A stretch of DNA of 64,000 bases from Patescibacteria group bacterium (GTDB lineage: Bacteria > Patescibacteriota > Patescibacteriia > Buchananbacterales > UBA6539). Under the pieces are notes generated by a model. That model saw only the letters and a program-made list of their open reading frames with translations. It was not told the DNA's origin and searched no databases. Both the position numbers and the translations under genes were made by a program. How positions within the stretch are numbered: position 1 is the first letter of the stretch; each line of letters begins with the position of its first letter. Of the stretch, positions 1 to 64,000 are shown one piece after another. The stretch is taken from contig JAQTYZ010000003.1 in NCBI GenBank assembly GCA_028688055.1, forward strand, positions 66,752 to 130,751, given 5' to 3'.

Positions 1-1
1 G

Positions 2-448
2 GTGGCCAATAATGTGCCAATCTTAAATCGAAGTATCGACATTGGTGGGCTGACGATTACCAAATCAATTGCTAATAGTTTAAATGTCAGTTTGGCGCGG
101 GCGGAACAATTCAAATATGATATCGGGATGAACCCTGATCGCGTTGGCCAAGGATCAGTGCCAAAAACAATTGAGACAACCTTAACGCCGATCGTTGACG
201 AGTTGCGTTATAGCTTAAATCTTTATAAAAGCCAGGGTCAGAAAAATATTGAAAAAATAATTTTAACCGGTGGCTCGTCATTACTTTTAAATTTACCCGA
301 TTATTTAGCGAATGTTTTAGGCCTGCGAGTTTTTTTGGGTGATCCTTGGGCCCGGGTTATCTACCCCGAGGAATTAAAGCCCGTCTTAGATGAAATTGGT
401 CCTCGATTTTCAGTCGCCGTCGGTTTGGCGATGAGAGATATCGAATAA
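2..448 (+). CDS. pilM: Type IV pilus assembly protein PilM, C-terminal fragment (gene starts upstream of window)
   Basis: Actin-like ATPase C-terminal motif ILTGGSSLLLNLPDYL; lies first in a pilM-N-O-B...C order. Confidence 0.7.
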   Translation: MANNVPILNRSIDIGGLTITKSIANSLNVSLARAEQFKYDIGMNPDRVGQGSVPKTIETTLTPIVDELRYSLNLYKSQGQKNIEKIILTGGSSLLLNLPDYLANVLGLRVFLGDPWARVIYPEELKPVLDEIGPRFSVAVGLAMRDIE

Positions 449-451
449 TTT

Positions 452-1603
452 ATGCCGGAAATTAATTTATTACCAAATGAATTAAGGGAGAAAGAAGAGA
501 AGGAATTGGGTTCAAAAAAGAAATCCAAGAATTTTTCGGTTTCACTTTCCAGCCCCCAAAAAGAAAAAACTGAGGCGCCGCTAACAGCACCAAAATTTTC
601 GTTACTTAGCCGCTTGTTTTACAAACCGACCCCTAAAGCCAGATCTGTTCAAGTGGTGGCTGAAGAAAAAGAAATAAAAGAAGATCAGCCACCGGTCGAA
701 GCTAGGGTAGAAAATGTTATTTTATCGGACAGTCAGCCCCTTGATGAAATGGAGCATGATTTATTCATCAATAACAGTCAAGCGCCAACTGAAGGGGTAA
801 GTGAAAAAGGTGAAGCGGATAAAATAATAAATAAAGAAGATGGCCAGAAAATTGATGAGATCAAGGCGGAGCAAAAAAAGACAATTAAGCCAAGGGCTAA
901 GCTGTTTAACTTTTTTAAACGCGCGCCGAAGGTGGTTGATTCAAAAATAGTGGAGGAGGCTGAGGAAAAAGGTGGAGTGCACCATAATAAATCTTTTAGT
1001 CGAAGGCATGACAATAGTGATTCGGTTCTAGACGTCAATTTGATTCCGGCCGATTTGGCTAAGCGTCCCGATCTGGAACTAAAGTCGAAGGCAATTAAAA
1101 GCGGGGTGGCGATTTTTATCACAATTTTGTTAATTATTAGCACTTATCTAGGCATAACTTGGTATCAACTTAAAATTGCTCAGGAAATTAAAAATATTGA
1201 GGGTCAAATTAAAGATTATGATTCAAAAATAGCGGCTAAAGAGAATGAAAAAACATCGGCCCTCGATTTGCAACAGCGGCTAATTTTGGTTAAGCAGCTT
1301 TTTGACGGGCATGTTTATTGGACTAGGTTTTTCGATTTGTTAGAGAAATACACCAGCTCGGAAGTTTACTATACTAATTTTTCAATGGTGGGACAGGATA
1401 AACTGGTAATTTCGGCCGTGGGTATGGATTATCAGTCGGTTGCCCGACAGCTGGTTGCCTTTGAAAATGCAACTGACTTTGTTAAGTCGGTTAGAATTGA
1501 TTCGGCTTCGGCCAAAATTGATTCGGCCGACGGAAAATTTGCCGGCGTTAATTTCAACATTAATTTGGAATTTGTGCCAGGCGTTTTTTTACAGCCCAAC
1601 TAA
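452..1603 (+). CDS. PilN-like bitopic membrane protein with long low-complexity (K/E-rich) N-terminal region
   Basis: Single TM helix (VAIFITILLIISTYLGITWY) followed by coiled-coil/periplasmic domain; position immediately after pilM. Confidence 0.5.
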   Translation: MPEINLLPNELREKEEKELGSKKKSKNFSVSLSSPQKEKTEAPLTAPKFSLLSRLFYKPTPKARSVQVVAEEKEIKEDQPPVEARVENVILSDSQPLDEMEHDLFINNSQAPTEGVSEKGEADKIINKEDGQKIDEIKAEQKKTIKPRAKLFNFFKRAPKVVDSKIVEEAEEKGGVHHNKSFSRRHDNSDSVLDVNLIPADLAKRPDLELKSKAIKSGVAIFITILLIISTYLGITWYQLKIAQEIKNIEGQIKDYDSKIAAKENEKTSALDLQQRLILVKQLFDGHVYWTRFFDLLEKYTSSEVYYTNFSMVGQDKLVISAVGMDYQSVARQLVAFENATDFVKSVRIDSASAKIDSADGKFAGVNFNINLEFVPGVFLQPN

Positions 1604-1606
1604 TTT

Positions 1607-2218
1607 ATGGCAATAAATAAAAAATCCAAAACAGACAAGCTGAGTGGTAATCTACTAAACTTGGCCTTGGCCAAGTACTACAAAATTGGTACGGCTGCCA
1701 TTATTGTTAGCTTAGTTTTGTCGAGTTTTTTCTTGGTGTTGAAGCCAAAATATGAAGAAGTTGGCGTCGGTGGTCAATATAATTTGGACACTTTAAAAAG
1801 TGAACTGGCCAAGCGCCAGAAATATTTGAGCGACATTGAAGCGTTGACTAACAATTACCGTAATATCGGGCAGGGCGAGGTTGCCAGGTTGCATGAAGTA
1901 TTACCGCCAGCAAAGGATGTCGCTGGACTGTTTGTTCAATTCCAATCGTTGGCCGAAAAGAATAATTTATTATTAGCCGGCGTAAATATTAACGAGGTGC
2001 CGGAGGTAATTAAAATCGGCAGCGGTAAATCAATTAATAAACTAAGTATTACCGTTAATCTGGTTGGTAATAATAATGGTAGTTATTCGGAAATCAAGAA
2101 TTTTTTGGCATCGTTGGAAGATAATATTAGACTCTTTGATGTTAGTGCGGTTTATTTCAGTCCCGGTTCGCCTAATTATTCCGTTAGTATGTTTACTTAT
2201 TACACTAAAGGAAGTTAG
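1607..2218 (+). CDS. PilO-like membrane protein
   Basis: N-terminal TM helix, about 200 aa, position after the PilN-like gene. Confidence 0.45.
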   Translation: MAINKKSKTDKLSGNLLNLALAKYYKIGTAAIIVSLVLSSFFLVLKPKYEEVGVGGQYNLDTLKSELAKRQKYLSDIEALTNNYRNIGQGEVARLHEVLPPAKDVAGLFVQFQSLAEKNNLLLAGVNINEVPEVIKIGSGKSINKLSITVNLVGNNNGSYSEIKNFLASLEDNIRLFDVSAVYFSPGSPNYSVSMFTYYTKGS

Positions 2219-2223
2219 ACCTT

Positions 2224-2535
2224 ATGCTGATACCAAGGAAAATGTCATTAAATCGAAAAACGATAATTATCTTTATGGTTGTGTTAATTTTAGCGGTGGC
2301 CGGGTATCTTTTTTATGTTGGTTTTTTGGCTGGTAAAATTGAAATTTTAAAACCGCTAAAAGTTGAGGTTGAGGTTTTGCAGGTACCAAGTATCAACAGT
2401 GATTTTAATGATGACTTTTTGAATCGGCTGCCTTATACTGGCCTAGTCCAGTCGGCAAAATTGCCTATTACCGCTGGTGTCGTCGGTCGAAATAACCCTT
2501 TTAGTGAAATTCCGTTTTCTTTAGGCTTAAAATAA
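2224..2535 (+). CDS. Small membrane-anchored hypothetical protein (possibly PilP-like)
   Basis: 103 aa, N-terminal TM helix, in the pilus operon. Confidence 0.3.
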   Translation: MLIPRKMSLNRKTIIIFMVVLILAVAGYLFYVGFLAGKIEILKPLKVEVEVLQVPSINSDFNDDFLNRLPYTGLVQSAKLPITAGVVGRNNPFSEIPFSLGLK

Positions 2536-2541
2536 AGTTCA

Positions 2542-4272
2542 ATGTTTAAAGATCAACAACAGCTTCTCAATGCCTTAGTTGAAGCCAAACTTTTAAGTGC
2601 TGATCAGGCCAAGGAACTTGAGGCCAAAGCGACCGAAGTCAATCAGACTCCGGAAGATTTAATATTAGATGGTCATTTGGTTGCGGAAGATCGTTTAACG
2701 GAAATCAAAGGGAAATTACTTGATATCCCGGCGGTTGATTTAAAGGGTCGAGAAATTCTTAAAAAGGTTTTGAATCTAATACCGGGCGAAGTATCAGAAA
2801 ATTATCAAATGGTGCCGTTTGAATTAATTGGCAATGAGCTTCACGTCGGTTTGGTCAACCCGCAGAATTTTAAAGCGATTGAAGCCGTGGAATTCTTAGC
2901 TCAGAAATCCGGTTTTAAAGTTAGATATTTCATTATTTCTCAAGCTAGTTTGCATGAAGCTTTTAAAAACTACCGCATTTTAGGCGATGAAGCGAAAGAA
3001 GCGCTGGCTAATTTAAGTGAAGAAACCGCCGTCACGGGCGCAGCTAAAGAGTCGCTGAAAGAAATGGAAGAAGTAATTAAAAGCGCTCCAGTTTCGAAAA
3101 TGGTTTTGGTAATTATTAGACACGCTATTGACGGTCATGCATCGGACATTCATATTGAACCGACGATGAAAGATACTAAAGTACGCTACCGTATTGATGG
3201 AATTTTAAGAACGTCGTTGGTTTTGCCAAAGTACATCCATTCCGCGATTATTGCCCGAATAAAAGTTTTGGCAAATTTAAAACTTGATGAAACCAGAAAG
3301 CCTCAAGACGGCCGGATTAGATTGACAATTGATAACCGGGAAATTGATTTTCGTGTTTCAACCCTGCCTTTGTTTGAAGGTGAAAAAGTTGTTTTGCGAA
3401 TTTTAGATACCGAATCGCAAGTGCCGGGTCTGGAGCAATTAGGTTTTAATTCTGTTTACATTGAAAAAATTAAAGAATCAATCAAACGGCCGCATGGGTT
3501 AATATTGCTAACCGGGCCAACTGGTTCGGGAAAAACCACCACCTTGTATACGGTTTTGACTATGTTGAATCAAGATGGAATTAATATTGTAACACTTGAG
3601 GATCCGATTGAATATTATATTAGTGGTGTTAACCAATCGCAGATTAATCCGGAAGTTGGGTATACTTTTGCTTCGGGTTTGAGAGCAATTTTACGGCAAG
3701 ACCCCAATGTGGTTATGCTTGGTGAAATTCGAGATAATGAAACGACTGAGCTAGTCATTCACGCCAGCTTGACTGGTCATATGATTTTATCCACTCTTCA
3801 TACCAACGACGCTATCGGTGCGATTCCCCGACTGGTGGATTTAGGAGCGGAACCATTTTTGCTGTCATCGGTTTTAAATCTAGTCATTGCCCAGCGTTTG
3901 GCTCGAAAAATTTGTACCTATTGTAAGAAGGAAAGTTCAGTTCCGGAGACTTTGTTAACTAAAGCCAAAACCTTGCTGGCTGAAATCCCGCCGAAATTTT
4001 TGAGTAAAATTGATCCAGCGAAGTTATCTTTTTACAAGGGCGAGGGTTGTGCTCATTGTGGTAATTTGGGGTATCAAGGCCGAACAGCGGTCGCGGAAGT
4101 GATTAATATTACGACTGAAATTAGAGAAATAATGAATAATGGCGCCAAGGTTGAAGAAATTAGAAAGGCTTTAAAAAAACAGGATTTTATTACGCTGGCG
4201 CAGGACTGTCTTGTTAGGGCGCTTGAGGGCGAAACGACGCTTGATGAAGTTGTCCGGATTTCGACTTTGTAA
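2542..4272 (+). CDS. pilB: Type IV pilus assembly ATPase PilB (GspE family)
   Basis: Walker A GPTGSGKTTT, Walker B VVMLGEIRD, His box ILSTLHTND, tetracysteine CTYC...CAHC, N-terminal GspII domain. Confidence 0.9.
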   Translation: MFKDQQQLLNALVEAKLLSADQAKELEAKATEVNQTPEDLILDGHLVAEDRLTEIKGKLLDIPAVDLKGREILKKVLNLIPGEVSENYQMVPFELIGNELHVGLVNPQNFKAIEAVEFLAQKSGFKVRYFIISQASLHEAFKNYRILGDEAKEALANLSEETAVTGAAKESLKEMEEVIKSAPVSKMVLVIIRHAIDGHASDIHIEPTMKDTKVRYRIDGILRTSLVLPKYIHSAIIARIKVLANLKLDETRKPQDGRIRLTIDNREIDFRVSTLPLFEGEKVVLRILDTESQVPGLEQLGFNSVYIEKIKESIKRPHGLILLTGPTGSGKTTTLYTVLTMLNQDGINIVTLEDPIEYYISGVNQSQINPEVGYTFASGLRAILRQDPNVVMLGEIRDNETTELVIHASLTGHMILSTLHTNDAIGAIPRLVDLGAEPFLLSSVLNLVIAQRLARKICTYCKKESSVPETLLTKAKTLLAEIPPKFLSKIDPAKLSFYKGEGCAHCGNLGYQGRTAVAEVINITTEIREIMNNGAKVEEIRKALKKQDFITLAQDCLVRALEGETTLDEVVRISTL

Positions 4273-4317
4273 TAAAATAAACCAAGCAAGTTAATTAATA
4301 AAGATTAGGAGAAATTT

Positions 4318-4695
4318 ATGTCAACGAGCAGAAAAATTCTATTAGTGGAGGATGATGAATTCTTGGCGGAGCTGTATGCGACCAAATTAAACATGGAAGG
4401 TTTTGAAGTTTTTTTGGCCGTTGACGGCGAAAAAGGATTAAAGCTGGCCAAAGAAAAAATGCCTGACTTAGTTTTGTTAGATATTATTTTACCTAAAATG
4501 GACGGTTTTGAAGTTTTAGGAAAAATGAAAATCGATCCGGAAACAAAAAATATCCCGGTCATCTTGTTAACCAATTTGTCGCAAAAAGACGAAGTGAAAA
4601 AGGGCCTTGAGTTAGGAGCAAAGGACTATCTGATTAAGGCTCACTTTATGCCGTCGGAAGTCGTAAAGAAAATTAAGCAAACCTTAGGTGATTAA
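4318..4695 (+). CDS. Stand-alone response-regulator receiver domain (PilH/CheY-like)
   Basis: LLVEDDE..., LLDIILPKMDGFEV receiver motifs; RBS AGGAGA upstream. Confidence 0.85.
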   Translation: MSTSRKILLVEDDEFLAELYATKLNMEGFEVFLAVDGEKGLKLAKEKMPDLVLLDIILPKMDGFEVLGKMKIDPETKNIPVILLTNLSQKDEVKKGLELGAKDYLIKAHFMPSEVVKKIKQTLGD

Positions 4696-4697
4696 AT

Positions 4698-5771
4698 ATG
4701 GAAGCATCATTAGAATTATTTATTAACAAAATTTTGACCACGGCCGCCAAGCGGCAGGCGTCCAATATTCATTTGACCGTTAATTCATATCCGGCCTTAA
4801 GAGTTAATGATGAGTTGCTTGAGTTGACCGATGAACAAATCGTTACCGATTCATTAGTGAAAAATATGGCTAATGACTGGCTTGATGATTCGCAGAAAAA
4901 AATATTGGAAGAAAAAAAGGAAATTATTGTCACCAAAGAAATGGGAAAAAAATTCAGATTAAAAATGAATTTTTTTTATCAGAAAGGTTTTTTATCAATT
5001 GCTCTTAGATTAATTCCCGGTCGGGTGCCACCATTGATAAATTTGGGTTTACCAAAAGCAGTTTACGGTTTAACTGATAAAAAAGCGGGTTTGATTATTG
5101 TGGCCGGACCGTATGGATCTGGCCGGACGACAACGGTGGCATCAATGGTCGAGGAGATAAATAAGAGTCGTAAAGAAAATATTGTCGTTGTTGAAGATCC
5201 GATTGAGTATTTATTTGTTAATCAAAATAGTTTGATTGAACAAAGGCAAGTTGGTCGAGATACCAATTCATTTTCTGACGCGATTGATAATGCGGAAGAG
5301 TCTGATGTCGACATCATCGCCATTGGTGTTACTGAAGAAAAAGGCGTTGTAGAAAAAGTCTTAGAATTTGCCAACTCCGGACGGTTGGCGATTTTAGCAA
5401 TGGAGACAACATCAGTGGTTCAAACAATTCAAGAGTTTTTAGATAATTTTAGTTCGGATCGGCGCGACCGAGCTCAGGTACTGTTGGCTGAAAATCTGTT
5501 AGCCATCATTGTCCAGCGTTTAGTGCCGCGAGTGGGGGGTGGGTTAGTTTTAGCGGCGGAGGTTTTAATTAGCACCGAAGCGGTTAGTTCGTTAATTACC
5601 GAAGGACGGATAAAACAATTAACAACAATATTACAAACATCGCGCGCCGAAGGAATGATCAGTTTGGATCAATCACTGGCGGAGTTAGTTAGGTCGGGTG
5701 AGGTCATGATTAATCATGCCATCGAATATGCGGCTGATCCACAAAGTTTTCGGGCCATTGCTAAAGATTAA
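4698..5771 (+). CDS. PilT-like retraction ATPase paralogue with degenerate catalytic motifs
   Basis: PilT-family architecture; Walker A is GPYGSGRTTT (Lys to Arg); His box TLHT replaced by AMET; Walker B region DVDIIAIGVTEE is atypical. Confidence 0.75.
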   Translation: MEASLELFINKILTTAAKRQASNIHLTVNSYPALRVNDELLELTDEQIVTDSLVKNMANDWLDDSQKKILEEKKEIIVTKEMGKKFRLKMNFFYQKGFLSIALRLIPGRVPPLINLGLPKAVYGLTDKKAGLIIVAGPYGSGRTTTVASMVEEINKSRKENIVVVEDPIEYLFVNQNSLIEQRQVGRDTNSFSDAIDNAEESDVDIIAIGVTEEKGVVEKVLEFANSGRLAILAMETTSVVQTIQEFLDNFSSDRRDRAQVLLAENLLAIIVQRLVPRVGGGLVLAAEVLISTEAVSSLITEGRIKQLTTILQTSRAEGMISLDQSLAELVRSGEVMINHAIEYAADPQSFRAIAKD

Positions 5772-5779
5772 TTACGGTT

Positions 5780-6985
5780 ATGCCTTTTTATCGCTACAAA
5801 GCCAATAATATAGATAATGAGACGGTCGAAGGTATGATCCAGGCCGCTTCTTCAGATGTGGCTGCTGACATTTTGAATGATCAAAATTTGACCATTTTGG
5901 CGTTAAATGAAGAAAAAATTAGTTTTCGCGAGCGAATGTTGCGGGTTTTGAATCGGGTCAAAATTAAAGATTTAGTTATTTTTTCTCGGCAACTATCGGT
6001 CATTGTTTCCGCCACGATTCCCTTGGTTCAAGGCTTAAGAATTTTAGTCACTCAGACCGATAGTCCGGTGCTAAAAACAGTCATTTCCGAAGTGGCTGAC
6101 GACGTCGAGGGTGGCGCTAAATTATCGGCGGCACTCAAAAGGCATTCGGAAATTTTTAGCGATTTTTTTATTAATATTATTAAGTCCGGTGAAACTTCCG
6201 GTAAGCTCGATGACGTTTTGAATTATCTAGCCGATCAGCAAGAAAAGGATTATGATTTAAGTTCAAAGATTAAAGGGGCAATGATTTATCCGATTTTTAT
6301 CGTTAGTGGATTATCAATTGTTGGAACCTTGATGATGATTTTTGTTATTCCCCAACTGACTGCGGTTTTAATTGAAACTGGAGCTCAACTGCCAACTTCG
6401 ACCATCGTTTTGATTGCGGTTAGCAATTTTTTGCAAAAATTTTGGTGGTTGTTAGCCATCGTAATCATTGGTACTTATTTTATACTTCACGCTTTAATTA
6501 AAACCGAAAAAGGTAAATATGCTTGGGACACCATCTTATTGCGTTTGCCAGTTTTTGGTGAATTATTTAGAAAAATTATTTTGGTTCGATTTGCTCGAAG
6601 TTTATATACCTTAACTACCGGCGGCGTGTCATTGACTAAAAGCTTGGAAATTGTTGCCGATGTTGTCGGCAATGCCGTTTTCCATGATTTGATTAGTCAA
6701 ACCGTTAAAGAGGTTGAGGACGGAAATTCAATTGCTACTATTTTTTTGCAGAGTAAAGAGGTACCACCAATGGTTTCGCAGATGTTGAATTTAGGGGAAA
6801 AAACCGGACGGCTCGATGATATCTTGGAAAAATTAGCCCACTTTTATAGCCGCGAAGTTGAAAATTTGGTGGCCAACCTGGTAACGTTGCTTGAGCCAAT
6901 GGTGATGATTCTAATGGGTATCGCGGTCGGTGGATTATTTTCGGCTATTATTTTACCAATGTATAGCCTGGCGTCAAGCCTTTAA
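5780..6985 (+). CDS. pilC: Type IV pilus inner-membrane platform protein PilC (GspF family)
   Basis: 401 aa, two GspF repeats, polytopic membrane protein, follows pilB/pilT. Confidence 0.9.
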   Translation: MPFYRYKANNIDNETVEGMIQAASSDVAADILNDQNLTILALNEEKISFRERMLRVLNRVKIKDLVIFSRQLSVIVSATIPLVQGLRILVTQTDSPVLKTVISEVADDVEGGAKLSAALKRHSEIFSDFFINIIKSGETSGKLDDVLNYLADQQEKDYDLSSKIKGAMIYPIFIVSGLSIVGTLMMIFVIPQLTAVLIETGAQLPTSTIVLIAVSNFLQKFWWLLAIVIIGTYFILHALIKTEKGKYAWDTILLRLPVFGELFRKIILVRFARSLYTLTTGGVSLTKSLEIVADVVGNAVFHDLISQTVKEVEDGNSIATIFLQSKEVPPMVSQMLNLGEKTGRLDDILEKLAHFYSREVENLVANLVTLLEPMVMILMGIAVGGLFSAIILPMYSLASSL

Positions 6986-7003
6986 TTAATTAAGGATAAG
7001 ACC

Positions 7004-7420
7004 ATGAATAATAAAAAACGACTCGGATTTACGTTAGTTGAATTGTTGGTTGTTATCTCCATTATTGGAATTTTATCCAGTATTTCTACCGCTTCAGTTA
7101 ATATCGCGCGACAACGTGCCAGAGATGCCAGACGTCAAGCCGACGCTTCTCAAATTCAATTAGCTTTGTATTTATATTTTGATGATCATTTGTCTTTTCC
7201 AGAGGCTGATATGTTGCCAGAAAATGCTGTTTCAAATTGGACCAATGTCTTGGTTCCTAATTTGAATGGCACTAATGGTGGCAGAAAGTATATGACTAGG
7301 GTGCCGCTTGATCCACTCAATATTGATCCTCATTTTTACGGCTATAATAGTGATGGTAAAGAGTTTATTGTTACTTATTATTTGGAAAATGGCGGCCCGG
7401 CTGAACTTCACGGTTATTAA
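7004..7420 (+). CDS. Prepilin-type N-terminal cleavage/methylation domain protein (pilin/pseudopilin)
   Basis: N-terminus KRLGFTLVELLVVISIIGIL (G/FTLxE class III signal). Confidence 0.7.
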   Translation: MNNKKRLGFTLVELLVVISIIGILSSISTASVNIARQRARDARRQADASQIQLALYLYFDDHLSFPEADMLPENAVSNWTNVLVPNLNGTNGGRKYMTRVPLDPLNIDPHFYGYNSDGKEFIVTYYLENGGPAELHGY

Positions 7421-7441
7421 TTTGTGCCTTTGTTGAAAAGT

Positions 7442-7450
7442 TGGTATAAT
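7442..7450 (+). promoter_or_regulatory. Extended -10 promoter element TGGTATAAT for major pilin gene 1
   Basis: TGnTATAAT about 70 nt upstream of ATG; same element and same downstream 5' UTR (ACCAAACGAAAGGGGGTGAGACAATG) recur at 12786. Confidence 0.55.
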
Positions 7451-7517
7451 TAATTAGTTGTTGATAACTAAAAATTTTGGTTTATTATAAACCAACCAAA
7501 CGAAAGGGGGTGAGACA

Positions 7518-7949
7518 ATGAGAAAGAAAGGTTTTACACTTATCGAACTGTTAGTGGTAATTGCCATCATCGGTCTATTATCGACCTTGGCAGTTGTCGC
7601 TTTGAATTCCGCCCGATTGAAGGCGAGAGATGCTAAGCGCGTAGCTGATATTAAACAGGTTCAGACAGCATTGGAGCTTTATTTTAATGATCAACAGAAT
7701 TATCCAGGTACCACTGGTACTTTAGGCACAGCTTCAATGGTTTGTCTTGGTACAGCCGGTTTTGGTACCTCAGGCTGTGGCGGCGCTTATATGGGATTAG
7801 TCCCTTCGAACCCAACTCCAAACGGAGCGGTTTATGTATATTCAGCGGATGGTACTTCAGGAACATACTCAATCACCTTCAGTCTGGAAGGAACGACTGG
7901 TGGTTTAGGTTCAGGTGCTCACACTGCTTCACAAGACGGGTTGGAATAA
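7518..7949 (+). CDS. Major type IV pilin, copy 1
   Basis: [21 protein letters not shown] prepilin leader; Gly/Thr/Ser-rich variable centre; conserved C-terminus [19 protein letters not shown]; RBS GGGGGTGA. Confidence 0.8.
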
Positions 7950-7974
7950 TTTATACAATACACCTATTAACAAT

Positions 7975-7999
7975 AAAACCCCAGCCTGGGGTTTTATTG
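7975..7999 (+). terminator. Rho-independent terminator
   Basis: AAAACCCCAGCCTGGGGTTTT hairpin plus T-run. Confidence 0.6.
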
Positions 8000-8035
8000 T
8001 TGTGTTAGACGTCATTTCAGGTTAAAATTACTATC

Positions 8036-10303
8036 ATGACACCTAAGATCCAAAAAATATTTTTGCCCGTTATATTCTTTTTTTTATTGCTGGTTTTTTT
8101 TGCCCCCTACCTGAATGGGAGCAATATTTTATATGAGGGTGACTATACGGGCAGTGATTTAACTGAGTTGAATTTACCTTTTAGATACTGGGCGGCCGAA
8201 CAAATCAAACATGGAGATTTGCCGCTTTGGAATGATCAAATATCAGCTGGTTTTCCGCAGCTCGCTGAGGGCCAAACGGGAGTTTTTTATCCCTTTAATT
8301 TAATTTTTTTTATTTTATTGCCAATCGGCTTCGCGGTGCTGGCAACTTATTTTTTAAATTTTCTCTTGGCTGGAATTTTTACCTTTATTTATTGTCGAAG
8401 CTTGAATATCAGTCAGGTCGGAAGTTGGCTGGCGGCGACGGCCTTTAGTTTTAGCGGTTGGTTTGTCTTTAGACTAAAACATCTTAATTTGATTAATGCG
8501 GCGATTTGGCTGCCATTAATTTTTTATTTAATTGAAAAATTAATTGTTTCAAAACGTAAAGATTTGTTACTCGTCTTGTTGTCAGGTGTTTATACGATTC
8601 AGTTCTTTGCCGGTCATCCTCAAATCAGTTACATCTCAGTGCTAGCTGGGCTGGCCTATTATTTGATTAGATTATTAGGAAACGACGAATTTAAAAAATC
8701 TGGACGCTGGCTAAAAATTTATAAAATTATATTTCCCTGGATGGTAATTGGTTTTTTGACGCTGGGAATGACGGCCATCCAACTTTTACCAACTTACCAA
8801 TTATCCAAATTATCAGCCAGAGGTAGCTGGTCTGACTTTAATAATTCTGTTGGCACTTTAGTCTTTCAGCCTGTAGAATTTTTAACCGCTATCTATCCTT
8901 ATATATTTGGTAATCCAGCTAACGGCAGTTATCAAGGTTTTGATTTGGGATTCAAATCTGGTTTCTGGGAGGACAGCGTTTACTTCGGTCTACTGCCATT
9001 ATTTTTTTCATTTATTGCTTTAATATTTGTTTGGCGCAAAGAAAAAATTATTAGACAGCTGTCGTTTTTTTTGGTTTTTTGTTTATTTTTTATCCTAGCC
9101 GGATCTAATCCTTGGTTTAAATGGGTCTGGAGTGTCTTACCCTCTTACCAAGTATTTCGTTTTCATCAGCGATTCTTGTTACCATTTATCTTGATAATGT
9201 CGGTTTTGTCAGCCCTGGGATTTGATTATTGTGCCAAAAAGATTGCCAACGTGGGGAAAACCGGCAAGGCGGCCCCACGTAATCTCAATAGCGGTTGGTC
9301 GATTATTGTTATTTTGATTGTTAGTATTGAGTTGCTTTTTATGTCGCTGCAGTTTATTGGCACGATGCCAACTACCTATTTAACCGCCGAGCCTGAAAGC
9401 GTTGAATGGTTAAAGGCTGATCAGGATCAGTTTCGAGTTGCTAGTTTATATTATCAGCTGTCATGGAATTTTGTTTTCTCAAATTCTAATGGTTGGCTTA
9501 GCACGCCAGATTTATACCTAGAAAATCGTGAGTTGGTACAACCTAATTTAAATTTATTTTATGGTCTTAGTACTTATAACGATCGTGGTTGGAATGAGGG
9601 TGGGCAGCTCGACCGTCGCTTGGCAGCACTCTTAACGGTGATTGATAAAAATATCACTCTGGATGTCACCTCCCACGCCGTAATAATTAGTCCTAATGTT
9701 TTGAAAGTTTTAGGTTTGCAAAATGTCAAGTATTTATTGTCATATTATCCGGTCCGTAGCAATCACTTAGCGGAAGTTAAATCGATTAATCAATTATTTT
9801 TGCCAACTTTGCATATTTATCAAAATCCCTATTTTTTAAACAGGGCCTTTATGGTTTTCCAGTCCAAGCCGGTTAATGCTGACGCTGACGAAATAGCAAG
9901 TTTGTTTGCTGATGATTTTGATCCGTCAAAAGTGGTAACGAGCGCGGCTGAGCTTGGTTTAAAACCAGCCCTTAAAGCTCAGTCCCAAGTCGAAGTTATT
10001 AGTCATCAGGCTAATAAATCAGCTTATCGTGTTAAAACTGATAGTGATGGTTTGCTGTTTATTAGCCAGCTGTATTATCCGGGCTGGATTGCCAAAGTTG
10101 ACGGTAAAAAGGTTGACCTGGAGCGTGTTAATGGGGCATACACTGGCCTAATGATTCCGAGTGGCGAACATCGAGTTGAGCTGAAATATGACCCCAAGTC
10201 TTTCGAGCTTGGGTTAACAATTTCTTTGCTAACACTAATATTGATTATTATTTATTTTGCGATGAAACTTTTGGTTTCAATGCGATCAGTTTTTAAATTA
10301 TGA
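8036..10303 (+). CDS. YfhO-family polytopic membrane protein (GT-C fold glycosyltransferase-like)
   Basis: 755 aa, many TM helices; C-terminal YYPGWIAKVDGKKVDLERVNGAYTGLMIPSGEHRVELKYDP is typical of the YfhO family. Confidence 0.65.
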   Translation: MTPKIQKIFLPVIFFFLLLVFFAPYLNGSNILYEGDYTGSDLTELNLPFRYWAAEQIKHGDLPLWNDQISAGFPQLAEGQTGVFYPFNLIFFILLPIGFAVLATYFLNFLLAGIFTFIYCRSLNISQVGSWLAATAFSFSGWFVFRLKHLNLINAAIWLPLIFYLIEKLIVSKRKDLLLVLLSGVYTIQFFAGHPQISYISVLAGLAYYLIRLLGNDEFKKSGRWLKIYKIIFPWMVIGFLTLGMTAIQLLPTYQLSKLSARGSWSDFNNSVGTLVFQPVEFLTAIYPYIFGNPANGSYQGFDLGFKSGFWEDSVYFGLLPLFFSFIALIFVWRKEKIIRQLSFFLVFCLFFILAGSNPWFKWVWSVLPSYQVFRFHQRFLLPFILIMSVLSALGFDYCAKKIANVGKTGKAAPRNLNSGWSIIVILIVSIELLFMSLQFIGTMPTTYLTAEPESVEWLKADQDQFRVASLYYQLSWNFVFSNSNGWLSTPDLYLENRELVQPNLNLFYGLSTYNDRGWNEGGQLDRRLAALLTVIDKNITLDVTSHAVIISPNVLKVLGLQNVKYLLSYYPVRSNHLAEVKSINQLFLPTLHIYQNPYFLNRAFMVFQSKPVNADADEIASLFADDFDPSKVVTSAAELGLKPALKAQSQVEVISHQANKSAYRVKTDSDGLLFISQLYYPGWIAKVDGKKVDLERVNGAYTGLMIPSGEHRVELKYDPKSFELGLTISLLTLILIIIYFAMKLLVSMRSVFKL

Positions 10304-10944
10304 TTAACAAAGAAGCTTTAGATAAAATTCACCGAAATGTTCCGCCTGATTATTATCAGTCTGGGATCAAGCATAATTATTTACAACGATATTGGCATCA
10401 CCGACGTTTTGCAGTAATTAGTCGTGAATTAAAAAAATTAAATTTAAGCGCTCCCTTGTTGGATTTGGGTTGCCACGGCGGTGACTTAACCAACGTCTTG
10501 AGTCAAGCCGCGCAGGTTGATATTTATGGTATTGATATCTCGGAAAAATCAATTGAATTTGCTAAAAGGCGTTTCCCAAACATCAATTTTAGTGTTCAGG
10601 ACTTTCCCGGTCAAAAGCAATTTACTGATAATTATTTTCAAGCCATCACCGCCTTTGATGTGATGGAGCATATCCCTGATACCCCTAAAGTCCTTGATGA
10701 AATTAAAAGATTGCTAAAACCCGGTGGCTATTTTATTATGGCTATTCCCAATGAAAATTTACTTTTTAAAGTAGTCTGGTTGTTCTGGACGAGCTTTAAA
10801 GGTCAAGTTTGGGAGGGCGTTCATGTCCACGATTTTAAGATGGAAGGCTTTGCGGAATTTGAAAAGCAGGGTTTTGAAAAAATTGTTGAGCTAAAAATTA
10901 TTTTTGGGATGTGGTGGTTTTTAATTTTTCGCGTTAAAAAATAA
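10300..10944 (+). CDS. Class I SAM-dependent methyltransferase
   Basis: LDLGCHGGDLT (motif I), LKPGGYFIM; overlaps upstream stop by 4 nt. Confidence 0.75.
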   Translation: MINKEALDKIHRNVPPDYYQSGIKHNYLQRYWHHRRFAVISRELKKLNLSAPLLDLGCHGGDLTNVLSQAAQVDIYGIDISEKSIEFAKRRFPNINFSVQDFPGQKQFTDNYFQAITAFDVMEHIPDTPKVLDEIKRLLKPGGYFIMAIPNENLLFKVVWLFWTSFKGQVWEGVHVHDFKMEGFAEFEKQGFEKIVELKIIFGMWWFLIFRVKK

Positions 10945-10947
10945 ATA

Positions 10948-12765
10948 ATGAAAACACTTAAAGCTAATAAAAATTTTTTGTTATTCGGTTTGGTTTTTTT
11001 TGTTGCAATGTCGGTCTATATTATGACCTTAGCGCCGTCCATTACCATGGAAGACAGCGGTGAATTAGTGACGGCGGCTTATACACTCGGGATTCCTCAT
11101 CCGTCCGGTTATCCATTGTTTGTCCTCTTAGGCAAGCTATTTACTTTTTTACCATTGGGTACTATTGCTTGGCGAGTTAATTTAATGTCGGCTTGTTTTG
11201 CATCGCTCGCAGTAGCTTTGCTTTATCTAATCCTTGAAAAAACGACAAAAAATAAAATTATTTCCGTTGGTAGCGCATTAATGTTAGCTTTTAGCCCGGT
11301 TTACTGGTCACAGAGCGTAATCACGGAGGTGTATGCTTTAAATATTTTTTTTGTGGCGGTGTTATTGTACCTGTGTTTGTTGTATTGGGAAACGAAGAAT
11401 AAGAAATTGTTGCTCTGGTTTTCTTTTTGGTACGGCCTGAGCTTAACAAATCACTCGATGAATATTTTGTTAGCACCGGCTTTTGCCGCTTTTTTTATAT
11501 ATGCTGATTGGAAAATTCTAAAAAAATTTAAGTTAATAGTGGCCATGCTGGGTCTTTTTGTACTCGGGTTGTCCGTTTATTTTTATATCCCGTGGCGGGC
11601 GTTTCAGTTGCCAATTTTTAATTGGGGTCCGATTACAACTTGGAGCGATGTTTGGAAACATCTTAGTCGAGCGCAGTACAATGATTTTTCACCCCTGAGT
11701 AATGAATATCGCAAAATTGGTTTGGTCATCTCTTTTTTTTATGAGATCTACCAACAATTTCATTTGCCGACGTTGATTTTAGCTTTTGGTGGCGCTATAT
11801 ATTGGTGGTCAAAAAATCGTCCGATCGCGCTTTTAACGTCGGGAATATTTTTATTAAACAGTTTGGGGATTATTTTTTTAAGAAAATTCGGCTGGGGGAT
11901 AAGTGTCGATTTTACTTATCGAGTATATTATTTACCGGCCCTGATGATTGTTATATTTTGGTTTGCCTCTATTGTGGCTTTTGGTTTAGATAAAATAAAA
12001 TTTTACTTTAAAGATCGTCCGAACATTATTAAAACCCTGACAGTTGTCATTTATATCTTAATCATTTCTTTACCAGCTAGTTTTGTCCTGGCCAATTATC
12101 AGCGTGAAGATATGAGCAGCTTTTGGCTTAATTATGATTATACTAGAAATCTGCTCAATAGTTTGGAGCCAAATAGCATTTATTATTTTGCCTACGATGG
12201 TAGTTTGCAGGGCGATACGGAGTTATTTAGTCTGATCTATTTTAAAGATGTTGAAGGATTAAGACCAGACGTCAGCATCGTGACGGAGCAGCAATTTTTT
12301 TATCTTGATTTATATTTAGCGTTGCCGGCTGATTATTATCAATTAAGTTTTGAAGATCGGCGAAAAGTATTGATGAGTCTACTGACTAAGATAAAAAATC
12401 GTCCCCTCTATGCTAATTACGCCTTAACCTCAACTAACAATAACGAGCACCTTTATAGTTTATCCAACGGTTATGCCTATAAAGTCTTTTCCAATATTGC
12501 TGAGGCGAGAAAATCGAAAGTTGGTTTATTTTTAGCGCCAATCAGAGGGCTCGATGAAATGGCCGAGCAGGGTGATAATACCGTTTTAGGATTTATATCG
12601 CATTACTATTATAATTTGAGCGCGTACTACTTGACTTCCGGATCGACCGCTCAATACCAAAAATATTTAATGAAAGCTTTTAATCTTGATAACGCGCCAT
12701 TTAATCATGAGTATCGACGGTTTCTTGATTATCGCGCCGAGTGGCTTCGTAATGATGGTGGGTAA
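10948..12765 (+). CDS. DUF2723 (TMEM260-like) polytopic membrane protein, putative GT-C glycosyltransferase
   Basis: N-terminal MEDSGELVTAAYTLGIPHPSGYPLF signature of DUF2723; about 12 TM helices. Confidence 0.6.
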   Translation: MKTLKANKNFLLFGLVFFVAMSVYIMTLAPSITMEDSGELVTAAYTLGIPHPSGYPLFVLLGKLFTFLPLGTIAWRVNLMSACFASLAVALLYLILEKTTKNKIISVGSALMLAFSPVYWSQSVITEVYALNIFFVAVLLYLCLLYWETKNKKLLLWFSFWYGLSLTNHSMNILLAPAFAAFFIYADWKILKKFKLIVAMLGLFVLGLSVYFYIPWRAFQLPIFNWGPITTWSDVWKHLSRAQYNDFSPLSNEYRKIGLVISFFYEIYQQFHLPTLILAFGGAIYWWSKNRPIALLTSGIFLLNSLGIIFLRKFGWGISVDFTYRVYYLPALMIVIFWFASIVAFGLDKIKFYFKDRPNIIKTLTVVIYILIISLPASFVLANYQREDMSSFWLNYDYTRNLLNSLEPNSIYYFAYDGSLQGDTELFSLIYFKDVEGLRPDVSIVTEQQFFYLDLYLALPADYYQLSFEDRRKVLMSLLTKIKNRPLYANYALTSTNNNEHLYSLSNGYAYKVFSNIAEARKSKVGLFLAPIRGLDEMAEQGDNTVLGFISHYYYNLSAYYLTSGSTAQYQKYLMKAFNLDNAPFNHEYRRFLDYRAEWLRNDGG

Positions 12766-12785
12766 TTGTTAGGTGATTAAGTTTG

Positions 12786-12794
12786 TGGTATAAT
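12786..12794 (+). promoter_or_regulatory. Extended -10 promoter TGGTATAAT for major pilin gene 2
   Basis: Same promoter and 5' UTR block as at 7442. Confidence 0.55.
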
Positions 12795-12842
12795 AAATTT
12801 ATAATTTTTTTGGATTACAACCAAACGAAAGGGGGTGAGACA

Positions 12843-13307
12843 ATGAGAAAGAAAGGTTTTACACTTATCGAACTGTTAGTGGTAATTGCCATCATCGGTC
12901 TATTATCGACCTTGGCAGTTGTCGCTTTGAATTCCGCCCGATTGAAGGCGAGAGATGCTAAGCGCGTAGCTGATATTAAACAGGTTCAGACAGCGTTGGA
13001 GCTTTATTTTAATGACAATAACAGTTATCCGATTATGGGTGGGGCGCCGATTGTGTTAGGGTCAGGTGCCACCTGTTTAGGTGACGGTGGTTTTGGCACT
13101 AGTTGTTCGGCGCCAGTCTATATGGGTTTATTGCCAACCAACCCAACGCCAAATGGTGCTGATTATTCTTATACTTCTGTTTCAGAGGGTGGCGGTGATT
13201 GTGGCTCGGAGCCTTGCTCAACATATGCCATTACCTTTACACTTGAAGGAACTACGGGTGGCTTAGGTTCAGGCGCTCACACGGCCTCACAGGATGGTTT
13301 ACAGTAA
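12843..13307 (+). CDS. Major type IV pilin, copy 2 (true start at internal ATG 12843, not the 12783 ORF start)
   Basis: Identical 5' UTR/RBS and first ~55 codons as pilin 1; divergent middle; conserved C-terminus [24 protein letters not shown]. Confidence 0.8.
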   Translation: MRKKGFTLIELLVVIAIIGLLSTLAVVALNSARLKARDAKRVADIKQVQTALELYFNDNNSYPIMGGAPIVLGSGATCLGDGGFGTSCSAPVYMGLLPTNPTPNGADYSYTSVSEGGGDCGSEPCSTYAITFTLEGTTGGLGSGAHTASQDGLQ

Positions 13308-13327
13308 AAATCAGTTCGGAATTTTAG

Positions 13328-13357
13328 ATCCCGCCCAATAATTTGGGCGGGATTTTT
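13328..13357 (+). terminator. Rho-independent terminator
   Basis: ATCCCGCCCAATAATTTGGGCGGGATTTTT. Confidence 0.6.
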
Positions 13358-13407
13358 AGACTCCAAAAATGTTTGCCTATTTTGCTTAATCAAGGTAAAA
13401 TTAAGGT

Positions 13408-14157
13408 ATGTTTGAACTATTTATTTTTATTTTTGGCCTGGTAATTGGTAGTTTTTTGAACGTTGTTATTTTGCGGTTAGAAAAAGCGGAATCATTTATG
13501 AGTGGTCGTTCGCGCTGTCCAAACTGTAAACATAATTTAGCTTGGTATGACAATATTCCGCTATTGAGTTTTATTTTCTTGCGCGCTAATTGTCGTTATT
13601 GCCACACAAAAATTTCTTGGCAATACCCAATCGTTGAGTTAGCAACGGCTGTGTTGTTTAGTCTATTATATTATAAATTTGATTTTACTGACCATTTTTT
13701 TTCTTTTTTACTCTTAACCTGTTTTTTGATAATTATCTTTGTCTACGATCTAAAATATTATTTAATTCCAGACGTTGTCTCAATACCAGCAATTATTGTT
13801 GCTCTGCTTCTGAATATTTTTTTACACCTTAGTTTGACCAGCGTCATCCTGGGCGCCATTGTCGGCGGGTTGTTTTTTGCTCTTCAATATTGGGTTTCCC
13901 GGGGAGTTTGGGTTGGTGATGGCGATATTCGTTTAGGTATTTTAATGGGTTTAATTTTGGGCTTTAAAATTTTGTTGGTGGCGCTTTTTTTGGCGTACTT
14001 GGTTGGTGCGATGGTGGGAGTAAGTCTGTTGCTAGTCAAAAAAAAGCAGCTGTCATCAGCGCTTCCCTTTGGACCGTTTTTAACCTTAGCGACTTTTGTG
14101 GCGATGATTTGGGGCGAAAAAATTTTATTTTGGTACTTAAATTTAGTTTACTACTAA
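13408..14157 (+). CDS. pilD: Prepilin peptidase PilD (A24 family)
   Basis: LIGSFLNVVILRL, CPNC...CRYC zinc motif, polytopic, DGDIRLG Asp box. Confidence 0.85.
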   Translation: MFELFIFIFGLVIGSFLNVVILRLEKAESFMSGRSRCPNCKHNLAWYDNIPLLSFIFLRANCRYCHTKISWQYPIVELATAVLFSLLYYKFDFTDHFFSFLLLTCFLIIIFVYDLKYYLIPDVVSIPAIIVALLLNIFLHLSLTSVILGAIVGGLFFALQYWVSRGVWVGDGDIRLGILMGLILGFKILLVALFLAYLVGAMVGVSLLLVKKKQLSSALPFGPFLTLATFVAMIWGEKILFWYLNLVYY

Positions 14158-14158
14158 T

Positions 14159-14755
14159 GTGGTAAAGCAGAGATTAAAATTTTTTTTAAATCGGCGGGGC
14201 TTTACCTTAATTGATTTATTGGTCGCCGCGACGGTTGTAATTATTATGCTAAGTTTTGGTTTAGCGCGGTTTAGAACCGGTCAGTTTAGCAATGAACTTG
14301 ATGTTTCCACTAAGCAATTGTCTGATGGTGTCAGTACGGTTCGCAATTATAATTTAGCCGGTCGGACATTAGTGAATAGTAGCTTACCTGATGGTGGCTA
14401 TGGTGTTAGGTTTGATTTAGCTAGCCCAGATAAATTTAAGTTATTCGCCGTGGTCAATGCGGCAGCGGAAATTTTACCCAAGGGAACATCAACTCTCAGT
14501 GGTGTCGACTTGAAAAGTTTTTGTGGTTTAAATAAGGCGACGGTTACCACGCTGCCATGCCAAGGTGCTAGTTGGAATAATATTGGTAATTATTTAGAAA
14601 TAATTTTTACCCCGCCGGGAAAAATTTTAGCTAATTTTAGTGATACTGGCACTTATCAGTATGTTGGTGGTGTGATTGAACATCAGCGCACTGGCCAAAA
14701 GGCCTACTTTTATATTTCTTTGACCTCCGGTCTGATAACCCAGGGTTTATTATGA
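14159..14755 (+). CDS. Minor pilin/pseudopilin (GTG start)
   Basis: RRGFTLIDLLVAATVVIIML prepilin N-terminus. Confidence 0.6.
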   Translation: MVKQRLKFFLNRRGFTLIDLLVAATVVIIMLSFGLARFRTGQFSNELDVSTKQLSDGVSTVRNYNLAGRTLVNSSLPDGGYGVRFDLASPDKFKLFAVVNAAAEILPKGTSTLSGVDLKSFCGLNKATVTTLPCQGASWNNIGNYLEIIFTPPGKILANFSDTGTYQYVGGVIEHQRTGQKAYFYISLTSGLITQGLL

Positions 14756-15324
14756 AATATTTTAATCGAAATAATTCCGGCCAAAGTTTAGTTGAAACAG
14801 TTTTTGCTATTGGTATTTTGATGATGGTCGTTAGTGCTATTTTGGCCTTAGCTGCCGCCAACACTTTGGGCCAAAAAGAGAGTGAATTTCAAATTGTGGC
14901 TAATAATTTAGCTCGTGAAAATATTGAAGTGGTCAGAAATATTCGCGATTCAAATTGGTTGACTGGTGGTAAAAAAGCTTGGGATGATGGCTTAACTGAT
15001 GCCTTGGGCGGCAATCAAGCGATCGCTTTATTTGATCCGGCCAGTAATAGTTGGTCACTTAATTTTAATTATCTCGATGATGCCTTATATAATTCACCGG
15101 ATGGTACTTATAGTCATGATGCGACCAAAAAACAATCAATTTATCATCGGCACTTGATTTTGGATAATATTTGTCGGGATGCTAACGGCCAGGAATTAAT
15201 AAAATTTCCCTGTGGCAGCGGCGAAGACAAGGTCGGAATTAAGATAATGTCAACGGTACAATGGAATGAGCGTGGGCGAGATCGCAAGGTGACAATTGAT
15301 GATTTAATTTATGAGTGGAAATAA
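14752..15324 (+). CDS. Minor pilin-like protein
   Basis: N-terminal SGQSLVETVFAIGILMMVV (Gly then Glu at +5, hydrophobic helix). Confidence 0.5.
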   Translation: MKYFNRNNSGQSLVETVFAIGILMMVVSAILALAAANTLGQKESEFQIVANNLARENIEVVRNIRDSNWLTGGKKAWDDGLTDALGGNQAIALFDPASNSWSLNFNYLDDALYNSPDGTYSHDATKKQSIYHRHLILDNICRDANGQELIKFPCGSGEDKVGIKIMSTVQWNERGRDRKVTIDDLIYEWK

Positions 15325-16030
15325 AAAATCACAAGCTGGTTTTACGTTAGTTGAGATAATTGTTGTCCTCGGAATTTTTTCAGTTTTGGTCGTGGTAATT
15401 TTAAATGTTTTTATTTTAGCTTTGCGCTCACAGCGTCAGGCAGCCTTCAGGCAACAAACGCTTTCAAATTTACGTTATATTGTTGAGACTATTGCCAAGC
15501 AGGTTAGAACATCAGAAATTGATTATTCGTATCCATATGATAAAGATGGCGATAATGGTATTGTCGGCGCCGAGTCCGAACTTTATCTCAAGGATAGCGA
15601 TGGCAACAGTTCAGCTTACTATTTGAAAAATGGTGAATTATATTTGACATCGAATGGTCAAGATTCTCCGCTAACCAATATTAATGATATAAAAATTGTA
15701 ACTTTGAGTTTTTTTATTGCGCCCTCAACTAACCCCTTTACCGAAGAAAGGTGTAACGCGGCGGTAACGCCGAATGGCTGTCAGCCGACGATCAGTTGTA
15801 CGGTCGATGATTCCAGTAACGTGACATTTAAAACTGGCTTTTGCCTTTGTACTCAAAATCAGGATTGTGCGACAAACAATTGTGATACCACCGATCGGGT
15901 TTGCTTACCACCCGATGTCCAACCGAGGGTAACGCTGGTGCTAGGCTTTGAAAGTGCGCAGTTGAGGCCGGAGGATATCAAGCGAATATATTTACAGACA
16001 ACAGCGACCAGCCGTATCTATAAGCGATAA
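15311..16030 (+). CDS. Minor pilin (prepilin-type N-terminal domain)
   Basis: AGFTLVEIIVVLGIFSVLVVV; Cys-rich C-terminal domain. Confidence 0.6.
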   Translation: MSGNKKSQAGFTLVEIIVVLGIFSVLVVVILNVFILALRSQRQAAFRQQTLSNLRYIVETIAKQVRTSEIDYSYPYDKDGDNGIVGAESELYLKDSDGNSSAYYLKNGELYLTSNGQDSPLTNINDIKIVTLSFFIAPSTNPFTEERCNAAVTPNGCQPTISCTVDDSSNVTFKTGFCLCTQNQDCATNNCDTTDRVCLPPDVQPRVTLVLGFESAQLRPEDIKRIYLQTTATSRIYKR

Positions 16031-16032
16031 CT

Positions 16033-16977
16033 ATGCATCAAGCGAATAAACAATCTGGCATCGTTTTAATTCTAGCGGTTTTAATTATTGGCGCGGTTTT
16101 AGTGACGGCTGTTGTTTTTAGTAATCTAGTTATTTCGCAAATTCAGCAATCGCGTCTGATTGATCAATCAATTGCCTCCTATTATTTAGCGGAAAGCGGT
16201 GCTGAACGCGCGCTCTATCAAACGAGGCGATTACAAGCTGTTAAATCGGCTGATTGTTCAAAAATTGTTAGCGGTTCGACTTGTCAAAACAGTGGGAATA
16301 ATTATGGTTTTTGTTCTTTGACTAATGATAAAATTGCTTGCATTACCGATAATCAAGGCGCTTTAGCCGTCGGTGGCGGTTGGAATATTATTGTTAATAA
16401 TGAAAAAGATTCAACGGTAAATTTAAATGTTGGTGATTCATTCCAGTTGGATTTATTCAGCCCCTATCAGGGTGGTGATTTTCAAACCAATGTTCAATCT
16501 TTTTTGGTTACTAGTACTATTACCGGTGGGGCTAAGCTTTACGCGGAACTTACTAATTTAACTTGGTTGGTTGGCGGAACGATTAATTGTCCGCTTGATA
16601 CGTTTGTGCCAGCGCGTCCGGCCATCAGCAAGGGTCAGATCAATTTGGATTCTCAAACTGGATATTCATCAACGGGCTATTTAACCAAACTGGCCAATGA
16701 TCCCGAAATTAATCCAAACTGTTCTTATGTCTTGCGCTTAAGTAATGTTTTGGACGGAGCTGAACCGGGTCAATTTACGGTTAGTATTTATAATAAAGCG
16801 ATTGATGTTGATCCGACGACTGATAAGTTAGAAATACCGAGCCGGTTAGTTATTGATTCCCAAGCAACGGTTGGCCGTTCCCAACAAAGTGTCAGAATAA
16901 AATCGCCGATTAGGCCGCCCCTTTCCGGGCTATATGATTTTGTCCTTTTTTCAGAGCAGGAAGTTGTTAAGAATTAA
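16033..16977 (+). CDS. Pilus-associated hypothetical protein (PilX-like N-terminal hydrophobic segment)
   Basis: N-terminal SGIVLILAVLIIGAVLV TM segment; last gene of the pilin cluster. Confidence 0.4.
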   Translation: MHQANKQSGIVLILAVLIIGAVLVTAVVFSNLVISQIQQSRLIDQSIASYYLAESGAERALYQTRRLQAVKSADCSKIVSGSTCQNSGNNYGFCSLTNDKIACITDNQGALAVGGGWNIIVNNEKDSTVNLNVGDSFQLDLFSPYQGGDFQTNVQSFLVTSTITGGAKLYAELTNLTWLVGGTINCPLDTFVPARPAISKGQINLDSQTGYSSTGYLTKLANDPEINPNCSYVLRLSNVLDGAEPGQFTVSIYNKAIDVDPTTDKLEIPSRLVIDSQATVGRSQQSVRIKSPIRPPLSGLYDFVLFSEQEVVKN

Positions 16978-19011
<2,034 letters not shown>

Positions 19012-19021
19012 GAAAAGAGGT

Positions 19022-19140
19022 GGCGGCAACCCATGGATAGACGTCTGGAGATCTACCACTGTCGGGTTGCCGCCAAGTGCGTCGCAACTGGTTTTAGCTG
19101 GGGGACTAGCACCAGCTGCGGAGACGGGGCAAAGGGCAAT
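19022..19140 (+). ncRNA. Candidate structured RNA / long GC-rich hairpin in the ligA-gatC intergenic region
   Basis: GGCGGCAACCC...GGGTTGCCGCC 11-bp stem around a 29-nt loop with AGACGTCT and AGATCT palindromes; further GC-rich pairing downstream; no T-run, so not a simple terminator. Confidence 0.3.
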
Positions 19141-19228
19141 GAATTTGTTGATATTATCAGATGTACTGTGGCTTGTCAAACTCAACGATTACGGATATAC
19201 TATTAAGGTAAAATTTTAAATCATTTTT

Positions 19229-19519
19229 ATGGCTTTAACAAAAAGTGAAGTTGAGCATATTGCTAAATTGGCAAGATTGGGCTTGACGGAAGAAGAAAAA
19301 ACTAAATTTGCCTCGCAGCTCTCGTCAATTTTAAATTACGTCGAACAACTTGGTTCCGTTGATACTGATGGGATTGAGCCAACGGCTCAGGTGACTGGCT
19401 TGGAAAATATCTATCGGTTAGACCAAATCGAAGATTGCGACTCTCAAACGCAACAGAAATTAATTGCCTCAGCCCCGGCAAGTGAAGACAATTTAATTAA
19501 GACCAAATCAGTTTTTTAG
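19229..19519 (+). CDS. gatC: Glu/Asp-tRNA amidotransferase subunit C
   Basis: 96 aa; LTKSEVEHIAKLARLGLTEEE typical GatC N-terminus; followed directly by gatA. Confidence 0.85.
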   Translation: MALTKSEVEHIAKLARLGLTEEEKTKFASQLSSILNYVEQLGSVDTDGIEPTAQVTGLENIYRLDQIEDCDSQTQQKLIASAPASEDNLIKTKSVF

Positions 19520-19522
19520 CCT

Positions 19523-20989
19523 ATGAAATTAAATCAATTAACAATTGCTCAAGCTCATGATGGGCTTAAGGCAAAAAAGTTTTCGGCGACCGAATTAGCT
19601 AAAGATTGTTTTGCCCAGATAAAAAAAACTGATCAGGAGCTAGAAGCTTTTATTACCTTAACCGAAGAGCAGGCAATGGCCAGGGCGGAGGCCATTGATA
19701 AAGTTGGTGATTTTTCCAAGCCATTAACGGGAATTCCACTGGCGGTTAAAGATATTTTTTGTACCAATGGCGTTCGAACGACAGTCGGTTCAAGAATTTT
19801 AGAAAATTATGTGCCGCCATTTTCGGCGTCGGTTATTGAACGTCTTGAACAACAAGGTAGTGTGATGTTAGGCAAGGTTAATATGGATGAGTTTGCCTGT
19901 GGGTCGTCAACTGAAACCTCATTTTATGCCAAGACAAAAAATCCCTGGGACACCCAAAGGGTTCCCGGCGGTAGCTCCGGCGGTTCCGCCGCCGCGGTAT
20001 CGTCCAACCAGAGCCTGTACGCGCTTGGCACCGATACTGGCGGATCAATTCGTCAGCCGGCATCGTTGTGTGGCCTGGTTGGTTTAAAACCGACTTATGG
20101 TCGTGTCTCGCGCTATGGCGTCGTCGCTATGGCGTCGTCGCTGGATCAGGTTGGCCCAATGACCAAAACCGTTGAAGATGCCGCGCTGGTTTTAGAAGCC
20201 ATCGCCGGCGTTGATCCAAAAGATGCGACGACAGTAAATCTACCGGTTCGTGAATATGCCAAGGAAATTAAGCAGGATATTAAGGGTTTAAAAATTGGCG
20301 TACCAAAAGAATATTTTATTGACGGTATGGATAAAGAAGTTGAGGCATCGGTTAGAGAAGCCATTAATAAATTCAAGGATTTGGGCGCCGAAATTGTTGA
20401 TGTTAGTTTGCCACATTCAATGTCCGGCCTGGCCGTTTATTATATTTTAATGCCTTCGGAATTGAGTTCAAACTTAGCTAAATTCGACGGCGTTCGATTT
20501 GGCCATTCAGCTAAAGCGGATAATTTACTAGAAAATTACCTGCAGACCAGAGCCGAAGGCTTTGGGCCAGAAATCAGGCGGCGAATTATGTTGGGAACTT
20601 ATTCGTTGTCGTCAGGCTATTATGATGCGTATTATTTAAAAGCGCAGAAAGTTAGAACGTTAGTCAGGCGCGATTTTGATCAAGCGTTTGAACAAGTTGA
20701 TTGTATTATGACGCCGACTTCGCCAACAGTGGCTTTTAAATTCGGTGAAAAAGTTGATGACCCATTAACAATGTATCTGAGTGATATTTTTACCGTTTCC
20801 GTAAATATTGCCGGGTTGCCGGGGATTTCTGTTCCTTGTGGTATGGTTAAACCCTCCAACGGTGAGACGCTTATGCCGGTTGGACTTCAATTGATCGGTA
20901 AAGCTTTTGATGAATCAACAATGATGCGCCTGGCGTATAATTATGAGCAGGCCACTGATTGGCACAAACTTAAGCCAGCAATTGCTTAA
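19523..20989 (+). CDS. gatA: Glu/Asp-tRNA amidotransferase subunit A (amidase signature enzyme)
   Basis: GGSSGGSAAAV amidase signature, Ser-cisSer-Lys triad context, 488 aa. Confidence 0.95.
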   Translation: MKLNQLTIAQAHDGLKAKKFSATELAKDCFAQIKKTDQELEAFITLTEEQAMARAEAIDKVGDFSKPLTGIPLAVKDIFCTNGVRTTVGSRILENYVPPFSASVIERLEQQGSVMLGKVNMDEFACGSSTETSFYAKTKNPWDTQRVPGGSSGGSAAAVSSNQSLYALGTDTGGSIRQPASLCGLVGLKPTYGRVSRYGVVAMASSLDQVGPMTKTVEDAALVLEAIAGVDPKDATTVNLPVREYAKEIKQDIKGLKIGVPKEYFIDGMDKEVEASVREAINKFKDLGAEIVDVSLPHSMSGLAVYYILMPSELSSNLAKFDGVRFGHSAKADNLLENYLQTRAEGFGPEIRRRIMLGTYSLSSGYYDAYYLKAQKVRTLVRRDFDQAFEQVDCIMTPTSPTVAFKFGEKVDDPLTMYLSDIFTVSVNIAGLPGISVPCGMVKPSNGETLMPVGLQLIGKAFDESTMMRLAYNYEQATDWHKLKPAIA

Positions 20990-21042
20990 GCCTAGTTTTT
21001 TTGCTAAAATAGTTAAATAAGTAAGATAATTAATTTAACCTT

Positions 21043-21789
21043 ATGTCCGAAAAAAGTTTTTTTGACATGAGCGGCAAGCAGGGGATGCTATTTGGTCTAG
21101 TCTCTGGTGTCGCGATTGTCAGCGTTATTGGTTTTGGTATTTTATTAGCAAACGGTCAGGGTGGTTTTAGTCTTGGCAGTAAGAATGCGCCTGGCGCTAA
21201 TGCCAATGTCGCCGCGGCGCCGACCCCAACGCCCACGCCGACCCCAACGCCGTCAGCCGGTGATGATTTTTCAAAGGTGCCTAAGGTTACTGCCAGTGAT
21301 CATGTTCGTGGTGATAATAATGCGGCGGTAACTTTGATCGAATATTCAGATTATCAGTGCCCTTATTGTAGTCAGTTAGAGCCAACAATGGAAAAAATCT
21401 TGGCTGATTATAAAGGTAAAGTTAGGATTGTTTATCGAAATTTTCCATTAACAACCATTCATCCTTATGCCCAAGGTGCGGCCGAAGCCTCCGAGTGTGC
21501 GGCCGAGCAAGGAAAATTTTGGGAAATGCATGATCAATTATTCAGTAATCAAACCGCTTTAGACGAAACCAGTCTAAAGAGTTATGCTGCTAAAATTGGT
21601 TTGAACACCTCGCAGTTTGATAGTTGTTTGACGTCACATAAGTATGCTAGTCAAATAAGTCAAAGCGCTTCTGACGCTCAGGCTTCTGGTATTACCGGCA
21701 CGCCTGGAGTTTGGGTTGGCAACCAATTAATTAAGGGTGCTTATCCTTATGACACTTTTAAACAGTTGATTGACAGCTTGCTAAAGTAA
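21043..21789 (+). CDS. DsbA-family thiol:disulfide oxidoreductase with N-terminal TM anchor and (PT)n linker
   Basis: CPYC active site, thioredoxin fold, PTPTPTPTPTPS linker. Confidence 0.8.
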   Translation: MSEKSFFDMSGKQGMLFGLVSGVAIVSVIGFGILLANGQGGFSLGSKNAPGANANVAAAPTPTPTPTPTPSAGDDFSKVPKVTASDHVRGDNNAAVTLIEYSDYQCPYCSQLEPTMEKILADYKGKVRIVYRNFPLTTIHPYAQGAAEASECAAEQGKFWEMHDQLFSNQTALDETSLKSYAAKIGLNTSQFDSCLTSHKYASQISQSASDAQASGITGTPGVWVGNQLIKGAYPYDTFKQLIDSLLK

Positions 21790-21802
21790 AAATAATCAAT
21801 AA

Positions 21803-21829
21803 AAATCCCCCGGCAACGGGGGATTTTTT
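21803..21829 (+). terminator. Rho-independent terminator
   Basis: AAAAATCCCCCGGCAACGGGGGATTTTTT. Confidence 0.65.
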
Positions 21830-21835
21830 GGTGTC

Positions 21836-22390
21836 TTATTTGATTAATTGCAAAATTGAATTTACTACTTCCGGCAGCTCCAAGCAATTATCCTCAGTGG
21901 AAAAATGACCAGCCTGATGCTTGATGATAACCTCGGCGTTAAGCTTTTTTCCAAAAATGTCGGAATATTTTAGGGGGACAAACGGGTCATTGTCAGAAGC
22001 GATGGAAATAAATTTATTCGCTTTATTTTTAAGTACGGAAAAATTAATGGGCGTCGTAAAAAAATTATCTAATTCTTGATAGCCAAGATTGTCAGTAAAT
22101 CCAGCCACCAAAATCACGCCGCCAATTTTTTCGGTAAGCTCAATTTTTTCTAAATATCTTAGAATGGTGATGCAGCCGATACTGTGACCAATAAAAAATA
22201 AATTATGATCAGGCGTTTGGGCCAGTTGGGCGAGAGGTGGTAGCCAGAGTTTAAGTTTTGGTAAATTAGTTTGCGGCAAGGCCGGAACGGCGACTTTAAA
22301 ATTATTTTTTTCTAGCTGCTTTTTAGTCCAAGGATACCAGCAATATTCCGGATTACCATCCCAACAGTGGACAATGACAGCTGTTTTCAT
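21836..22390 (-). CDS. Alpha/beta hydrolase (RBBP9/YdeN-like serine hydrolase)
   Basis: GHSIGC nucleophile elbow, 184 aa. Confidence 0.6.
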   Translation of the reverse strand: MKTAVIVHCWDGNPEYCWYPWTKKQLEKNNFKVAVPALPQTNLPKLKLWLPPLAQLAQTPDHNLFFIGHSIGCITILRYLEKIELTEKIGGVILVAGFTDNLGYQELDNFFTTPINFSVLKNKANKFISIASDNDPFVPLKYSDIFGKKLNAEVIIKHQAGHFSTEDNCLELPEVVNSILQLIK

Positions 22391-22392
22391 AT

Positions 22393-23064
22393 TTAATTAA
22401 CTTTTAAGGTTTGCAAAACTTCATTTAAACGGCTGAAAGCAAAGTCTTTGATAAATGGTGCTATTCTTGGTGGATCGTAAACCTCAGGGTTGGTGCCGAA
22501 CACCAAGACGTCAATTGCGAAGCAAGTATTATTTTTTAGCAGACGGTAAGCGTATACTTCACTGTAATGATTCATGGCGGCATCCGAAAATTGAATCAGG
22601 GTATATTCATTACCGTTGATATTTACCAGCCGCTTATTTGGTGTCAGGTAGTCGGGTTCAGTTAAGCAATTTGCCAATGACTCCGGATTTCGACTAGCCC
22701 CGATTCTTAATTCGCCACTAGTCACGTCGTCGGAATTTGGTACGGTGATATCAATAATTCGGTCACCCGTACTTGTCGCGGCGGTTAGTAAATTCCAATT
22801 ATCAGATAAAAGATAAGATTGACTGAAGCTAGTTTTTGGTTTCATGTCATCAGGGTATTCTAGGGAAAAATTGTAGGTTGAATTGACGTAGGTATTTTTG
22901 AAAGTTGGGACGGTAGTGGTCGCAGTGTTTTCAGTTGGCGACGGCAGTTGACTTGGCGGTTTTGGCTGGTTTGATATAAACCCCAAATAAAAACCAAGCC
23001 CTAAACCAATGAGGAATAAGGCAATAGTAATAATGATAGTATTTTTGAGATGTTGGTAATTCAT
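22393..23064 (-). CDS. Membrane-anchored hypothetical protein
   Basis: N-terminal TM helix, Thr-rich linker, no recognisable motif. Confidence 0.35.
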   Translation of the reverse strand: MNYQHLKNTIIITIALFLIGLGLGFYLGFISNQPKPPSQLPSPTENTATTTVPTFKNTYVNSTYNFSLEYPDDMKPKTSFSQSYLLSDNWNLLTAATSTGDRIIDITVPNSDDVTSGELRIGASRNPESLANCLTEPDYLTPNKRLVNINGNEYTLIQFSDAAMNHYSEVYAYRLLKNNTCFAIDVLVFGTNPEVYDPPRIAPFIKDFAFSRLNEVLQTLKVN

Positions 23065-23097
23065 ATAACTATTTTAGCTTAAATTTTAATGAAATAC

Positions 23098-23126
23098 AAA
23101 AAACCTCGCGGTTGCGAGGTTTTTTG
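23098..23126. terminator. Bidirectional Rho-independent terminator
   Basis: AAAAAACCTCGCGGTTGCGAGGTTTTTTG. Confidence 0.6.
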
Positions 23127-23139
23127 ATACTAAGGAACC

Positions 23140-23345
23140 GGTATCATCTCAGTAAAAGATATGAGACGATTGAAACCATTTTGTCTGATAAATTCGTATA
23201 CTGTCCGACCGACGATGGCGCAACGGCAATCGACGATGGCTACTGAAACAGAATTTATCAGACAACAAAATATCCGATGATAGGATATTTGGGAGCAACA
23301 AGTATACCAATTAAAAAGACTGTGTCAAGGGTCTGTTTTTCAATA
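23140..23345 (+). ncRNA. Candidate small structured RNA
   Basis: Perfect 13-bp inverted repeat GTCTGATAAATTC / GAATTTATCAGAC (23183-23195, 23251-23263) enclosing two CGACGATGGC direct repeats; ends in hairpin plus T-run near 23320-23345. Confidence 0.25.
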
Positions 23346-23362
23346 TTTTTCGAGTTTTTTGG

Positions 23363-24019
23363 TTAAATTTTGAGAAGCTGGCCGTATTGTTTTAGCCATT
23401 GGCGGGCCGCTAAAGCTGGCGGGTATACTAGTTCAACTTGATCCCAAAAGGTTTGGGAATGATTTTTAAATTCAAGATGAGCTAACTCGTGGACAACGAC
23501 ATAGTCAATAATGTTAACGGGAGCCATAATTAGTCGCCAATTAAAATTTAAATTTTTGTCACGGCACGAGCCCCAACGTTTTTGGGCGGTTGAGATTCTT
23601 ATTTTTTTATAACGCAAATTATTTTGGGTGGCATAAAATTCGACGCGCTGAGTAATAATTATTTTGGCTTGTTTTTTATACCAACTTTCAAAGATTGTTT
23701 TGGCTTTATCACGTAATGAGTAAGAGAGATAAAAACCGTGGTCGAAAAAATATTTATTTTTTAGAGTGGTAAAATTTAAATTGTATTCGGTACCGAGATA
23801 TAAAAATTTTTCGTCGGGAATAAATTGTTTAATTTTCGCGGTCGGCCGCGCTTTAACTTTTTCAAAACTGCGATTAATCCATTGTCGCTTTGAATTAACA
23901 ATTGCTTCAATCATAAAAACTGGCATCCGCAGTGGCGCGCGAACGGTTAAGGTTGCATCAGGATCAATGACGAGGGCAACCGTTTTTCTTTTTGAACGGA
24001 TAAGAGTATAGTTTTTCAC
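23363..24019 (-). CDS. DUF45 (YgjP-like) metal-dependent hydrolase
   Basis: HELAHLEFKNHSQTFW zinc-binding HExxH motif. Confidence 0.7.
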   Translation of the reverse strand: MKNYTLIRSKRKTVALVIDPDATLTVRAPLRMPVFMIEAIVNSKRQWINRSFEKVKARPTAKIKQFIPDEKFLYLGTEYNLNFTTLKNKYFFDHGFYLSYSLRDKAKTIFESWYKKQAKIIITQRVEFYATQNNLRYKKIRISTAQKRWGSCRDKNLNFNWRLIMAPVNIIDYVVVHELAHLEFKNHSQTFWDQVELVYPPALAARQWLKQYGQLLKI

Positions 24020-24024
24020 AAGTG

Positions 24025-24552
24025 TCAGATTAAATTATATTCCCAGTAAGGTTGCCATTGGAAAGGTTGAGTTAAGCATTGTTTAATGGTTTTATTTTCT
24101 ACTAAAATATCTAGCGCAAATTGAGTTGCGCGGTGGCCGACAATTAAAATGTTTTGGTCGGGATATTTCTGTTTTAATTCAAGATAAAATTCAATAGTTC
24201 GGTTGATCGCATCATTATAGCTTTCGCCGTTCGGAAACGGTTTGGCAATATATTTAAGTTTTAACGGTTCGACTTGGGATTTTAGTTTTCCATTGTAGTC
24301 GCCGTAATTAAGTTCGCGTAGCCTTTGATCAATTATAATCGGATATGTATCATCAAAGGCAAGCTTGACCGTGTCGAGTGCTCTAGTTAAATCACTACAG
24401 CAAATCATAGTAAAAGACAAATTTTTAAGATTAGTTTTAAGGCGTTTGGCTTGCTCGAGTCCAAGGCTGGAAAGTTTAGCATCTTGCCAGCCCGATGAAA
24501 TATCAGCCTCATTGTCAGTTGTTGTCGCATGGGTAGCGAAATATATTTTCAT
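24025..24552 (-). CDS. Histidine phosphatase family (phosphoglycerate mutase-like) protein
   Basis: N-terminal IYFATHATTTDNE resembles RHG motif region; LIVGHRAT His motif near C-terminus. Confidence 0.5.
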   Translation of the reverse strand: MKIYFATHATTTDNEADISSGWQDAKLSSLGLEQAKRLKTNLKNLSFTMICCSDLTRALDTVKLAFDDTYPIIIDQRLRELNYGDYNGKLKSQVEPLKLKYIAKPFPNGESYNDAINRTIEFYLELKQKYPDQNILIVGHRATQFALDILVENKTIKQCLTQPFQWQPYWEYNLI

Positions 24553-24687
24553 AATTTAATCTTAACAAAATAAAGTCGATTTGGCGATGCTTTCAATAAG
24601 TGATATTGAAAATTAATTGGTGGTATTTTTAAGCACAACAAAACCGCTCAAGCAGTTGGCAACGGAGCGATTTTTTAGGTATTAAAA

Positions 24688-25335
24688 TTAAATGATGTTT
24701 GATTCTTTGAGTTCAAGCTTTAGTTCAGCGAGAAAATCTTTTAAAAACTTCGTGCGGCGCTTGGCCATTTTTTTAGCTGTTGTCGTATGCATCCCTTGCT
24801 CGACAATCAACAGTCGCTGATAAAATAGATCAAGTCCGGAGCGAAACTGAACGGAACCTTTTTGGCAAAATGGATCCGTCGGATCGTAAAATGGCCGATT
24901 CGTTTGGCCGCCGGAGGAAAATGTTCTCATAATTGATATCGCGCCGGTGGCCTCAAGTCGATCAGCATCTTGGAGTATTTTTGACTCCAGCAACTTTGGT
25001 TTAAGGCCTTTGGAAAATGAGCATTCATTAATGCAGACAGCGACGCTTGCTATTTTTTCTTTGGGGTAAGCTTTAATTTTTTTTAAAATATTTTCCGCGA
25101 CGGCCGCACTGGCGCTGCTGGCTTTTTTATTTTTAGGTGAATTTTTTGGATAGACAATGATGTCATGAAATAAAGCCGCCGGGATTAAGATATCCCGATC
25201 AGCTTTCTCTTGTTTGCCAATTAGCTCAGCTAAATTAGTAACACGTAAAATATGCTGCCAGTCGTGTGATGGGTCGGTTTTAATCTGCCGCTCTGCGGCT
25301 AATTTTTTTAATTGGCTTGTTATTTTATTATTCAT
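24688..25335 (-). CDS. HD-domain phosphohydrolase (start moved to internal Met to remove 131-nt overlap)
   Basis: H...HD...D metal-binding motifs (HDWQHILRV, ALFHDI, DADRLEA). Confidence 0.7.
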   Translation of the reverse strand: MNNKITSQLKKLAAERQIKTDPSHDWQHILRVTNLAELIGKQEKADRDILIPAALFHDIIVYPKNSPKNKKASSASAAVAENILKKIKAYPKEKIASVAVCINECSFSKGLKPKLLESKILQDADRLEATGAISIMRTFSSGGQTNRPFYDPTDPFCQKGSVQFRSGLDLFYQRLLIVEQGMHTTTAKKMAKRRTKFLKDFLAELKLELKESNII

Positions 25336-25858
25336 GATTTGATTTGTTAGGGGTTGGATTTTTAAAAGTTTGCCAATTGTCACTGCCGTCGGGCCAACGA
25401 CCGAAAGCAGTATTTTTCGTTTGTGGTTTATAACGGACATAATCAAGTCGGTGGCCATTGACGTCGGTTAGAGCGATGTCGCCGCCATCGTTGGCCAGGC
25501 GAAAATTGGCGTGCAGTATTCCTTGATCGGTTTGTTGGTCGGCCCAGATAATTAAAAAACCTTGCGGCGGGATAGTCGTCGCGGTTGGGTCAGTTTTGGG
25601 AATTTCCCATTTGGTTAATTTTAATTTATTGTCAGACAGAAACATTCCGCCTACATCAACAGCTATACTGTTAGGATTATAAATTTCAAGCCAGTCGTCG
25701 TATTCATTTTTTTCGTCAGCAATTGAATTATTGTTGCTGGCCATAAATTCGTTAATATAAAGTTTAGTCGGTTGCGGTGCGGTTGTCGGTAAATAGCTAC
25801 AACCGGAAATAAAAAAAATTAGTAGCGATAAAGTGACGGTAAGTTTAAGGTTTTCCAT
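25328..25858 (-). CDS. Lamin-tail-domain lipoprotein
   Basis: Lipobox LLIFFISGC; INEFMASNNNS...DWLEIYNP lamin tail domain signature. Confidence 0.6.
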   Translation of the reverse strand: MENLKLTVTLSLLIFFISGCSYLPTTAPQPTKLYINEFMASNNNSIADEKNEYDDWLEIYNPNSIAVDVGGMFLSDNKLKLTKWEIPKTDPTATTIPPQGFLIIWADQQTDQGILHANFRLANDGGDIALTDVNGHRLDYVRYKPQTKNTAFGRWPDGSDNWQTFKNPTPNKSNHE

Positions 25859-25866
25859 ATTGAATA

Positions 25867-26232
25867 CTATTGCTGAATCATTTTTTTACGCGAGCCGATA
25901 ATAAGCGGGATGATAAAAGTCAGAGCATAATATAAATACACATCCAACTTATAATAGCCGTCGGTTGGTTTAAACGCTTTAACAATGAAGAGATAATCAA
26001 GGACAATAGCAATTAATGTCCACACAATGCCCAGTATCAAATAATACTGGAAATAATTTCCTTTTACTTTTTTTAATAATACCCAAAGCGTGATAATTAT
26101 GCCGATCGGCATAATTAACCAGCCAATAGTAGTAGGCGACACAATCGAAAAAAGAATTATGCCAAGCGCGTAGCCTATAAGCCAGAGGATAAAACCCCAG
26201 CCCAGCGTGTCTTTAAGTAATTCTTTGTTCAT
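25867..26232 (-). CDS. Small polytopic membrane protein, unknown function
   Basis: 121 aa, 3-4 TM helices. Confidence 0.4.
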   Translation of the reverse strand: MNKELLKDTLGWGFILWLIGYALGIILFSIVSPTTIGWLIMPIGIIITLWVLLKKVKGNYFQYYLILGIVWTLIAIVLDYLFIVKAFKPTDGYYKLDVYLYYALTFIIPLIIGSRKKMIQQ

Positions 26233-26357
26233 AAATGTTTCAATTATTTTAAAATTATCTTGTTATTTCGACATTCCAGAGTTTGTTCAAGGGGTCTATT
26301 GATAATTTGCCACTATAATCAAATACAATTAGCTATATAGAAATAGCGTAAATAATT

Positions 26358-26849
26358 CTATAACTTTCCTTCTTTTATTAACTCAATTGATGACTTTCCG
26401 GCTTGAACTTTCAAGAATAAATTCCCTGGGTCATTAATGGCGTCCTTGATTCTTTCAACCTGCTTTGGTGAAGTATTAGAAGGTATTTTTTCGATTTCAA
26501 AATACTCAATCTTATCAGCTTCATTATTTAATGTTATTTTTCCGTCGGCCACCCTGCAGATAAATGAAAAAATAATTTCGTTTTTATCTGGTTTGCTATA
26601 AACACCCATTAATTTTGAAACTTCGACTACCAACCCAGTTTCTTCTTTAACTTCTCTTTTTACTCCATCCCAAGGAGCCTCACCCGATTCTAAGGTACCA
26701 CCAGGTAAATTCCACAAATCATAATCTCTTCGATGGCAAAGCAAAACGCGAGATTGTTTATCTAGTATTATTCCGAATGTTCCTACGGTAAATTGTGGTT
26801 TCATAATTTTAGTTTGAATCTCCTTTCGGCTTACGATTCCAATTTTCAA
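26358..26849 (-). CDS. NUDIX hydrolase
   Basis: Nudix box GGTLESGEAPWDGVKREVKEETGL. Confidence 0.8.
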   Translation of the reverse strand: MKIGIVSRKEIQTKIMKPQFTVGTFGIILDKQSRVLLCHRRDYDLWNLPGGTLESGEAPWDGVKREVKEETGLVVEVSKLMGVYSKPDKNEIIFSFICRVADGKITLNNEADKIEYFEIEKIPSNTSPKQVERIKDAINDPGNLFLKVQAGKSSIELIKEGKL

Positions 26850-26955
26850 TTTTAGTGGGACACTCGGGTTAAGTACCCCGAATTTTAAGGTGTTTTGATT
26901 AATTCTGGAGACTCCCTGATTGAGGCACGCGGGTCACGCCGATAAAAAGTTGTCC

Positions 26956-27043
26956 TGGCGGAGAGAGGGGGATTCGAACCCCCGAACCCTTGCGGGTTAC
27001 ACGCTTTCCAAGCGTGCGCACTAGACCACTATGCGATCTCTCC
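26956..27043 (-). tRNA. tRNA-Ser (anticodon GGA), long variable arm, CCA encoded
   Basis: Cloverleaf by eye: acceptor GGAGAGA/TCTCTCC, anticodon loop UUGGAAA, long extra arm, T-loop TTCGAAT. Confidence 0.8.
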
Positions 27044-27046
27044 TTA

Positions 27047-27487
27047 TTATTTTATTTTCTTGTCAATTAATGAAAGAATATCAACCGGATAAAGCGGCGT
27101 ATTTTTTTTAGGGAAGTCACTGATGTTTAGCCAAACGGCGGTGCTCTTTACGCCATTTTCCATAACGGCGATTTTTTTCTGAGCATAAAATTTTTGATCA
27201 ACAAATTGTCCGTCATAAATAAAGACAATCTCATGGCCAGGCTGTCCGTTGTAAGTAAAAATATTTTCAACTAATCCAATTTTTTTTAGCCCCTTGACCT
27301 CGGTGTTAAGCTCCTCTTTAATTTCTCTCACCAAAGCTTCTTGGCTGGTTTCGCCGAATTCAATTCCACCGCCGATTGGTCGGTAGAAGTACTGTTTCTT
27401 ACTTTCATCATAGCCTCTCGTCGCTAGAATTTTACCGTGGTGATAAAATATGCAAATTGCAATTGGTCGAGTTATTTTTTTTATCAT
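27047..27487 (-). CDS. NUDIX hydrolase
   Basis: GGGIEFGETSQEALVREIKEELN Nudix box. Confidence 0.8.
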   Translation of the reverse strand: MIKKITRPIAICIFYHHGKILATRGYDESKKQYFYRPIGGGIEFGETSQEALVREIKEELNTEVKGLKKIGLVENIFTYNGQPGHEIVFIYDGQFVDQKFYAQKKIAVMENGVKSTAVWLNISDFPKKNTPLYPVDILSLIDKKIK

Positions 27488-27559
27488 AAATATTTTTTTG
27501 TCAGGCGAGGTCTAGGTTACAAAACAGATAAGTTGGATTTTTATCTCGAATATAGCTAA

Positions 27560-28168
27560 TTAGGAATCTTTCACGACCCCTGTTTTAATTAAAGCTTGGT
27601 AATGCTCTAGCTTAACTCTTTTAAGATACTCAATAATTTTTCCTCGAACAGTGGCGATTTTTAGATTATTTTCCTTAGCAAAAGCTACTATTTTATTTAT
27701 CGCTTCTTTAATTTCAGATTTTTTATTGACCATGAGTTCAATTTCTCCAATTGCATAAGTAAATTCTTGAAAATCAACAACATCTAAATCAATAATAAAC
27801 AGTCCCTTTTTATACTTACTTCGTGTAGTTTTGCAGATACAGAATGAAGCATAATCATTTTCCTTTAAATTATCAGCCAAGCTTTTGTCAGTATCGAAAT
27901 TTAGTGCCTCTTTTATTTCTGATTCATTTTCCAACTCGTTGTATTGATCTACCAACCGTTCTACACCTGAATGTAGTGGAAGTTTTAGTTCGAATCTACC
28001 TTCACGGGAGCGGAGCCATTTATCTTGGGAAGTAAGAGTAAATTCTTTTGTATCATAGTAGATATCTGTAAATATTTTTTTATTTAAAAATTCAGCGCCG
28101 TTAGTAAGACGATTCTTATTGTTTTCATCAAGAATAAATTTCTTTTCAACTTCAATCATTTGGTCCAA
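27560..28168 (-). CDS. CYTH-domain protein (triphosphate tunnel metalloenzyme)
   Basis: N-terminal EVEKKF(I) motif, 202 aa. Confidence 0.6.
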   Translation of the reverse strand: MDQMIEVEKKFILDENNKNRLTNGAEFLNKKIFTDIYYDTKEFTLTSQDKWLRSREGRFELKLPLHSGVERLVDQYNELENESEIKEALNFDTDKSLADNLKENDYASFCICKTTRSKYKKGLFIIDLDVVDFQEFTYAIGEIELMVNKKSEIKEAINKIVAFAKENNLKIATVRGKIIEYLKRVKLEHYQALIKTGVVKDS

Positions 28169-28226
28169 ACCCCTACTTTTTTGTTGATTATCTAAGCATC
28201 ACCTACGGTGGTGCTCAAATAACCAA

Positions 28227-28313
28227 CGGAGAGGGTGGGATTCGAACCCACGGTGACATTGCTGCCACGACAGTTTTCAAGACTGTTCCTTTAGACCACT
28301 CAGGCACCTCTCC
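28227..28313 (-). tRNA. tRNA-Ser (anticodon TGA), long variable arm, CCA not encoded
   Basis: Acceptor GGAGAGG/CCTCTCC, anticodon loop CUUGAAA, long extra arm, T-loop TTCGAAT. Confidence 0.8.
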
Positions 28314-28436
28314 ACTCTATTGTCGAAATCATTAACTATCATATTAAAGCAGAAAAAAACGTCTTAGTCAATTTTCTTGCCTTAATTAAGCCAAGTAGAG
28401 TAAAATGAAAAGGCTTTAGAATTTATCCTTATTATA

Positions 28437-30230
28437 ATGGCCGGTCAAATTGACGATATTAAAGCCCGAGTCGACATTGTCGATTTGGTTTCGGAATATA
28501 TCAGATTAAAACAAACGGGTACCAATTGGCGCGCGCTGTGTCCTTTTCATAATGAAAAATCGCCGTCGTTTATGGTCTCGCGCGATAAGCAGATTTGGCA
28601 CTGCTTCGGCTGCAATGAGGGGGGCGATATTTTTACCTTTGTGCAGAAGATGGACAATATCGAATTTCCTGAAGCGTTGCGGTTACTAGCCCAAAAGGCC
28701 GGGGTGAAATTAATCGATCAGGATCCGAAAATGTCGAGCCAAAGAAATCGATTAATGGATAGCTTAGTTTTGACAACTAAATTTTGGCACCAAAATTTAG
28801 TTGAAGCAGCGGCCGGACAAAAAGCGCGCGACTATTTGGCGAAGCGGGGCGTGAGCGAAAAAATGATTGAAGAATTTAAATTAGGTTACGCGCCGGACAG
28901 CTGGGATAATTTAATCAAATTTTTAAAAAGTCAAAAATATTCCGACCAGGAAATTTTTCTCGCGGGTTTGTCAGTTAAAAAAGATCGCGGTATTGATTTT
29001 TATGATCGCTTTCGCGATCGGCTAATGTTTCCCATTAATGATTTCCACGGCAATCCGATTGGCTTTTCCGGTCGAACTTTGAAAGCCGACGAAGTCGGCG
29101 GTAAATATATTAACACGCCGCAAACTTTAGTTTACAATAAAAGTTTAGCGATTTTTAATTTAGACAAGGCCAAACAAGAAATTAAAAAGAAGAATTATGC
29201 TATTTTGGTTGAGGGGCAAATGGATGTGTTGGCGGTTTTTGCCGCCGGTTACGAAAATGTGATTGCGTCTTCAGGAACCGCTCTAAGTTTGGATCAACTT
29301 AAAATTTTAAAACGCTACACCAATAATTTGGCAATCTCGTTTGATACTGATGCCGCCGGTCAATCGGCGGCGAAACGTGGGATTGATTTGGCGCTGGGCG
29401 AAGAAGTTAATGTTAAAGTAATTGTCGTGCCCGGTGGCAAAGACCCGGATGAATGTATTCGCCATAATATTAATGATTGGCACAGTGCGGTCAAAAACGC
29501 TAAATCAATTATGGAATATTATTTTGATGAAACTTTTAAAAAATATGATTTAAAACAAGTTGAAGGGAAGAAAGCGGCCGCTAAAATTTTACTAACCGCC
29601 ATTTCTAAGCTGGGCAATAAAATTGAGCAGACACATTGGCTGCAGCAGCTTTCGGAAGCCATTAATGTGCCAGTTGATATCTTGCGCGAGTCGCTCAATC
29701 AAGGCGAAGCAAAACCGGCCGCGCCGTCAAATGTCGGCGTGAAGCTAAAGGTAGCCCAGCCGCGTAGTCTTAACGAAATGATGGCGGAGCAGATTTTGGC
29801 CATTGGTTTAAAGTATCCCGATAATCTGCCTTATATTATTGATAATCTGCCAGTTGATCTAATCACTGATGAAAGCTTAAAACAGCTTTACAAACAATTA
29901 ATAGTTTATTATACTAAAAACATTAGCGGAGAAATTAATTCTTTTAATTATCCCGAATTCAGCATACAACTTAAGGCGGATAATTTCAGTCAATTAGCCG
30001 ATAAGCTGGTTCTTCTAGCCGAGAAGGATTTTTTTGATTTTGAACCGCAGGTCGTAGGAGTTGAGCTAATAAAAATAGTTACATCACTTAAGCGCGCTTA
30101 TTATCAAAGTCAGCTTAAGGATATTGAACAACGGATTAAGCAAGAAGAAAAAAATAAGCAGTCAGGCGAGATTGAAAATTTAAACGACGAATTTAATAAA
30201 ATTATTAGTCAATTACAGAATTTAGAATAA
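28437..30230 (+). CDS. dnaG: DNA primase DnaG
   Basis: Zinc ribbon [11 protein letters not shown]...[24 protein letters not shown]; followed by rpoD. Confidence 0.9.
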
Positions 30231-30235
30231 TTATA

Positions 30236-31456
30236 ATGCCCAAGACTAAAAAAGTAGTTTCAAAAAAACCGGTCAAGAAAAAAGTTAGCAAGAAAAAACC
30301 GGTTAAAAAAGCCGCCAAACAGAAAGTCGCCAAGGCGACCAAGGCCACTAGGATGTCGAAGACGAAAGTGATCGCTAATTTTGAATTGATTAAACGGCTT
30401 TTAAATAAGGGTCGGACCCGTGGGTTTATTACGGAAACTGAAATTTTACATACTTTTCCGGAAGTTGAAGATTATTTGGAGGAGTATGAAAAGTTTTTGG
30501 GCAGGTTGGATCAGCTTGGATTGAATATCGTGGAAAGTGATGCTGGTTACTTAGGAACAACCGAGCGGCGGATGGAGGCATTGGATAAATCAGGCTTAGG
30601 CAAAAAAAATAAAAAAATTGATATTTCTGATATTTCCGCTGATTCAATTCAGATGTATCTGCGTGAAATCGGCAAAGTGCCATTGTTAAAATCAGAAGAA
30701 GAAATTTCTTTGGCCAAGAAATCGGAACACGGTGACAAGGAAGCCAAGAAGCGGTTAATCGAAGCCAACTTGCGGCTAGTCGTTTCGATTGCCAAGCGAT
30801 TCACTGGCAAAAGTTTGTCGTTACTTGATTTGATCCAGGAAGGTAATATCGGTTTGTTCCGCGCCGTCGAGAAATTTGATTATCGTCGTGGGTATAAATT
30901 TTCCACCTATGCAACTTGGTGGATTCGTCAAGCCATTACCCGAGCGTTAGCCGATCAGTCGCGAACGATTCGGATTCCGGTGCACATGGTTGAAACAATT
31001 AATAAATTTAAGCAAGCCGAGCGTCAACTGATTCAGGACTTGGGTCGTGAACCGTTGCCGGAAGAAATTGCCGCCGAAATGGGCGAACCGCTTGACAAAG
31101 TTCTTCATATCATTAAAATAAGTCAAGATACTATTTCGATTGAAACCTCGGTCGGCGAAGACGACGAGGACAGTACGCTGGAAGATTTTATTGAGGATGT
31201 TAGAACCGTCACCCCTGATCGGGCGGCGGCTTTGCAGTTATTGCGTGATTATGTCAATGAAATTATTAAGGATTTGACGCCCCGGGAGCAAAAGATTTTG
31301 GAAATGCGGTTTGGTCTTAAAGATGGCGTCGCCCATACGCTGGAGGAAGTCGGACAGGAATTTGATGTTACCAGAGAGCGCATCAGACAAATTGAAGCCA
31401 AAGCTTTAGAAAAAATTGAAAAACATAGTTTGATTGAGAAGTTAAGGGACTATTAG
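30236..31456 (+). CDS. rpoD: RNA polymerase sigma-70 factor RpoD with Lys-rich N-terminal tail
   Basis: Regions 1.2-4 including [13 protein letters not shown] (region 2.4) and region 4 HTH. Confidence 0.95.
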
Positions 31457-31486
31457 AAAATTAGTTTAAGATTAGGAGAGTTAAGC

Positions 31487-31540
31487 TCCGAGGTAGCTCA
31501 ACGGTAGAGTCCCGCCACGGCGGGATTAATCCATTGGTCC
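31487..31540 (+). pseudogene. Degenerate 5' fragment of tRNA-Asn (acceptor and D-arm intact, anticodon stem replaced by a GC mini-hairpin)
   Basis: TCCGAGGTAGCTCAACGGTAGAG is identical to the intact tRNA-Asn at 31807; it is followed by TCCCGCCACGGCGGGA and TTAATCCATTGGTCC. Confidence 0.5.
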
Positions 31541-31548
31541 TTGATTAT

Positions 31549-31794
31549 ATGAACTATTTCGTTTATATTATTAAGAATCAACAAGGCGCAATTTATATCG
31601 GTCAGACAAAGAATATTTTTGTCAGACTGAAGGTTCACAATTCGAACGAGGTTTTTTCAACGAAAAATCAAGGTCCCTGGAAACTTATTTATTTTGAAGA
31701 GTTCACATCTCGATCAGACGCCATGGCACGAGAAAAGCAGTTAAAAAGTTTTAAGGGTGGTAATGCTCTAAAAAAATTAATTGATAAAGTTTAA
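31549..31794 (+). CDS. Small GIY-YIG nuclease family protein (YhbQ/UPF0213-like); ATG 31549 preferred over the TTG at 31534
   Basis: YFVYIIKN...AIYIGQT (GIY/YIG), conserved Arg and EKQLK helix; 81 aa. Confidence 0.75.
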   Translation: MNYFVYIIKNQQGAIYIGQTKNIFVRLKVHNSNEVFSTKNQGPWKLIYFEEFTSRSDAMAREKQLKSFKGGNALKKLIDKV

Positions 31795-31806
31795 GGAGAG
31801 TTAAGC

Positions 31807-31878
31807 TCCGAGGTAGCTCAACGGTAGAGCAGTGGACTGTTAATCCATTGGTTCCGGGTTCGAATCCCGGCCTCGGAG
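31807..31878 (+). tRNA. tRNA-Asn (anticodon GTT), intronless
   Basis: U1:A72 and G73 as in bacterial tRNA-Asn; D-loop AACGGTA, anticodon loop CUGUUAA, T-loop TTCGAAT; 72 nt. Confidence 0.8.
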
Positions 31879-32103
31879 GAGGCTGGACGCGTTCCCGGAG
31901 ACCGGTTTGAGGCAGTCAACTTAGCCAAAAATAGTAGTCGTCAGTTTGTGTCCAATCCTAGGTGAGAAATCAGTTTAGAACCAGATAGCAAATTAGAGTC
32001 CAGTGATTAGGTAATACATAAGTGTTCTCGGCGACTGGCTCCGCCGATCAAAGGCTTGAAAATTTAAAACTGAATATTTATACTTCAAAAAAGAGTCATG
32101 TGC

Positions 32104-32396
32104 TCCGAGGTAGCTCAATGGTAGAGCAGCGGACTGTAGAATGATGCAGCCCCTAGGAGAAATCCTAAGGTGAAAATTTCGGGATAACGGTGAAGGCTAC
32201 GTTCGTCAGTTGACGGATATGCGAACACCGTGGGAACTCTGATCCGCCAGATGGCAGATCGGGGAGCGCCGTAGAGACTAGATACCGAAACACCTACATC
32301 CAAAATTGGATACGGTGATGATATAGTCCATCCCCCAACGAAAGTTGAGGACAAGATGTAATCCGTTGGTTCCGGGTCCGAGTCCCGGCCTCGGAG
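32104..32396 (+). tRNA. tRNA-Asn (GTT) interrupted by a 221-nt group I intron (32138-32358) in the anticodon loop
   Basis: Exons rebuild the same scaffold as the 31807 gene with anticodon loop CUGU|UAA; intron follows a U, ends with G, and carries R-like AGAGACTAGA and S-like GATATAGTCC (P7 pairing) plus a GAAA-capped P9. Confidence 0.7.
32138..32358 (+). other. Group I self-splicing intron (no ORF)
   Basis: P1 CUGU/GCAG with U.G at the 5' splice site, conserved R/S elements, omega-G at 32358. Confidence 0.7.
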
Positions 32397-32460
32397 CAGA
32401 TGACTTTTTGAAAAGAATTTTGAATAAAATAAGGCCAATCAGGTAGGTATACCGACGGCT

Positions 32461-33750
32461 TTATTTTACTAGAGAGACCTTTTGGTTTTTAAGATAGAGT
32501 TCAGTTTTTAAACAAGCCAATATCTCCCGCTTCTCATCGCGAGTTCCTTCGGCTAGTAAGTATTTAACGTATTCCTTGATGTCCACTTCGGACATTTTTA
32601 TTTCATCTCGGTTATTACCCTTGGAAATTAGCGTATTAAATTTTTGGTAACGCTCCATTTCCTGCTGCATTTTTTTCAGCGTACCCAACTTATCCAGTTC
32701 AATCTGATCAATTATTTTGAGCAACTCCTCGATTAATGTTTCTTCTCTGACGTACGCTTCTTTGCAATTGTAATCTTTGAATCGGTTACAGTGGTAGTAG
32801 ACGTAGCGTTTTATTGAACCATCATGTTTGATCTTTTTGAATTTATCTTCGGCTGTGACCCCTGATCCGCATGAACCACACTTAATCATGTTGGCGAAGT
32901 CAAATTCTTTGGTACCAGGTTTTAATTTCGGTGCTACCTCGAGATGTATCTTGACTTCGTTAAATAGATCTTTACTGATTAATGCCTGATGCGAACCTTT
33001 GTAGAATATTCCTGAACCCACCGGATACTCAAACTCGCCGTAATAGAAATGATTTTTGAGCATATTGTAAATACTACTCAATGCTATTTTCTTTCCGCTC
33101 CTCGTCCTAAATCCGATTTCATTCATCCATCGCTTGAGTGCCCGACCACTGTATCCTTGGTAGGCAACCTTTTCAAACATTTGAGTGATTACCGGCGCTC
33201 GCTTTGGATCAAGATATACTTTCCGCTGACCCTTCGTTTCGCCAATTCCGTGGAGGTAACCAATCGGAGGATAGCCTGGTCGCCAGCCCTGTTCACATTT
33301 GGCGCGAAGCCCTCGTTTAACATTCACTCCCTTGGCATCGTTTTCTAGTTTGGCAGTACTACCTAGGATCATCAACAAGAATTTTTCGTTCGGTGAATTA
33401 CCAAAGGTTTGTCCGTAGGTTTTTATCTGCTTCAAGATTCCCTGATCCATAAAATCAATGAGCTTGCCAAGGTCACCGGCGTTTCTGCTCAACCTATCAG
33501 GTGCCCAAGTTAAAATGGCGTTGTATTTTTCAGTTCGCAATGCCTCAACCATTTTATTAAATACCGGTCGTTTACCCGAATCTTTAGCTGAATGAGACTC
33601 CTCAAATGTCTCAAGGATTTCAATATTTTCTCGTTTGGCCACTACCGCCATTTCTTTATTCTGTGTTGGGATAGAAAGCTGTTGGAGTTCGTCAGACTCC
33701 GTGCTTTTCCGGCTATAGAGGCAATACCTCAAATTTTGTTCTAAGTCCAT
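32461..33750 (-). CDS. Large serine recombinase (resolvase-domain integrase)
   Basis: YSRKSTESDELQ catalytic Ser motif, DRLSRN, recombinase domain, zinc ribbon CGSCGS...YYHC, coiled-coil tail; adjacent to tRNA genes. Confidence 0.85.
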   Translation of the reverse strand: MDLEQNLRYCLYSRKSTESDELQQLSIPTQNKEMAVVAKRENIEILETFEESHSAKDSGKRPVFNKMVEALRTEKYNAILTWAPDRLSRNAGDLGKLIDFMDQGILKQIKTYGQTFGNSPNEKFLLMILGSTAKLENDAKGVNVKRGLRAKCEQGWRPGYPPIGYLHGIGETKGQRKVYLDPKRAPVITQMFEKVAYQGYSGRALKRWMNEIGFRTRSGKKIALSSIYNMLKNHFYYGEFEYPVGSGIFYKGSHQALISKDLFNEVKIHLEVAPKLKPGTKEFDFANMIKCGSCGSGVTAEDKFKKIKHDGSIKRYVYYHCNRFKDYNCKEAYVREETLIEELLKIIDQIELDKLGTLKKMQQEMERYQKFNTLISKGNNRDEIKMSEVDIKEYVKYLLAEGTRDEKREILACLKTELYLKNQKVSLVK

Positions 33751-34035
33751 ATTATTGATGGTTATTACTTATCAACTACATGGATGACGCACCGGTGGCT
33801 GGGTGTCCAGTTCCCATTGTAGGTAAACTGTAGGTAACTTAAAATCGATATTTTGGCTTTACTTTGGTTAATTTTTTTGGTATTTTATATGTAGTGAATC
33901 TGATTAATACTTGTTGAATAATTAGGCGCAACATAACTTATTTGCCTATAGGTTTTGCGCTGTTAATGAATAGATCAGTAAAAGCCCTTCTTATGATTAC
34001 GATTTTGAAGTTAAAATCGGAAAACAAAAAATAAT

Positions 34036-34950
34036 GTGGCATTATTTAAAATAATCGGCTCAACCGTAAAAAAAATCACCGCAAAAGAGCTTGACTTGGA
34101 GAAAAACCTGCAGACGCTTTTTGAAAATAATCTGGAGGAGTTATTGAACATTTTTTTTCTATCTCATGAGCATTCAACTGGCTTCGGTGGTAGAATTGAC
34201 ACACTCGGCATAGACAAGGATGGTGCGCCCTGCATTATTGAATACAAAAAAAATCAGAACAACAATGTTATCAATCAGGGACTTGCTTACCTTTATTGGC
34301 TGTTAGATCACAAAGCCGATTTTGAGAAAATTTGTCGGAATAATAAAATTGGTATCGAAATCGATTGGGATTCTCCCCGAGTTATTTGCGTAGCTGAAAG
34401 ATACAACAATTTTGATCTGGATACGGTCAACGTTTTGCCGATTAATGTTGAGCTTTGGCGCTACCGTATTTACGACGAAAATATTCTCTTTTTAGAGCCG
34501 GAGAATTTCCAGAAAGTTCGAATATCTACGGCCAGTATTATGCGGAAGACGAAGTATGATAGGGAAAAGCAGGAAATTATCCAAAAAAATTATTCGGTGG
34601 GAGAGCATCTTGCAAAAGCAGGTGAAGACATTAAATCGCTGTTTTTGAAGTTGCGCGAGAAAATAATCTCACTCGACACCGAGATTAAAGAAGATCCACA
34701 AAAAAACTACGTGGCTTATAAGTTATCAACGAATTTTGCGGACGTGGAAATCTACCGCAATCAACTTAAAATTTTCCTGAATGTAAAAAGCGGCCAGCTT
34801 AATAATCCTGATTCCATTGCCCGTGATATGGAAAATCCAAGGCACATCGGTCACCACGGCAATGGCGACTATGAATTAAAGCTGGAAAGCGATGAAGATA
34901 TGGATAAGGTGTTTTCACTTATCAAGCAAAGCTACGATCTGAATAAATAA
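34036..34950 (+). CDS. PD-(D/E)xK nuclease-superfamily protein (NucS/DUF91-like core), candidate restriction endonuclease (GTG start)
   Basis: GRIDTLGIDKDGAPCIIEYKK (D...ExK); directly upstream of an EcoRI-family MTase. Confidence 0.45.
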   Translation: MALFKIIGSTVKKITAKELDLEKNLQTLFENNLEELLNIFFLSHEHSTGFGGRIDTLGIDKDGAPCIIEYKKNQNNNVINQGLAYLYWLLDHKADFEKICRNNKIGIEIDWDSPRVICVAERYNNFDLDTVNVLPINVELWRYRIYDENILFLEPENFQKVRISTASIMRKTKYDREKQEIIQKNYSVGEHLAKAGEDIKSLFLKLREKIISLDTEIKEDPQKNYVAYKLSTNFADVEIYRNQLKIFLNVKSGQLNNPDSIARDMENPRHIGHHGNGDYELKLESDEDMDKVFSLIKQSYDLNK

Positions 34951-34954
34951 TATT

Positions 34955-36025
34955 ATGAGTACTCGATCACTAAATAGAAGTCTTCATAAGGCAAGCCAGG
35001 CAAAAAATGATGAGTTTTATACTCAGCTTGGCGATATTGCTAATGAGCTCCGGCATTACCGAGACCAGCTTAGCGGCAAGGTGATTCTTTGTAATTGCGA
35101 TGATCCATTTGAGAGCAACTTTTTCAAATATTTTGCAGCTAATTTCAACACGCTTGGGCTCAAGAAGCTCATCGCCACTAGTTATCAGAAGTCGCCGATT
35201 GTCGGCGGACAACTATCGCTTCTTGATATTGAAGGGCTCAAGCCGGAAGGGAGAGAACCGTATGTGGTGGAGATCAACGAAGTGCCGGATATGAATAGCG
35301 ACGGAGCGATAAGTTTGGATGATGTAGAGCATCTGCTTAAGCACAATAAAAATATCGCGATGCCGCTTAAAGGTGGCGGTGATTTTCGAAGTAAAGAATG
35401 TATTGAGCTTCTTAAAAAAGCCGATATTGTCGTCACCAATCCACCGTTCTCGCTCTTTCGGGAATATGTCGCACAGTTAATTGAGCATAACAAAAAATTT
35501 CTTATAATCGGCAGCAAAAACGCTATCACATACAAGGAAATTTTTAAGCTCATAAAAGAAAACAAATTGTGGCTTGGATATGGCTTTGCGGCCGGAAACG
35601 CATTTTTCAAAATTCCGGCAGAGAAAGCGCGCGAATTTGCGGCTGGTGTATATGATTCAAAAACTGGCCTTGTAAAGTTTCGTAATGTTGGATGGTTCAC
35701 CAACCTTTATGTTGATAAATCCGAAGATCCGATCACGCCCTATCTCACCTATGAGCAGGGACGCAAGAAAGGGCTTTATCCGAAATATGACAACTATGAC
35801 GCTATTGAAGTTTCGAAAGTCGCAGAAATTCCAAGTGATTACAAAGGCGTTATGGGCGTGCCTATAACGTTCTTAGACAAATGGGCACCCGAAAGCGGCA
35901 TAGAGATAGTCAAATTCAGAAAAGGCGATGATGATAAAGACCTAGCGTTTACGAGAGAGAGAGAGAGAGTACAACCGTACTTCAGAATACTCATTCGCTA
36001 TCGTCGGGCAAACAGGAGTCATTGA
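34955..36025 (+). CDS. EcoRI-family N6-adenine DNA methyltransferase
   Basis: N-terminal LHKA..NDEFYTQ and ILCNCDDPFESNFFKYFAANF are characteristic of the M.EcoRI family (from memory of the family); NPPF motif IV; (GA)8 tract 57 nt before the stop. Confidence 0.65.
   Translation: MSTRSLNRSLHKASQAKNDEFYTQLGDIANELRHYRDQLSGKVILCNCDDPFESNFFKYFAANFNTLGLKKLIATSYQKSPIVGGQLSLLDIEGLKPEGREPYVVEINEVPDMNSDGAISLDDVEHLLKHNKNIAMPLKGGGDFRSKECIELLKKADIVVTNPPFSLFREYVAQLIEHNKKFLIIGSKNAITYKEIFKLIKENKLWLGYGFAAGNAFFKIPAEKAREFAAGVYDSKTGLVKFRNVGWFTNLYVDKSEDPITPYLTYEQGRKKGLYPKYDNYDAIEVSKVAEIPSDYKGVMGVPITFLDKWAPESGIEIVKFRKGDDDKDLAFTRERERVQPYFRILIRYRRANRSH
35953..35969 (+). repeat. (GA)8 microsatellite inside the MTase 3' coding region
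   Basis: CGAGAGAGAGAGAGAGAGTAC; a +/-2 nt change switches to an alternative, longer C-terminus. Confidence 0.9.
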
Positions 36026-36229
36026 GCCAGATGGAATCTGTATTGAGTACAAGGCGGGCAGGCCGTACATTAAGGGACAAAGGAAGTATGCGAGATTATT
36101 TATTAAGCAAAAACAAATTTGAAATCCTTGGCATCGCAAACTCTGCGCGATGGATAGGATACAAATTATATACGATTATAGATGGCCGAAAAATTTACAA
36201 TAGGATTATAATTAGACGAAGATAATAAT

Positions 36230-37327
36230 ATGAATATAGAACTCAAAAATATCAAAATACGCGACGTAGTGAAGGGCTACAAAGACAGTGGCGAGAGCGG
36301 CGTGGTTGGTTACGGCGGCAAACTAAACATTCGTCCGGCGTTTCAGCGCGAGTTTATTTACGGCCAGAAAGAGCGCGACGCTGTTATAAGGACAGTACGG
36401 TCTAGCTTCCCGCTCAACACAATGTATTGGTCGGTGGACAGAGACGGCGGCTTTGAACTCATGGATGGACAACAGCGCACCATTTCTATTTGCCAATATG
36501 TCACCGAGATTATCCCAATAAAGTTTGATGACGGCTACGAACTGGCATTTAACAATTTGACCACCGATCAGCAAGAGAAGATTTTGAATTATGACCTCTC
36601 CGTCTATATCTGCGAAGGAACGGAAAGCGAAAAACTTGCATGGTTTCGGACGATCAATATCGCAGGCAAGCCATTAACCGATCAGGAACTCTTAAACGCC
36701 ATGCACACTGGGCCGTGGCTTGCCGATGCCAAACGCTGGTTTAGCAAGACAGGCGGACCGGCGTATCAGATTGGCGAAAATTATGTAAACGGCTCGCCGA
36801 TTCGCCAAGATTATCTGGAAAAGGCGCTTGACTGGATTTCGGATGGAAAGATTGAGAATTATATGAGCCGCCACCAGCAAGACAAAGACGCGCAGGAATT
36901 GTGGCAGTATTTTCAAGAAGTCGTAGCATGGGTTGAGCGCGTATTCCCCGAGTATCGAAAAATTATGAAGGGCTTAGAATGGGGGCGATTTTACAATGAG
37001 CACAAGGGCGATAAATTAAATGCGGCAAGCTTGGAAAAACGAATTGCGGGATTGATTGAAGATGACGAAGTAGATAATAAGAAAGGTATTTATGAATATC
37101 TTTTGACCGGAAACGAGAAGACGCTCAATCTGCGCGCCTTTGATGAAAAGACGAAAGTTAAACAGTACGAGAAACAGAAAGGAATTTGCCCGACATGTAA
37201 GAAACATTTTGAAATTGATGAAATGGAAGCTGATCACATTGTTCCATGGAATCAAGGTGGAAAAACAATGGAGAAAAATTGCCAGATGCTGTGCAAACAG
37301 GACAATAGGACTAAGTCTGGGAAATAA
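36230..37327 (+). CDS. DUF262 (ParB-like NTPase) - HNH nuclease fusion, GmrSD-like type IV restriction candidate
   Basis: RPAFQREFIY and DGQQRTISI (DUF262 signatures); C-terminal HNH DHIVPWNQGG...C..C..DN. Confidence 0.7.
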   Translation: MNIELKNIKIRDVVKGYKDSGESGVVGYGGKLNIRPAFQREFIYGQKERDAVIRTVRSSFPLNTMYWSVDRDGGFELMDGQQRTISICQYVTEIIPIKFDDGYELAFNNLTTDQQEKILNYDLSVYICEGTESEKLAWFRTINIAGKPLTDQELLNAMHTGPWLADAKRWFSKTGGPAYQIGENYVNGSPIRQDYLEKALDWISDGKIENYMSRHQQDKDAQELWQYFQEVVAWVERVFPEYRKIMKGLEWGRFYNEHKGDKLNAASLEKRIAGLIEDDEVDNKKGIYEYLLTGNEKTLNLRAFDEKTKVKQYEKQKGICPTCKKHFEIDEMEADHIVPWNQGGKTMEKNCQMLCKQDNRTKSGK

Positions 37328-37330
37328 AAA

Positions 37331-38698
37331 ATGAGTATGAACATGGAAAATTCAAAATGGAAAAAGAAAGATATCGCTATTAAAGACCTTTTGCTGTGGG
37401 ATGAAAACGCGCGTTTTTCTGATCAGTATTTTGACCTCTCGGAAGAAGACCTGTTGAAACATTTCTTAATAAGTAAATTTCAGCTACTTAAACTTGCTGG
37501 CGAGATGGAAAAAGATGCCGACCTTCCTCAGTTGGAAAAAATTGTTGTCTGGCGTTCCAATGATCGTAATATAATTCTTGAGGGCAATAGACGAATCGCC
37601 GCATATAAATTACTGGCAAATCCGAAATTGGCCGGTGTTCAAGAAAGTAAATTTTCAAAAATTGGGTCAAAGGTTGGGATTTCCGAAGACTTCGAAGTTG
37701 AATGTCTTGTCACTGAAGATTTGGAACAAGGTTACCGATTTATCGAGAGAAAGCACCTTAATCAAAACAACGAAGTTTCTTGGGGTTCAAATGAGATCGC
37801 CCATCATAAAGATCGCCGAGGAAAGGCCGGTGAAAAAGAACTAATAAGAGTCGGTATTACGAAAGTTGTTAATGACCTCGAAATGGCAAACGAGTTAAAG
37901 GAAGCCGTCTTGGGACCGGGATATGTAACTACTTTTTGGAGACTGACCGGACAAACACCCGCCCAGCAGTATTTTGGCTTCTCTTTCGGTGATGATAAAA
38001 AGTTGAAAATAAAAGATGGTGACTTCGATAAAAAACTGAAAGTTATTGTCTGGGATGTACTCAAAAACGGCCAGTATAAGGGAAAGTTGTTTTCTCGTTT
38101 AAATAATGCGGAAATATCGGATTATTTGAAAAATATTTCTGATAAAGATTACAATCGAGCATCGCAAGAGATAGAAGAGGCAGAAAACAATAAACAGAGT
38201 GATCTTTTCGGGAAAGCGAGCGTTGCTACGAACTACAATTTTAGGATACGAAAAACTCCGGTTACTAAAACTGGAAACGACCTTTTCGGCAGGACTTTAG
38301 CTTTACAGTCCGGCCATGTAAATGATTTATATCGCGCCCTTGCAGATATTGATAAAAAAAATCAAGGTAACGATGCGGTTTTGCCGTTTTTGGGTATGGC
38401 CCTGCGTCTTTTAGTAGAAGTTGCCGCTCGCGTGCATTATGACAATAATGGCGACAAAGAAAAAGCTAAAAAGGATCAAATTTGCGAGATATTTTTGAAA
38501 GAAGCGAAGAAGAAACTAAATCAGCATCGAAAAAATGATATTTCCCTTACTAATGATTGGCTTTCAGATAAAAGAAATCTTAGTGCTATTTTGGACAAGT
38601 ATGCTCATGGCCAAATTGTTTGTAAACGTGCCGATGTATTAAAAGATTCATACATTGTCGCTGATATTTTAGATTTCTACTTCGAAAAGAAGTCTTAA
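37331..38698 (+). CDS. ParB-like nuclease-domain protein, function unknown
   Basis: LLLWDENARF and ILEGNRRIAAYKLL resemble the ParB/Srx N-terminal domain. Confidence 0.45.
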   Translation: MSMNMENSKWKKKDIAIKDLLLWDENARFSDQYFDLSEEDLLKHFLISKFQLLKLAGEMEKDADLPQLEKIVVWRSNDRNIILEGNRRIAAYKLLANPKLAGVQESKFSKIGSKVGISEDFEVECLVTEDLEQGYRFIERKHLNQNNEVSWGSNEIAHHKDRRGKAGEKELIRVGITKVVNDLEMANELKEAVLGPGYVTTFWRLTGQTPAQQYFGFSFGDDKKLKIKDGDFDKKLKVIVWDVLKNGQYKGKLFSRLNNAEISDYLKNISDKDYNRASQEIEEAENNKQSDLFGKASVATNYNFRIRKTPVTKTGNDLFGRTLALQSGHVNDLYRALADIDKKNQGNDAVLPFLGMALRLLVEVAARVHYDNNGDKEKAKKDQICEIFLKEAKKKLNQHRKNDISLTNDWLSDKRNLSAILDKYAHGQIVCKRADVLKDSYIVADILDFYFEKKS

Positions 38699-38703
38699 TT
38701 TAT

Positions 38704-39552
38704 ATGCAAAAGATACCACGAAAAAGAAACCAAAAATTACACTGTAGCCCGTTAAGATATCCCGGAGGGAAGACTTTTTTATTTCCTTTCTTTGATAATG
38801 TCATAAAGGATAACGGATTGGAAAAGGTTACCTATGTCGAACCGTTCGCCGGTGGTGCCGGTGCGGCACTGGTTTTGCTACTATCCGGGAAAGTTGATCG
38901 CATTGTGATTAATGACTTGGATAAAGCTATCTATGCTTTTTGGAAATCGTCTATATTTAATCCCGACAAATTTATAAAAAAGATAAAATCAACCCCGGTA
39001 ACCATTAATGAATGGAAAAAGCAAAAGGCGATTTATAATAACCCGAAGGCTAGTCTCTTTGATCTCGGTTTTGCCACTTTTTTTCTCAATAGAACTAATA
39101 CGTCCGGCATTTTGGACGGCGGACCTATTGGAGGATTAAGACAAAAAGGTAAATACAAAATCGATGCCAGATTTAACAAGGACACTTTGATAGAACGAAT
39201 ACAGCGGATAGCCACACATAAAAAGAAAATATCAGTTTTTAATAAGGACGGACTTAGGTTGATTGGTGAGTATTTAAATAAAAAGAATACATTTATATAT
39301 CTTGACCCACCTTATTTTGAAAAAGGCGCAACACTTTATCTAAACCACTATAAAAAAGAAAATCACGAGGCTCTGGCTAAAAAGCTAAACGATAACCCTG
39401 ATGCCTTTTGGCTGTTAACGTATGATAACAAAAAAGAAATTAAGTCACTTTATTCGAACAGACATATCATCAACTTTTCGCTGAATTACAATGCCTACAA
39501 ATCCCGCAATGGTAGAGAAGTTATGATTATGTCAGATGCGCTCATAAGGTAA
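38704..39552 (+). CDS. Dam-family (D12 class) N6-adenine DNA methyltransferase
   Basis: LRYPGGKTFL SAM-binding N-terminus, DPPY catalytic motif (YLDPPYF). Confidence 0.8.
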   Translation: MQKIPRKRNQKLHCSPLRYPGGKTFLFPFFDNVIKDNGLEKVTYVEPFAGGAGAALVLLLSGKVDRIVINDLDKAIYAFWKSSIFNPDKFIKKIKSTPVTINEWKKQKAIYNNPKASLFDLGFATFFLNRTNTSGILDGGPIGGLRQKGKYKIDARFNKDTLIERIQRIATHKKKISVFNKDGLRLIGEYLNKKNTFIYLDPPYFEKGATLYLNHYKKENHEALAKKLNDNPDAFWLLTYDNKKEIKSLYSNRHIINFSLNYNAYKSRNGREVMIMSDALIR

Positions 39553-39603
39553 AGCAGGTAGACAAACTGTAGATAACCTAAAAGCTCAAAATATGCTAGA
39601 ATA

Positions 39604-39632
39604 TTGACAATATTACGATATTGTGGTATTGT
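39604..39632 (+). promoter_or_regulatory. Sigma-70-like promoter for the DGR target gene
   Basis: TTGACA, 17-nt spacer, TGgTATTGT extended -10. Confidence 0.45.
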
Positions 39633-39719
39633 AATATATCCGATTACCAACGTGGTAAAAGGTCCCCAGCCTCGGGGAGAGGCAGATACCAACTGGCCAT
39701 CGGCTAGGAGGATAGGAAA

Positions 39720-40685
39720 ATGATGTGTACTTTGACGGGAGTTTCCGACCTTGACGAGTTGTCTCATGCCCATTGGAAGGCGTTAGCCAACAAATGCGGC
39801 GGTCTGGAAAATGTTATTGCCGTCCTGCAAGGAGAGCAAGAGATTACCCTCCGGGAAATCATCAAGCTCCTCATTGACCGGAACGGTCGTGGCATCCCCG
39901 ACAAGTCGGTGGTGAAGTCGAATGTGTGCGACGCAAACCGCGCATACTACTTTGACCGCCTGCCGGACGATTACGACTTTGCCGCCATGCTGTCATTGTG
40001 GCAGGAGCGCTTCAAGCAGAATCCGGGCATGGATGCCAAGGAATTCCGCGAGCGTATCGCTGGCATCCGGGGAATGATTGCGGCTAACCGCCAGATCAGA
40101 AATCTGGACACACCAAACGCCGCGCCGTGGTTCCCGCTTATCCTGCCGCAGATTCCGTTGCAAAAGCCCGAAGGCGACGAAGCAGTCGAGGCCAAACAAA
40201 TGGACTACGGCACATTGCTCGAAGACACCTTGTTGCCCGCCGTCGAGGCGAGTTACATTGCGGCCTACCCCCAGCGGCAGTTTATCAACTACCGCAAGGG
40301 TGAGCTGTCAGGACAGGTGACGATCGTCGAGGAACGTCACGCCAAGCTCTACCAAGACTTGGCCAACGGTCCGATTATCGGGATTTTGTTCCCGACAGCG
40401 TTGCACGGCTTCAGCCCGTTTGCCCAGCGCGAGATGATCACCCTTATGCCAGAGCACTGCTCACTTGAGGGACCGATGGACATGGGTGTCGCCGAAACGC
40501 TGTACACACGGCAACTGTCGCGTGACAACAACACGCCCGTGAAAGACTGCTCTGCAGTCCAATGGCGGGACCCCGAGTACTCGCTGTACTTCAACGCCGA
40601 CGACGACGAGCTCGGGTTCGACTACGGGGACGACCTCGGCCTTGCGTACGGCGGCTCTGCGGGTGGGGTGTTCTTCCGCGGGTAG
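39720..40685 (+). CDS. DGR target (variable) protein; the C-terminal 40 codons form the variable repeat
   Basis: GC-rich ORF whose 3' 120 nt (40563-40682) is an A-mismatch-only copy of the TR at 41050; RBS GGAGGA. Confidence 0.75.
   Translation: MMCTLTGVSDLDELSHAHWKALANKCGGLENVIAVLQGEQEITLREIIKLLIDRNGRGIPDKSVVKSNVCDANRAYYFDRLPDDYDFAAMLSLWQERFKQNPGMDAKEFRERIAGIRGMIAANRQIRNLDTPNAAPWFPLILPQIPLQKPEGDEAVEAKQMDYGTLLEDTLLPAVEASYIAAYPQRQFINYRKGELSGQVTIVEERHAKLYQDLANGPIIGILFPTALHGFSPFAQREMITLMPEHCSLEGPMDMGVAETLYTRQLSRDNNTPVKDCSAVQWRDPEYSLYFNADDDELGFDYGDDLGLAYGGSAGGVFFRG
40563..40682 (+). repeat. DGR variable repeat (VR)
   Basis: 120 nt aligned to TR with 16 substitutions, every one at a TR adenine. 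Confidence 0.85.
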
Positions 40686-40756
40686 TGAATTGGTCTTTGA
40701 CCTTTGGTACCTTGATACTTTTGGTGCCTTGGTCAGATCACGCTACTTATTTAATC

Positions 40757-40799
40757 GAGAGGGTTCAAAGCTTCGGCTGCGAACCCTCTCTTCTTTTTG
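40757..40799 (+). terminator. Rho-independent terminator after the DGR target gene
   Basis: GAGAGGGTTC..(UUCG mini-loop)..GAACCCTCTC plus T-run. Confidence 0.6.
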
Positions 40800-41049
40800 T
40801 AAAATTTGGTATAGTACAATATGAAAGTAGGCAGTGCGTCTTGGTTTACGGATCAAGGCCGTCGAAATCCTTTGTTTCTGCAAAGTGCCAGAATTTGATA
40901 GCTCATGGGTTATCAGAGCGTGCATCCTAAGAAATAAAGACACTACGTGTTTTTCTCTAGTGCCTAGTATGGGCCAAATAAAATTCAGAAGATGGCTCAC
41001 GAGTGAGACAGAGTCGCTTCGGTGCTTTGGATGGAGAACAACACTTTTC

Positions 41050-41169
41050 TGGCAGGACCCCGAGTACTCGCTGTACTTCAACGCCAACGACGACAAGCTC
41101 AAGTTCGACAACAGGAACAACCTCGGCAATGCGAACGACAACTATGCGGGTGGGGTGTTCTTCCGCGGG
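41050..41169 (+). repeat. DGR template repeat (TR), rich in AAC codons
   Basis: TR-only adenines at all 16 VR/TR differences (AAC to GAC/TAC/GGC etc.); shared GC-rich 3' end GCGGGTGGGGTGTTCTTCCGCGGG (IMH-like). Confidence 0.85.
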
Positions 41170-41187
41170 CAGTGTCTTTACTTCAAG

Positions 41188-41210
41188 GAGACCTCCGTAT
41201 CGGAGGTCTC
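41188..41210. other. Perfect 10-bp hairpin GAGACCTCCG-TAT-CGGAGGTCTC directly 3' of TR
   Basis: Seen in sequence; may act as a DGR RNA structural element or as the avd terminator. Confidence 0.6.
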
Positions 41211-41215
41211 TTATG

Positions 41216-51044: not shown

Positions 51045-52051
51045 CGACGCAAGAATTTTTTGATGGCCTGCTTGACCATGTCGATTTGAAGGTCAGCGAT
51101 AAGGAGCGACGACTGATCGAAACTAAACAGAATGAGCTGCGCGAAAAGTTGCGCGAATTCCTGGATTTAGAGGATGATTTCCTTACGGGGTCATACCGTC
51201 GCAATACAATCATTAAGCCGAGGAATCCATCGGAAAAATTTGATGTCGATGTGTTTGTTGCTTTCAACAAGGAAGATTACGAGAATAAGGACTTAGCTGA
51301 GCTTCGGCAAACGGTAATTGACGCTTTGCATAATATAAATAGTCAGTACCCAGAGCTGGGGATCTCGCGAATTAATGAAAGCCAGCGTCGTTCCGTTAGA
51401 GTTGAATTTGGGAATAATTTTCAAATTGATGTCGTTCCGGCGATTCAAATTGAAAAAGATGTTCACTACAAGATTTTTGACAAGAGGACACTCTCGGCAG
51501 TTAAGTCGAATCCAAAACTGCACGGTGAATTACTGACCAAGGCTAACGAGCATGCGAAAGGTAAATTAGTCCCTTTAATAAAAATGTTACGGGCGTGGAA
51601 GCGTCAAGAGTGCCCATACGTTAAATCATTTCATATTGAGTTACTGGCGGTTGAGATTTTAGGATCGTCAAATTTCGATTCCTATTCCGAAGGGGCTGAT
51701 ATATTTTTTGATAAGGCAAGGGAGTATGCGAAGAGTGCTTGCCTTAAGGATCCGGCAAACGCCGATGTCACTATTGATGACTACCTCGATGATGACGGCA
51801 AGAGGCAAGACTTTATTAACCTAATTAACACAGAATTTCAATTGTCAGAAGAAGCAAGGAAATTAGAATCGGTCGGGGACGAAGATGGTGCAGTCGCTAA
51901 GTGGCAAGAAATTTTCTATGACGAAGATGAAAAAACTGCGGCGGCGATTAGGTCTGGTAACTTTTACGTGGGTGCTGGTGGAGTGGTAGTAGGCAATAAT
52001 GATGAGCAAAAGTATGGGAGAATTGAATCGCCCCGTTCCTACCGAGTCTAA
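51041..52051 (+). CDS. cGAS/DncV-like nucleotidyltransferase (CD-NTase, SMODS domain)
   Basis: GSYRRNTIIKPRNPSEKFDVDV (GS...DxD) and third Asp in QIDVVPA; helical domain LIKMLRAWK. Confidence 0.65.
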   Translation: MTTQEFFDGLLDHVDLKVSDKERRLIETKQNELREKLREFLDLEDDFLTGSYRRNTIIKPRNPSEKFDVDVFVAFNKEDYENKDLAELRQTVIDALHNINSQYPELGISRINESQRRSVRVEFGNNFQIDVVPAIQIEKDVHYKIFDKRTLSAVKSNPKLHGELLTKANEHAKGKLVPLIKMLRAWKRQECPYVKSFHIELLAVEILGSSNFDSYSEGADIFFDKAREYAKSACLKDPANADVTIDDYLDDDGKRQDFINLINTEFQLSEEARKLESVGDEDGAVAKWQEIFYDEDEKTAAAIRSGNFYVGAGGVVVGNNDEQKYGRIESPRSYRV

Positions 52052-52841
52052 CCCGCAATGGTACGATACATTACCAGATCGCCTTGAGGAAGAAATTCGG
52101 TTAATGAAAGAATTTCATCCTTCATTTGATCTTAGCCATTCTGCCGGGGAAAGTATTTTTTGGACAGGATATGCGAAAGCATTGCGAAGCGATGGTTCAG
52201 TAATTACAGTATTGAAAATTAAAATAGAATGTCCAGCAGCATATCCTTTTTTATTTCCCCTGGTTTATGATTCTGAGAACATTTTGTTTAACCGCGGTTG
52301 CCCGCACCTAAGTAATAGCAGCGGCGGTTTTTTCACTCTTTGTTACGGGAATAGGCTCGATCCCCAGTTGGATTTTCAAGGGTCTACACGTGTTAAGGAC
52401 GTAGTAAACTACGTATGCATTTTTCTTGCCCGCCAATGGCATTTTGAAAGGTATGGTTTTTGGCCTGACGGTCAACCTCACGGTGAATTAGCCTTTTTAT
52501 ATCATGAGATTAAGCAAGACGTTTTGAATCCTGATGATTTATGCCCCTGTGGCCTAACTGAAAAAACATACAGACATTGTCATATGCCCGCTGTTTTAAA
52601 CGTTCTCAACCAATGGGACCTATCCCTAAAAGGAGAAATCAGGAAACGTGTTGATCAGGTTAGTGGTAGAAATGACCCATGCCCTTGTGGGAGCGACAAA
52701 AAATTTAAAAAATGTTGTTCGCCAAAACTAAATTATTCAAGTAAGTTTTTTTTATTCATGAAATTTCCAGAATTTTTTGACTTTGATTTGTTCAGGCGTG
52801 ATAATATATTAAATGCTTTGTGTGGCATGAAAACTGAATGA
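51999..52841 (+). CDS. E2 (UBC)-like protein with two C-terminal SEC-C zinc motifs; Cap2-like partner of the CD-NTase
   Basis: YPFLFPLVY...GCPHL...GGFFTLCYGN resembles the E2 YPFKPP/HPN/Cys core; CPCG...C.H and CPCGSDKKFKKCC. Confidence 0.4.
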   Translation: MMSKSMGELNRPVPTESNPQWYDTLPDRLEEEIRLMKEFHPSFDLSHSAGESIFWTGYAKALRSDGSVITVLKIKIECPAAYPFLFPLVYDSENILFNRGCPHLSNSSGGFFTLCYGNRLDPQLDFQGSTRVKDVVNYVCIFLARQWHFERYGFWPDGQPHGELAFLYHEIKQDVLNPDDLCPCGLTEKTYRHCHMPAVLNVLNQWDLSLKGEIRKRVDQVSGRNDPCPCGSDKKFKKCCSPKLNYSSKFFLFMKFPEFFDFDLFRRDNILNALCGMKTE

Positions 52842-52886
52842 GACAGTCAAAAGTAGCCTTAAGGACTGTCTCATTTGTCTCATTTT
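52840..52886 (+). terminator. Terminator after the CD-NTase/E2 operon
   Basis: GAGACAGTC...GACTGTCTC plus T-rich tail. Confidence 0.5.
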
Positions 52887-53046
52887 CCCAAAAAGGCTAC
52901 AATTATCGAGTTAAATCACCTGACCGGTTCCCGTCCAGATTCGTAGCTGAAAGACCGCTGAAACCCTTGGTAACGGTGGTTCCAGACCGCGATGGGGAGC
53001 TTAGCTCTCCTTTTTTGTTTTCTAAAATATTTTCAATGGTATAATC

Positions 53047-53055
53047 CTATATTCT
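53047..53055 (+). promoter_or_regulatory. Extended -10 promoter TGGTATAAT upstream of pheS
   Basis: Same TGnTATAAT element as the pilin promoters. Confidence 0.45.
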
Positions 53056-53210
53056 CGAAGATGGTTTGAAAGGTGGTGTATGCTGTATTGTCAATTCCCT
53101 GTCCTTTAAAGAGGAGGTTCGCTTCCAAATACGCTAGGATAGCTCTCCTAACGTTTATAGCTTTCAACTTTGTTAATTCTAAGATGGTTAGGTAGCAGCT
53201 TTACTTAAGT

Positions 53211-54266
53211 ATGTTTTTTGGTTATAATATTTTTATGCTAAATGAAATTAAAAAATTAAGAGAATCATTTAACCAGGAGATTGATGGTATTTCCGATGGT
53301 GACTCTTTAGATGAGTTAGAGGTAAGTTATCTGGGTCGCAAATCGGGTAAATTAAACAATATTTTACGAGGGTTAAAGGATTTAGCAGAAGATGACCGTA
53401 AAAAAGTTGGACCACTGGCCAATAAGTTAAAAAAGGAAATTGAGGAAAATATTGTAATAAAGCGAAAAGAATTGATCCACGGCAAAGCTAGCGAAGAATT
53501 TTTTGATGTTACCTTGCCGGGCACTAAATTTCCAGAAGGCCATTTGCATTTGGTGACGCAAGCAATTAGGGAAATAACCCACATTTTTGAAAAAATCGGT
53601 TTTACTCGGGTTAAATATCCTGAAGTCGAATGGGATTATTATGCCTTTGGCGCACTTAATATGCCTCTTGATCATCCAGCTCGTGATGAATGGGAAACTT
53701 TTTTTATTGACGCTGAGCCAGTAGGGCCAAAAGGAAAAAGAATATTGACTCCCCATACTTCATCGGGGCAGGTAAGAGAAATGGAAAAAGGAAAGTTGCC
53801 GATCAGAATGATTAATATTTCAAAATGCTATCGACGCCAAGCCGATGTTTCTCACTTGCCGATGTTTCATCAGTTTGAAGGATTATTAATTGCTGAGCAG
53901 GTTACGATTGCGAATTTAAAAGGAACGCTCGAATATTTTTTTAAAAATTATTACGGCCCTGATCGGAAATATCGTTTAAGGCCGTTTCATTTTCGATTTA
54001 CCGAACCCAGCTTTGAGATAGATGTTTCCTGCGATCTGTGCCAAGGTAGAGGATGTAAAATGTGCAAAGCTGGGTGGCTTGAGCTGGGTGGCGCTGGGAT
54101 GGTTCATCCGAACGTTTTAAAAGCCGGTAAAATTGATCCCCATAAATACTCCGGCTTTGCTTTTGGCTGGGGGGTTGAACGGGTCTTTTTAATGAAGCCA
54201 GGATTAAACATTCCAGATATCAGAATGTTGTACAATAATGATTTGAGATTTCTACAGCAGTTTTAA
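53211..54266 (+). CDS. pheS: Phenylalanine-tRNA ligase alpha subunit
   Basis: Class II aaRS motifs (FRFTEPSFE, GFAFGWGVERV); no pheT follows. Confidence 0.9.
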   Translation: MFFGYNIFMLNEIKKLRESFNQEIDGISDGDSLDELEVSYLGRKSGKLNNILRGLKDLAEDDRKKVGPLANKLKKEIEENIVIKRKELIHGKASEEFFDVTLPGTKFPEGHLHLVTQAIREITHIFEKIGFTRVKYPEVEWDYYAFGALNMPLDHPARDEWETFFIDAEPVGPKGKRILTPHTSSGQVREMEKGKLPIRMINISKCYRRQADVSHLPMFHQFEGLLIAEQVTIANLKGTLEYFFKNYYGPDRKYRLRPFHFRFTEPSFEIDVSCDLCQGRGCKMCKAGWLELGGAGMVHPNVLKAGKIDPHKYSGFAFGWGVERVFLMKPGLNIPDIRMLYNNDLRFLQQF

Positions 54267-54638
54267 CCGATCTAAATTCAATAGAATATAAAAAAATGAC
54301 TACCACCGAGAGAATCAACGGTAGTCGTTTGTGTTTATAATTGATCCCAGCCGTAAAGGGAGAGTCTGGGCTTATTTTTTATTAATTACTCGTTCAAATT
54401 GCCGATCCTTTCTATTTTTGGTAGGATTAAACTGAAAAACCAGCAATTTTTCCTACATCCAAACGTTAAATAAAATAAATTTTAGGTGGTCAACCGAAAA
54501 CAAGATCAACATTTAGCTTAATAATATTAAGGTGGTAGACTAAGATATTATTAAAATTTTATCCTGTTTCGCTCCGCAAAATTTCATCTAGCATCAAGAT
54601 TGCCTGAAACTAAAAATATTCTTTAACTAAATAAAACT

Positions 54639-54965
54639 ATGCCATTTCTAAATCAAAAACCAATGTTAAGTGATTTTCAACAGTATGTCCGCGAACTTGA
54701 GGAAGAACGCGGGTTTACTAGTCAAACAGTTTTACAAAGGTGTCTAATGCTCGGCGAAGAAATGGGTGAGCTATTTCAGGCGATTCGTAAAGAAGAGAAT
54801 ATAGTAATTGACCATAACTCCAAGTTTGGCTCAATTGAAGAAGAACTTGCGGACATTTTTATTTTTTTGTGTTCAATTGCCAATAGATATAATATCGATT
54901 TAGAACAGGCCTTTCGAACCAAAGAGGAAGTGAATAAAAAAAGAGTTTGGAGCAAAGTAGCGTAG
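54639..54965 (+). CDS. MazG-like nucleotide pyrophosphohydrolase
   Basis: LGEEMGELFQAIRKEE and ELADIFIF EExxE motifs. Confidence 0.7.
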   Translation: MPFLNQKPMLSDFQQYVRELEEERGFTSQTVLQRCLMLGEEMGELFQAIRKEENIVIDHNSKFGSIEEELADIFIFLCSIANRYNIDLEQAFRTKEEVNKKRVWSKVA

Positions 54966-54992
54966 AAAGTTTTAATCAATAATATTTAAAAT

Positions 54993-55340
54993 ATGAGCGA
55001 AACACTTGAGGAGGAACCAATTGAAACATTAACCAATACGAATAATTTTTATACTTATCTGCCCGGGGGTTGGCTAAGAGACTTGGGGGGCGCAAATCCG
55101 GAACAGCAGCGGTTAATGGCGGCGATTGATCAATTGCTGCAAGATGAATTCTCCGATATCAATGGTGCGGAAATTGCTAAGACTATGGCTGAGGCAAATC
55201 AATCAATCGCTCAAGCTTTTAACGACAAGGGGTCACCGGACCAAGCGAGAGCACAATTTAAAGCGGCGGAAGAAAAACTGCGCCCATTATTTAATCGACT
55301 TTTGGAGCTGGGCTTTGACGCTGATTTGATGCGGGGATAA
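54993..55340 (+). CDS. Hypothetical acidic protein
   Basis: ORF only. Confidence 0.3.
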   Translation: MSETLEEEPIETLTNTNNFYTYLPGGWLRDLGGANPEQQRLMAAIDQLLQDEFSDINGAEIAKTMAEANQSIAQAFNDKGSPDQARAQFKAAEEKLRPLFNRLLELGFDADLMRG

Positions 55341-55392
55341 ATTTGGCCGATCGCGCTGCACTATTAAGTTTAAAAATTTTTTAAGTAATAAC

Positions 55393-55839
55393 ATGGCTAA
55401 AAATATTTCAGTTATTCCTAATTGTTTTTATCGTGTCAGCGTCAAGGCTTTGATTCTTGATGACCAAAAAAGATTTTTACTTACCTGGGAAGACAAGGGC
55501 TTTTGGGAACTGCCCGGCGGCGGTTTAGATTTTGGCGAAAAATCGTTTGAATGTCTGGCTCGGGAAATAAAAGAAGAAATGGGGCTGGAGGTAACTCAGG
55601 TTAACGACCGGCCGTCGTATTTTTTAACCGTTTTGCACCGCGGTGGCCAGTATTCGATTTGTAACATTTTGTATGAAGTAAAAGTCAACAACTTGAATTT
55701 TCGGCCGTCAGCGGAGTGCGTTGAGCTGCGGTTTTTTACCAAGGCTGAAGCGGCCAAAGAAAATCTTTCGATTAATGTTGTTGAGTTTGTAAAATTGTAT
55801 AATCCCGACAATCATCAGCCGGGGGAAAATAGTGTTTAG
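55393..55839 (+). CDS. NUDIX hydrolase
   Basis: GGGLDFGEKSFECLAREIKEEMGLE. Confidence 0.8.
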   Translation: MAKNISVIPNCFYRVSVKALILDDQKRFLLTWEDKGFWELPGGGLDFGEKSFECLAREIKEEMGLEVTQVNDRPSYFLTVLHRGGQYSICNILYEVKVNNLNFRPSAECVELRFFTKAEAAKENLSINVVEFVKLYNPDNHQPGENSV

Positions 55840-55910
55840 GGCAGTGATGGATTTGATGCTCCAAAAAATGGGTGATAGTAAATTTAAAAATATTTATTTT
55901 AAAACAGATG

Positions 55911-56540
55911 GCTGATTGGGACAAAATTTATGTTGATTACCAGCAAGGTGGAGAAGCTTGGGCAACCTTAAGCGAAGGGATCCATCCTTTATTTAAACAA
56001 TTTTTGAACCAATCAAATTTTAAACATCAACAGGTTTTAGATATCGGATGTGGGACTGGCAAATATGCAAGCTGGTTGATTAACCAAGGCTTCCAAGTTG
56101 ATGGTATTGATTCTAGTCCAACCGCTGTTCAAATGACCAAAGACTTGCTGGGCGGTCAAGCCGGAATGATCAAAGAGGCAAATATGTTTAAATTCAGCAT
56201 TGCCAAAAATAAATATGATTTAATAATTTCGGTGGCAACTATTCAGCACGGTATTAAAAAAGACATTCAAAATTTGATTAACAAAATTCACTCGGCCTTA
56301 GTGGCTGGCGGAAAAACGTTTATTACTATGCCAGATTTGGAGAGTTCGAAAAAATGGAAGACATTTAAGAGTCATCAGGATTTGGGCGATAGTACTTTCG
56401 CCCCTTTAGCTGGTCCAGAGCAAGGTTTACCTCATAGTTTCTTTACTAAAGTCGAAGTTCAAAAATTGTTTGCCAAATTTAGCAAGGTCAAAATCAATTT
56501 GGATGATCGGGGGCGCTGGGTTGTTCAAGCTGCTAAATGA
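55911..56540 (+). CDS. Class I SAM-dependent methyltransferase (start at MADWDK)
   Basis: VLDIGCGTGKYASWL motif I. Confidence 0.7.
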   Translation, partial: ADWDKIYVDYQQGGEAWATLSEGIHPLFKQFLNQSNFKHQQVLDIGCGTGKYASWLINQGFQVDGIDSSPTAVQMTKDLLGGQAGMIKEANMFKFSIAKNKYDLIISVATIQHGIKKDIQNLINKIHSALVAGGKTFITMPDLESSKKWKTFKSHQDLGDSTFAPLAGPEQGLPHSFFTKVEVQKLFAKFSKVKINLDDRGRWVVQAAK

Positions 56541-56558
56541 AATAGATAAATTTTTTCT

Positions 56559-56948
56559 ATGAAACTGATTCAAAAAGCCATCATTAAAATGGGCGATAAA
56601 TATTTGATCGGGCTGAGGTCGCCCAACGCTAAATATTTTCCCCAACACTGGGATTTGCCCGGCGGCAAACTGGAGCCAAACGAAGATCCATTTTTAGGAA
56701 TCAAACGAGAAGTAAAAGAAGAAACGGATTTAGAGGTCAAACCGCTTAAGGTTTTGGGCGTTTATGAATTTGATTTGGATGGGCAAGGGGAGAATACTCA
56801 TCGTTTTACCATCTATGCCGTTGAAATTATTTCCGGTACGGTTAAATTAAGTTCGGAACACACTGAGCAAAGCTGGGCCACCAAAGATGAAATCCTCAAA
56901 TTGAAGATTGAACCATACTTTGTGCCTTTTTTTGAAGAACATCCGTAA
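56559..56948 (+). CDS. NUDIX hydrolase
   Basis: PGGKLEPNEDPFLGIKREVKEETDLE. Confidence 0.8.
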   Translation: MKLIQKAIIKMGDKYLIGLRSPNAKYFPQHWDLPGGKLEPNEDPFLGIKREVKEETDLEVKPLKVLGVYEFDLDGQGENTHRFTIYAVEIISGTVKLSSEHTEQSWATKDEILKLKIEPYFVPFFEEHP

Positions 56949-57198
56949 AAATTTATTTGAGCAATAACTTATGGCGTTAGCTGGATTTAATAGTGCCAGT
57001 AAGTATAGTATGCGACGTTGAGAAAGAGTAAAATTTTGTTTTAAGAATAAAAAACCCCATCACATGGACAGTAATAAAATATTTCATCAACTTTAAAGTC
57101 GGTGGTCTAGGCCTCCTTTTTTGTTTCCCCATAGCGCTTGATAATATTCAAAAAATGTAGTATATTTTATTTTCAGGCCAATTATTATTTTTTTAAAA

Positions 57199-58656
57199 AT
57201 GGCAAACGAAGGTATTTTAAGATTTGATAACGTGACATTTGAATATGTCGAAAAAAAGCCGCTGTTGGAAGAGGCGAGTTTTAGCGTGCGCAAGGGCGCA
57301 AAAATTACTTTAATGGGGCAAAATGGTGCCGGTAAAAGTACAATTTTTGGTTTGATTAAAAAAGAGTTAAAGCCAAAAAGCGGTCAAGTGTTTGTGACCG
57401 ATAATGCCAGTATTGCGACAGCCGCGCAGGTAATTGATCGGCAAGATTTTGCCCTAACGGTTGAAGCTTATTTCGCCAAAGCGTTTAGTCCAGTTCCGGC
57501 CAACTTGAAAAGTCGAATCAGCAAAGCGATGGATGCGGTTAACTTAAGTGTCCCCACCGCCCACACTGTTGGCGACTTGTCCGGCGGGCAACAAGCGCGA
57601 TTATTATTGGCCTATGCGTTGATTCAAAATCCTGATATTTTATTGCTCGACGAGCCAACTAATAATTTGGACACGGCCGGCATTGATCACTTGATTGCTT
57701 TTTTAATGGCCTACGACAAAACCGTAATTGTCATTTCTCATGATGCGAATTTCTTAAATTGTTTTACCGATGGGGTTATTTACCTTGATATTTTTACCAA
57801 GAAATTAGAAACCTATGTCGGCGACTATTATACGGTGGTTGAAGAAATTAATCAGCGAATTGAACGCGAAATTAAAAAAAATGCCCAACTCGAAAAACAG
57901 ATTCAAGACCGTAAGGACAAAGCCAATTTTTTCGCCAACAAAGGCGGTAAGATGAGAAAATTGGCGAAGAAATTGCGCGATGAAACTTATGAGATGGAAG
58001 AAAATAAAGTTGACGTGCGCCGCGACGATAAAACCATTCGCGAATTTACGATTCCTAATCAGGATATTCATGGGGACATTGTGACCATTACCAGCGTTAA
58101 GGTAGTCAAAAATCATGAACCGGTGGCGGTGGCGGTTAATAAAGTTTTAAAAAAACGTTCGCGTTTATTAGTTTCCGGACCAAACGGGATCGGTAAAAGT
58201 ACGCTGTTGCGATCATTGGTCAAGGGAACCGAAGCCGGTGTCAAGATTTTGGACGGGGTGCGCGTCGGCTATTACAGTCAGGATTTCGCGGCGCTTAATT
58301 TTGACGAAACGGTTTTTGATTCGTTGAAAAATGTGATGATTGAAGGTCATGATATTCAGGAGGTGCGTTCAATTGCCGCCGGTTTTCTTATTACCGGTGA
58401 ATTTATGGGCAGTAAAGTTTCGCAATTGTCCGAAGGTCAAAAGGGTTTATTGGCCTTCGCGCGATTGGTTTTGATGGAGCCAGGTTTGCTGATTTTAGAT
58501 GAACCGACTAATCACATTAATTTTCGTCACATTCCGATTATCGCTCAAGCGGTCAACGATTACCAAGGCGCACTAATTTTAATCAGCCATATGCCGGAGT
58601 TTGTTAGTGAAATTAAGGTTGATGATTATTTGGATTTGGGCGCGCTAGCCAAATAG
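57199..58656 (+). CDS. ABC-F family ATPase (tandem ABC domains, EttA/Uup-like)
   Basis: Two Walker A motifs (GQNGAGKST, GPNGIGKST), two LSGGQ signatures, inter-domain linker. Confidence 0.85.
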   Translation: MANEGILRFDNVTFEYVEKKPLLEEASFSVRKGAKITLMGQNGAGKSTIFGLIKKELKPKSGQVFVTDNASIATAAQVIDRQDFALTVEAYFAKAFSPVPANLKSRISKAMDAVNLSVPTAHTVGDLSGGQQARLLLAYALIQNPDILLLDEPTNNLDTAGIDHLIAFLMAYDKTVIVISHDANFLNCFTDGVIYLDIFTKKLETYVGDYYTVVEEINQRIEREIKKNAQLEKQIQDRKDKANFFANKGGKMRKLAKKLRDETYEMEENKVDVRRDDKTIREFTIPNQDIHGDIVTITSVKVVKNHEPVAVAVNKVLKKRSRLLVSGPNGIGKSTLLRSLVKGTEAGVKILDGVRVGYYSQDFAALNFDETVFDSLKNVMIEGHDIQEVRSIAAGFLITGEFMGSKVSQLSEGQKGLLAFARLVLMEPGLLILDEPTNHINFRHIPIIAQAVNDYQGALILISHMPEFVSEIKVDDYLDLGALAK

Positions 58657-58696
58657 TTTACGACAGTTGAGTTTTTTATTTTAAAAATAGTTGATT

Positions 58697-58726
58697 CCCG
58701 CCACCGCGGGATTTTTTATTAGCTAA
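58697..58726 (+). terminator. Rho-independent terminator
   Basis: GATTCCCGCCACCGCGGGATTTTTT. Confidence 0.6.
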
Positions 58727-58990
58727 CAGTATCACGTATGAAGGAGGGATGGCGAAGCACCATGGCCTTCTACTGTACCTGTCATCCTGAATTAATTTCA
58801 GGATCTCTGAGATGCTGAACCCACTGCCACGGCGGGGCAAGTAAGTTTGGCATGACCCTAACGAGCGTGTCGCGAAGCACAGGAAACCTCGGCATTAATT
58901 GACATGAGTTTTTGGTTTCGTTAGGATGGTTTTAGTGTTTCGTCGTGCCTGGTTTGGGTCAAGCGTTGTTTGGCAACAGAGGAGGGCTTA

Positions 58991-59436
58991 TGCCTACAAG
59001 TCGAACGTTAAGTATAGCTTTTTTGTTTGCCCGTGGGTCACGGGATCAGATCCTGGAAAAAGCTAATGATTACGCTCGGATGATTCCGTCAAGCGAAGCC
59101 AAGTTTAAGCGACTGCCAACATCAAGCGTTAGTCAGGTCGTCGCCACCTTATCCCGTTCGCTCGAAGATGGCGGCGGTAGGGGTATTCCTAATGCCGGTG
59201 ATGTTTGGGTGGCGTGCGTCCAGTATCCGACCGAGTGTTTATTGCCGCCATTGACCGGTGCCGTGACTGTTCAGTTTCATGAAGAAACCGTCACTAACGG
59301 CAGCTTTGAACAGTTGGCGGAGAAAGTCAATCAATTTACCAAAGAGCATCGCGCCACTTACTTTGAGGTGACGTGGGATGATCGCAGTCCCAACTCTTGG
59401 TCGGTGATAATTACGTACCTTGTAGCGTACAACTAG
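58991..59436 (+). CDS. Hypothetical protein in a locally GC-rich segment (start at RBS-supported ATG)
   Basis: GGAGGG RBS 4 nt before the ATG; no recognisable motif. Confidence 0.3.
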
Positions 59437-59566
59437 ACGGTGCGTTTGGACTGACCGTTCATTGTTTCCAGAGCCATCAATCCGTCTAAGGTAATTGGTG
59501 GTTTTTTTTATAAAAATGATTTGGTAAATCGCCAACCAGACGATTTTTTGTTACAATATCAAAACT

Positions 59567-60082
59567 ATGAAAATTGTAATTATTGGTTCGTTGGCCAAAG
59601 GTGATGAAATTAGGAAGTCCTGGCTTGATTGGAAGCCCGGCTATCTTAAGGTTTTATCTCAAATCCCCGGCGTTGAGATTAATGACGGCGATGAATGGCA
59701 AGATGAATCGAAACCCGTTATCACCGTCGGTCATGATGCGCAGATGATTAAAATTTGCGATGTCGTTATTGTTAATGCGGAAATCAAACTTGGCGCTGGT
59801 ACCGCGATGGAAATAATGATTGCCAAATATTTTTCCAAACCCGTTATCACGGTTTTACCGCGTAACAGCCACCATCGTCGTCGTGATGTTTGGTTTGAGG
59901 GAAAAATTATTGAAGACTGGATTCATCCGTTTATTTTTGTCGTCTCCGATGCCATTATCGAAAATATTGATCAAGTCTATGATCAGCTCGATCAGTTGCA
60001 AAAAGGCAAAATGTCAGTTAAGGGTATTAGCGTGATTGATGACGCCATTACCCAATATTTAAAACTCATTAGCCAAAAGTAA
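59567..60082 (+). CDS. Nucleoside 2-deoxyribosyltransferase-like protein
   Basis: KIVIIGS..., CDVVIVN, GTAMEIMIAKYFSKPVI pattern. Confidence 0.55.
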   Translation: MKIVIIGSLAKGDEIRKSWLDWKPGYLKVLSQIPGVEINDGDEWQDESKPVITVGHDAQMIKICDVVIVNAEIKLGAGTAMEIMIAKYFSKPVITVLPRNSHHRRRDVWFEGKIIEDWIHPFIFVVSDAIIENIDQVYDQLDQLQKGKMSVKGISVIDDAITQYLKLISQK

Positions 60083-60151
60083 AATTTATTAAGATAAAAA
60101 ACAATCCCGCTGAGGTGGGGTTGTTTTTTGAAATATATTTAGGGTGATAAG

Positions 60152-61201
60152 TTATAATTCGTCATCAACTTGAATCAGCGGTTTATAGATCCATTGTGGT
60201 GATCCAGTAACTCTAATCCAGTCGCCTTTAATCTCATAAATTTCAATTTTTCCTTTATTGAATTGAGTAACCACGCCATAATTTAGGCCCGGGCCTTTGC
60301 GGACATTAACTTTGTCGCGAAGAATTGTTCCGGTCGGTAAATGAGGATAGGCCGCCATCAAGTGCGGCAACATCCGTCCCGGCTCGACAAAATATTGTCC
60401 CGGCAAATTATAAGCGCAAGTCGCGCTGGCACCGCCATCGGCTTGGAGTTGATTTTCGAGGGGCACGCCGGCGGCCAGCAACGCGTTGCGCGCTTCTTGG
60501 GTTGAGGCGCCGCGACTGCAATAAACGACTAACTCTTTGCCGTCGGCGCGGACGCCGACAAACGAGCGGGCAATGCCGTCGTTATCGCTTTTGGCCGTAA
60601 CGGTTGGCGTAAAACCTTCAACGGCCTGATCGCCACTTGATAAAAATGTATTCGCGTCGAAATCCAAAATTTCGGCCGTACCGATTTTATTATCAATAAT
60701 TAACATCCGACGACTCTGCACCATATCCCAAGACGGGCGACTGCCACTGGTGATATATGGACTGGGGCCAAGGGTTGATTTTAGCGCCAAGCTTAAATCA
60801 GTGCTGGTACCGGTAATATTAAAAAATGGCATGTTCCACATAAACTGCGCGCTAGGATTTTGAGTTTTGGTTTGCTCCACCACCATTTTTGGAAAGACCC
60901 AATTGCTAACCGTTGGCAAATTAAACGGCGAGGGCGCATCGCCCCAAACTGTTTGCGGGGTGGATGAGGTAATTAATTTAATCTGCGCGTAAGGTAGATA
61001 AATGACGGTTAAGTAATCGATATAGCCGTTACCGGTTTGCGGTTTGAAAAAAGTCGCCACGCCACGCGCCTTGGCCCACGTTAGAGGGGTGAAGCCGTCA
61101 GGTGCAGCGGCGGACCAAGTTTTGGTCGCGGCGGGCGTCGCGGCGGGTAAAATGAGGACGGCAAAAAGAATAAGGAGTAATCCGGCAAATGTTTTTTTCA
61201 T
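60152..61201 (-). CDS. Secreted DUF2233 (phosphodiester glycosidase-like) protein with C-terminal SH3b domain
   Basis: Signal peptide; C-terminal SH3b-like NVRKGPGLNYGVV...GDWIRV. Confidence 0.5.
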   Translation of the reverse strand: MKKTFAGLLLILFAVLILPAATPAATKTWSAAAPDGFTPLTWAKARGVATFFKPQTGNGYIDYLTVIYLPYAQIKLITSSTPQTVWGDAPSPFNLPTVSNWVFPKMVVEQTKTQNPSAQFMWNMPFFNITGTSTDLSLALKSTLGPSPYITSGSRPSWDMVQSRRMLIIDNKIGTAEILDFDANTFLSSGDQAVEGFTPTVTAKSDNDGIARSFVGVRADGKELVVYCSRGASTQEARNALLAAGVPLENQLQADGGASATCAYNLPGQYFVEPGRMLPHLMAAYPHLPTGTILRDKVNVRKGPGLNYGVVTQFNKGKIEIYEIKGDWIRVTGSPQWIYKPLIQVDDEL

Positions 61202-61317
61202 ATGTTTATTTTTGAGAGTTTAAAGTTACTCTATTATAGCACGAATTAGTTTTAAGATGAAAAGAATGATAATTTTTGGTATACTAAATCAAGTCCTAAA
61301 AATTAAACTTAGACGAT

Positions 61318-61530
61318 ATGATTTTTGAACATCAGTTCAAAGCCAAAAAAATTTTGTTATTGATTGCCTTGATAATTCTAGTTGGTGGTGTTGGTTATTA
61401 TTTTTGGCAGGCCAATAGCCAGCCGTCAAATTTAGTGGCTTGTACTATGGAAGCAAAACTTTGTCCGGATGGTACCGCGGTTGGACGCACCGGACCGAAC
61501 TGCGAATTCGCGCCGTGTCCAGTGCGCTAA
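61318..61530 (+). CDS. Small TM-anchored Cys-rich protein
   Basis: TM helix plus four Cys. Confidence 0.3.
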   Translation: MIFEHQFKAKKILLLIALIILVGGVGYYFWQANSQPSNLVACTMEAKLCPDGTAVGRTGPNCEFAPCPVR

Positions 61531-61692
61531 TTATCATGAACCGAAAAAAAATAATTGTACGGCTGCGAGTGGTTAAGCGTTTTTTCAATCAAGGGGAATA
61601 ATAGTGCCTAATATTTTTTTAACCTTGCCAAAGAGGCATTTTTTTGTTATAGTTAAATGAAGTGATAATTTATTAGAAATTATCAACCTATT

Positions 61693-62523
61693 ATGTCCGA
61701 AGGAGAAAGTCGCTATTCTAATTATGAGGCAGACAAAAGGCCGGTCGAACCGGGGCTTCCTTTATTGGTTAAGAATTTTGATGTGGTCCGAGCCGGCGAG
61801 GTGACTAAGCCGTCGCTGGAATCTTTTCCCGCCCTATTGGATTCAGTTAAGTATCGCCAACATTGTTTTGAAGAAACAAAAAAGGCCTGGTTAGATCAAT
61901 ACAACCCGGAGGAATTATTGGCTCATGTCAGCTCCAAGCCAAATAAGGAGCATTATAAATACCAGAAGCGAGTCAGGAAGTATGGATCGATGCTACTTAA
62001 TATGTATCGATTTTTTGATGTCTCACATACTTCCCCGGATAAGTTGCATCAACTAGTGGTTGATCTGGGAAATCTCAACGATCGATATCAAACCAGACGA
62101 CAGGAAAAATTATCCGATGTTGTCACTGATGAAATTTATTCCGTTGAGCAAAGTTATGAAATCGAATATGCCGGCGATCAAGACTTTCAAGATTATTGCC
62201 AAAAACAGTTGCAAGAACTTGAACAGTATTGCCAGAGTGAAACTTTGGCGTTAGAAGATTTTCATATTTTTAGAAAAAAAATAAGAATGTTTGCCAATTT
62301 AATTCAGACCGCGGCCGTGGAAGATCTGGCCGGCGGACCGCATTGGTTATTTTTAAAACTTGATGGATTATCCGGCCGGCTGGGTGAAATTATTGATGAT
62401 TTAAGAGGCAAACAATTAATGTCGGAAGTTGATGCGCGACTTGAGGTTCCACTAGCTGACAGTGACGTTGCCGACTTTGAGGAAAGTTTGCCTTATCTAA
62501 AAAAGGCGATTGGTTTAGAGTAG
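61693..62523 (+). CDS. Hypothetical protein
   Basis: ORF only. Confidence 0.35.
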   Translation: MSEGESRYSNYEADKRPVEPGLPLLVKNFDVVRAGEVTKPSLESFPALLDSVKYRQHCFEETKKAWLDQYNPEELLAHVSSKPNKEHYKYQKRVRKYGSMLLNMYRFFDVSHTSPDKLHQLVVDLGNLNDRYQTRRQEKLSDVVTDEIYSVEQSYEIEYAGDQDFQDYCQKQLQELEQYCQSETLALEDFHIFRKKIRMFANLIQTAAVEDLAGGPHWLFLKLDGLSGRLGEIIDDLRGKQLMSEVDARLEVPLADSDVADFEESLPYLKKAIGLE

Positions 62524-62557
62524 TAGCGATGATTTATAATTTAAGTGTCAGCCACCG

Positions 62558-63142
62558 ATGGGGGCGATGTTTTTTCAAGTCGCTAATAAAATATTAATTA
62601 TGAACCAAGAATATTTAGACTGTGTTAATGACAGTAATGAGCCGAGTGGCGAAAAAAAACTCCGATCGGAGATTCATGCCGATGGTGATTGGCATCGTGT
62701 CGTCCATATTTATTTTTTTCGTAAAGTTGGTGAGACCTTTAATTTTTTAGTCCACTTGCGCTCAAAAAGCAAAGACTCCAGTCCGAACAAATGGGACACG
62801 CGTTTTGGCGGCCACCTCAAAAGTGGTGAAACGGTTGCGGGGGCAGTTATTTCGGAAATTAAAGAAGAGCTTGGTTATGATCTCGACTTAAGTAAATTAA
62901 TTAAGGGACAGCTGGTGCGAAAAAAGCGCGCGGGCAACAACGAATTCACTTATATTTTTTATTATCCGTTTGATGGTGATTTAAGCGAATTAAGTTTTGT
63001 CGATAATGAGGTGTCGGAAGTGAAATGGCTGACTAGCGACCAGATCGTTGCGGAACTAGAAGATAATGATCAAGCTTGGTCACCGAGCACGAAATCATTT
63101 GCCTATATTTTTGACTATTTGAAAAGCATTCTTGAAAAGTAA
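62558..63142 (+). CDS. NUDIX hydrolase (start possibly at MNQEY, 62600)
   Basis: GGHLKSGETVAGAVISEIKEELG. Confidence 0.7.
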   Translation: MGAMFFQVANKILIMNQEYLDCVNDSNEPSGEKKLRSEIHADGDWHRVVHIYFFRKVGETFNFLVHLRSKSKDSSPNKWDTRFGGHLKSGETVAGAVISEIKEELGYDLDLSKLIKGQLVRKKRAGNNEFTYIFYYPFDGDLSELSFVDNEVSEVKWLTSDQIVAELEDNDQAWSPSTKSFAYIFDYLKSILEK

Positions 63143-63144
63143 TA

Positions 63145-63654
63145 ATGAAATTATTAAAAACCATTAATTTTAGCGATATCAGCAAACCGGACATTTCGCA
63201 ATATCGAATTCGTACGGCGGCGCGAGCGGTGGTGGTTGATGCCGAAAACAAGCTGGCGTTGTTGTTTGTTTCGGCTTATGGTTATCATAAACTTCCTGGC
63301 GGTGGCGTTGAAGTCGGTGAAACAATTATTCAGGCTTTAAAACGAGAATGCCTCGAAGAAATCGGTTGTGATATTATCGTGGGCCAAGAAGTTGGTGCCA
63401 TTATTGAAATCAGAACTAAACTCTCATTTAAACAGGAATCATTTTGTTTTTTGGCAAAGGTTGCTGGCCCGAAGCGGCCGCCGAAATTTGATCCAGAAGA
63501 AATCGCGGAAGGTCTTGAATTAAAATGGGTGGCCATTGATGAAGCAATTAAATTAATCAAAGGTGATAAGTCTCTTAGTTACCGGGGTAAATTTATTAGA
63601 GACCGTGATCTAACATTTTTAACCGCGGCGGTAAGCCAGCTTGGTTTGTTATAA
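63145..63654 (+). CDS. NUDIX hydrolase
   Basis: LPGGGVEVGETIIQALKRECLEEIG. Confidence 0.75.
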   Translation: MKLLKTINFSDISKPDISQYRIRTAARAVVVDAENKLALLFVSAYGYHKLPGGGVEVGETIIQALKRECLEEIGCDIIVGQEVGAIIEIRTKLSFKQESFCFLAKVAGPKRPPKFDPEEIAEGLELKWVAIDEAIKLIKGDKSLSYRGKFIRDRDLTFLTAAVSQLGLL

Positions 63655-63694
63655 AAATTATAGCTTTATTAATATTTAAAAAAATGCTCCACGA

Positions 63695-63736
63695 CGATAC
63701 CAACTGGTAAGGTCGTGGAGCATATTGGAATTTCCC
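63695..63736 (-). terminator. Terminator for a minus-strand gene (12-bp stem; U-run on the minus strand)
   Basis: ATGCTCCACGAC...GTCGTGGAGCAT, preceded on the plus strand by AAAAAAA. Confidence 0.55.
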
Positions 63737-63750
63737 TCCAAACTTAGACT

Positions 63751-64000
63751 TGGCCGCTTGAGGACGATTTTCGCTCCGGCATTTTCTTCTCCGGAGCTGG
63801 CGGTAGATCGGACGGCGGAGTGCCGCCAAGGTTCTCCAAAGCCTTGGCCTCGGCCGCGCTGCCACTAGGCGCAATGACGAGAACAAGCAACCACTCGTCG
63901 GTGGTTTTGGCGGTCTTGGCTATGCCGTCGATTGCCTTGGTTTCAAGGTTACTGTCGGACGGCGTTATTGAATAAATGGTTCCCCAGTCGAGAAAGTTGT
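63751..64000 (-). CDS. 3' end of an unidentified minus-strand gene that runs beyond the window; Pro/Ser-rich tail
   Basis: Open minus-strand frame reading ...LETKAIDGIAKTAKTTDEWLLVLVIAPSGSAAEAKALENLGGTPP...; stop at 63748-63750. Confidence 0.4.

What the first reader, a model, noticed from the sequence alone, without database searches (positions are those of the whole stretch)
4698..5771. PilT-like ATPase with Walker A Lys-to-Arg and a lost His box: probably non-catalytic
The adjacent PilB has canonical GPTGSGKTT / GEIRD / TLHTND motifs. The PilT-like gene instead has GPYGSGRTT, lacks the GE.RD Walker B glutamate context and has AMET in place of TLHT. The window contains no other retraction ATPase. 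Either retraction is absent or performed elsewhere, or this protein acts as a regulatory or scaffolding PilT/PilU-like paralogue.
Basis: seen in the sequence. Interest (0 to 1): 0.5.

Follow-up and report, generated by a model that had tools for sequence, protein, structure and literature searches.

The report
Motor-dead PilT conserved across ABY1 Patescibacteria
The gene is a well-conserved copy of the type IV pilus retraction motor PilT that has lost the residues needed to burn ATP, and the same loss is shared by a whole class-level branch of ultrasmall (CPR) bacteria, which may therefore run their pili without a conventional retraction motor.

Summary
ORF 4698-5771(+) encodes a full-length, PilT-fold protein (TM 0.92 to PilT4:ATP). 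Its Walker A is GPYGSGRTT (Lys->Arg), the catalytic Glu after Walker B is Val, and both His-box histidines are gone (Arg, Glu). No other GK[ST] exists in the protein.

It is neither a one-off nor a pseudogene. The protein belongs to a large clade of about 190 sampled sequences, at 33-91% identity, with no canonical member. The clade comes from Patescibacteria named Buchanan-, Falkow-, Kerfeld-, Komeili-, Kuenen- and Jacksonbacteria. In it the gamma-phosphate His is never present. The P-loop glycines, the Asp-box glutamates and one Arg finger are about 98% conserved.

The gene sits where canonical PilT sits in other CPR lineages: pilB-(receiver)-pilT-pilC-pilins-pilD-ligA-gatA. It is under strong purifying selection, yet it has gone from the most conserved to the least conserved of PilB/PilT/PilC.

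Best reading: a hydrolysis-dead, probably still nucleotide-binding, PilT orthologue acting as a non-motor component of the pilus machine. Two things remain untested: ATPase activity, and whether a canonical PilT exists elsewhere in this genome. Published counts for closed ABY1 genomes list only one pilT. I found no prior description.

The parts
4698..5771 (+). PilT* : full-length PilT-fold protein (357 aa) with degenerate catalytic motifs
   Evidence: ORF. PF00437 74 bits. TIGR01420 313.9 bits, just under the cutoff of 319.1. PDB PilT 2ewv E=1.9e-69. AF2 pLDDT 92.1 and TM 0.92 to PilT4:ATP 6ojx.
5106..5132 (+). Walker A / P-loop GPYGSGRTT (Lys->Arg143)
   Evidence: Alignment to 2ewv. Translation check. 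Arg at this position in 144 and Lys in 39 of 186 clade members.
5184..5210 (+). Asp box VVVEDPIEY, intact (E166, E170)
   Evidence: E166 and E170 conserved in 184/186 clade members.
5304..5339 (+). Atypical Walker B region DVDIIAIGVTEE: catalytic Glu replaced by Val211, Arg213 lost
   Evidence: Glu kept in only 53/186 clade members and Arg213 in none.
5376..5411 (+). Former His box SGRLAILAMETT (His->Arg229, His->Glu236)
   Evidence: His236 in 0/186 and His229 in 4/186 clade members. Arg229 in 134/186.
5580..5606 (+). AIRNLIRE-equivalent helix, AVSSLITEG here (family consensus AVRSLIxEG)
4956..4958 (+). Arg87, arginine-finger position, retained
   Evidence: Aligned to the Arg of RFRAN in 2ewv. 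R in 183/186 clade members.
4318..4695 (+). Receiver-only response regulator (125 aa). Its stop codon lies 2 nt before the pilT* ATG, and an AGGTGA Shine-Dalgarno lies inside its 3' end.
   Evidence: PF00072 85.7 bits. Sequence read. Same position in 46 of 57 degenerate loci and 10 of 29 canonical loci.
2542..4272 (+). PilB extension ATPase, canonical motifs, MshEN N-terminal domain
   Evidence: PF00437 417 bits, PF05157 38.6 bits. Motifs.
5780..6985 (+). PilC platform protein
   Evidence: PF00482 197 bits.
2..2535 (+). pilM (3' part, 2-448), pilN-like (452-1603), pilO-like (1607-2218), small conserved ORF (2224-2535)
   Evidence: ORFs. PilN weak Pfam hit. Same four genes upstream of pilB in L001, L007-L013 and others.
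7004..16977 (+). Rest of the pilus locus: pilins (7004-7420, 7518-7949, 12783-13307, 15311-16030), YfhO-like, SAM methyltransferase, TMEM260/PMT_2-like glycosyltransferase, PilD prepilin peptidase (13408-14157), unknown ORFs
   Evidence: Pfam.
16981..20989 (+). ligA (16981-19011) and gatA amidase (19523-20989): synteny anchors shared with canonical-PilT loci
   Evidence: Pfam. Same order in L003/L005 (canonical) and L008 (degenerate).

Best explanation
The gene encodes PilT*, the positional orthologue of the type IVa pilus retraction ATPase PilT. In one deep branch of Patescibacteria it has been converted into a catalytically dead, or at least strongly attenuated, protein. The lineages are named Buchanan-, Falkow-, Kerfeld-, Komeili-, Kuenen- and Jacksonbacteria, which from memory of GTDB is class ABY1 / Patescibacteriia.

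Shown: it keeps the complete two-domain PilT fold, its place between pilB and pilC, and strong purifying selection. It keeps the parts that bind nucleotide and sense it across the subunit interface: P-loop glycines, Ser/Thr, the Asp-box glutamates that hold Mg2+, and one arginine finger. It has lost the parts that do chemistry: the Walker-A Lys (now Arg), the water-activating Glu (now Val) and the His-box His that contacts the gamma-phosphate.

Inferred: PilT* still forms a PilT-like hexamer that docks on the PilC/PilM platform and probably still binds ATP or ADP, but does not cycle. It would then act as a non-motor component that competes with or gates the canonical PilB motor. It could work as a clutch or brake, or as a factor that displaces PilB and lets the fibre depolymerise slowly without power. 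The co-translated receiver-only response regulator may control it.
For: Motif substitutions are placed by a full-length alignment to solved PilT and by the structure model. The positions are those reported as completely or highly conserved in all PilT-like ATPases. Their roles are Mg2+ coordination by the ASP-box Glu, water activation by the catalytic Glu, and gamma-phosphate contact by the HIS-box His (PMC5424180; essentiality in PMC5065972).

The top 120 homologues (41-91% id) share the same changes. Together with the top 150 representatives of 50% clusters, they give an NJ clade of 191 sequences with no K/E/H/H member. Clade statistics: His236 0/186, His229 4/186, Arg143 144/186, Glu211 53/186, against R87 183/186 and E166/E170 184/186.

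Synteny is conserved at 35-67% identity. The window and L008 share pilT-pilC-pilin-pilD-pilins-ligA-gatC-gatA with the canonical loci L003/L005.

Purifying selection against the 91% orthologue: pN 0.055 against saturated pS 0.77, like PilC at 0.049.

Rate reversal: in canonical CPR loci PilT is more conserved than PilB and PilC in 120/120 pairs. In degenerate loci PilT* is less conserved than PilB in 100% and than PilC in 98% of 861 pairs.

One member (Kerfeldbacteria, L081) has no P-loop at all (GTANAEQST) in a gap-free alignment, yet keeps its length and position. Closed ABY1 genomes are reported with one pilT, one pilB and one pilC (PMC11809585 Table S5). Retraction without a PilT motor has precedent (gonococcus, bioRxiv 10.1101/497933; Sulfolobus, PMC11178785).
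Against: No biochemical test was possible, so loss of hydrolysis is inferred from motifs only.

Part of the clade keeps the Walker-A Lys and the catalytic Glu and lacks only the two histidines (Falkowbacteria-type, about 100 of 119 sequences). A P. aeruginosa PilT H229A mutant is reported as partly functional (PMC12607626). The clade may therefore be heterogeneous in activity.

In Vibrio cholerae an ATPase-dead PilT does nothing unless PilU is present (PMC9815625; PMC12607626). A dead PilT acting alone therefore has no experimental precedent.

I could not enumerate all T2SSE genes in any genome that carries PilT*. I could not retrieve the single PilT of the closed ABY1 genomes to confirm that it is the degenerate type.

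The NJ tree is a simple distance tree without support values.
Confidence: 0.6

Rival explanations
1. PilT* is still a working retraction ATPase with a non-standard active site. Arg143 and Arg229 would replace Lys and His as phosphate ligands, and another acidic residue (Asp-box Glu166/170 or Glu213/214) would activate water.
For: The replacements are not random. Arg replaces Lys in 77% of the clade and Arg or Lys replaces the first His in 83%. The nucleotide-binding shell, the Asp box and one Arg finger are about 98% conserved. Purifying selection is strong. Some subclades keep Lys and the catalytic Glu.
Against: No conserved substitute for the catalytic Glu exists: positions 211 and 213 are highly variable in the clade. 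The gamma-phosphate His is absent in 186/186. Walker-A Lys->Arg is the classical bind-but-do-not-hydrolyse change in P-loop NTPases (general knowledge, e.g. RecA K72R and Rad51 K191R, from memory). The protein lost its status as the most conserved pilus component, which fits release from ATPase-cycle constraints. One member has no P-loop at all.
Confidence: 0.15
2. A canonical PilT- or PilU-type motor is encoded elsewhere in the genome. PilT* would then be an adaptor that couples that motor to the machine, as ATPase-dead PilT couples PilU in Vibrio cholerae.
For: ATPase-dead PilT supports PilU-driven retraction in V. cholerae and P. aeruginosa PA14 (PMC9815625; PMC12607626). Only 64 kb of this genome is visible. 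Canonical PilT does exist in other Patescibacteria. An orphan pilT-like + pilM pair exists in some relatives (L031, L017, L019, L014).
Against: PilT* occupies the orthologous slot of canonical PilT instead of sitting beside one. There is no second T2SSE gene within +/-10 kb in any of about 57 degenerate loci. No genome gave two hits in the GTDB scan, although that scan is of limited sensitivity. Named lineages with PilT* and with canonical PilT do not overlap. Contig lengths do not overlap between the two hit lists. Closed ABY1 genomes are reported with exactly one pilT hit.
Confidence: 0.12
3. The gene is a decaying remnant with no function.
For: Catalytic motifs are lost and the protein evolves faster than PilB and PilC.
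Against: The reading frame is full length in hundreds of lineages down to 33% identity. pN/pS is about 0.07. Many non-catalytic positions are near-invariant. The fold prediction is of high confidence. The gene is tightly coupled translationally to its neighbours.
Confidence: 0.02

Closest known systems
PilT, the type IVa pilus retraction ATPase (e.g. Aquifex aeolicus 2ewv, Geobacter metallireducens PilT4 6ojx, P. aeruginosa 3jvv)
   Same: Same length and same two-domain fold (TM 0.92). Same genomic slot between pilB and pilC. Asp box, one Arg finger and an AIRNLIRE-like helix are retained at family level.
   Different: Walker-A Lys, the catalytic Glu and both His-box histidines are replaced. 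The score falls just under the TIGR01420 cutoff. The protein evolves faster than PilB and PilC instead of slower.
Engineered ATPase-dead PilT (K136A / E204A) that bridges PilU to the machine in Vibrio cholerae and P. aeruginosa
   Same: A PilT that cannot hydrolyse ATP but still has a role through binding the machine (PMC9815625, PMC12607626).
   Different: Those are laboratory mutants that need PilU. Here the dead state is natural and ancient, and no PilU-type partner is seen nearby.
Canonical PilT of other Patescibacteria (Paceibacteria P0170 family; Saccharibacteria TM7x PilT)
   Same: Same phylum and the same locus architecture: pilT-pilC-pilin-pilD-pilins-ligA-gatC-gatA, and pilM-N-O-x-pilB-pilT-pilC in TM7x.
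   Different: Those keep K/E/H/H. TM7x PilT is reported with conserved Walker boxes (PMC11623550). They are extremely conserved, at 81-97% identity over 120 clusters.
Motor-independent or single-motor pilus retraction (gonococcal pilT-independent retraction; Sulfolobus Aap pili; Caulobacter CpaF)
   Same: Pili that retract without a dedicated active PilT (CpaF as cited in PMC9815625).
   Different: Those systems simply lack PilT. Here a PilT-shaped protein is retained under selection.

Membership tests
T2SSE secretion/pilus ATPase superfamily (PF00437) | Pfam HMM score above the gathering threshold | tested here: met
   74 bits vs cutoff 24.9, residues 3-278.
PilT/PilU family type IVa pilus ATPase (TIGR01420) | NCBIfam HMM score at or above the curated cutoff | tested here: not met
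   313.9 bits vs cutoff 319.1, full-length match 9-349. A near miss. NCBI names relatives variously PilT/PilU, 'ATPase T2SS/T4P/T4SS family', 'TadA' or hypothetical.
PilT retraction ATPase | Two-domain PilT fold (N-terminal PAS-like domain plus RecA-like ATPase domain) | tested here: met
   AF2 pLDDT 92.1. Foldseek TM 0.92 and rmsd 2.0 A to 6ojx_A. PilT hits rank above PilU, DotB and PilB.
PilT retraction ATPase | Walker A GxxGxGK[ST] with the invariant Lys | tested here: not met
   GPYGSGRTT. No other GK[ST] in the protein.
PilT retraction ATPase | Asp box with Mg2+-coordinating Glu | tested here: met
   VVVEDPIEY.
PilT retraction ATPase | Catalytic Glu immediately after the atypical Walker B (GEMRD) | tested here: not met
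   IGVTEE: Val at the Glu position.
PilT retraction ATPase | His box with two histidines, the second contacting the gamma-phosphate | tested here: not met
   SGRLAILAMETT: Arg and Glu at the two His positions. Role of the His from PMC5424180.
PilT retraction ATPase | AIRNLIRE motif, a PilT signature (recalled from memory: Aukema et al. 2005) | tested here: inconclusive
   The window has AVSSLITE. The family consensus is AVRSLIxE / AVKSLIRE, close to the motif.
PilT retraction ATPase | Encoded in a type IVa pilus locus next to pilB and pilC | tested here: met
   pilM-N-O-x-pilB-RR-pilT*-pilC-pilins-pilD.
PilT retraction ATPase | ATP hydrolysis, hexamer formation and power for pilus retraction | not testable with these tools
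   Needs biochemistry and genetics.
PilU accessory retraction ATPase | Canonical Walker A/B and His box, usually encoded next to pilT, dependent on PilT | tested here: not met
   Motifs are degenerate. No adjacent pilT. PDB PilU hit E=5.2e-47, weaker than PilT at 1.9e-69.
Degenerate 'PilT*' clade of Patescibacteria (defined here) | PilT-length protein in the pilB/pilC slot. No His at either His-box position. No Arg at the GEMRD Arg position. Asp box and Arg87 kept. | tested here: met
   The window protein nests inside the 186/191-member clade. Closest relatives are 91%, 72% and 71% identical, with the same motifs.

The most novel reading that the evidence does not exclude
A whole class-level lineage of Patescibacteria (ABY1/Patescibacteriia) has no pilus retraction motor at all. 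Its only PilT-type protein would be a nucleotide-gated, possibly response-regulator-controlled pseudo-ATPase that switches the PilB/PilC machine between powered extension and unpowered disassembly. That would be a mode of type IV pilus control not described in any model organism.
Probability: 0.25. Interest if true: 0.75.

Novelty: new variant of a known kind. Interest (0 to 1): 0.55.

Why it matters
Type IV pili are among the few systems enriched across CPR/Patescibacteria. They are thought to mediate host attachment, twitching and DNA uptake in these obligate episymbionts (PMC6744442, PMC12206443). Metabolic reconstructions of ABY1 genomes, including the nomenclatural type of the phylum, draw this gene as 'PilT (retraction ATPase)' (PMC11809585).

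If that protein cannot hydrolyse ATP, those models need revision for a large part of the phylum. DNA uptake and attachment there would rely on non-motor or PilB-driven dynamics.

The clade also offers a natural series of progressively degenerate PilTs:
- His box lost only.
- Lys->Arg in addition.
- Catalytic Glu lost in addition.
- P-loop destroyed.

That series could be used to dissect which functions of PilT need binding and which need hydrolysis.

Tried and rejected
1. Looked for a second T2SSE gene in the window by tblastn. None found.

2. Tried to name the organisms of the canonical representatives nearest the clade with the listing of cluster members. No names were returned.

3. Hoped the TM7x paper's supplement would give per-phylum PilT identities. 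It holds only genome metadata.

4. The GTDB scan with the broad alignment A1 failed for lack of a conserved stretch. The absence of double hits per genome is therefore only weak evidence.

5. Spent the last homologue search on a Falkowbacteria PilT* to catch the PilT of the closed P. danicum genomes (contigs of 938,851 or 917,454 bp). It was not among the top 120.

6. dN/dS against the 91% orthologue: synonymous sites are saturated (pS 0.73-0.77), so only pN and pN/pS are usable.

7. Tested whether the receiver-only response regulator is specific to degenerate loci. It is not: 46/57 degenerate loci have it, but so do 10/29 canonical ones. I dropped the idea that the RR and the degeneration arose together.

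8. Considered PilU identity. Rejected on PDB ranking, motifs and context.

9. Looked for a histidine kinase partner. None among the 49 window ORFs scanned with Pfam.

10. Literature searches for a degenerate or pseudo-ATPase PilT found nothing.

Full report
**1. The observation**

ORF 4698-5771 (+) is real. It starts with ATG two bases after the stop of the upstream gene, behind an AGGTGA Shine-Dalgarno, and encodes 357 aa. It matches PF00437 (74 bits). It also matches the PilT/PilU family model TIGR01420 over its whole length with 313.9 bits, just below the curated cutoff of 319.1.

The best solved relative is Aquifex aeolicus PilT (2ewv, E=1.9e-69, residues 3-352 on 9-359), followed by other PilTs, then PilU, DotB and PilB. 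That alignment places the motifs as follows:

| Motif | Window protein | Aquifex PilT |
|---|---|---|
| Walker A | GPYGSGRTT | GPTGSGKST |
| Asp box | VVVEDPIEY | IITIEDPIEY |
| Walker B region | DVDIIAIGVTEE | DPDVIFVGEMRD |
| His box | SGRLAILAMETT | TGHLVFGTLHTN |

So Lys->Arg143, catalytic Glu->Val211, His->Arg229 and His->Glu236. No other GK[ST] exists in the protein.

An AlphaFold2 model built on 115 homologues has mean pLDDT 92.1. It superposes on G. metallireducens PilT4:ATP with TM 0.92 and rmsd 2.0 A. The P-loop lies between strand 131-136 and helix 143-157.

The neighbouring PilB is fully canonical, and no third T2SSE-type gene exists in the window. The identical protein occurs in an independent public assembly.

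**2. It is a clade, not an accident**

The 120 best homologues among 5.8 billion proteins are 41-91% identical and almost all 354-365 aa. Where named, they come from Candidatus Buchananbacteria, Falkowbacteria, Kerfeldbacteria or 'Patescibacteria group'. Nearly all share GSGR in the P-loop and SGRLxxxxM[DEN]T in place of the His box.

I then searched all 1.84 billion 50%-cluster representatives; 4032 had E<=1e-30. I classified the top 150 together with the first 120 at the four key positions.
- 74 domains are K/E/H/H, that is canonical.
- In a neighbour-joining tree the query sits in a clade of 191 sequences that contains no canonical member. This is a simple distance tree without support values.

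Within the inner 186-member clade:

| Position | Role | Count in 186 |
|---|---|---|
| 236 | gamma-phosphate His | His 0 |
| 229 | first His-box His | His 4, Arg 134, Lys 20 |
| 143 | Walker-A Lys | Arg 144, Lys 39 |
| 211 | catalytic Glu | Glu 53 |
| 213 | Arg of GEMRD | Arg 0 |
| 87 | Arg finger | Arg 183 |
| 166 / 170 | Asp-box glutamates | Glu 184 each |

G137, S141, G142 and T146 are near-invariant.

McCallum et al. report that the Walker motifs, the catalytic Glu, two Arg fingers and an ASP-box Glu are completely conserved, and a HIS-box His highly conserved, in all PilT-like ATPases. They also show that the ASP-box Glu holds Mg2+ and the HIS-box His contacts the gamma-phosphate (PMC5424180).

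The clade has therefore kept the nucleotide-binding and nucleotide-sensing shell and lost the chemistry. Degeneration is graded:
- Falkowbacteria-type members mostly keep Lys and Glu and lack only the histidines (KESN or KECN in 90 of 119).
- The window's Buchananbacteria-type subclade has lost all four.
- A Kerfeldbacteria member has no P-loop at all (VIGTANAEQSTT in a gap-free alignment).

**3. Orthologue, not extra paralogue**

The window locus reads: pilM, pilN, pilO, a small ORF, pilB, a receiver-only response regulator, pilT*, pilC, pilins, YfhO-like, a methyltransferase, a TMEM260/PMT_2-like glycosyltransferase, a pilin, pilD, further pilin-like ORFs, then ligA and gatA.

The same order around pilT* holds in loci whose PilT* is only 35-67% identical (L001, L007, L008 and about 50 GTDB species representatives).

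Canonical PilT does exist in Patescibacteria. The P0170 family from Paceibacterota/Minisyncoccia is K/E/H/H and 81-97% identical across 120 clusters. It sits in pilT-pilC-pilin-pilD-pilins-ligA-gatC-gatA (L003, L005). That is the same string that follows pilT* in L008 and in the window.

In Saccharibacteria TM7x the order is pilM1-N1-O1-x-pilB1-pilT-pilC1-pilA1-pilD (PMC12206443 supplementary table). Its PilT is reported to have conserved Walker boxes (PMC11623550). PilT* therefore occupies the slot of canonical PilT.

Named lineages carrying PilT* are Buchanan-, Falkow-, Komeili-, Kuenen-, Jackson- and Kerfeldbacteria. Those carrying canonical PilT are Saccharibacteria, Yanofsky-, Yonath- and Adlerbacteria and Paceibacterota. 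The two sets do not overlap in my samples. From my memory of GTDB the first set is class ABY1. For Falkowbacteria / order BM507 this is stated in PMC11809585.

**4. Selection and rate**

Against the 91% orthologue (L089), synonymous sites are saturated (pS 0.77). pN is 0.055, similar to PilC (0.049) and PilB (0.038), so the gene is under strong purifying selection.

Its relative rate has flipped:

| Loci | Pairs | Mean identity PilT / PilB / PilC | Ranking |
|---|---|---|---|
| 16 canonical CPR | 120 | 0.55 / 0.45 / 0.39 | PilT above PilB and PilC in 120/120 |
| 42 degenerate | 861 | 0.39 / 0.51 / 0.49 | PilT* below PilB in 100%, below PilC in 98% |

This is what release from the constraints of an ATPase cycle, with retention of another function, would look like.

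**5. Is there another retraction motor?**

This is the main gap.
- No second T2SSE gene lies within 10 kb of any degenerate locus, and no genome gave two hits in the GTDB scan.
- Indirect support comes from the description of Patescibacterium danicum (class ABY1, two closed genomes of 939 and 917 kb). BlastKOALA hit counts there are pilT 1, pilB 1, pilC 1, pilM 1 and comEC 2 (PMC11809585 Table S5). I could not retrieve that PilT to confirm it is the degenerate type.
- Some relatives carry an orphan pilT-like + pilM pair in a housekeeping neighbourhood: der, pth, mfd, dprA, topA (L031 and others). It also lacks the histidines.

**6. How it most likely works**

Shown: fold, position, conservation pattern, selection.

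Inferred: PilT* still assembles like PilT and docks on the PilC/PilM platform. In most members it probably still binds nucleotide. Arg for Lys is the classical bind-but-do-not-hydrolyse change (general knowledge), and the Mg2+ ligand and Arg finger are kept. It does not turn over ATP.

It would then act by occupancy, displacing or gating PilB. Pili would stop extending and could depolymerise without power, as seen at low force in gonococcal pilT mutants and in Sulfolobus.

The receiver-only regulator has DD, D55, T and K in the expected places and is translationally coupled to pilT*. It is a plausible controller, but it is also present in a third of canonical CPR loci, so it is not part of the degeneration event.

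Against this model, ATPase-dead PilT alone is inert in V. cholerae (PMC9815625), and PilT H229A keeps partial function in P. aeruginosa (PMC12607626). Members lacking only the histidines may therefore still be slow motors.

The rivals, with my estimates, are a non-canonical but active ATPase (0.15), an adaptor for a motor encoded elsewhere (0.12) and a decaying remnant (0.02).

**7. Novelty and verdict**

Full-text searches for a degenerate or catalytically inactive PilT returned nothing relevant. ABY1 genome papers label the gene simply as the retraction ATPase.

I rate it a new variant of a known kind: a natural, ancient, lineage-wide pseudo-ATPase form of PilT. Interest is 0.55. A pilus specialist would find a class-wide loss of the retraction chemistry notable, and it makes testable the question of what PilT does besides hydrolysing ATP. 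The key claims still rest on motif inference and on an incomplete genome-wide census.

Noticed in passing
window 4318-4695 (+); also L001, L007-L013 and others: A receiver-only (CheY-like) response regulator sits between pilB and pilT/pilT*, translationally coupled to pilT*. It is present in 46 of 57 degenerate and 10 of 29 canonical loci sampled. It is absent from TM7x and from the Paceibacteria P0170-type loci. No histidine kinase was found among the 49 window ORFs scanned.
   Followed up: partly
L031 10001-12139; also L014, L017, L019: An orphan pilT-like gene is followed by a pilM-like gene in a housekeeping neighbourhood (der, pth, mfd, dprA, topA), away from pilB and pilC. The PilT-like protein keeps Lys and Glu/Asp but has SGRLVIxNxEAD instead of the His box.
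   Followed up: partly
L081 9956-11059 (Kerfeldbacteria JACPGJ010000008.1): The PilT* copy in the pilB-pilC slot has a destroyed P-loop (GTANAEQST for GxxGSGKST) in a gap-free alignment, yet is full length. There is no response regulator in this locus.
   Followed up: yes
proteins P0122-P0130, P0138, P0153, P0192: Tandem PilT-PilT fusion proteins of 700-1024 aa. In at least one (P0138) the first half has a degenerate P-loop (GNRGSGRSC) and the second half is canonical. This would be a covalent dead-plus-live PilT pair. Organisms unknown.
   Followed up: no
window 8036-12765: A YfhO-like membrane protein, a SAM methyltransferase and a TMEM260/PMT_2-like glycosyltransferase are embedded between pilin genes. 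The same trio occurs in L001. Possibly pilin glycosylation.
   Followed up: no
window about 32400-52100: Probable mobile or defence island: serine recombinase (32461-33750, -), EcoRI-type methylase, GmrSD_N+HNH nuclease, Dam-type methylase, reverse-transcriptase fragment (41564-42226, with locally raised GC of 0.475), terminase-like gene (45349-46845, -), two N6/N4 methylases of which one is ParB-fused, LexA/S24-like repressor, SMODS/CD-NTase (51041-52051).
   Followed up: no
L011, L012, L014, L016, L022, L024, L028-L030, L036, L038 and others: Many GTDB representative MAGs titled 'uncultured Gammaproteobacteria bacterium' (TPA_asm, binchicken/SRP co-assemblies) carry typical Patescibacteria pilus loci. 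The record titles look wrong.
   Followed up: no
L003/L005 10001-11071; P0170 family; canonical CPR loci: Canonical Patescibacteria PilTs have an unusual but Lys-containing P-loop, GP[ATV]G[HQ]GK[ST]T (His or Gln where Ser is usual). They are remarkably conserved: 81-97% identity across 120 90%-clusters.
   Followed up: no
window 2542-4272: PilB carries an N-terminal MshEN domain (PF05157, E=1e-9), the fold that binds c-di-GMP in MshE. No diguanylate cyclase was noticed among the ORFs scanned.
   Followed up: no

Follow-up and report, generated by a model that had tools for sequence, protein, structure and literature searches.

How have two major pilin genes of a single type IV pilus (T4P) gene cluster come to share a near-identical 5′ block when their centres have diverged? 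The cluster lies in a 64-kb stretch of DNA – the window, in what follows – of a metagenome-assembled genome (MAG) from an uncultivated member of the Patescibacteria (CPR), of which the assembled sequence alone was analysed. A preliminary description of the locus offered recent gene conversion or a cassette-style system of pilin variation as explanations. For host attachment and DNA uptake, the chief tool known in Patescibacteria is the type IV pilus, and pilus variation and decoration in this group are largely unexplored. We consider it highly probable that the locus holds two old, complete and separately transcribed major pilin paralogues in which a 198-bp tract has been recently homogenised by gene conversion, and that it is not a silent-cassette system.

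The cluster is organised in the order pilMNO, pilB, a response regulator gene, pilT, pilC, a pilin-like gene, pilA1, genes for a YfhO-like protein, a methyltransferase and a TMEM260-like protein, pilA2, pilD, and minor pilin genes (coordinates are those of the window, and all features described are on the + strand). The genes for PilB (TIGR02538, 532 bits), PilT (TIGR01420), PilC and the prepilin peptidase PilD (13408–14157; Pfam PF06750 and PF01478) are all within positions 1–14157, with one set of PilB, PilC and PilD in the window. The open reading frames of positions 1–22000 look like pil genes, ligA, gatCA or similar, part of them from Pfam or NCBIfam matches and the rest from reading the translations.

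Both pilA1 (7518–7949, 143 residues; Pfam PF07963 and PF08334, NCBIfam TIGR02532) and pilA2 (12843–13307, 154 residues; PF07963) are complete type IV major-pilin genes. Their products begin with the same class III signal peptide, MRKKG/FTLIELLVV (a short, basic leader that ends in Gly at −1 and is followed by Phe at +1, with Glu at +5; the pilA1 leader being MRKKG/FTLIE), match PF07963 with E ~7e-9 and TIGR02532 above its cut-off, and are encoded in association with PilD, PilB, PilC, PilT and PilMNO, as expected of T4a-like type IV major pilins. The AF2 model of PilA1 (pLDDT 88.5) has a helix at residues 8–59 followed by a beta head of six strands, in a ‘lollipop’ fold, and among PDB structures it best matches full-length PAK pilin (1oqw; probability 0.96, TM 0.49, with an E-value of only 0.14). 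A third pilin-like gene (7004–7420, 138 residues; PF07963) is outside the converted pair, and its N-terminal block has 58% nucleotide identity and a pS of 0.86 relative to pilA2.

Alignment of the two pilin genes locates a block of 198 nt, of which 197 are identical, at 7493–7690 (copy 1) and 12818–13015 (copy 2), extending from −25 relative to the ATG to codon 58 and taking in the Shine-Dalgarno (SD) sequence GAAAGGGGGTGA, the leader peptide and all of the alpha-1 helix; its 3′ limit is codon 58, compared with residue 59 for the end of the predicted PilA1 helix. A maximum-chi-square scan delimits exactly this segment (197/198 matches inside versus 228/420 outside), with a value reached in none of 200 permutations. 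Identity had previously been described from about 70 nt upstream of the ATG through about 170 coding nt; the near-identical block is borne out, although its start is at −25, the first mismatch on the 5′ side being at 7492/12817. The sole internal difference (GCA/GCG, coding nt 153) is silent, as had been surmised, and identity stops at a second silent change at coding nt 174; all 58 N-terminal residues of PilA1 and PilA2 are identical. Over codons 1–58 pS is 0.05 (2.0 differences over 42.3 sites) and pN is 0, and the probability of two or fewer synonymous differences given a background pS of 0.57–0.68 is 6e-13 to 7e-18.

Beyond the block the two genes differ strongly at synonymous sites, with pS at about 0.72, a saturated value, C-terminal tail included. 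In the middle region pS is 0.71 and pN is 0.36, although the mature-domain centres do not ‘differ completely’ as first reported: they are alignable with 28 of 56 aligned residues identical and 55% nucleotide identity, and have common motifs including CLG, GFGTS and YMGL-P-NPTPNGA. The similarity previously noted over the last ~20 codons extends to the last 28, which have 25 identical residues and 76% nucleotide identity (pS 0.74, pN 0.06), and within which the longest identical run is 11 nt. Because this tail is conserved as protein yet has a pS of 0.74, it provides an internal control for what purifying selection on protein alone leaves behind.

The regions upstream of the block are distinct. 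An extended −10 box, TGGTATAAT, is present as an exact match upstream of pilA1 (7442–7450, starting 76 nt before the ATG), where it is kept among pilA1 orthologues, and upstream of pilA2 (12786–12794, starting 57 nt before the ATG). At pilA2 it forms part of a promoter-like site (12766–12794; TTGTTA, a 17-nt spacer and a TG-extended TATAAT) that scores 10/12 plus the TG extension, in a promoter scan that overall does not exceed chance. Upstream of −25 this 9-mer is the only sequence common to both pilin genes, at different spacing, and the promoters and most of the 5′ UTRs are therefore not identical, contrary to what had been proposed; with a third copy at 53037 of the window, TGGTATAAT is best viewed as a generic −10 consensus. 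The pilA1 5′ UTR has a specific conserved motif, TTGTTGATAACTAAAA (7458–7473), seen in upstream alignments, and a small hairpin (7477–7495), both absent upstream of pilA2. Hairpins fold in the 5′ UTRs of all eight pilA1 orthologues, with differing stem sequences, and are mostly missing from pilA2 5′ UTRs; the SD sequence GAAAGG(G/A)GGTG is conserved in all genomes compared.

Each gene is followed by a terminator-like hairpin, at 7968–8002 for pilA1 (MFE −20.6 kcal/mol, z = −5.6; a perfect 16-nt inverted repeat) and, with a U-run, at 13326–13355 for pilA2 (MFE −23.0 kcal/mol, z = −5.8). With its own TGGTATAAT box, SD, ATG, leader and strong downstream hairpin, each pilin gene is predicted to be an independent unit, and the strong SD, promoter-like box and terminator are consistent with the role of an abundant filament subunit. 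The differing 5′ UTRs suggest that pilA1 and pilA2 may be regulated separately. The pilin copies are in direct orientation, and there are no significant inverted repeats in 6900–13500 other than the terminator; with no site-specific invertase apparent among the open reading frames of positions 1–22000 either, this speaks against an invertible pilin switch such as Moraxella tfpQ/I with Piv.

Three genes separate the pilins. A YfhO-family membrane glycosyltransferase-like gene (8036–10303; PF09586, E = 7e-25), conserved in position among relatives, directly adjoins pilA1, and its product resembles S. mutans PgfM1 and PgfM2 weakly and at the C-terminus only (PgfM1 54 bits against a cut-off of 1400), its homology to proven protein glycosyltransferases being weak. 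It is followed by a SAM-dependent methyltransferase gene (10300–10944; Pfam Methyltransf_23/31/11, E ~1e-21) and a gene for a TMEM260-like, PMT_2 protein O-mannosyltransferase-like membrane protein (10948–12765; PF11028, E = 2.5e-37, and PF13231), which matches human TMEM260 in the PDB (9rql) with E = 1.5e-36.

The layout of a pilin, a membrane-glycosyltransferase module and a pilin recurs in six other Patescibacteria contigs, designated here L081, L004, L100, L008, L002 and L082. The TMEM260-like gene sits between the pilins in all seven genomes; L008 and L082 also have the methyltransferase gene, which L002 lacks. PilB and PilC are only ~63–75% identical among the seven genomes with common synteny. 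The seven pilA2 orthologues each have, ahead of the final strand, an additional C-x(4-8)-C loop (Cys-x5-Cys at ~13200–13217 in the window) that is absent from every pilA1 orthologue. N-block protein identity across genomes is 0.87–1.0, whereas between-genome nucleotide identity is merely 0.69–0.86 (~78%), and the relatives’ N-blocks are all about equally distant from the window’s (roughly 0.73–0.82 nucleotide identity).

Within genomes, pS between the two flanking pilins varies greatly, from 0.05 in the window and 0.05 in L081, through 0.20 in L004 and 0.30 in L100, to 0.59 in L008, 0.67 in L002 and 0.68 in L082. The N-blocks cluster by genome, and the head domains bear orthologue-specific markers. 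On its 3′ side the tract reaches codon 58 in the window and codon 56 in L081; the L004 copies diverge from about codon 59–60 onwards. This range of pS at equally conserved N-terminal protein, together with the pilA2-only Cys loop, points to an old duplication and to recent, independent homogenisation of the 5′ block in several lineages; judged from these sequences, the pilA1/pilA2 duplication is ancient.

Several other accounts of the 5′ identity can be weighed against gene conversion. Strong purifying selection on the leader, alpha-1 and translation initiation, possibly with nucleotide-level constraints, might preserve the block with no recombination, given an N-block protein that is 87–100% identical and an SD conserved everywhere, but equal protein conservation coexists with paralogue pS of 0.59–0.68 in L008, L002 and L082 and with ~78% nucleotide identity between genomes. 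Against that background, two or fewer synonymous differences have a probability of at most 6e-13, and even the non-coding bases from −25 to −1, variable between genomes, match between the window’s two copies; we find selection by itself barely credible. A recent duplication of the whole gene followed by very rapid diversification of the heads by positive selection is also highly improbable. Surface pilin heads are often fast-evolving, and the pN of the middle region is high, but the saturated pS of 0.71–0.74 in the middle and the conserved tail is beyond what positive selection can produce, and both the flanking of the glycosyltransferase module by two pilins and the pilA2-specific Cys loop are conserved across seven genomes with PilB and PilC as divergent as noted above. 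An assembly artefact is a further candidate, the window coming from a MAG and repeats of ~200 nt being hard for short-read assemblers: two similar repeats could have been merged or mis-threaded during metagenome assembly, which would create or exaggerate their identity. We nonetheless think it very unlikely, as one internal mismatch is kept, the two copies differ in their flanks on either side and remain in frame, ~80% background identity would leave no common k-mers to mis-thread, and independent assemblies from other samples have the same pattern, with N-block identities between the two copies of 98% in L081, 94% in L004 and 91% in L100.

The remaining alternative is programmed cassette-type variation, resembling Neisseria pilE/pilS, in which one copy serves as a reservoir for an expression locus. 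Two pilin copies with a common constant 5′ block and divergent variable parts are what this would look like, and recombination between them demonstrably took place. However, each copy is a full gene with a −10 box, SD, ATG, leader and terminator of its own, and tblastn and blastn searches found no truncated, silent or promoterless pilin copies elsewhere in the 64-kb window, nor is there a G-quadruplex motif (G3+N1-7 x4) on either of its strands, or any inverted arrangement of the copies. The exchanged tract is moreover the constant region, and the saturated synonymous divergence of the variable regions indicates a long period with no exchange between them; the 11-nt run in the 3′ tail is too short for a second homology arm, and the two-gene layout is stably inherited in seven genomes with orthologue-specific heads. 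A cassette system, as first suggested, is thus very improbable. Gene conversion, the other mechanism initially suggested, has in its favour the 5′ block’s lack of ordinary paralogue divergence (197/198; pS 0.05 versus 0.71–0.74 elsewhere), the pS values of up to 0.59–0.68 in relatives, and the clustering of N-blocks by genome. To be counted against it is the inefficiency of RecA-type recombination between copies that are only ~80% identical, which bears above all on how a first conversion could begin in a lineage.

On these data, the 198-bp tract was recently homogenised between two direct copies through non-reciprocal homologous recombination, stopping where the sequences become too divergent for pairing and leaving the heads old and divergent. 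Homogenisation of this segment has also taken place independently and at different times in related lineages, amounting to concerted evolution of a constant region. PilA1 and PilA2 would both be substrates of the neighbouring PilD and of one PilB/PilC polymerisation machine, and their identical alpha-1 core could make the subunits interchangeable in the filament, giving mixed or alternative pili with two different surfaces. The two membrane glycosyltransferase-like enzymes from the intervening genes probably O-glycosylate both surfaces.

Gene conversion between paralogues is a textbook mechanism, and the value of this locus is descriptive and contextual rather than conceptual. It is a clean natural case of concerted evolution, limited in two old pilin paralogues to the helix of the filament core; it recurs in several lineages and has an internal control within the same gene. 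The two membrane glycosyltransferase-like genes, whose pairing with two major pilins is conserved, are candidates for a role in pilin O-glycosylation. A more speculative proposal, to which we give only a small chance, is that pilA1, the YfhO-like, methyltransferase and TMEM260-like genes, and pilA2 form a module, conserved in Patescibacteria, that diversifies the surface of the pilus, in which recurrent conversion actively maintains alpha-1 identity so that two differently glycosylated heads can mix within one filament, and whose repeats also permit deletion or duplication of a 5.3-kb unit at the population level. If so, the filament surface would be a mosaic, acting against phages or in host recognition, and recombination between the 198-bp direct repeats would yield a single chimeric pilin with loss of the glycosylation genes – a crude one-way phase switch.

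Partial gene conversion is known to drive concerted evolution among bacterial paralogues such as tuf genes, rRNA operons and opa/omp families. As in those cases, homogenisation of one segment is lineage-specific, with synonymous divergence near zero inside and saturated outside; the mechanism is the same, the distinctive point at this locus being the repeated coincidence of the tract with the alpha-1 helix. In common with pilE-pilS of Neisseria gonorrhoeae and N. meningitidis, the locus has a constant N-terminal and a variable C-terminal region and, on our reading, RecA-type non-reciprocal recombination between pilin copies. In Neisseria, the pilS copies have neither a promoter nor the constant 5′ region, and it is variable segments that conversion carries to pilE, aided by a G4 element, whereas here there are two complete copies only, the constant segment is converted, and the window has no G4 motif.

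A membrane glycosyltransferase gene directly downstream of the major pilin gene is also found in the pilA-tfpO and pilA-tfpW-tfpX allele groups of Pseudomonas aeruginosa, where TfpW modifies the pilin as a D-Araf glycosyltransferase and oligosaccharyltransferase, and where pilin glycosylation guards against pilus-specific phages (bioRxiv 10.1101/2020.04.19.049825, 10.1101/150227). P. aeruginosa has one pilA per strain, unlike the two pilins here, and the enzymes encoded here belong to other families (YfhO and TMEM260-like/PMT_2), with glycosylation putative. Among Patescibacteria, Saccharibacteria TM7x likewise has two major pilins, both highly expressed, and T4P central to its episymbiotic lifestyle, but its PilA1 and PilA2 are encoded at separate loci with separate PilB ATPases and form two distinct pili, thick and thin (PMC11623550), as opposed to the single locus of the window with its one set of PilB, PilC and PilT.

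A close likeness in arrangement is to PilE1 and PilE2 of Streptococcus sanguinis, which have identical alpha-1 segments and are polymerised together, stochastically, in the same pilus (Anger et al. 2023, PMC10628169). In each system a single T4P cluster contains two complete major pilin genes with identical alpha-1, served by one assembly machinery, and in both the differences are limited to the head loops and tail (an 8-residue loop in S. sanguinis, and an 11-residue length difference containing the Cys loop here). The S. sanguinis genes are adjacent and highly similar throughout, whereas here the heads are ~50% identical and 4.9 kb of glycosyltransferase-like genes lie between; co-polymerisation has been seen in S. 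sanguinis, and the Patescibacteria pair, known from its genes, may assemble in a similar way.

The two major pilin genes sit within a complete T4P gene cluster, identified by Pfam/NCBIfam matches and translations and lying on the + strand in a window whose G+C content is 40% and which belongs to a Patescibacteria (CPR) metagenome-assembled genome. It runs from pilM (2-448) through pilN, pilO and a 103-aa ORF to pilB (2542-4272), a response regulator gene, pilT (4698-5771), pilC (5780-6985) and a gene for a 138-aa pilin-like protein (7004-7420). There follow pilA1 (7518-7949, 143 aa), the genes for a YfhO-family membrane protein (8036-10303), a SAM-dependent methyltransferase (10300-10944) and a TMEM260-like/PMT_2 membrane protein (10948-12765), pilA2 (12843-13307, 154 aa) and the prepilin peptidase gene pilD (13408-14157), and then four minor-pilin-like genes, ligA and gatCA.

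The 5′ ends of pilA1 and pilA2 are nearly indistinguishable over 198 nt (7493-7690 and 12818-13015), with a single silent GCA/GCG difference at coding nt 153; a second silent change at nt 174 closes the identity, and similarity collapses beyond it. A maximum-chi-square scan of the aligned loci delimits exactly 7493-7690, with 197/198 matches inside and 228/420 outside, a value reached by 0/200 permutations. The preliminary description had the identity begin about 70 nt upstream and include the promoter and 5′ UTR; the block is real, but starts only 25 nt before the ATG, and upstream of this point only the 9-mer TGGTATAAT is common to both copies, so that the genes differ in promoter and in most of the 5′ UTR. 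TGGTATAAT begins 76 nt before the pilA1 ATG and 57 nt before the pilA2 ATG, and because a third copy is present at 53037 it is merely a good extended -10 box. The middle regions, previously thought to differ completely, are alignable (28/56 aligned residues identical, 55% nucleotide identity), and the gene ends are similar again as described, the last 28 codons being 25/28 identical in protein and 76% identical in DNA.

Divergence between the copies at synonymous (pS) and nonsynonymous (pN) sites is a mosaic: pS is 0.05 (2 of 42 sites) and pN 0 in codons 1-58, 0.71 and 0.36 in the middle region, and 0.74 and 0.06 in the last 28 codons. The protein-conserved C-terminal tail provides an internal control for synonymous divergence, and shows that purifying selection on the protein alone still leaves synonymous sites saturated; such selection thus cannot explain the identity of the 5′ block. 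The same saturation excludes a scenario in which the whole gene was duplicated recently and the heads then evolved fast. An assembly artefact might be suspected in metagenome-assembled genome sequence, but it is unlikely: an internal mismatch is kept within the block, the flanks of the two copies are distinct and in frame, and independent assemblies repeat the pattern at intermediate identities (98%, 94% and 91% in relative contigs L081, L004 and L100).

These relatives came from scans of genome and metagenome collections, plus two contig look-ups, and six contigs share the architecture of pilin, membrane-glycosyltransferase module, second pilin and pilD. Over the first 54 codons counted from the GFTLIE motif, these contigs and the window share 87-100% protein identity, with DNA identity between genomes at only 69-86%. 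The N-block pS between the two pilins is 0.05 in both the window and L081, 0.20 in L004, 0.30 in L100, 0.59 in L008, 0.67 in L002 and 0.68 in L082, a series which places the background nucleotide identity for such protein conservation at about 80%; the chance of two or fewer synonymous differences at that background is 6e-13 or less. The last strand is preceded by two additional cysteines, in the motif C-x(4-8)-C-x(1-3)-Y-x-[IL]-x-F, in 7/7 pilA2 products (13200-13217 in the window, residues about 120-125) and in no pilA1 orthologue. The heads therefore group by orthologue while the N-blocks group by genome, a pattern that marks concerted evolution driven by repeated gene conversion within individual lineages. 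The pilA1 orthologues carry two cysteines, except that of L100, which has six.

The pS mosaic within the pair, the pS series of the relatives and the age of the duplication agree with the gene conversion proposed in the preliminary description; as judged from sequence, they show pilA1 and pilA2 to be two old paralogues whose 5′ 198 nt were recently exchanged non-reciprocally, and that such 5′ exchanges recur in relatives. The donor cannot be called, as the relatives' N-blocks are about equally distant from those of the window. The last codon within the tract is 58 in the window and 56 in L081, and the L004 copies diverge from about codon 59-60; the converted tract stops at the point of homology loss. 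Mismatches in L004 are concentrated in codons 13-30 and suggest a conversion event that is older or patchy. The α1 helix occupies residues 8-59 of a PilA1 AlphaFold2 model (pLDDT 88.5), and the converted segment is thus predicted to comprise the ribosome-binding site, the leader peptide and the entire filament-core helix. Foldseek comparison of PilA1 with the PDB gave weak E-values only (best 0.14).

A second conversion tract at the C-terminal tail was considered for the window and rejected, with a pS of 0.74 and a longest identical run of 11 nt. The L081 tail (last 28 codons, about 10346-10429 and 16400-16483) has a pS of 0.37, against 0.61-0.85 in other genomes, and is possibly a second, older tract in that lineage. 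L081 and L082 were considered as closer relatives, their PilA1 being 85% identical to that of the window, and were rejected; their PilB and PilC (65-74%) are no closer than those of other genomes, so these contigs provide no strain-level resolution. PilB is 65-70%, PilC 74% and PilT 59-63% identical between the window and these two contigs, and it is unusual for a surface-exposed major pilin to be better conserved than its own assembly machinery. This does not reflect recent transfer, because the N-block DNA is only 76-80% identical.

The TMEM260-like protein encoded between the pilins matches the solved human protein O-mannosyltransferase TMEM260 (E = 1.5e-36), as well as Pfam PF11028/PMT_2, and the YfhO-family protein has weak similarity, at its C-terminus only, to the S. 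mutans glycosyltransferases PgfM1/PgfM2. The module (8036-12765 in the window) is kept between two major pilins in L002, L004, L008, L081, L082 and L100; it encodes YfhO-like and TMEM260-like proteins and, optionally, a 448-aa protein and a methyltransferase. Relatives L005 and L016 have the module, or the TMEM260-like gene alone, with a single pilin, and in the more distant L003, L011, L014 and L019 pilA directly adjoins pilD. Family membership and conserved synteny make the module a candidate for a system dedicated to O-glycosylation of pilins in Patescibacteria. The P. aeruginosa tfpO/tfpW genes are similarly placed immediately downstream of the major pilin gene, and the pilin glycosylation they provide blocks pilus-specific phages (bioRxiv 10.1101/2020.04.19.049825, 10.1101/150227).

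The pilA1 upstream region has conserved features of its own in an alignment of eight orthologues (window, L081, L082, L084, L004, L008, L002 and L100). The motif [AC]TGTT[GA]ATAACT..AAAA follows directly after the -10 box in 6/8 (window, L081, L082, L004, L008 and L002), and a small 5′ UTR hairpin (z = -1.5 to -4.5), whose stem sequence varies between genomes, lies about 15 nt before the SD sequence in 8/8; the two span 7458-7495 in the window, where the conversion tract begins in the last 3 nt of the hairpin. Upstream of pilA2 the 5′ UTRs are shorter and for the most part unstructured, a pattern suggesting control, transcriptional or post-transcriptional, that is specific to pilA1. Given a MAFFT alignment of the pilA1 5′ UTRs, RNAalifold recovers no structure, since the stems are misaligned, although single-sequence folding shows the hairpins; Rfam matches none of its families to the pilin 5′ UTRs or their surroundings. 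Consensus scans performed at chance for promoters (26 found, 20.0 ± 4.4 expected) and terminators (8 found, 6.8 ± 2.8 expected), the latter missing both pilin terminator hairpins.

Several unrelated features are present elsewhere. An intact tRNA-Asn gene (31806-31879) is flanked by its own fragments within 31474-32399: 31474-31509 repeats 36 nt of its 5′ part perfectly, 32091-32126 is an 81% copy and, about 230 nt away from the latter, 32359-32399 matches its 3′ part at 90%. Only one tRNA is called there by ARAGORN and Rfam, and the last two fragments may represent either a second tRNA containing an intron or the remains of an integration site. The LOOT RNA family (RF03000) is matched over its full length at 42771-42888 (+ strand; 80 bits, gathering score 46.4). 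There are also a 125-nt direct repeat (40563-40687 and 41050-41174; 86% identity, 487 nt spacing) and two (GA)n-containing repeats (35949-35982 and 42123-42156) with similar flanks (TTxCGAGAGA...GTACTT), 6.2 kbp apart.

The cassette-style variation system also raised in the preliminary description does not fit the pair: both copies are complete, the window holds no silent copy, and it is the constant region that has been exchanged, the variable parts having gone without exchange for a long time. Each gene has a prepilin leader and its own start signals (TG-extended -10 box, SD sequence GAAAGGGGGTGA and ATG), and folding predicts a strong downstream hairpin for each (pilA1, -20.6 kcal/mol, z = -5.6; pilA2, -23.0 kcal/mol, z = -5.8), so that they look like complete, independent transcription units. 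Searches of the 64-kb window with the whole pilins and their variable parts (tblastn and blastn) find no further copy or fragment, the other matches being only the unrelated 138-aa pilin-like gene and one minor pilin. With 11 nt as its longest stretch of identity, the 3′ tail offers no second homology arm for head swapping. The copies are direct with no meaningful inverted repeats, no G-quadruplex motif is present anywhere in the window, and 1-22000 has no likely recombinase ORF (Pfam/NCBIfam for part, translations read for the rest).

The mechanism, concerted evolution of paralogues by partial gene conversion, is well known. We found no directly relevant paper on concerted evolution of pilin N-termini, and two aspects are mildly new: the recurrent confinement of the tract to the α1 helix across several Patescibacteria lineages, and the conserved layout of pilin, glycosyltransferase module and pilin. 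Both prepilins would presumably be cleaved by the adjoining PilD and polymerized by the single PilB/PilC machine; with identical α1 helices, PilA1 and PilA2 would be equivalent in the filament core, and the cell could then present two different surfaces, on mixed or on alternative filaments. The conversion may be a mere by-product of homology preserved by selection on α1, and copies once identical would exchange more easily again. In each defining feature tested the pair departs from Neisseria pilE/pilS, and it is also unlike Saccharibacteria TM7x, where two separate machineries serve PilA1 and PilA2 (PMC11623550). The closest experimentally characterized analogue, and functionally the most similar, is the two-major-pilin pilus of S. 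sanguinis, in which PilE1 and PilE2 have an identical α1, differ in loop and tail, and co-polymerize stochastically (PMC10628169).

Follow-up and report, generated by a model that had tools for sequence, protein, structure and literature searches.

The window analysed here, a stretch of 64,000 nucleotides from a Patescibacteria MAG, contains a complete type IV pilus (T4P) operon which houses the genes for a YfhO-family protein, a methyltransferase and a DUF2723 protein between its pilin genes, with all features located on the plus strand. Based on Pfam matches, the operon consists of PilM (truncated by the start of the window), a PilN-like protein, two small ORFs, PilB, a REC response regulator, PilT and PilC (together 2..6985), followed by the GspG-like pilin 1 (7004..7420, N_methyl PF07963) and by pilin 2 (7518..7949, N_methyl and T2SSG). 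These precede the genes encoding a YfhO-family GT-C glycosyltransferase of 755 aa (8036..10303, PF09586 and predicted fold), a class I SAM-dependent methyltransferase of 214 aa (10300..10944) and a DUF2723/TMEM260-like GT-C protein of 605 aa, a candidate protein O-glycosyltransferase (10948..12765, PF11028 and predicted fold). Downstream are pilin 3 (12843..13307, N_methyl), the prepilin peptidase/N-methyltransferase PilD (13408..14157, A24_N_bact and Peptidase_A24) and four minor-pilin-like genes with weak N_methyl and GspH/ComGE-like matches (14159..16977), which form the end of the T4P operon before ligA. The order of the upstream T4P genes is shared with the related loci L001, L003, L005, L006 and L007. 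The first-pass annotation had placed the module between two pilin genes; its location among pilins and the coordinates of all three ORFs were verified, while the number of pilin genes is three.

Pilins 2 and 3 are paralogues whose central regions differ in the DNA alignment, and the most likely start codon of pilin 3 is the ATG at 12843 rather than the TTG at 12783. The two genes share a 198-bp direct repeat with one mismatch, which covers the ribosome binding site and the initial ~57 codons of pilin 2 (left copy, 7493..7690) and of pilin 3 (right copy, 12818..13015), so that the copies flank the module and could permit its recombinational loss together with pilin switching. Promoter-like sites, each defined by a 10/12 consensus match only, are located upstream of pilin 2 (7461..7488) and of pilin 3 (12766..12794), the latter site having an extended -10 TG, and a terminator-like hairpin with a U-tract is predicted by RNA folding between pilin 2 and the YfhO gene (7969..8001; −21.7 kcal/mol, z = −4.64, with 0/200 shuffles as stable). 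The earlier description of the pilins as Ser/Thr/Gly-rich holds for mature pilins 2 and 3, with 18–20% Ser+Thr (fractions of 0.20 and 0.18, respectively) and 14% Gly, but not for mature pilin 1 (12% and 7%), which belongs to a separate orthologue group kept in relatives (L001 6013, L012 4696, L013 5669). Pilin 2 contains the C-terminal motif and is probably the major pilin, and pilins 2 and 3 are the candidate acceptors for glycosylation.

The DUF2723 protein matched the TMEM260-like family PF11028 at residues 36–189 (128.8 bits, cut-off 24.2), with an additional PMT_2 match, and phmmer aligned its residues 16–458 to residues 32–475 of the solved human TMEM260 chain (PDB 9rql, E=1.5e-36). Residue roles in TMEM260 were taken from mutagenesis described in a preprint (10.64898/2026.03.17.711096), and their positions were transferred using the phmmer alignment. 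Five of the six residues essential in TMEM260 are retained, as D52, H67, R264, Y267 and the catalytic base D441 correspond to D36, H51, R241, Y244 and D423, respectively. TMEM260 R355 (TMH10, mannose contact) lacks a clear counterpart; it aligns to I336 in a gapped part of the alignment, with R325 of a conserved YRVYYLP motif nearby. Within 50 homologues D36, E39 and H51 are invariant, and R241, Y244 and D423 are present in at least 90%. The predicted structure (pLDDT 94.1) gave Foldseek matches with a probability of 1.00 to PglB, STT3, ArnT, ALG12, DPY19 and Pmt4, and has helices at residues 535–601 following the Rossmann-like domain; no Pfam TPR match was found in this protein, and full TPR arrays are present in its more distant relatives. 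The model confidently predicts a GT-C fold, and at the sequence level the protein is truly homologous to the protein O-mannosyltransferase TMEM260 and has its functional residues.

The YfhO protein matched PF09586 in two stretches, of which the C-terminal one was best (88 bits, cut-off 28.5); its full-length homologues are annotated as YfhO, and PF09586 was found in all 331 homologues. It is not equivalent to PgfM1 or PgfM2, as its scores of 54 and 44 bits, confined to the C-terminal region, are far below the respective cut-offs of 1400 and 1500. Its model (pLDDT 93.9) consists of ~13 transmembrane helices, an extracytoplasmic beta-rich domain and a last transmembrane helix, with AftD, STT3, PglB, AglB and ArnT among the best PDB matches in Foldseek, and again a GT-C glycosyltransferase fold is confidently predicted. 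The GT-C assignment of both membrane proteins in the first-pass annotation is thus borne out by models with pLDDT of ~94. In the first extracytoplasmic loop of the YfhO protein (loop 1), D41 is invariant and D36 is present in at least 90% of homologues. Non-enzymatic pilin accessory proteins such as TfpY do exist (PMC11841053), and both proteins could in principle be catalytically dead structural or chaperone parts of the pilus machine, but nothing specific favours this, and it is extremely unlikely given that the TMEM260 catalytic residues and the acidic residues of YfhO loop 1 are invariant or nearly so.

We subsequently compared the gene neighbourhoods in relatives and in other phyla. A pilin gene adjoins the DUF2723 gene in all six Patescibacteria relatives examined (35–55% identity), and this synteny persists even when the genes around the T4P operon are not the same. 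When 79 DUF2723 loci from different species were considered, 26 were within 10 kb of T4P genes, representing 16 of 53 sequence clusters (40% identity) and including Zixibacteria, Dehalococcoidia, Burkholderiales and a deltaproteobacterium. A pilin was present within 300 bp of the DUF2723 gene in 12/79 loci, and pilin density decreased from 1.2 per 10 kb at 0–1 kb to about 0.1 at 8–10 kb. With a pilin-adjacent DUF2723 protein of Burkholderiales as the query, only uncultured relatives were obtained, and a plasmid search gave no matches. With regard to YfhO, T4P-linked genes outside the CPR were found in WOR-1 and Margulisiibacteriota, and non-CPR arrangements include pilin, YfhO, three PMT_2 genes and DUF2723 in L020, and PilC followed by three YfhO genes in L090; the YfhO gene of L091 (29% identical) has no T4P-gene linkage. 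The link with pilus genes on which the first-pass annotation had built is therefore seen well beyond this window, and since the arrangement beside pilins recurs in all six Patescibacteria relatives and in other phyla, it is not due to chance.

These data also bear on the target of the enzymes. About two thirds of the DUF2723 loci (53/79, e.g. L008) have no T4P linkage, and hence the DUF2723 family, taken overall, also has acceptors of other kinds. This would fit with GT-C enzymes acting on a different part of the cell envelope (for example an S-layer protein, a lipoglycan or a teichoic-acid-like polymer), with their place in the operon reflecting co-expression or inherited synteny, as would the many glycosyltransferases of unknown target in CPR genomes (PMC5220378) and the glycosylation of teichoic acids by YfhO homologues of B. 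subtilis and Listeria (PMC5836110). However, pilin adjacency recurs across unrelated phyla with different surrounding genes and gene orders, which excludes inherited synteny as its cause, and pilin density is highest directly beside the DUF2723 gene, so that we consider a non-pilus target unlikely for this module. Similarly, it is distinctly unlikely that the enzymes modify other exposed T4P proteins (minor pilins, a tip adhesin or PilN/PilO-like alignment proteins) instead of the major pilins: while genes for four minor-pilin-like proteins and one long PilN-like protein are part of the operon, and the O-glycosites predicted in Saccharibacteria are mostly on minor pilins (PMC11623550), the nearest neighbour across phyla is a short major-pilin-like gene, often without minor pilins nearby (L051, L065, L080).

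The T4P-linked DUF2723 loci are often accompanied by a GT2 resembling polyprenyl-phosphate-sugar synthases. Full sets of all three parts (pilin, GT2 and DUF2723) are seen as the order pilin, GT2::GtrA fusion, DUF2723 in L065; DUF2723, pilin, pilin, DUF2723, GT2 in L051 and L080; GT2, three DUF2723 genes and two pilins in L056 and L081; and pilA followed within about 2 kb by GT2 and DUF2723 genes in L064, L072 and L074. For the four GT2s of these pilin-side sets that were scanned, the best NCBIfam matches were ArnC, AglJ, PgfS and PpgS, all below the curated cut-offs, and all four families are polyprenyl-phosphate sugar synthases. A GT2 also adjoins YfhO in L006, where it is fused to the methyltransferase, and in L089. 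Within the 64-kb window itself there was neither a GT2 donor synthase nor a GtrA-like flippase.

The third component, the product of 10300–10944, has Pfam matches to Methyltransf_23/31/11 (E about 1e-21), and there is a 4-nt overlap between its start and the stop of the YfhO gene, to which it is translationally coupled. Besides the GT2 fusion in L006, a second fusion was found in the YfhO protein P0154 of L014, which carries the methyltransferase at its cytoplasmic C-terminus (243 bits). Because of these fusions its substrate is probably the sugar or the lipid donor thereof rather than pilin. In cyanobacteria, methylation of pilins at sites other than the N-terminus has been reported, and the position of the gene between pilin genes could point to methylation of the pilin protein itself (e.g. 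at Lys or the C-terminus), independent of glycosylation. The first-pass annotation had suggested such a role, which we do not favour and regard as very unlikely: besides the fusions, PilD already carries the domain expected to perform pilin N-methylation, L005, L007 and L009 lack the methyltransferase despite similar pilins, and SAM is cytoplasmic whereas the globular domain of the pilin is outside the membrane.

Taken together, we consider it fairly probable that the module is a pilin-dedicated extracytoplasmic O-glycosylation system built into the T4P operon, as had been proposed from the window alone, with genomic support from the TMEM260 residues, the GT-C folds and the recurrent pilin linkage. 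In such a system, a GT2 encoded elsewhere in the genome would load a hexose, possibly mannose by analogy with TMEM260, onto polyprenyl phosphate at the cytoplasmic face, and the cytoplasmic methyltransferase would methylate the polyprenyl-linked sugar or its lipid donor. The DUF2723 enzyme would bind the donor via D36/H51/R241/Y244, use D423 in the extracytoplasmic Rossmann-like domain as base, and move the sugar to Ser/Thr residues of membrane-anchored pilins prior to their assembly. The YfhO enzyme may be an accessory restricted to a sub-clade, adding a second sugar either by extending the first or at other sites; these roles of YfhO and the methyltransferase, like the identity of the sugar, are inferred. 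The likely benefit would be a changed pilus surface chemistry, for either host attachment or protection against pilus-specific phages.

More broadly, the balance of evidence leaves an even chance that the bacterial DUF2723 family includes widespread unrecognised type IV pilin O-glycosyltransferases, which would be relatives of human TMEM260 in prokaryotes, here combined with YfhO and a donor-modifying methyltransferase for the stepwise production of a methylated pilin glycan outside the membrane. Our literature searches did not find a paper tying DUF2723/TMEM260 to pilins. If true, this would provide the first physiological acceptor for the very large and functionally unassigned bacterial DUF2723/TMEM260-like family, a hint at the possible role of the ancestors of a human disease gene (TMEM260), and a third route of pilin glycosylation beside TfpO/PglL and TfpW. 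Among the organelles known in CPR bacteria, type IV pili are the main one for host-cell attachment and motility (PMC11623550), and pilin glycans could determine the range of hosts, adhesion or the resistance against pilus-specific phages in these organisms. The module is compact and its residues can be mapped on a solved structure, making reconstitution in a heterologous host and mutagenesis feasible.

When compared with known systems, the DUF2723 protein shares the GT-C core and the Rossmann-like 'palm' with human TMEM260, which is a protein O-mannosyltransferase for IPT domains. It differs in that its C-terminal 'fingers' are cut down to a few helices, that in a bacterial host a bacterial polyprenyl phosphate has to serve as donor instead of dolichol, and that the presumed acceptors are pilins rather than IPT domains; none of the 41 neighbouring pilins contains the full TMEM260 acceptor sequon. 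The YfhO protein resembles the streptococcal YfhO-family GT-Cs PgtC2 and PgfM1/PgfM2, which act with the GT2 synthases GtrB and PgfS, respectively, and move one sugar unit from undecaprenyl phosphate (Und-P) onto Ser/Thr-rich extracytoplasmic segments; such enzymes have been reported to be protein O-glycosyltransferases (10.1101/2024.05.05.592596). Their acceptors are, however, disordered tails of membrane proteins and adhesins and not pilins, and there is no adjacent GT2 in our window. In Gtr systems (GtrA flippase, GtrB GT2, GtrC GT-C) a lipid-phosphate-monosaccharide is likewise made inside, flipped and used by a GT-C outside, as the gene set of L065 would allow, but these systems target O-antigen or teichoic acids instead of proteins, and the window contains only the GT-C components. 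TfpO/PilO and PglL also modify Ser/Thr of type IV pilins at the periplasmic face, with tfpO directly downstream of pilA, but belong to an unrelated family which transfers preassembled Und-PP-oligosaccharides en bloc, and no protein encoded in 7004–13307 has a Pfam match to the Wzy_C/O-antigen-ligase domain.

By its described features, the closest analogue is TfpW of Pseudomonas aeruginosa group IV strains, a pilin D-arabinofuranosyltransferase which uses a polyprenyl-phosphate monosaccharide donor to O-glycosylate Ser/Thr residues of pilin. There are clear differences, as TfpW uses decaprenyl-phosphate-arabinose with DprE1/E2-type genes whereas GT2 synthases of the hexose type occur in relatives of the window module, the conserved proline-rich TfpW motif YX6PFX7P was found in 0/103 DUF2723 proteins, and the module described here consists of two GT-Cs and a methyltransferase. 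Nevertheless, both are GT-C membrane enzymes encoded beside the major pilin gene, whose first periplasmic loop has an acidic motif and whose C-terminal domain is large and extracytoplasmic, and the hairpin between pilin 2 and the YfhO gene recalls the layout of pilA and its accessory gene.

The three ORFs of the module, encoding YfhO (8036-10303), a SAM methyltransferase (10300-10944) and a DUF2723/TMEM260-like protein of 605 aa (10948-12765), lie exactly at the positions which the first-pass annotation had assigned to them, and are part of a single + strand type IV pilus (T4P) operon spanning window positions 2-16977 of a Patescibacteria (CPR) metagenome-assembled genome. This operon starts with PilM, a PilN-like gene, two small ORFs, PilB, a REC response regulator, PilT and PilC, in that order, followed by the N_methyl pilin genes 1 (7004-7420) and 2 (7518-7949), the module, pilin gene 3 (start most likely at 12843), PilD (13408-14157) and four minor-pilin-like genes, with ligA coming next. 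With a 4-nt overlap between the YfhO stop and the start of the methyltransferase gene, and 3 nt between the methyltransferase stop and the DUF2723 start, joint translation of the three genes is probable. The possibility that the module is a mobile insertion found no support, with a GC content of 0.37-0.38 vs 0.39-0.40 in the flanks and an old, conserved synteny. The response regulator is a stand-alone receiver-domain protein (4318-4695), which is kept between PilB and PilT in L001, L003, L005 and L006 (loci holding DUF2723 or YfhO relatives) and is missing from L007. The PilN-like protein (452-1603) is unusually long at 383 aa, with a weak PilN match to the last ~80 residues only (E = 4e-4) and an N-terminal ~290 residues without a family. 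The + strand also carries a match to the Rfam LOOT RNA at 42771-42888 (80 bits vs a gathering score of 46.4), which has no relation to the pilus locus.

The proposal that the two membrane proteins form a pilin O-glycosylation system was strengthened by their predicted structures. YfhO has a patchy match to its Pfam family (88 bits vs a cut-off of 28.5), and PF09586 is present in all 331 full-length homologues; the DUF2723 protein scores 128.8 bits (cut-off 24.2) and has its closest named relatives in Candidatus Buchananbacteria and Falkowbacteria. A PDB sequence search with YfhO and an NCBIfam search with the DUF2723 protein gave no match. AlphaFold2 models based on alignments of 54 (YfhO) and 50 (DUF2723) homologues reached pLDDT values of 93.9 and 94.1, and for both models the top Foldseek matches in the PDB all have the GT-C membrane glycosyltransferase fold (AftD, STT3, PglB, AglB, ArnT, DPY19, AftA, Pmt4 and ALG12). 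Residues 16-458 of the DUF2723 protein match human TMEM260 as solved by cryo-EM (9rql, E=1.5e-36, PDB sequence search), an enzyme whose reported essential residues are D52 and H67 (donor binding), R264 and Y267 (binding of phosphate and sugar), R355 (mannose contact) and the catalytic base D441, located in its luminal Rossmann-like domain (10.64898/2026.03.17.711096). In the HMMER alignment D52, H67, R264, Y267 and D441 correspond to D36, H51, R241, Y244 and D423, and R355 aligns to I336 in a gapped, uncertain stretch. Among 50 homologues down to 28% identity, D36, E39 and H51 do not vary, and R241, Y244 and D423 reach at least 90% conservation. The first extracytoplasmic loop of YfhO likewise has an invariant aspartate, D41, and a second one, D36, with at least 90% conservation. 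Judged by these residues neither protein resembles an inactive enzyme, and a non-catalytic role for YfhO and DUF2723 is extremely improbable.

Gene neighbourhoods, like structure prediction a check suggested in the first-pass annotation, pointed the same way. In the six Patescibacteria relatives examined (35-55% identity), the DUF2723 gene always directly adjoins a pilin gene, even with different genes beyond the operon (ribosomal proteins in L009, a toxin-antitoxin pair in L006), with YfhO present in 4/6 and the methyltransferase in 3/6. A scan of GTDB species representatives yielded 79 distinct DUF2723 loci, annotated with our own ORF/HMM/regex pipeline. Of these, 26, from several phyla, lie no more than 10 kb from a pilin or core T4P gene, and in 12 a pilin is located at 300 bp or less; the density of pilin genes is 1.2 per 10 kb beside DUF2723 and drops monotonically to ~0.1 at 8-10 kb. 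T4P-linked DUF2723 proteins occur in 16 of the 53 single-linkage clusters formed at 40% identity. Arrangements range from DUF2723, pilin, pilin, DUF2723 and GT2 (a polyprenyl-phosphate-sugar-synthase-like glycosyltransferase) in Zixibacteria, and PilD, PilT, DUF2723, pilin and PilB in Dehalococcoidia, to a pilin, a GT2::GtrA fusion and DUF2723 in a deltaproteobacterium, and a classical PilA followed within ~2 kb by GT2 and DUF2723 genes in Burkholderiales. Loci L056 and L081 (Abyssobacteria and another lineage) combine PilB (L056), PilT, PilC and GT2 with three DUF2723 genes and two pilins, and in WOR-1 (L020, 2207-12100) PilB and PilC lie upstream of a pilin and, after it, five consecutive GT-C genes (YfhO, three PMT_2 and DUF2723). 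The DUF2723-pilin link is also found in Eisenbacteria and Woesebacteria, and outside CPR three YfhO genes follow PilC in a Margulisiibacteriota contig.

The linkage of DUF2723 to pilin genes, which holds for all six Patescibacteria relatives, is not universal: TPR-rich DUF2723 proteins such as that of L008 lack T4P linkage, as does a gut-metagenome YfhO homologue with 29% identity. Because of these unlinked TPR-rich members, the DUF2723 family has acceptors besides pilins. The module enzymes might glycosylate another envelope acceptor; with pilin genes recurring as neighbours in unrelated phyla, we consider this unlikely. Modification of minor pilins or machinery proteins, which are encoded in the same operon, is quite unlikely given that a major-pilin-like gene is the nearest neighbour across phyla. 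In an Armatimonadota locus (L022, 3-13900) approximately eight tandem DUF2723 ORFs, either paralogues or fragments, lie on one strand without T4P genes nearby, which suggests large lineage-specific expansions of DUF2723 with other acceptors.

The GT2 genes bear on the sugar donor. The best NCBIfam matches of the four GT2s scanned (L006, L065, L080 and L064) were ArnC, AglJ, PgfS and PpgS, all polyprenyl-phosphate sugar synthases, with all four scores below the equivalog cut-offs. The pairing of a GT-C enzyme with a GT2 that makes the lipid-linked sugar, in some cases joined by a GtrA flippase, is a classical one, here seen repeatedly beside a pilin. The 64-kb window itself holds neither a GT2 donor synthase nor a GtrA-like flippase, nor any additional GT-C paralogue. 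A polytopic 464-aa membrane protein without a Pfam family is encoded between the YfhO and methyltransferase genes of L003 (7967-9361) and is also found in L004, L010 and L012, and in the YfhO homologue P0159 (1206 aa) it extends YfhO at the C-terminus as a fusion; its role may be that of another GT-C-like component or of a flippase.

The methyltransferase is a generic class I SAM enzyme with equally generic PDB sequence matches. In L006 it forms the C-terminal half of a GT2-methyltransferase fusion located between the YfhO and DUF2723 genes, and in P0154, the YfhO of L014, it follows the last transmembrane helix as a fused domain (residues 751-960, 243 bits). As the final helix of the YfhO model follows the extracytoplasmic beta domain, the fused domain is predicted to be cytoplasmic, where SAM is available. 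The enzyme is dispensable in L005, L007 and L009, and pilin N-methylation appears to be covered already by PilD, which carries the A24 N-terminal domain. From the GT2 and YfhO fusions, the cytoplasmic placement, the dispensability and PilD, we infer that the methyltransferase targets the sugar or its lipid-linked donor rather than the pilin polypeptide. Methylation of the pilins by this enzyme, which had been entertained in the first-pass annotation, is not favoured by the fusions and by PilD, and is very unlikely.

With two GT-C enzymes whose catalytic residues are conserved and whose genes lie within a pilus operon, we consider it reasonably likely that the DUF2723 enzyme glycosylates pilins. 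A GT2 encoded elsewhere in the genome would make polyprenyl-phosphate hexose, which the methyltransferase would modify; after flipping of this donor, the TMEM260-like enzyme would O-glycosylate Ser/Thr of the membrane-anchored pilins, and YfhO would then add a further sugar. This division of labour is proposed with less confidence than pilin glycosylation itself.

In their mature forms, the paralogous pilins 2 and 3 have a Ser+Thr content of 18-20% and a Gly content of 14%. The full TMEM260 acceptor sequon was found in none of 41 pilins, and a partial sequon ([GA]GGxx[ST]) in three. About half of the CPR pilins adjoining the module (L001-L021) share the C-terminal motif LEGxTGGLxxGxHTA[ST]xxG[IV]Q, located at 7870-7946 and 13228-13304 in the window and vaguely similar to the GGxx[TS] end of the sequon; with the full sequon absent, this motif is just a lead to a possible acceptor site. 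A DsbA-like thioredoxin is encoded downstream of the pilus operon after ligA-gatC-gatA (21043-21789), with synteny in L001, L003 and L005, and may form disulfides in pilins 2 and 3, as both hold Cys pairs.

One mismatch aside, the genes of pilins 2 and 3 are identical over a 198-bp direct repeat (7493-7690 and 12818-13015), which covers the ribosome binding site and first ~57 codons, after which the central regions differ and the C-termini converge again. The two copies enclose the complete module together with the 3' portion of pilin 2; recombination between them would delete the module and bring pilin 3 under control of the promoter of pilin 2. Alternatively, gene conversion between the paralogues may account for the identity of the copies. 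The promoter-like sites upstream of pilins 2 and 3 are consensus matches only, with promoter and terminator totals of the scan not above those of shuffled sequences. Directly 3' of pilin 2 lies a terminator-like hairpin flanked by A and U tracts (7969-8001), missed by the consensus scan, spotted by eye and confirmed by RNA folding (-21.7 kcal/mol, z = -4.64). A hairpin of this strength suggests that pilin 2 is a major pilin with high expression and that read-through to the modification genes is dampened, a pattern reported elsewhere among bacteria for pilA and its accessory genes (PMC11841053).

Pilin O-glycosylation by an enzyme encoded beside the pilin gene is established for TfpO/PglL, of Wzy_C type with en bloc transfer, and for TfpW, a GT-C enzyme with 11 transmembrane helices and a C-terminal TPR domain which adds D-arabinofuranose. 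The module resembles TfpW as a pilin-adjacent GT-C system, but consists of the TMEM260/DUF2723 and YfhO families, a comparison made by description and motif only. The TfpW motif YX6PFX7P is absent from all 103 DUF2723 proteins, which is weak and not decisive evidence against close kinship; pilin-adjacent proteobacterial DUF2723 proteins have a DDx-like 'LEDDGL' in loop 1. A search with a pilin-adjacent Burkholderiales DUF2723 protein gave only uncultured relatives among the matches listed, and a tblastn search of plasmids for TfpW kin gave no match. In the searchable literature, DUF2723 is mentioned solely in the TMEM260 discovery paper, which refers just to 'distant homologs in bacteria', and no paper combines 'TMEM260' with 'pilin'. 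Streptococcal YfhO-family enzymes have been reported as protein O-glycosyltransferases (10.1101/2024.05.05.592596), and a study of Saccharibacteria pili lists pilin glycosylation as an open question (PMC11623550). Glycosylation by a pilin-adjacent GT-C enzyme is known, and our results support as new the involvement of enzyme families not previously linked to pilins.

Follow-up and report, generated by a model that had tools for sequence, protein, structure and literature searches.

A small GIY-YIG nuclease gene between a pseudo-tRNA and a tRNA-Asn gene in a Patescibacteria genome, and its relatives beside other tRNA genes

Downstream of rpoD in a Patescibacteria genome, a gene for an 81-aa GIY-YIG nuclease lies between a pseudo-tRNA interrupted by a GC-rich palindrome and an intact tRNA-Asn gene. 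Comparison with related genomes supports the view that the nuclease gene was inserted at the tRNA-Asn gene with partial duplication of the tRNA. On balance we favor the reading that this arrangement is a selfish nuclease cassette, which targets tRNA genes, regenerates the tRNA that it interrupts and belongs to a large, recurrent family. All positions refer to the window, the whole 64-kb stretch of DNA that was analyzed.

The rpoD-tRNA-Asn junction and the GIY-YIG protein

The rpoD stop codon (31454-31456) is followed by these features:

31463..31473, plus strand: upstream extension of direct repeat copy 1 (AGTTTAAG and ATT); native rpoD-tRNA spacer, aligns with 31788-31793 with a 5-nt indel
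31474..31509, plus strand: direct repeat copy 1; 12 nt of 5' flank and pseudo-tRNA-Asn positions 1-24
31510..31525, no strand: 16-nt GC palindrome TCCCGCCACGGCGGGA; stands in for tRNA positions 25-34
31526..31540, plus strand: resumption of the pseudo-tRNA-Asn, positions 35-47/49 (3' half of the anticodon loop, 3' strand of the anticodon stem, variable loop)
31549..31794, plus strand: stand-alone GIY-YIG nuclease gene, 81 aa; Pfam PF01541, UPF0213/Slx1-like
31788..31829, plus strand: direct repeat copy 2; spacer-like 5' flank overlapping the ORF end, then tRNA positions 1-24
31806..31879, plus strand: intact intron-less tRNA-Asn(GTT); ARAGORN (31806/7-31878/9), Rfam tRNA 75 bits
31880..32102, plus strand: spacer of 223 nt; promoter-like site for the next tRNA at 32056-32084 (TTGAAA-17-TATACT)
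32103..32397, plus strand: tRNA-Asn(GTT) with intron, outside the cassette; 221-nt probable group I intron at 32138-32358, between positions 35 and 36

A repeat search of the window found the 36-nt sequence AGGAGAGTTAAGCTCCGAGGTAGCTCAACGGTAGAG at 31474-31509 and 31794-31829 with 100% identity, and a third copy, 81% identical, at 32091-32126. Being an exact 36-mer, the repeat is not a chance match. The initial annotation had reported the two exact copies, the run of the second one into the intact tRNA-Asn and the 81-aa GIY-YIG gene between them, and it was correct on all three points. The first copy leads into a pseudo-tRNA, of which nucleotides 31486-31509 (acceptor 5' strand and D-arm) match tRNA positions 1-24 at 100% (blastn-short). 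Here the 10 nt CAGTGGACTG of standard positions 25-34 are exchanged for the palindrome. The tRNA sequence then resumes with TTAATCCATTGGT (31526-31538), an exact match to positions 35-47 (13/13 identical to 31840-31852), and after 31540 it degenerates into the 8-nt leader of the GIY-YIG ORF. The resumption was absent from the initial annotation. The truncated tRNA with a GC mini-hairpin that it described is a real replacement, but the hairpin is no random sequence: it is a conserved element of the family.

The motif AGTTTAAG occurs at 31463 and 31788 and holds the TAA stop of the ORF. The same annotation had noted it before each repeat and taken it as a hint of an ancestral tandem array; its presence and the stop codon stand, but it need not be the relic of an upstream GIY-YIG copy. 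We rejected it as an independent motif, as the 8-mer alone is not enriched in the window (6 found against 3.1 expected). Read by position, it lengthens the direct repeat, so that 31463-31509 corresponds to 31788-31829 apart from a 5-nt indel. The upstream AGTTTAAG is better explained as duplicated native rpoD-tRNA spacer that is now the source of the ORF stop; in the relative L096 the repeat begins at the rpoD stop codon.

The insert between the repeats measures about 320 bp, its sole ORF is the GIY-YIG gene, and no further GIY-YIG copy was found within the 64-kb window. Integrase-driven islands and prophages in tRNA genes are bounded by attL and attR, where one copy of the tRNA is complete and the other is partial (PMC9897764). 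The locus resembles these islands in its part-tRNA direct repeats (36 nt exact plus the 13-nt second segment, with one complete copy), in the regenerated tRNA and in the harmless insertion (PMC9897764). However, the islands span kilobases, encode a tyrosine or serine recombinase and mostly restore the 3' part of the tRNA, whereas the ~320-bp cassette holds a nuclease only and its partial copy is 5' or 3' and interrupted by a palindrome. No site-specific recombinase gene lies inside the insert. A large serine recombinase is encoded on the minus strand at 32461-33750, outside the repeats and 580 nt past the intact tRNA, and no more tRNA-Asn fragments that could be its distant att site were found in the window.

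The ORF matches Pfam PF01541 with an E-value of 4e-18 (65.9 bits, cutoff 22.6). Homologues, together with an identical NCBI entry of 81 aa from a Patescibacteria MAG, back its start at ATG 31549; there is no obvious Shine-Dalgarno sequence, and the stop TAA (31792-31794) falls within the duplicated spacer. The catalytic residues Y6, Y16, G18, R26 and E62 are invariant across 33 homologues, H30 and N31 nearly so. The nearest solved structures are 1ZG2 (BH0048; E 2e-12, profile positions 1-81) and 1YWL (EF2693; E 4e-10), and after 1ZG2 the next structural matches of the GIY-YIG profile are eukaryotic SLX1 and I-TevI. With 81 residues, no second Pfam domain and a full-length match to BH0048, the protein belongs to the UPF0213, or stand-alone Slx1-like, group. 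It shares with BH0048 and EF2693 the single GIY-YIG domain of ~80-100 aa, the lack of an accessory domain and the catalytic Tyr, Tyr, Arg and Glu; those solved proteins have no assigned function, whereas the tRNA- or hairpin-linked proteins form a clade of their own (78-95 aa), apart from unlinked UPF0213 proteins of 90-110 aa. Subclades mostly track host phylum and architecture. The family is large, with 6,331 cluster representatives at E≤1e-10 and 26,473 at E≤0.001. The protein ends right after the catalytic domain, at residue 81, and has no C-terminal linker or sequence-specific DNA-binding domain of the Seg or I-TevI kind. The NCBIfam model grpIintron_endo matches the first ~40 residues only (19-26 bits, cutoff 56), and PADLOC and NCBIfam gave no match above threshold. 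For the stand-alone GIY-YIG proteins with solved structures, a link to tRNA genes or palindromes has not been described (PMC1564403).

Filled, empty and recurrent sites

The two nearest relatives, L001 (GCA_035289505.1) and L096 (a JGI metagenome), have the same layout of rpoD, pseudo-tRNA with hairpin, GIY-YIG gene and tRNA-Asn. Their RpoD proteins are 95-96% identical to that of the window over the last 240-250 aa, their GIY-YIG proteins 59-66%. Since two independent assemblies share the architecture, we rejected an assembly artefact, which the initial annotation had raised as a possible source of the repeats. In the window, L001 and L096 alike, each pseudo-tRNA shares the lineage-specific D-loop and anticodon-stem bases of its own tRNA (alignment A2). 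The ORF of L096 stops at a TGA inside the tRNA acceptor stem.

In more distant relatives the junction is empty. In L088 (RpoD 84%) rpoD is followed after 25 nt by tRNA-Asn, and empty rpoD-tRNA-Asn junctions are also found in L095, L114, L122, L123, L126, L147 and L160. Relics with a hairpin-bearing pseudo-tRNA and no ORF are present in L104, L089 and L094. Presence/absence polymorphism of the kind known for homing endonucleases is thus seen, coarsely, the filled and empty genomes being distant (RpoD ≤84%). The initial annotation had proposed that relatives would tell an insertion from an ancient fixed architecture. The empty junctions argue for insertion, but the nearest two relatives share the layout; this comes near the ancient fixed architecture that the annotation had named as a refutation, though within a small clade only, with empty sites beyond it. 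Judged from these comparisons, the insertion at the window locus is not recent but old within a small clade.

We sampled 80 genome loci on protein similarity alone. A tRNA gene lies within 100 nt of the nuclease gene in 40 of them, always on the same strand. tRNA-Asn is the commonest partner by far (22/40), followed by tRNA-Met (7); Asp, Lys, Ala, His, Val, Arg and Leu tRNAs also occur, and at least ten different partners were found in all. A TCC..GGA palindrome, most often TCCGCCAGCTGGCGGA, lies within 120 nt of the gene in 39/80 loci, whereas the background frequency is 6 in 162 kb for these loci and 14 in 382 kb for rpoD loci. About a third of the sampled homologues have neither tRNA nor hairpin. 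In 13 loci the ORF overlaps tRNA-Asn by 10-11 nt and its stop codon is the TAG of tRNA positions 8-10; in L018, L028 and L034 it runs directly into an intron-bearing tRNA-Asn. Three additional loci, in which ARAGORN called no tRNA, contain a tRNA-Asn split by an intron. A search for small GIY-YIG genes directly beside tRNA genes, with part of the tRNA duplicated, had been suggested at the outset; such genes are common elsewhere. The suspected tandem arrays of GIY-YIG and tRNA units likewise exist in other genomes: L007 has 5 copies with a 382-nt period, and further arrays were found in L018, L017, L023 and L223 (tRNA-Pro).

Positions 1-13 of the pseudo-tRNA are identical to the tRNA of the same locus at 11 of 16 scored hairpin sites, and 4 of the 5 non-identical sites are register or architecture artefacts. 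These 5' ends are diverse, with 12 distinct sequences. In L008 and L057, tandem repeats of hairpin-bearing pseudo-tRNA precede the gene; in many loci the pseudo-tRNA lies downstream of the gene or comprises only about 13 nt. Such repeats could bring to mind a toxin with an RNA decoy, in which the nuclease acts on tRNA as an RNA and the transcript of the pseudo-tRNA serves as a mimic to bind or titrate it, much as in type III toxin-antitoxin systems. That the pseudo-tRNA tracks the real tRNA would suit this idea, as would a published mention of a fusion between this GIY-YIG clade and a TrmH-like tRNA methyltransferase (PMC1564403). We nevertheless regard it as very improbable, given how often the pseudo-tRNA is downstream or minimal and that no PADLOC or NCBIfam model backs a role in defence or as a toxin. 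The tandem short RNA repeats, terminator and subsequent endoribonuclease of type III systems are not found in the window, which has one pseudo-tRNA unit, no terminator, a protein of a DNase family and PADLOC matches at noise level. To our knowledge all characterized GIY-YIG enzymes are DNases.

Signs of recent movement were sought in proteins with several genomic contexts. Protein P0023 has a conserved tRNA-Ala / GIY-YIG / tRNA-Asn block with variable DNA beyond; as the variation lies only outside the block, it is no evidence of transposition. For P0034 the upstream context is always the same. Recent mobility on this ground was rejected, since P0023 is not in different tRNA sites. A phage origin was rejected as well: tblastn against phage and plasmid collections gave weak matches only (about 34% identity), the family being essentially absent there, and none of 56 exact TCCGCCAGCTGGCGGA sites in viral contigs is near a tRNA or GIY-YIG gene. 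These viral sites also show that a tRNA cannot be presumed from the 16-mer by itself.

Free-standing GIY-YIG homing endonucleases, for example T4 SegB, occur in phage tRNA gene clusters. The cassette is like them in that its gene lies between or beside tRNA genes and varies in presence among relatives, and for both, the presumed means of spread is break-induced recombination in which the flanks are co-converted. Seg-type enzymes, however, are phage-borne, exceed 200 aa and have a DNA-binding domain, and they come with no tRNA duplication and no palindrome; the cassette protein has 81 aa and is chromosomal. No description of the module was found in the openly accessible full-text literature that was searched. 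Some database proteins include the translated hairpin (PPAGG, RQLA), and runs of N in several public assemblies fall exactly at these repeats.

The palindrome and the neighboring intron

The palindrome TCCCGCCACGGCGGGA is a local variant of the conserved TCC..GGA hairpin of the family, a 15-17-nt GC palindrome with the consensus TCCGCCAGCTGGCGGA. Sites of the TCCCGCCACGGCGGGA type number 2 in the window against 0.01 expected. Homologous hairpins occupy the same tRNA position in L001 (TCCCGCGGCCGCGGGA), L096 (TCCCGCTATGGTGGGA, with a G-T pair), L011 and L007. Among TCC-N10-GGA 16-mers, all three inner pairs are complementary in 38/51 near the gene and in 4/48 far away, and compensatory variants such as TCCGGC..GCCGGA and TCCGTC..GACGGA are seen. 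By this comparison the hairpin is under pairing constraint. Wherever a partial tRNA copy was detected the hairpin (HP) abuts it, with the junctions 1-13|HP|17-28, 1-24|HP|35-48 and HP|47-73. In the largest class it lies in the D-loop, far from position 35/36. Relative to the ORF, it precedes the start codon by 23-31 nt in one class, and in another it comes just past the stop codon. L104, L008 and L057 have solo hairpins without the gene, and L223 and L096 have hairpin-bearing pseudo-tRNAs away from any ORF junction, so that hairpin insertion seems separable from ORF position. Folding of the leader RNA was uninformative, as the hairpin alone is robust (z = -2.4).

REP and REPIN palindromes are intergenic and scattered genome-wide, and their RAYT transposase is an HUH/Y1 enzyme. 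The two systems are alike in having short GC-rich palindromes that are tied to one small nuclease-type gene and also occur in solo form. In contrast, the palindromes of the cassette are found almost only in redundant tRNA copies beside the GIY-YIG gene.

Could the locus have arisen from a simple local history, in which slippage or unequal crossing-over duplicated tRNA-Asn in tandem, one copy decayed, the space between them happened to hold or gain a GIY-YIG gene and the hairpin is merely the rpoD terminator? Unequal recombination can leave direct repeats around a gene, the hairpin is 54 nt past the rpoD stop codon, and terminators of this genome at 13328 and 58696 use very similar TCCCGCC stems. 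Yet those two have T-runs, whereas the window hairpin is followed by TTAATCCATT without a T-run and a scan of 31300-32500 called no terminator. We therefore rejected the terminator and consider the look-alike stems true terminators that are unrelated to the hairpin. In other classes tRNA sequence comes right after the hairpin, and a decaying pseudogene would not still match its own tRNA in three diverged lineages. The three-part module, with its nearly invariant 16-mer, recurs in different phyla and at different types of tRNA. The recurrence statistics largely refute the local history, which we hold to be most unlikely.

The second tRNA-Asn gene of the window is interrupted by an intron (32138-32358) that scores 45.7 bits against Rfam RF00028 (E 3e-10), just below the gathering score of 50; introns at the same position in L028 and L034 reach 72-86 bits. 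Its exons are 92-94% identical to the intron-less copy. The gene shares 308 nt of homology with the rpoD-linked, intron-bearing tRNA-Asn of L113, and L115 also matches it in the exons and in the 3' part of the intron. The 223-nt spacer before it contains no trace of a GIY-YIG gene in any frame and resembles none of the fetched loci. Group I introns at 35/36 of Patescibacteria tRNA-Asn, mostly without endonuclease genes of their own, have already been published (PMC13011429); that paper has 0 occurrences of GIY-YIG genes, pseudo-tRNAs or palindromes. The present copy has exactly this insertion site and a probable group I core. The intron-bearing copy, which had been seen as part of a nuclease hotspot, is a separate, known phenomenon (PMC13011429) and is context rather than part of the cassette.

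The two could still act together in collaborative homing, where the free-standing nuclease would cut intron-less alleles near 35/36 and thereby promote its own inheritance jointly with that of the ORF-less intron, which would be reminiscent of free-standing endonucleases beside intron-containing phage genes. The prevalence of tRNA-Asn among the partners, the intron-bearing gene 223 nt downstream, the three ORFs that run into such genes (L018, L028, L034), a window-class hairpin that ends one base from the intron site and the scarcity of endonuclease genes in these introns (PMC13011429) all point this way. Most linked tRNA-Asn genes are intron-less, though, and would be self-targets, many partners are other tRNAs free of introns, and the D-loop hairpin of the largest class is remote from the intron site. 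We deem collaborative homing improbable.

A candidate mobile cassette

The anatomy of the locus, its recurrence, the filled and empty sites, the arrays, the compensatory hairpin changes and the copying of each locus's own tRNA are demonstrated at the level of sequence; from them we infer how a selfish tRNA-linked cassette might work. Its module has three parts: an ORF of ~250 nt for a minimal GIY-YIG nuclease with intact catalytic residues and without a DNA-binding domain, an intact same-strand tRNA gene that directly abuts or overlaps the ORF, and, across the ORF, a truncated copy of the same tRNA in which a few bases are swapped for the conserved palindrome. The ancestor that this organism shares with the two closest relatives sampled would have received the cassette in a single entry into the native rpoD-tRNA-Asn junction, with duplication of the DNA between the rpoD stop codon and approximately tRNA position 50. 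The left copy would have become the hairpin-carrying pseudo-tRNA, while the right one stayed a working tRNA whose 5' flank gives the ORF stop. Because the tRNA is regenerated, insertion would be harmless and repeatable, giving arrays. Spread and persistence may rely on nuclease-stimulated homologous recombination, homing-like or Campbell-type, with the tRNA as portable homology. The palindrome would be the putative cis site of the nuclease, as a hairpin or cruciform or as a dimer-binding site, and breaks there could drive the gene conversion that holds the pseudo-tRNA identical to the tRNA. The cassette would be transcribed from the promoter of the tRNA, which normal end-processing would free.

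Several points speak against a selfish element. As direct evidence of mobility, neither a near-identical filled/empty pair nor a circle junction was found. The 81-aa protein lacks the sequence-specific binding domains of known homing endonucleases, and the window hairpin looks like ordinary terminator stems of the same genome. The presumed target would not be destroyed, as an intact tRNA stays beside the gene, which is a poor fit to classical homing. The P0023 block, the hairpins remote from ORF junctions and the essential absence of the family from phages and plasmids also count against it. Furthermore, subclades that track host phylum fit long vertical inheritance and thus, possibly, a host function.

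Such a function is the core of the remaining alternative, a vertically inherited module that benefits the host. A housekeeping UPF0213 gene would be co-transcribed with the tRNA, the pseudo-tRNA and hairpin would act as RNA (as an end-protecting stem-loop, a processing signal or an insulator for the mRNA), and an old duplication would be kept by selection. Besides the phylum-wise subclades, this would agree with an architecture conserved in three genomes despite the divergence of their proteins, and with an ORF that is intact and catalytically invariant even in Patescibacteria genomes of about 1 Mb. The hairpin lies shortly before the start codon or just after the stop, which is where stem-loops stabilize mRNAs, and the G-T pair of the L096 hairpin is tolerated in RNA. 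A host module does not sit well with relatives that vary in presence and absence, some with ORF-less relics, with at least ten tRNA partners, with tandem arrays of identical units or with the third of homologues that have neither tRNA nor hairpin. The hairpins lie inside tRNA sequence, at varying tRNA positions and at no fixed distance from the ORF, and where stop codons overlap the tRNA, processing of its 5' end would decapitate the mRNA. We consider a host module unlikely.

The selfish cassette, which we prefer, may extend to a broader and more tentative proposal. An ~80-aa structure-specific GIY-YIG nuclease together with a 16-nt palindrome might constitute an unrecognized class of minimal mobile elements, which targets and regenerates tRNA genes, marks or disables the displaced copy, has colonized Asn, Met, Lys, Asp, Pro and other tRNA genes in Patescibacteria, Bacteroidota, Ignavibacteriota and additional phyla, and can amplify into arrays. 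This would be a first function within UPF0213.

Stand-alone UPF0213/Slx1-like proteins have solved structures and no function, and the link of one clade to tRNA genes and a palindrome offers a testable hypothesis for the substrate. In annotation, pseudo-tRNAs, tRNAs overlapped by ORFs and ORFs that read through the hairpin give rise to systematic errors. If mobile, the cassette would be among the smallest autonomous elements known, and nuclease-based targeting of tRNA genes would join that by integrases and retrotransposons. Part of how tRNA genes in reduced genomes are duplicated, turn into pseudo-tRNAs and evolve in concert would then be explained.

The tRNA-Asn locus and its interrupted copy

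In this window of a Patescibacteria (CPR) MAG, the small GIY-YIG ORF lies between a truncated pseudo-tRNA-Asn and an intact tRNA-Asn. An NCBI entry from a 173-kb contig, 'MAG: GIY-YIG nuclease family protein', has exactly the sequence of its product.

Features of the locus (window positions)
28437-30230, plus strand: dnaG, first gene in the local order
30236-31456, plus strand: rpoD, between dnaG and the pseudo-tRNA-Asn
Between rpoD and the GIY-YIG ORF, plus strand: pseudo-tRNA-Asn
31549-31794, plus strand: GIY-YIG ORF, 81 aa (Pfam PF01541, E 4e-18)
31806-31879, plus strand: intact tRNA-Asn(GTT)
31880-32102: 223-nt spacer separating the two tRNA-Asn genes
32103-32397, plus strand: second tRNA-Asn, split at 35/36 by a probable group I intron of 221 nt (Rfam RF00028 score 45.7 bits, slightly below the gathering score of 50; E 3e-10)
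32461-33750, minus strand: large serine recombinase (Resolvase, Recombinase and Zn_ribbon_recom domains)

A repeat family search returned exact copies of the 36-nt direct repeat described in the initial annotation. If a 5-nt indel is allowed, the repeat reaches further upstream to AGTTTAAG, a motif already noticed before the first copy, and therefore the final two codons and TAA stop of the ORF sit in duplicated spacer. The upstream copy is a truncated tRNA with a hairpin as described, and it is more tRNA-like than was said. It opens with 12 nt of 5' flank and continues into tRNA positions 1-24; the palindrome TCCCGCCACGGCGGGA then takes the place of positions 25-34, and the copy resumes with 13 nt that match positions 35-47 exactly. 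The ORF start codon follows 10 nt past this resumed segment, at the place expected for the T-arm. A promoter-like site at 31434-31461, 5' of the pseudo-tRNA in a promoter scan, suggests that the cassette (nuclease ORF, intact tRNA and hairpin-bearing pseudo-tRNA) is carried on the tRNA's own transcript.

The 223-nt spacer holds no ORF and no GIY-YIG remnant, and has no similarity to any of ~240 fetched loci. Of the promoter-like sites in this region, the best (32056-32084, 10/12 matches) falls within the spacer, just 5' of the intron-bearing tRNA-Asn. This tRNA is of a published kind, described in a group I intron paper that mentions neither nuclease, pseudo-tRNAs nor palindromes (PMC13011429). 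Its acceptor stem is lengthened by ~10 bp, into leader and trailer, by a 21-nt inverted repeat of 90% complementarity (32090-32110 / 32389-32409, AAAGAGTCATGT...AGATGACTTTTT), which could form a precursor-processing stem. The serine recombinase begins ~60 nt beyond this gene, possibly at the border of an integrated element, for which the window offers no additional tRNA-Asn fragment as the other att site. The window also encodes a LOOT RNA, an sRNA family without assigned function (42771-42888, plus strand; 80 bits with Rfam RF03000, whose gathering score is 46.4). The stems TCCCGCC...GGCGGGA of ordinary terminators at 13328-13353 and 58696-58711 nearly match the cassette hairpin, but are followed by T-runs.

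Filled, empty and relic junctions in relatives

At 66% identity, P0002 is the protein's closest homologue; it comes from a separate assembly (locus L001, GCA_035289505.1) with the order dnaG, rpoD, pseudo-tRNA-Asn with TCCCGCGGCCGCGGGA, GIY-YIG and tRNA-Asn, the same as in the window. A metagenome contig, L096, matches both. Agreement between different assemblies rules out assembly duplication as the origin of the repeats. In alignment A2 of the three pseudo-tRNAs and tRNAs, lineage-specific tRNA bases are reproduced in each locus's own pseudo-tRNA; judged from these sequences, tRNA and pseudo-tRNA of the window clade have undergone concerted evolution. The hairpin ends TCCCGC...GGGA are constant and the centre is variable.

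Lineage-specific tRNA bases shared by tRNA and pseudo-tRNA (A2)
Window: D-loop AAC-GGTAGAG; anticodon-stem 3' strand TCCAT
L001: D-loop AAT-GGCAGAG; anticodon-stem 3' strand TCAGC
L096: D-loop AATCGGTAGAG; anticodon-stem 3' strand CCAAT

The three genomes share 94-96% identity in RpoD (last 250 aa) but just 59-66% in the GIY-YIG protein, so the arrangement is old within this small clade. The L096 pseudo-tRNA carries a second, unrelated and perfect 20-nt palindrome, CCTGCCTGCCGGCAGGCAGG, between tRNA positions 10 and 11 without deletion (783-802). Similarly, a pseudo-tRNA-Pro at locus L223 has a second long hairpin, and GC palindromes seem to build up in redundant tRNA copies.

Among the best 80 metagenomic relatives of rpoD, only L096 has a cassette-filled junction. 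In L088 (RpoD 84%, last 240 aa) the junction is empty, with tRNA-Asn 25 nt past the rpoD stop codon, and it is empty too in L095, L114, L122, L123, L126, L147 and L160. In L113 (84%), rpoD is followed after ~215 nt by an intron-bearing tRNA-Asn homologous across 308 nt to the third tRNA-Asn copy of the window. L104 has a hairpin-bearing pseudo-tRNA (ACTCCG-TCCGCCAGCTGGCGGA-TCGGTGGTAGA) immediately 5' of the intact tRNA and lacks the ORF; L089 and L094 contain additional pseudo-tRNA relics. From this pattern we conclude that the rpoD-tRNA-Asn junction is ancestral and that one sub-lineage acquired the cassette; other lineages retain decayed remnants. The proposed comparison of related genomes thus shows presence and absence at this junction, on a coarse scale because RpoD of filled and empty genomes is at most 84% identical. 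The layout is too old for a recent event.

Recurrence and architecture of the module across bacteria

Using a profile of 33 homologues (alignment A1), we drew 80 loci from one-genome-per-species contigs by protein similarity as the sole criterion. In half of them (40/80) ARAGORN called a tRNA no more than 100 nt from the ORF, in each case on the ORF's strand. Partners were Asn (22), Met (7), Asp, Lys, Ala, His, Val, Arg and Leu; in 3 more loci without an ARAGORN call a group I intron splits a tRNA-Asn. Look-ups outside this sample added tRNA-Pro and another tRNA-like 3' end. Of the 80 loci, 39 contain a TCC..GGA palindrome no further than 120 nt from the ORF (background ~1 per 27 kb); its commonest form is TCCGCCAGCTGGCGGA, with 21 occurrences among Patescibacteria, Bacteroidota and other phyla. 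Every partial copy of the adjacent tRNA that was detected joins directly onto the palindrome. Small GIY-YIG genes adjoining tRNAs with partial tRNA copies, for which the initial annotation proposed a search, therefore recur.

Module architectures, 5' to 3'
Largest Patescibacteria class: tRNA 1-13, hairpin, tRNA 17-28, ORF, intact tRNA
Window, L001, L011: tRNA 1-24, hairpin, tRNA 35-48, ORF, intact tRNA
L007, L008: intact tRNA, ORF, tRNA 10-23, hairpin, tRNA 34-76
Bacteroidota class: intact tRNA-Met, ORF, hairpin, tRNA 47-73

In a test on TCC-N10-GGA 16-mers that did not presuppose pairing, all three inner pairs were complementary in 38/51 near the gene versus 4/48 far away. Compensatory variants occur and the four central bases vary freely; these comparisons show the palindrome to be under pairing constraint. 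At 11/16 scored hairpin sites, positions 1-13 of the pseudo-tRNA are identical to those of the tRNA at the same locus; among the remaining five sites, four are register or architecture artefacts. The 5' ends comprise 12 distinct sequences. ORF and tRNA-Asn share 10-11 nt in 13 loci, where the TAG of tRNA positions 8-10 serves as the stop codon; this accounts for the recurrent '...IPx' C-termini. In the 10-nt-overlap class (L010, L013, L016 and others) the hairpin consensus shares its first five base pairs (TCCGC...GCGGA) with the acceptor stem of the accompanying tRNA-Asn, a hint that the palindrome may have arisen by collapse of an acceptor stem; the match fails for the window, L001 and the tRNA-Met class.

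Tandem (GIY-YIG + tRNA) units, suspected as the ancestral state, are real in other genomes: L007 has five identical 382-nt units, L018 three, and L223 GIY-YIG / tRNA-Pro repeats. In public assemblies, N-runs fall exactly at repeated pseudo-tRNA/hairpin units (L004 ~3375-3473, L018 ~1219-1300, L057 ~1270-1368), and many contigs with GIY-YIG genes of the module end shortly past the tRNA; evidently the module breaks short-read assemblies. Database entries for the family (P0015, P0082, P0087 and others) are often extended at the N- or C-terminus by translated hairpin or pseudo-tRNA (PPAGG, RQLA, RRLA), and P0064 and P0065 are fusions of tandem copies; all are gene-calling artefacts due to the module. 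A more distant homologue, P0044 (L225), lies next to AbiEii, HepT/MNT and TrbL genes without a tRNA; perfect inverted repeats of 18 nt (CCCAGCACTAACTTTCAC / GTGAAAGTTAGTGCTGGG; 1474-1491, 1748-1765) enclose its ORF exactly.

The nuclease and a proposed recombination model

The window protein is a complete yet minimal GIY-YIG domain with no DNA-binding extension. Y6, Y16, G18, R26 and E62 are invariant in the 33 homologues. Its best solved relatives are the UPF0213 proteins 1ZG2 and 1YWL, without assigned function, followed by SLX1 and I-TevI, and it belongs to the UPF0213/Slx1-like stand-alone group of the GIY-YIG superfamily. It reached no family in NCBIfam or PADLOC; the family numbers 6,331 cluster representatives at E<=1e-10. 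In a rough NJ tree the tRNA/hairpin-linked proteins (78-95 aa) form a single clade, apart from unlinked 90-110-aa proteins of Acidobacteriota, Clostridia and others.

Overall, the three-part module recurs, is variably present at a conserved site, regenerates the tRNA, borrows a stop codon from its target and can form arrays. We infer a selfish cassette that would use tRNA sequence as portable homology. A unit with a hairpin-interrupted tRNA fragment would recombine with the resident tRNA on the hairpin's longer homologous side, by Campbell-type recombination or break-repair homing, leaving one intact tRNA and one truncated copy with the hairpin. Every observed geometry fits this single model, in which arrays would arise from repeat events or unequal crossing-over. 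Breaks might come from the Slx1-like, structure-specific nuclease acting at the hairpin or cruciform, which would also account for the concerted evolution of tRNA and pseudo-tRNA. Against a selfish cassette, no direct mobility event was seen among the loci compared, inheritance inside phyla is largely vertical in the NJ tree, an intact and presumably cleavable tRNA stays next to the gene, and insertion of the hairpin does not seem tied to where the ORF lies (L223, L096). These points leave room for a module that may serve a host function or act at the RNA level.

The module resembles homing endonucleases and integrative islands in logic. However, the protein lacks the DNA-binding domain that defines Seg/I-TevI enzymes, and the insert lacks the recombinase within repeats that defines islands. 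A 2006 superfamily survey says of the prokaryotic Slx1-like proteins only that they are minimal and that one carries a fused tRNA methyltransferase (PMC1564403), and partial tRNA genes have been explained by integrases and CRISPR (PMC9897764). Literature searches, the palindrome sequence among their subjects, gave no description of a tRNA-linked GIY-YIG and palindrome module.

The initial observation is confirmed and its interpretation partly supported: the window locus holds one member of a widespread tRNA-linked module of GIY-YIG gene and palindrome, and its insertion is old and clade-specific. The cassette falls among known kinds, selfish nuclease genes and tRNA-targeting elements; the module has a fair, though less than even, chance of being a distinct class of minimal mobile element.

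Follow-up and report, generated by a model that had tools for sequence, protein, structure and literature searches.

The locus studied here raised two questions: whether a tRNA-Asn gene interrupted in its anticodon loop carries a genuine group I intron, and whether that gene or the uninterrupted tRNA-Asn gene lying next to it is the functional, resident copy. Both genes were examined in a stretch of 64,000 nt (the window), and the coordinates of the relevant features are collected in Table 1. We estimated a probability of about 85% that 32104-32396 is the resident tRNA-Asn(GUU) gene of an uncultured, ultra-small bacterium of the Patescibacteria (CPR), split by an ORF-less group I intron and most likely functional, and that the intronless copy is a lineage-specific paralogue.

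Table 1. Features at and around the split tRNA-Asn gene. Positions are those of the window, except in the last row, where they are those of the named contigs.
Feature	Position	Strand	Remarks
rpoD	30236..31456	+	conserved upstream neighbour of intron-bearing tRNA-Asn genes
Broken tRNA-Asn stub	31474..31538	+	repeat, hairpin and tRNA positions 35-47
GIY-YIG nuclease-domain ORF, 81 aa, intact	31549..31794	+	Pfam PF01541, E 3.5e-18; between stub and intronless copy
Intronless tRNA-Asn(GUU) paralogue	31807..31878	+	canonical UUCGAAU T-loop; ARAGORN; Rfam 75 bits
Promoter-like site TTGAAA-17-TATACT	32056..32084	+	10/12 consensus match; ~20 nt 5' of split gene
5' exon of tRNA-Asn(GUU), positions 1-35	32104..32137	+	TCCGAGGTAGCTCAATGGTAGAGCAGCGGACTGT; last bases C32 U33 G34 U35
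Group I intron, 221 nt, ORF-less, at anticodon-loop position 35/36	32138..32358	+	omega-G = 32358; RF00028, family alignment, fold z
P1	32134..32149	+	32134-32138 (exon CUGU and first intron base) with UGCAG 32145-32149; U35.G wobble = 5' splice site
P2 hairpin	32152..32169	+	GAAA loop 32159-32162; 7/7 pairs covary
P3	32177..32290	+	UUUCGG 32177-32182 / CCGAAA 32285-32290; 4/6 pairs covary, 100% paired
P4	32187..32231	+	ACGGUG 32187-32192 / CACCGU 32226-32231; family alignment; surrounds P5/P5a 32196-32222
P6/P6a	32233..32270	+	family alignment
P7 (guanosine-binding helix)	32274..32329	+	G.GACUA 32274-32280 / UAGUCC 32324-32329; 6/6 pairs invariant in 56 sequences
P9 hairpin	32333..32350	+	GAAA loop 32340-32343; 6/7 pairs covary
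3' exon of tRNA-Asn, positions 36-73	32359..32396	+	starts UAAUCC; T-loop UCCGAGU (C55, G59); discriminator G73
Large serine recombinase, convergent with tRNA	32461..33750	-	stop codon 65 nt past tRNA 3' end
Stub-hairpin-GIY-YIG-tRNA layout in relatives	L022 rc 1386-1746; L159 541-856; L183 1-283; L186 rc about 172-520		

Joining the two exons restored a tRNA-Asn(GUU) cloverleaf, with the exon junction between CUGU and UAA and the 221 nt of 32138-32358 intervening. ARAGORN called tRNA-Asn(gtt) from the in silico spliced sequence, the point at which the original prediction had said that a missing call would count against it, and with intron search switched on it called tRNA-Asn i(35,221) from the unspliced locus. 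The predicted exons (32104-32137 and 32359-32396) therefore proved exact, and the intron began after a U (U35, 32137) and ended with a G (G32358), as had been read from the sequence. In its default mode ARAGORN did not report the split gene, and Rfam at gathering thresholds missed it too, reporting only the intronless tRNA-Asn at 31807-31878. By ARAGORN and direct reading, the spliced cloverleaf contained the GUU anticodon, U1-A72, and G73; in place of the canonical U54 U55 C56, its T-loop read UCCGAGU, with C55. Compared to the intronless copy, the spliced tRNA differed at 5 of 72 positions, namely one D-loop base, a compensatory change of an anticodon-stem pair from U-A to C-G, and U55C and A59G in the T-loop. 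The two copies, identical at the other 67 positions, are thus nearly the same, in line with the original description. The promoter-like site 5' to the split gene was the best such match in the region, as judged from consensus match alone.

The intervening sequence was then compared with known group I introns. Under permissive filters the Rfam Intron_gpI model (RF00028) matched 32127-32350 over its full length (model positions 1-253) with 45.7 bits (E = 4e-10 in a 1.3 kb search, 2e-8 over the 64 kb window). A covariance-model hit, the absence of which had been named as grounds for abandoning the intron, was thus obtained, though at a score that does not reach the curated gathering score of 50 for membership, and for this reason a default Rfam scan is silent. 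Since the Intron_gpI model holds no bacterial seed sequences, laxer Rfam cut-offs were applied both by Williams 2020 (bioRxiv 10.1101/2020.01.27.920355) and by Nakagawa et al. (bioRxiv 2025.07.03.662931; mSystems 2026, PMC13011429). The intron folded with z = -3.3 relative to shuffled sequences, with none of 200 shuffles folding as well, and the single-sequence centroid fold already contained P2, P3, P4, P5, P6, P8, and P9. The elements found included P1 as CUGU(A)/(U)GCAG, GUAGAGACUAGA, GAUAUAGUCC, and a GAAA-capped P9, so that P1, the R-like and S-like elements that form P7, and the P9 hairpin were all present as predicted.

A family alignment was prepared from 56 ORF-less (HEG-less) introns, that of the window included, with a consensus covering P1-P6, P8, and P9, into which the invariant P7 pseudoknot was entered by hand. 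Across the 53 pairs of this consensus, 97.1% of cells were paired, compared to 35-42% when partners were slid; the covariation score was 0.528 against at most 0.13, none of 500 shuffles reached the observed value, and double changes occurred in 29 pairs. The U35.G wobble, formed in the window by U35 (32137) and G32146, was invariant across the homologues, as was the terminal G. In P1 the four exon pairs were likewise invariant in all 56 sequences and the fifth pair covaried (AU 22, CG 15, GC 14, GU 5). P3 surrounds P4-P6 and the 5' strand of P7, which makes a pseudoknot with P3 and itself surrounds P8 (32291-32317; 3 of 4 pairs covarying). No P7.1/P7.2 insertion was present between P7 and P3' in the window's intron. 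P5 contains a GCUACG/UAUGC internal loop, and the internal loops of P8 and P5 were CCUAA-/UAUGG-like; by their likeness to those of the Azoarcus intron they may act as tetraloop receptors. Overall, the covariation in the 56-sequence alignment supports the proposed P1-P9 structure. Among the 91 columns with at least 85% conservation, the window intron deviated in just one, and it had two non-standard pairs, a number typical for the family, indicating that the core has not decayed.

More than 160 homologous introns were found at the same site in tRNA-Asn, tRNA-Asp, and tRNA-Tyr genes of public contigs, mostly from Patescibacteria. GTDB species genomes were scanned with a pattern joining the J8/7-P7 motif to the tRNA-Asn 3' exon; of the 49 contigs that matched, again mostly Patescibacteria, 43 yielded a complete tRNA-Asn gene that an intron of 198-630 nt interrupts at 35/36. 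The window's own intron type, searched in metagenome contigs as GGGAUAACGGUGAA ... CCGUAGAGACUA, occurred in at least 120 contigs. Among the matches listed, the parsed hosts were 48 Asn (47 contigs and the window gene), 14 Asp, and 13 Tyr tRNA genes, and the intron lay after CUGU in all of them; the 35/36 position was shared by 43 genome and 75 metagenome homologues. The same intron family could be found in all three genes because its guide pairs with CUGU, which is common to tRNAs with GUN anticodons. These homologues at one site settled the group I identity, and the Rfam match, the homologues, and the covariation all agreed with the prediction of a compact group I intron in the anticodon loop.

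Viral sequences were also searched. A blastn search of the whole split gene against phage genomes gave no match. A scan for the intron core followed by GTAATCC returned 18 group I introns with no tRNA present, and these were set aside as irrelevant. They came from IMG/VR contigs (L001-L018), among them several giant-virus bins and phages of >200 kb, and read CAGAGACUAAA ... AAGAUAUAGUCC followed by a conserved 3' exon, GUAAUCCUCAAAU, the host presumably being a conserved protein-coding gene.

The original prediction knew of no group I intron in tRNA-Asn, a statement that the literature has overtaken. Williams 2020 extended the types of tRNA group I introns from 4 to 21, and Asn.4Ug is among them according to Nakagawa et al., who described introns at 35/36 in Patescibacteria tRNA-Asn, tRNA-Asp, and tRNA-Tyr and classed nearly all of them as subgroup IA. 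In that study, precise in vitro self-splicing was demonstrated for two Patescibacteria introns, with the cyanobacterial/plastid tRNA-Leu(UAA) intron as the positive control; annotation failure and HNH genes in long tRNA-Asn introns were also reported, and intron-bearing and intronless copies in one genome were found to be rare. Members of the window's type are listed in its Table S3 (GCA_030583765.1 tRNA-Asn and GCA_016699995.1 tRNA-Tyr). Those introns and the window's share host gene, site after CUGU, and phylum, as well as the blindness of standard annotation and, in relatives, the Asn/Thr boundary ambiguity of ARAGORN; HNH genes within the intron were likewise seen here, in ~45 loci. The window differs in that its genome keeps an adjacent intronless tRNA-Asn and its host tRNA has C55, and the assayed introns belong to other sequence types: in global alignments to the window intron, the assayed pair reached 59% and 53%, compared to 64-65% for members of its own type (n = 2). 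The window intron is therefore a further example of a catalogued class, and the claim of novelty fails. What is unusual at the locus is only the neighbouring intronless twin.

The textbook compact bacterial tRNA intron is that of the Azoarcus pre-tRNA-Ile, a member of subgroup IC3 with ~200 nt and no ORF. The window intron resembles it in size, in being ORF-less, in the GUAGAGACUAGA J6/7-P7 motif, in an anticodon stem that holds the exons, in the GAAA loops on P2 and P9, and in the receptor-like internal loops of P8 and P5. However, the Azoarcus intron lies at 36/37 of tRNA-Ile(CAU) whereas that of the window lies at 35/36 of a GUN tRNA, the J3/4-P4-P6 sequences differ, and the Patescibacteria introns were published as IA, not IC. 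The cyanobacterial/plastid tRNA-Leu(UAA) intron (IC3) is likewise a group I intron that interrupts a bacterial tRNA at the anticodon loop, and it self-splices, but it differs in site (34/35), host tRNA, and clade.

From group I chemistry and the assays on related introns, we infer that the window intron would be removed in two steps initiated by guanosine. In the precursor, exon bases C32-U35 and the first intron base would pair with the internal guide UGCAG as P1, in which the U35.G wobble would set the 5' splice site. The core would be assembled from P3-P8 and P4-P6, probably braced by docking of the P2 and P9 GAAA loops into the receptor-like internal loops of P8 and P5. A free guanosine held in P7 would attack after U35; G32358 would next occupy the same site, and the exons, kept together by the anticodon stem, would be ligated. 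The predicted products are a 72-nt tRNA-Asn and the 221-nt intron.

We further investigated which of the two tRNA-Asn genes was the resident one. rpoD adjoined an intron-bearing tRNA in 58 fetched loci, and the split gene of the window occupies the conserved dnaG-rpoD-tRNA-Asn position. The window RpoD was 70-75% identical to those of named Uhrbacteria and Patescibacteria MAGs (L058, L065, L024, L063), with which this synteny was shared; both observations point, indirectly, to a host within the Patescibacteria. In the closest relative (L138, RpoD 86% identical), the order was dnaG, rpoD, a 97-aa HNH ORF, and the intron-bearing tRNA-Asn, and its gene aligned with 32090-32414, ~40 nt of each flank included. 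The rpoD synteny, together with the alignment of the L138 gene and its flanks, indicated that the intron-bearing copy is the orthologous resident gene. Relative to L138, the stub, the GIY-YIG ORF, and the intronless copy would be lineage-specific additions.

The serine recombinase ending just 3' to the split gene suggested a different assignment, in which the intron-bearing gene arrived as cargo of a mobile island led by this recombinase and the intronless copy is the true resident. The recombinase opens a block, in the region 32461-40700, encoding DUF5655, an EcoRI-like methylase, GmrSD-HNH, and a D12 methylase, that is, methylase/restriction- and defence-type functions, and this block resembles an island that integrated next to the tRNA. 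Homologous recombinases were also convergent with, and a few hundred nt downstream of, intron-bearing tRNA-Asn/Tyr genes in at least seven other loci (L155, L094, L104, L071, L035, L180, L032). Both the short distance and this recurrence are what a cargo gene would lead one to expect. However, L138 lacks the recombinase and yet carries the intron-bearing gene at the same place after rpoD with both flanks alignable, the rpoD neighbourhood was seen in 58 loci, and what the window has in excess of L138 does not include the intron-bearing copy but consists of the intronless one with the stub and the GIY-YIG ORF. We therefore consider the cargo explanation highly improbable. The T-loop was also considered as an att scar of the recombinase and this was rejected: the differences between the two copies are spread along the whole tRNA, and L081 shares this T-loop but has no recombinase. 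Elsewhere in the window, a full-length match to the LOOT RNA motif (RF03000), a structured RNA, was observed at 42771-42888 (+) with 80 bits (E 1.9e-13).

Residency of the split gene left its function to be considered. Nearly all tRNAs have U55, and C55 had been taken in the original prediction as a reason to doubt which copy is functional. This doubt was weakened by the recurrence of such T-loops. Two other intron-bearing tRNA-Asn genes had UCCGA loops: L081 carried the identical UCCGAGU on a tRNA with different stems, and L080 (RpoD 69% identical) carried UCCGAAU on its tRNA-Asn, the only one located downstream of rpoD and unaccompanied by a second copy within 5.7 kb. When about 60 intronless tRNAs were scanned (59 from related contigs and 3 from the window), UCCGA loops were present in four, one Trp, two Thr, and one Met, all in related contigs and none in the window. 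Position 55 is thus not strictly U in these Patescibacteria contigs. G59 was common, occurring in 12 of 48 Asn hosts among the matches listed, L138 included. UGCAAAU T-loops were observed in Met and Tyr tRNAs of related contigs.

The canonical intronless neighbour could make the split gene dispensable. In that case the intron-bearing copy would be redundant and drifting to a pseudogene, the intronless copy would supply tRNA-Asn, U55C would cripple the contact between T-loop and D-loop, and the intron would merely persist. Two adjacent genes share one anticodon and the non-canonical T-loop is confined to the intron-bearing one, C55 was seen in none of the 49 genome-scan matches, and such redundancy is unusual, pairs of this kind being rare (PMC13011429). 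Against this stand the undecayed intron core, the compensatory nature of the anticodon-stem difference, the promoter-like site just 5' to the split gene, and C55 itself, which recurs in diverged tRNA-Asn genes, including the unaccompanied one of L080 at the rpoD position, and in Trp, Thr, and Met tRNAs of related contigs. Given the recurrence of C55 and the promoter-like site, a functional gene is favoured, with the drifting redundant copy as an unlikely explanation that is nevertheless the main rival. These comparisons make it most likely that the intron-bearing gene is expressed and works in spite of C55.

The intronless copy was examined for its origin. No intronless Asn, Asp, or Tyr tRNA was found near the intron-bearing one in any of the 169 other fetched loci, in agreement with the rarity noted in PMC13011429. 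The 225-nt spacer between the copies (31879-32103) gave no Rfam hit, no similarity to fetched loci, and no HNH remnant, and its fold was unexceptional (z = 0.21). The two copies differ by 5 nt; the nearest other tRNA-Asn parsed in the fetched loci was 10 nt away from the intron-bearing copy and 6 nt from the intronless one. These distances fit, without proving, a duplication or gene conversion within the lineage.

The region 5' to the intronless copy held further traces of tRNA-Asn. Positions 31474-31509 of the stub, comprising a leader and tRNA positions 1-23, repeat 31794-31829 perfectly over 36 nt. A 16-nt hairpin, TCCCGCCACGGCGGGA (31510-31525), lies 3' of this repeat and is followed by tRNA positions 35-47, which were copied from an intronless template. 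A near-identical hairpin, TCCCGCCACCGCGGGA, at 58696-58717 was considered as a relative of TCCCGCCACGGCGGGA and dismissed: it is an ordinary terminator with a T-run, and the likeness was taken as coincidence.

With repeats of 36 nt and shorter in the region, at or near which the short-read contigs of SRR22315507 break, the tandem might also have arisen in assembly, as a chimera that joins an intron-bearing and an intronless allele from two strains. A separate Logan contig (SRR22315507), an independent assembly, was however 100% identical to 31824-39750, running without mismatch from inside the intronless copy across the intron-bearing one. The 3' part of the intronless copy, the spacer, the intron-bearing copy, and the recombinase island are thus physically linked. 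The independent contigs miss the left half of the tandem (the end of rpoD, the stub, the GIY-YIG gene, and the 5' part of the intronless copy): when looked up as exact proteins, neither RpoD nor the GIY-YIG protein, with either of its possible starts, was on record, and the DnaG contig ended inside rpoD, so that the left junction is without independent assembly support. We give the chimera next to no credence.

The stub, hairpin, GIY-YIG ORF, and tRNA of the window (31474-31806 up to the intronless copy) have the same layout in four other contigs (L022, L159, L183, L186). In each, a 12-28 nt tRNA-Asn 5' stub is followed by one or two GC-rich hairpins, a GIY-YIG ORF of ~81 aa, and a complete tRNA-Asn directly 3'; in all four the downstream tRNA is intron-bearing. 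The ORF was intact in the window and L022, and frameshifted or interrupted in L159, L183, and L186. Three decayed ORFs among the four other contigs are as expected for the life cycle of a homing gene, and the layout has the appearance of a mobile or homing cassette that targets tRNA genes. No description of it was found in the literature searched. We infer that the intronless copy is a lineage-specific extra paralogue tied to this cassette. A more speculative reading, which we hold as doubtful, is that the locus is a snapshot of conflict between the intron and homing-type nuclease genes: the GIY-YIG cassette would target the 5' half or anticodon stem of tRNA-Asn, leave a hairpin-disrupted stub, rebuild the gene downstream, and in doing so have made or captured the intronless copy. 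If so, the Patescibacteria would harbour a mobile cassette aimed at tRNA genes that has yet to be described.

A second kind of nuclease gene was associated with the intron family. One family of 97-aa HNH proteins (55-70% identical, with a CANCHRELH motif) occupied two locations: inside L1 of ~45 long introns (for example L080, 1590-1871), or free-standing just 5' of a tRNA-Asn with an ORF-less intron (L138, 9313-9603; L137, L135, L031). In collaborative homing, reportedly described by Bonocora and Shub and by Zeng et al. in 2009 (cyanophage psbA), a free-standing endonuclease lies beside an endonuclease-less intron. The HNH placement in relatives matches this arrangement, and the window has a GIY-YIG gene in the same upstream place. 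The comparison differs in that the HNH and GIY-YIG proteins here are predicted nucleases, and the GIY-YIG protein of the window consists of nothing beyond an 81-aa catalytic domain.

Split genes of this kind escape default tRNA and Rfam annotation, and the genomes then seem to be without tRNA-Asn, a lesson already present in the literature. To that literature the window adds one more clear-cut instance of the most frequent sequence type among these introns, and it shows one intron family serving tRNAs for Asn, Asp, and Tyr. What interest remains attaches to the recurrent GIY-YIG cassette and to the pair of genes, a rare case in which intron-bearing and intronless genes with the same anticodon lie 225 nt apart. 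This pair could be a natural test bed for intron loss or gain, and could help to show whether the intron has no effect on its host gene, regulates it, or protects it against endonucleases.
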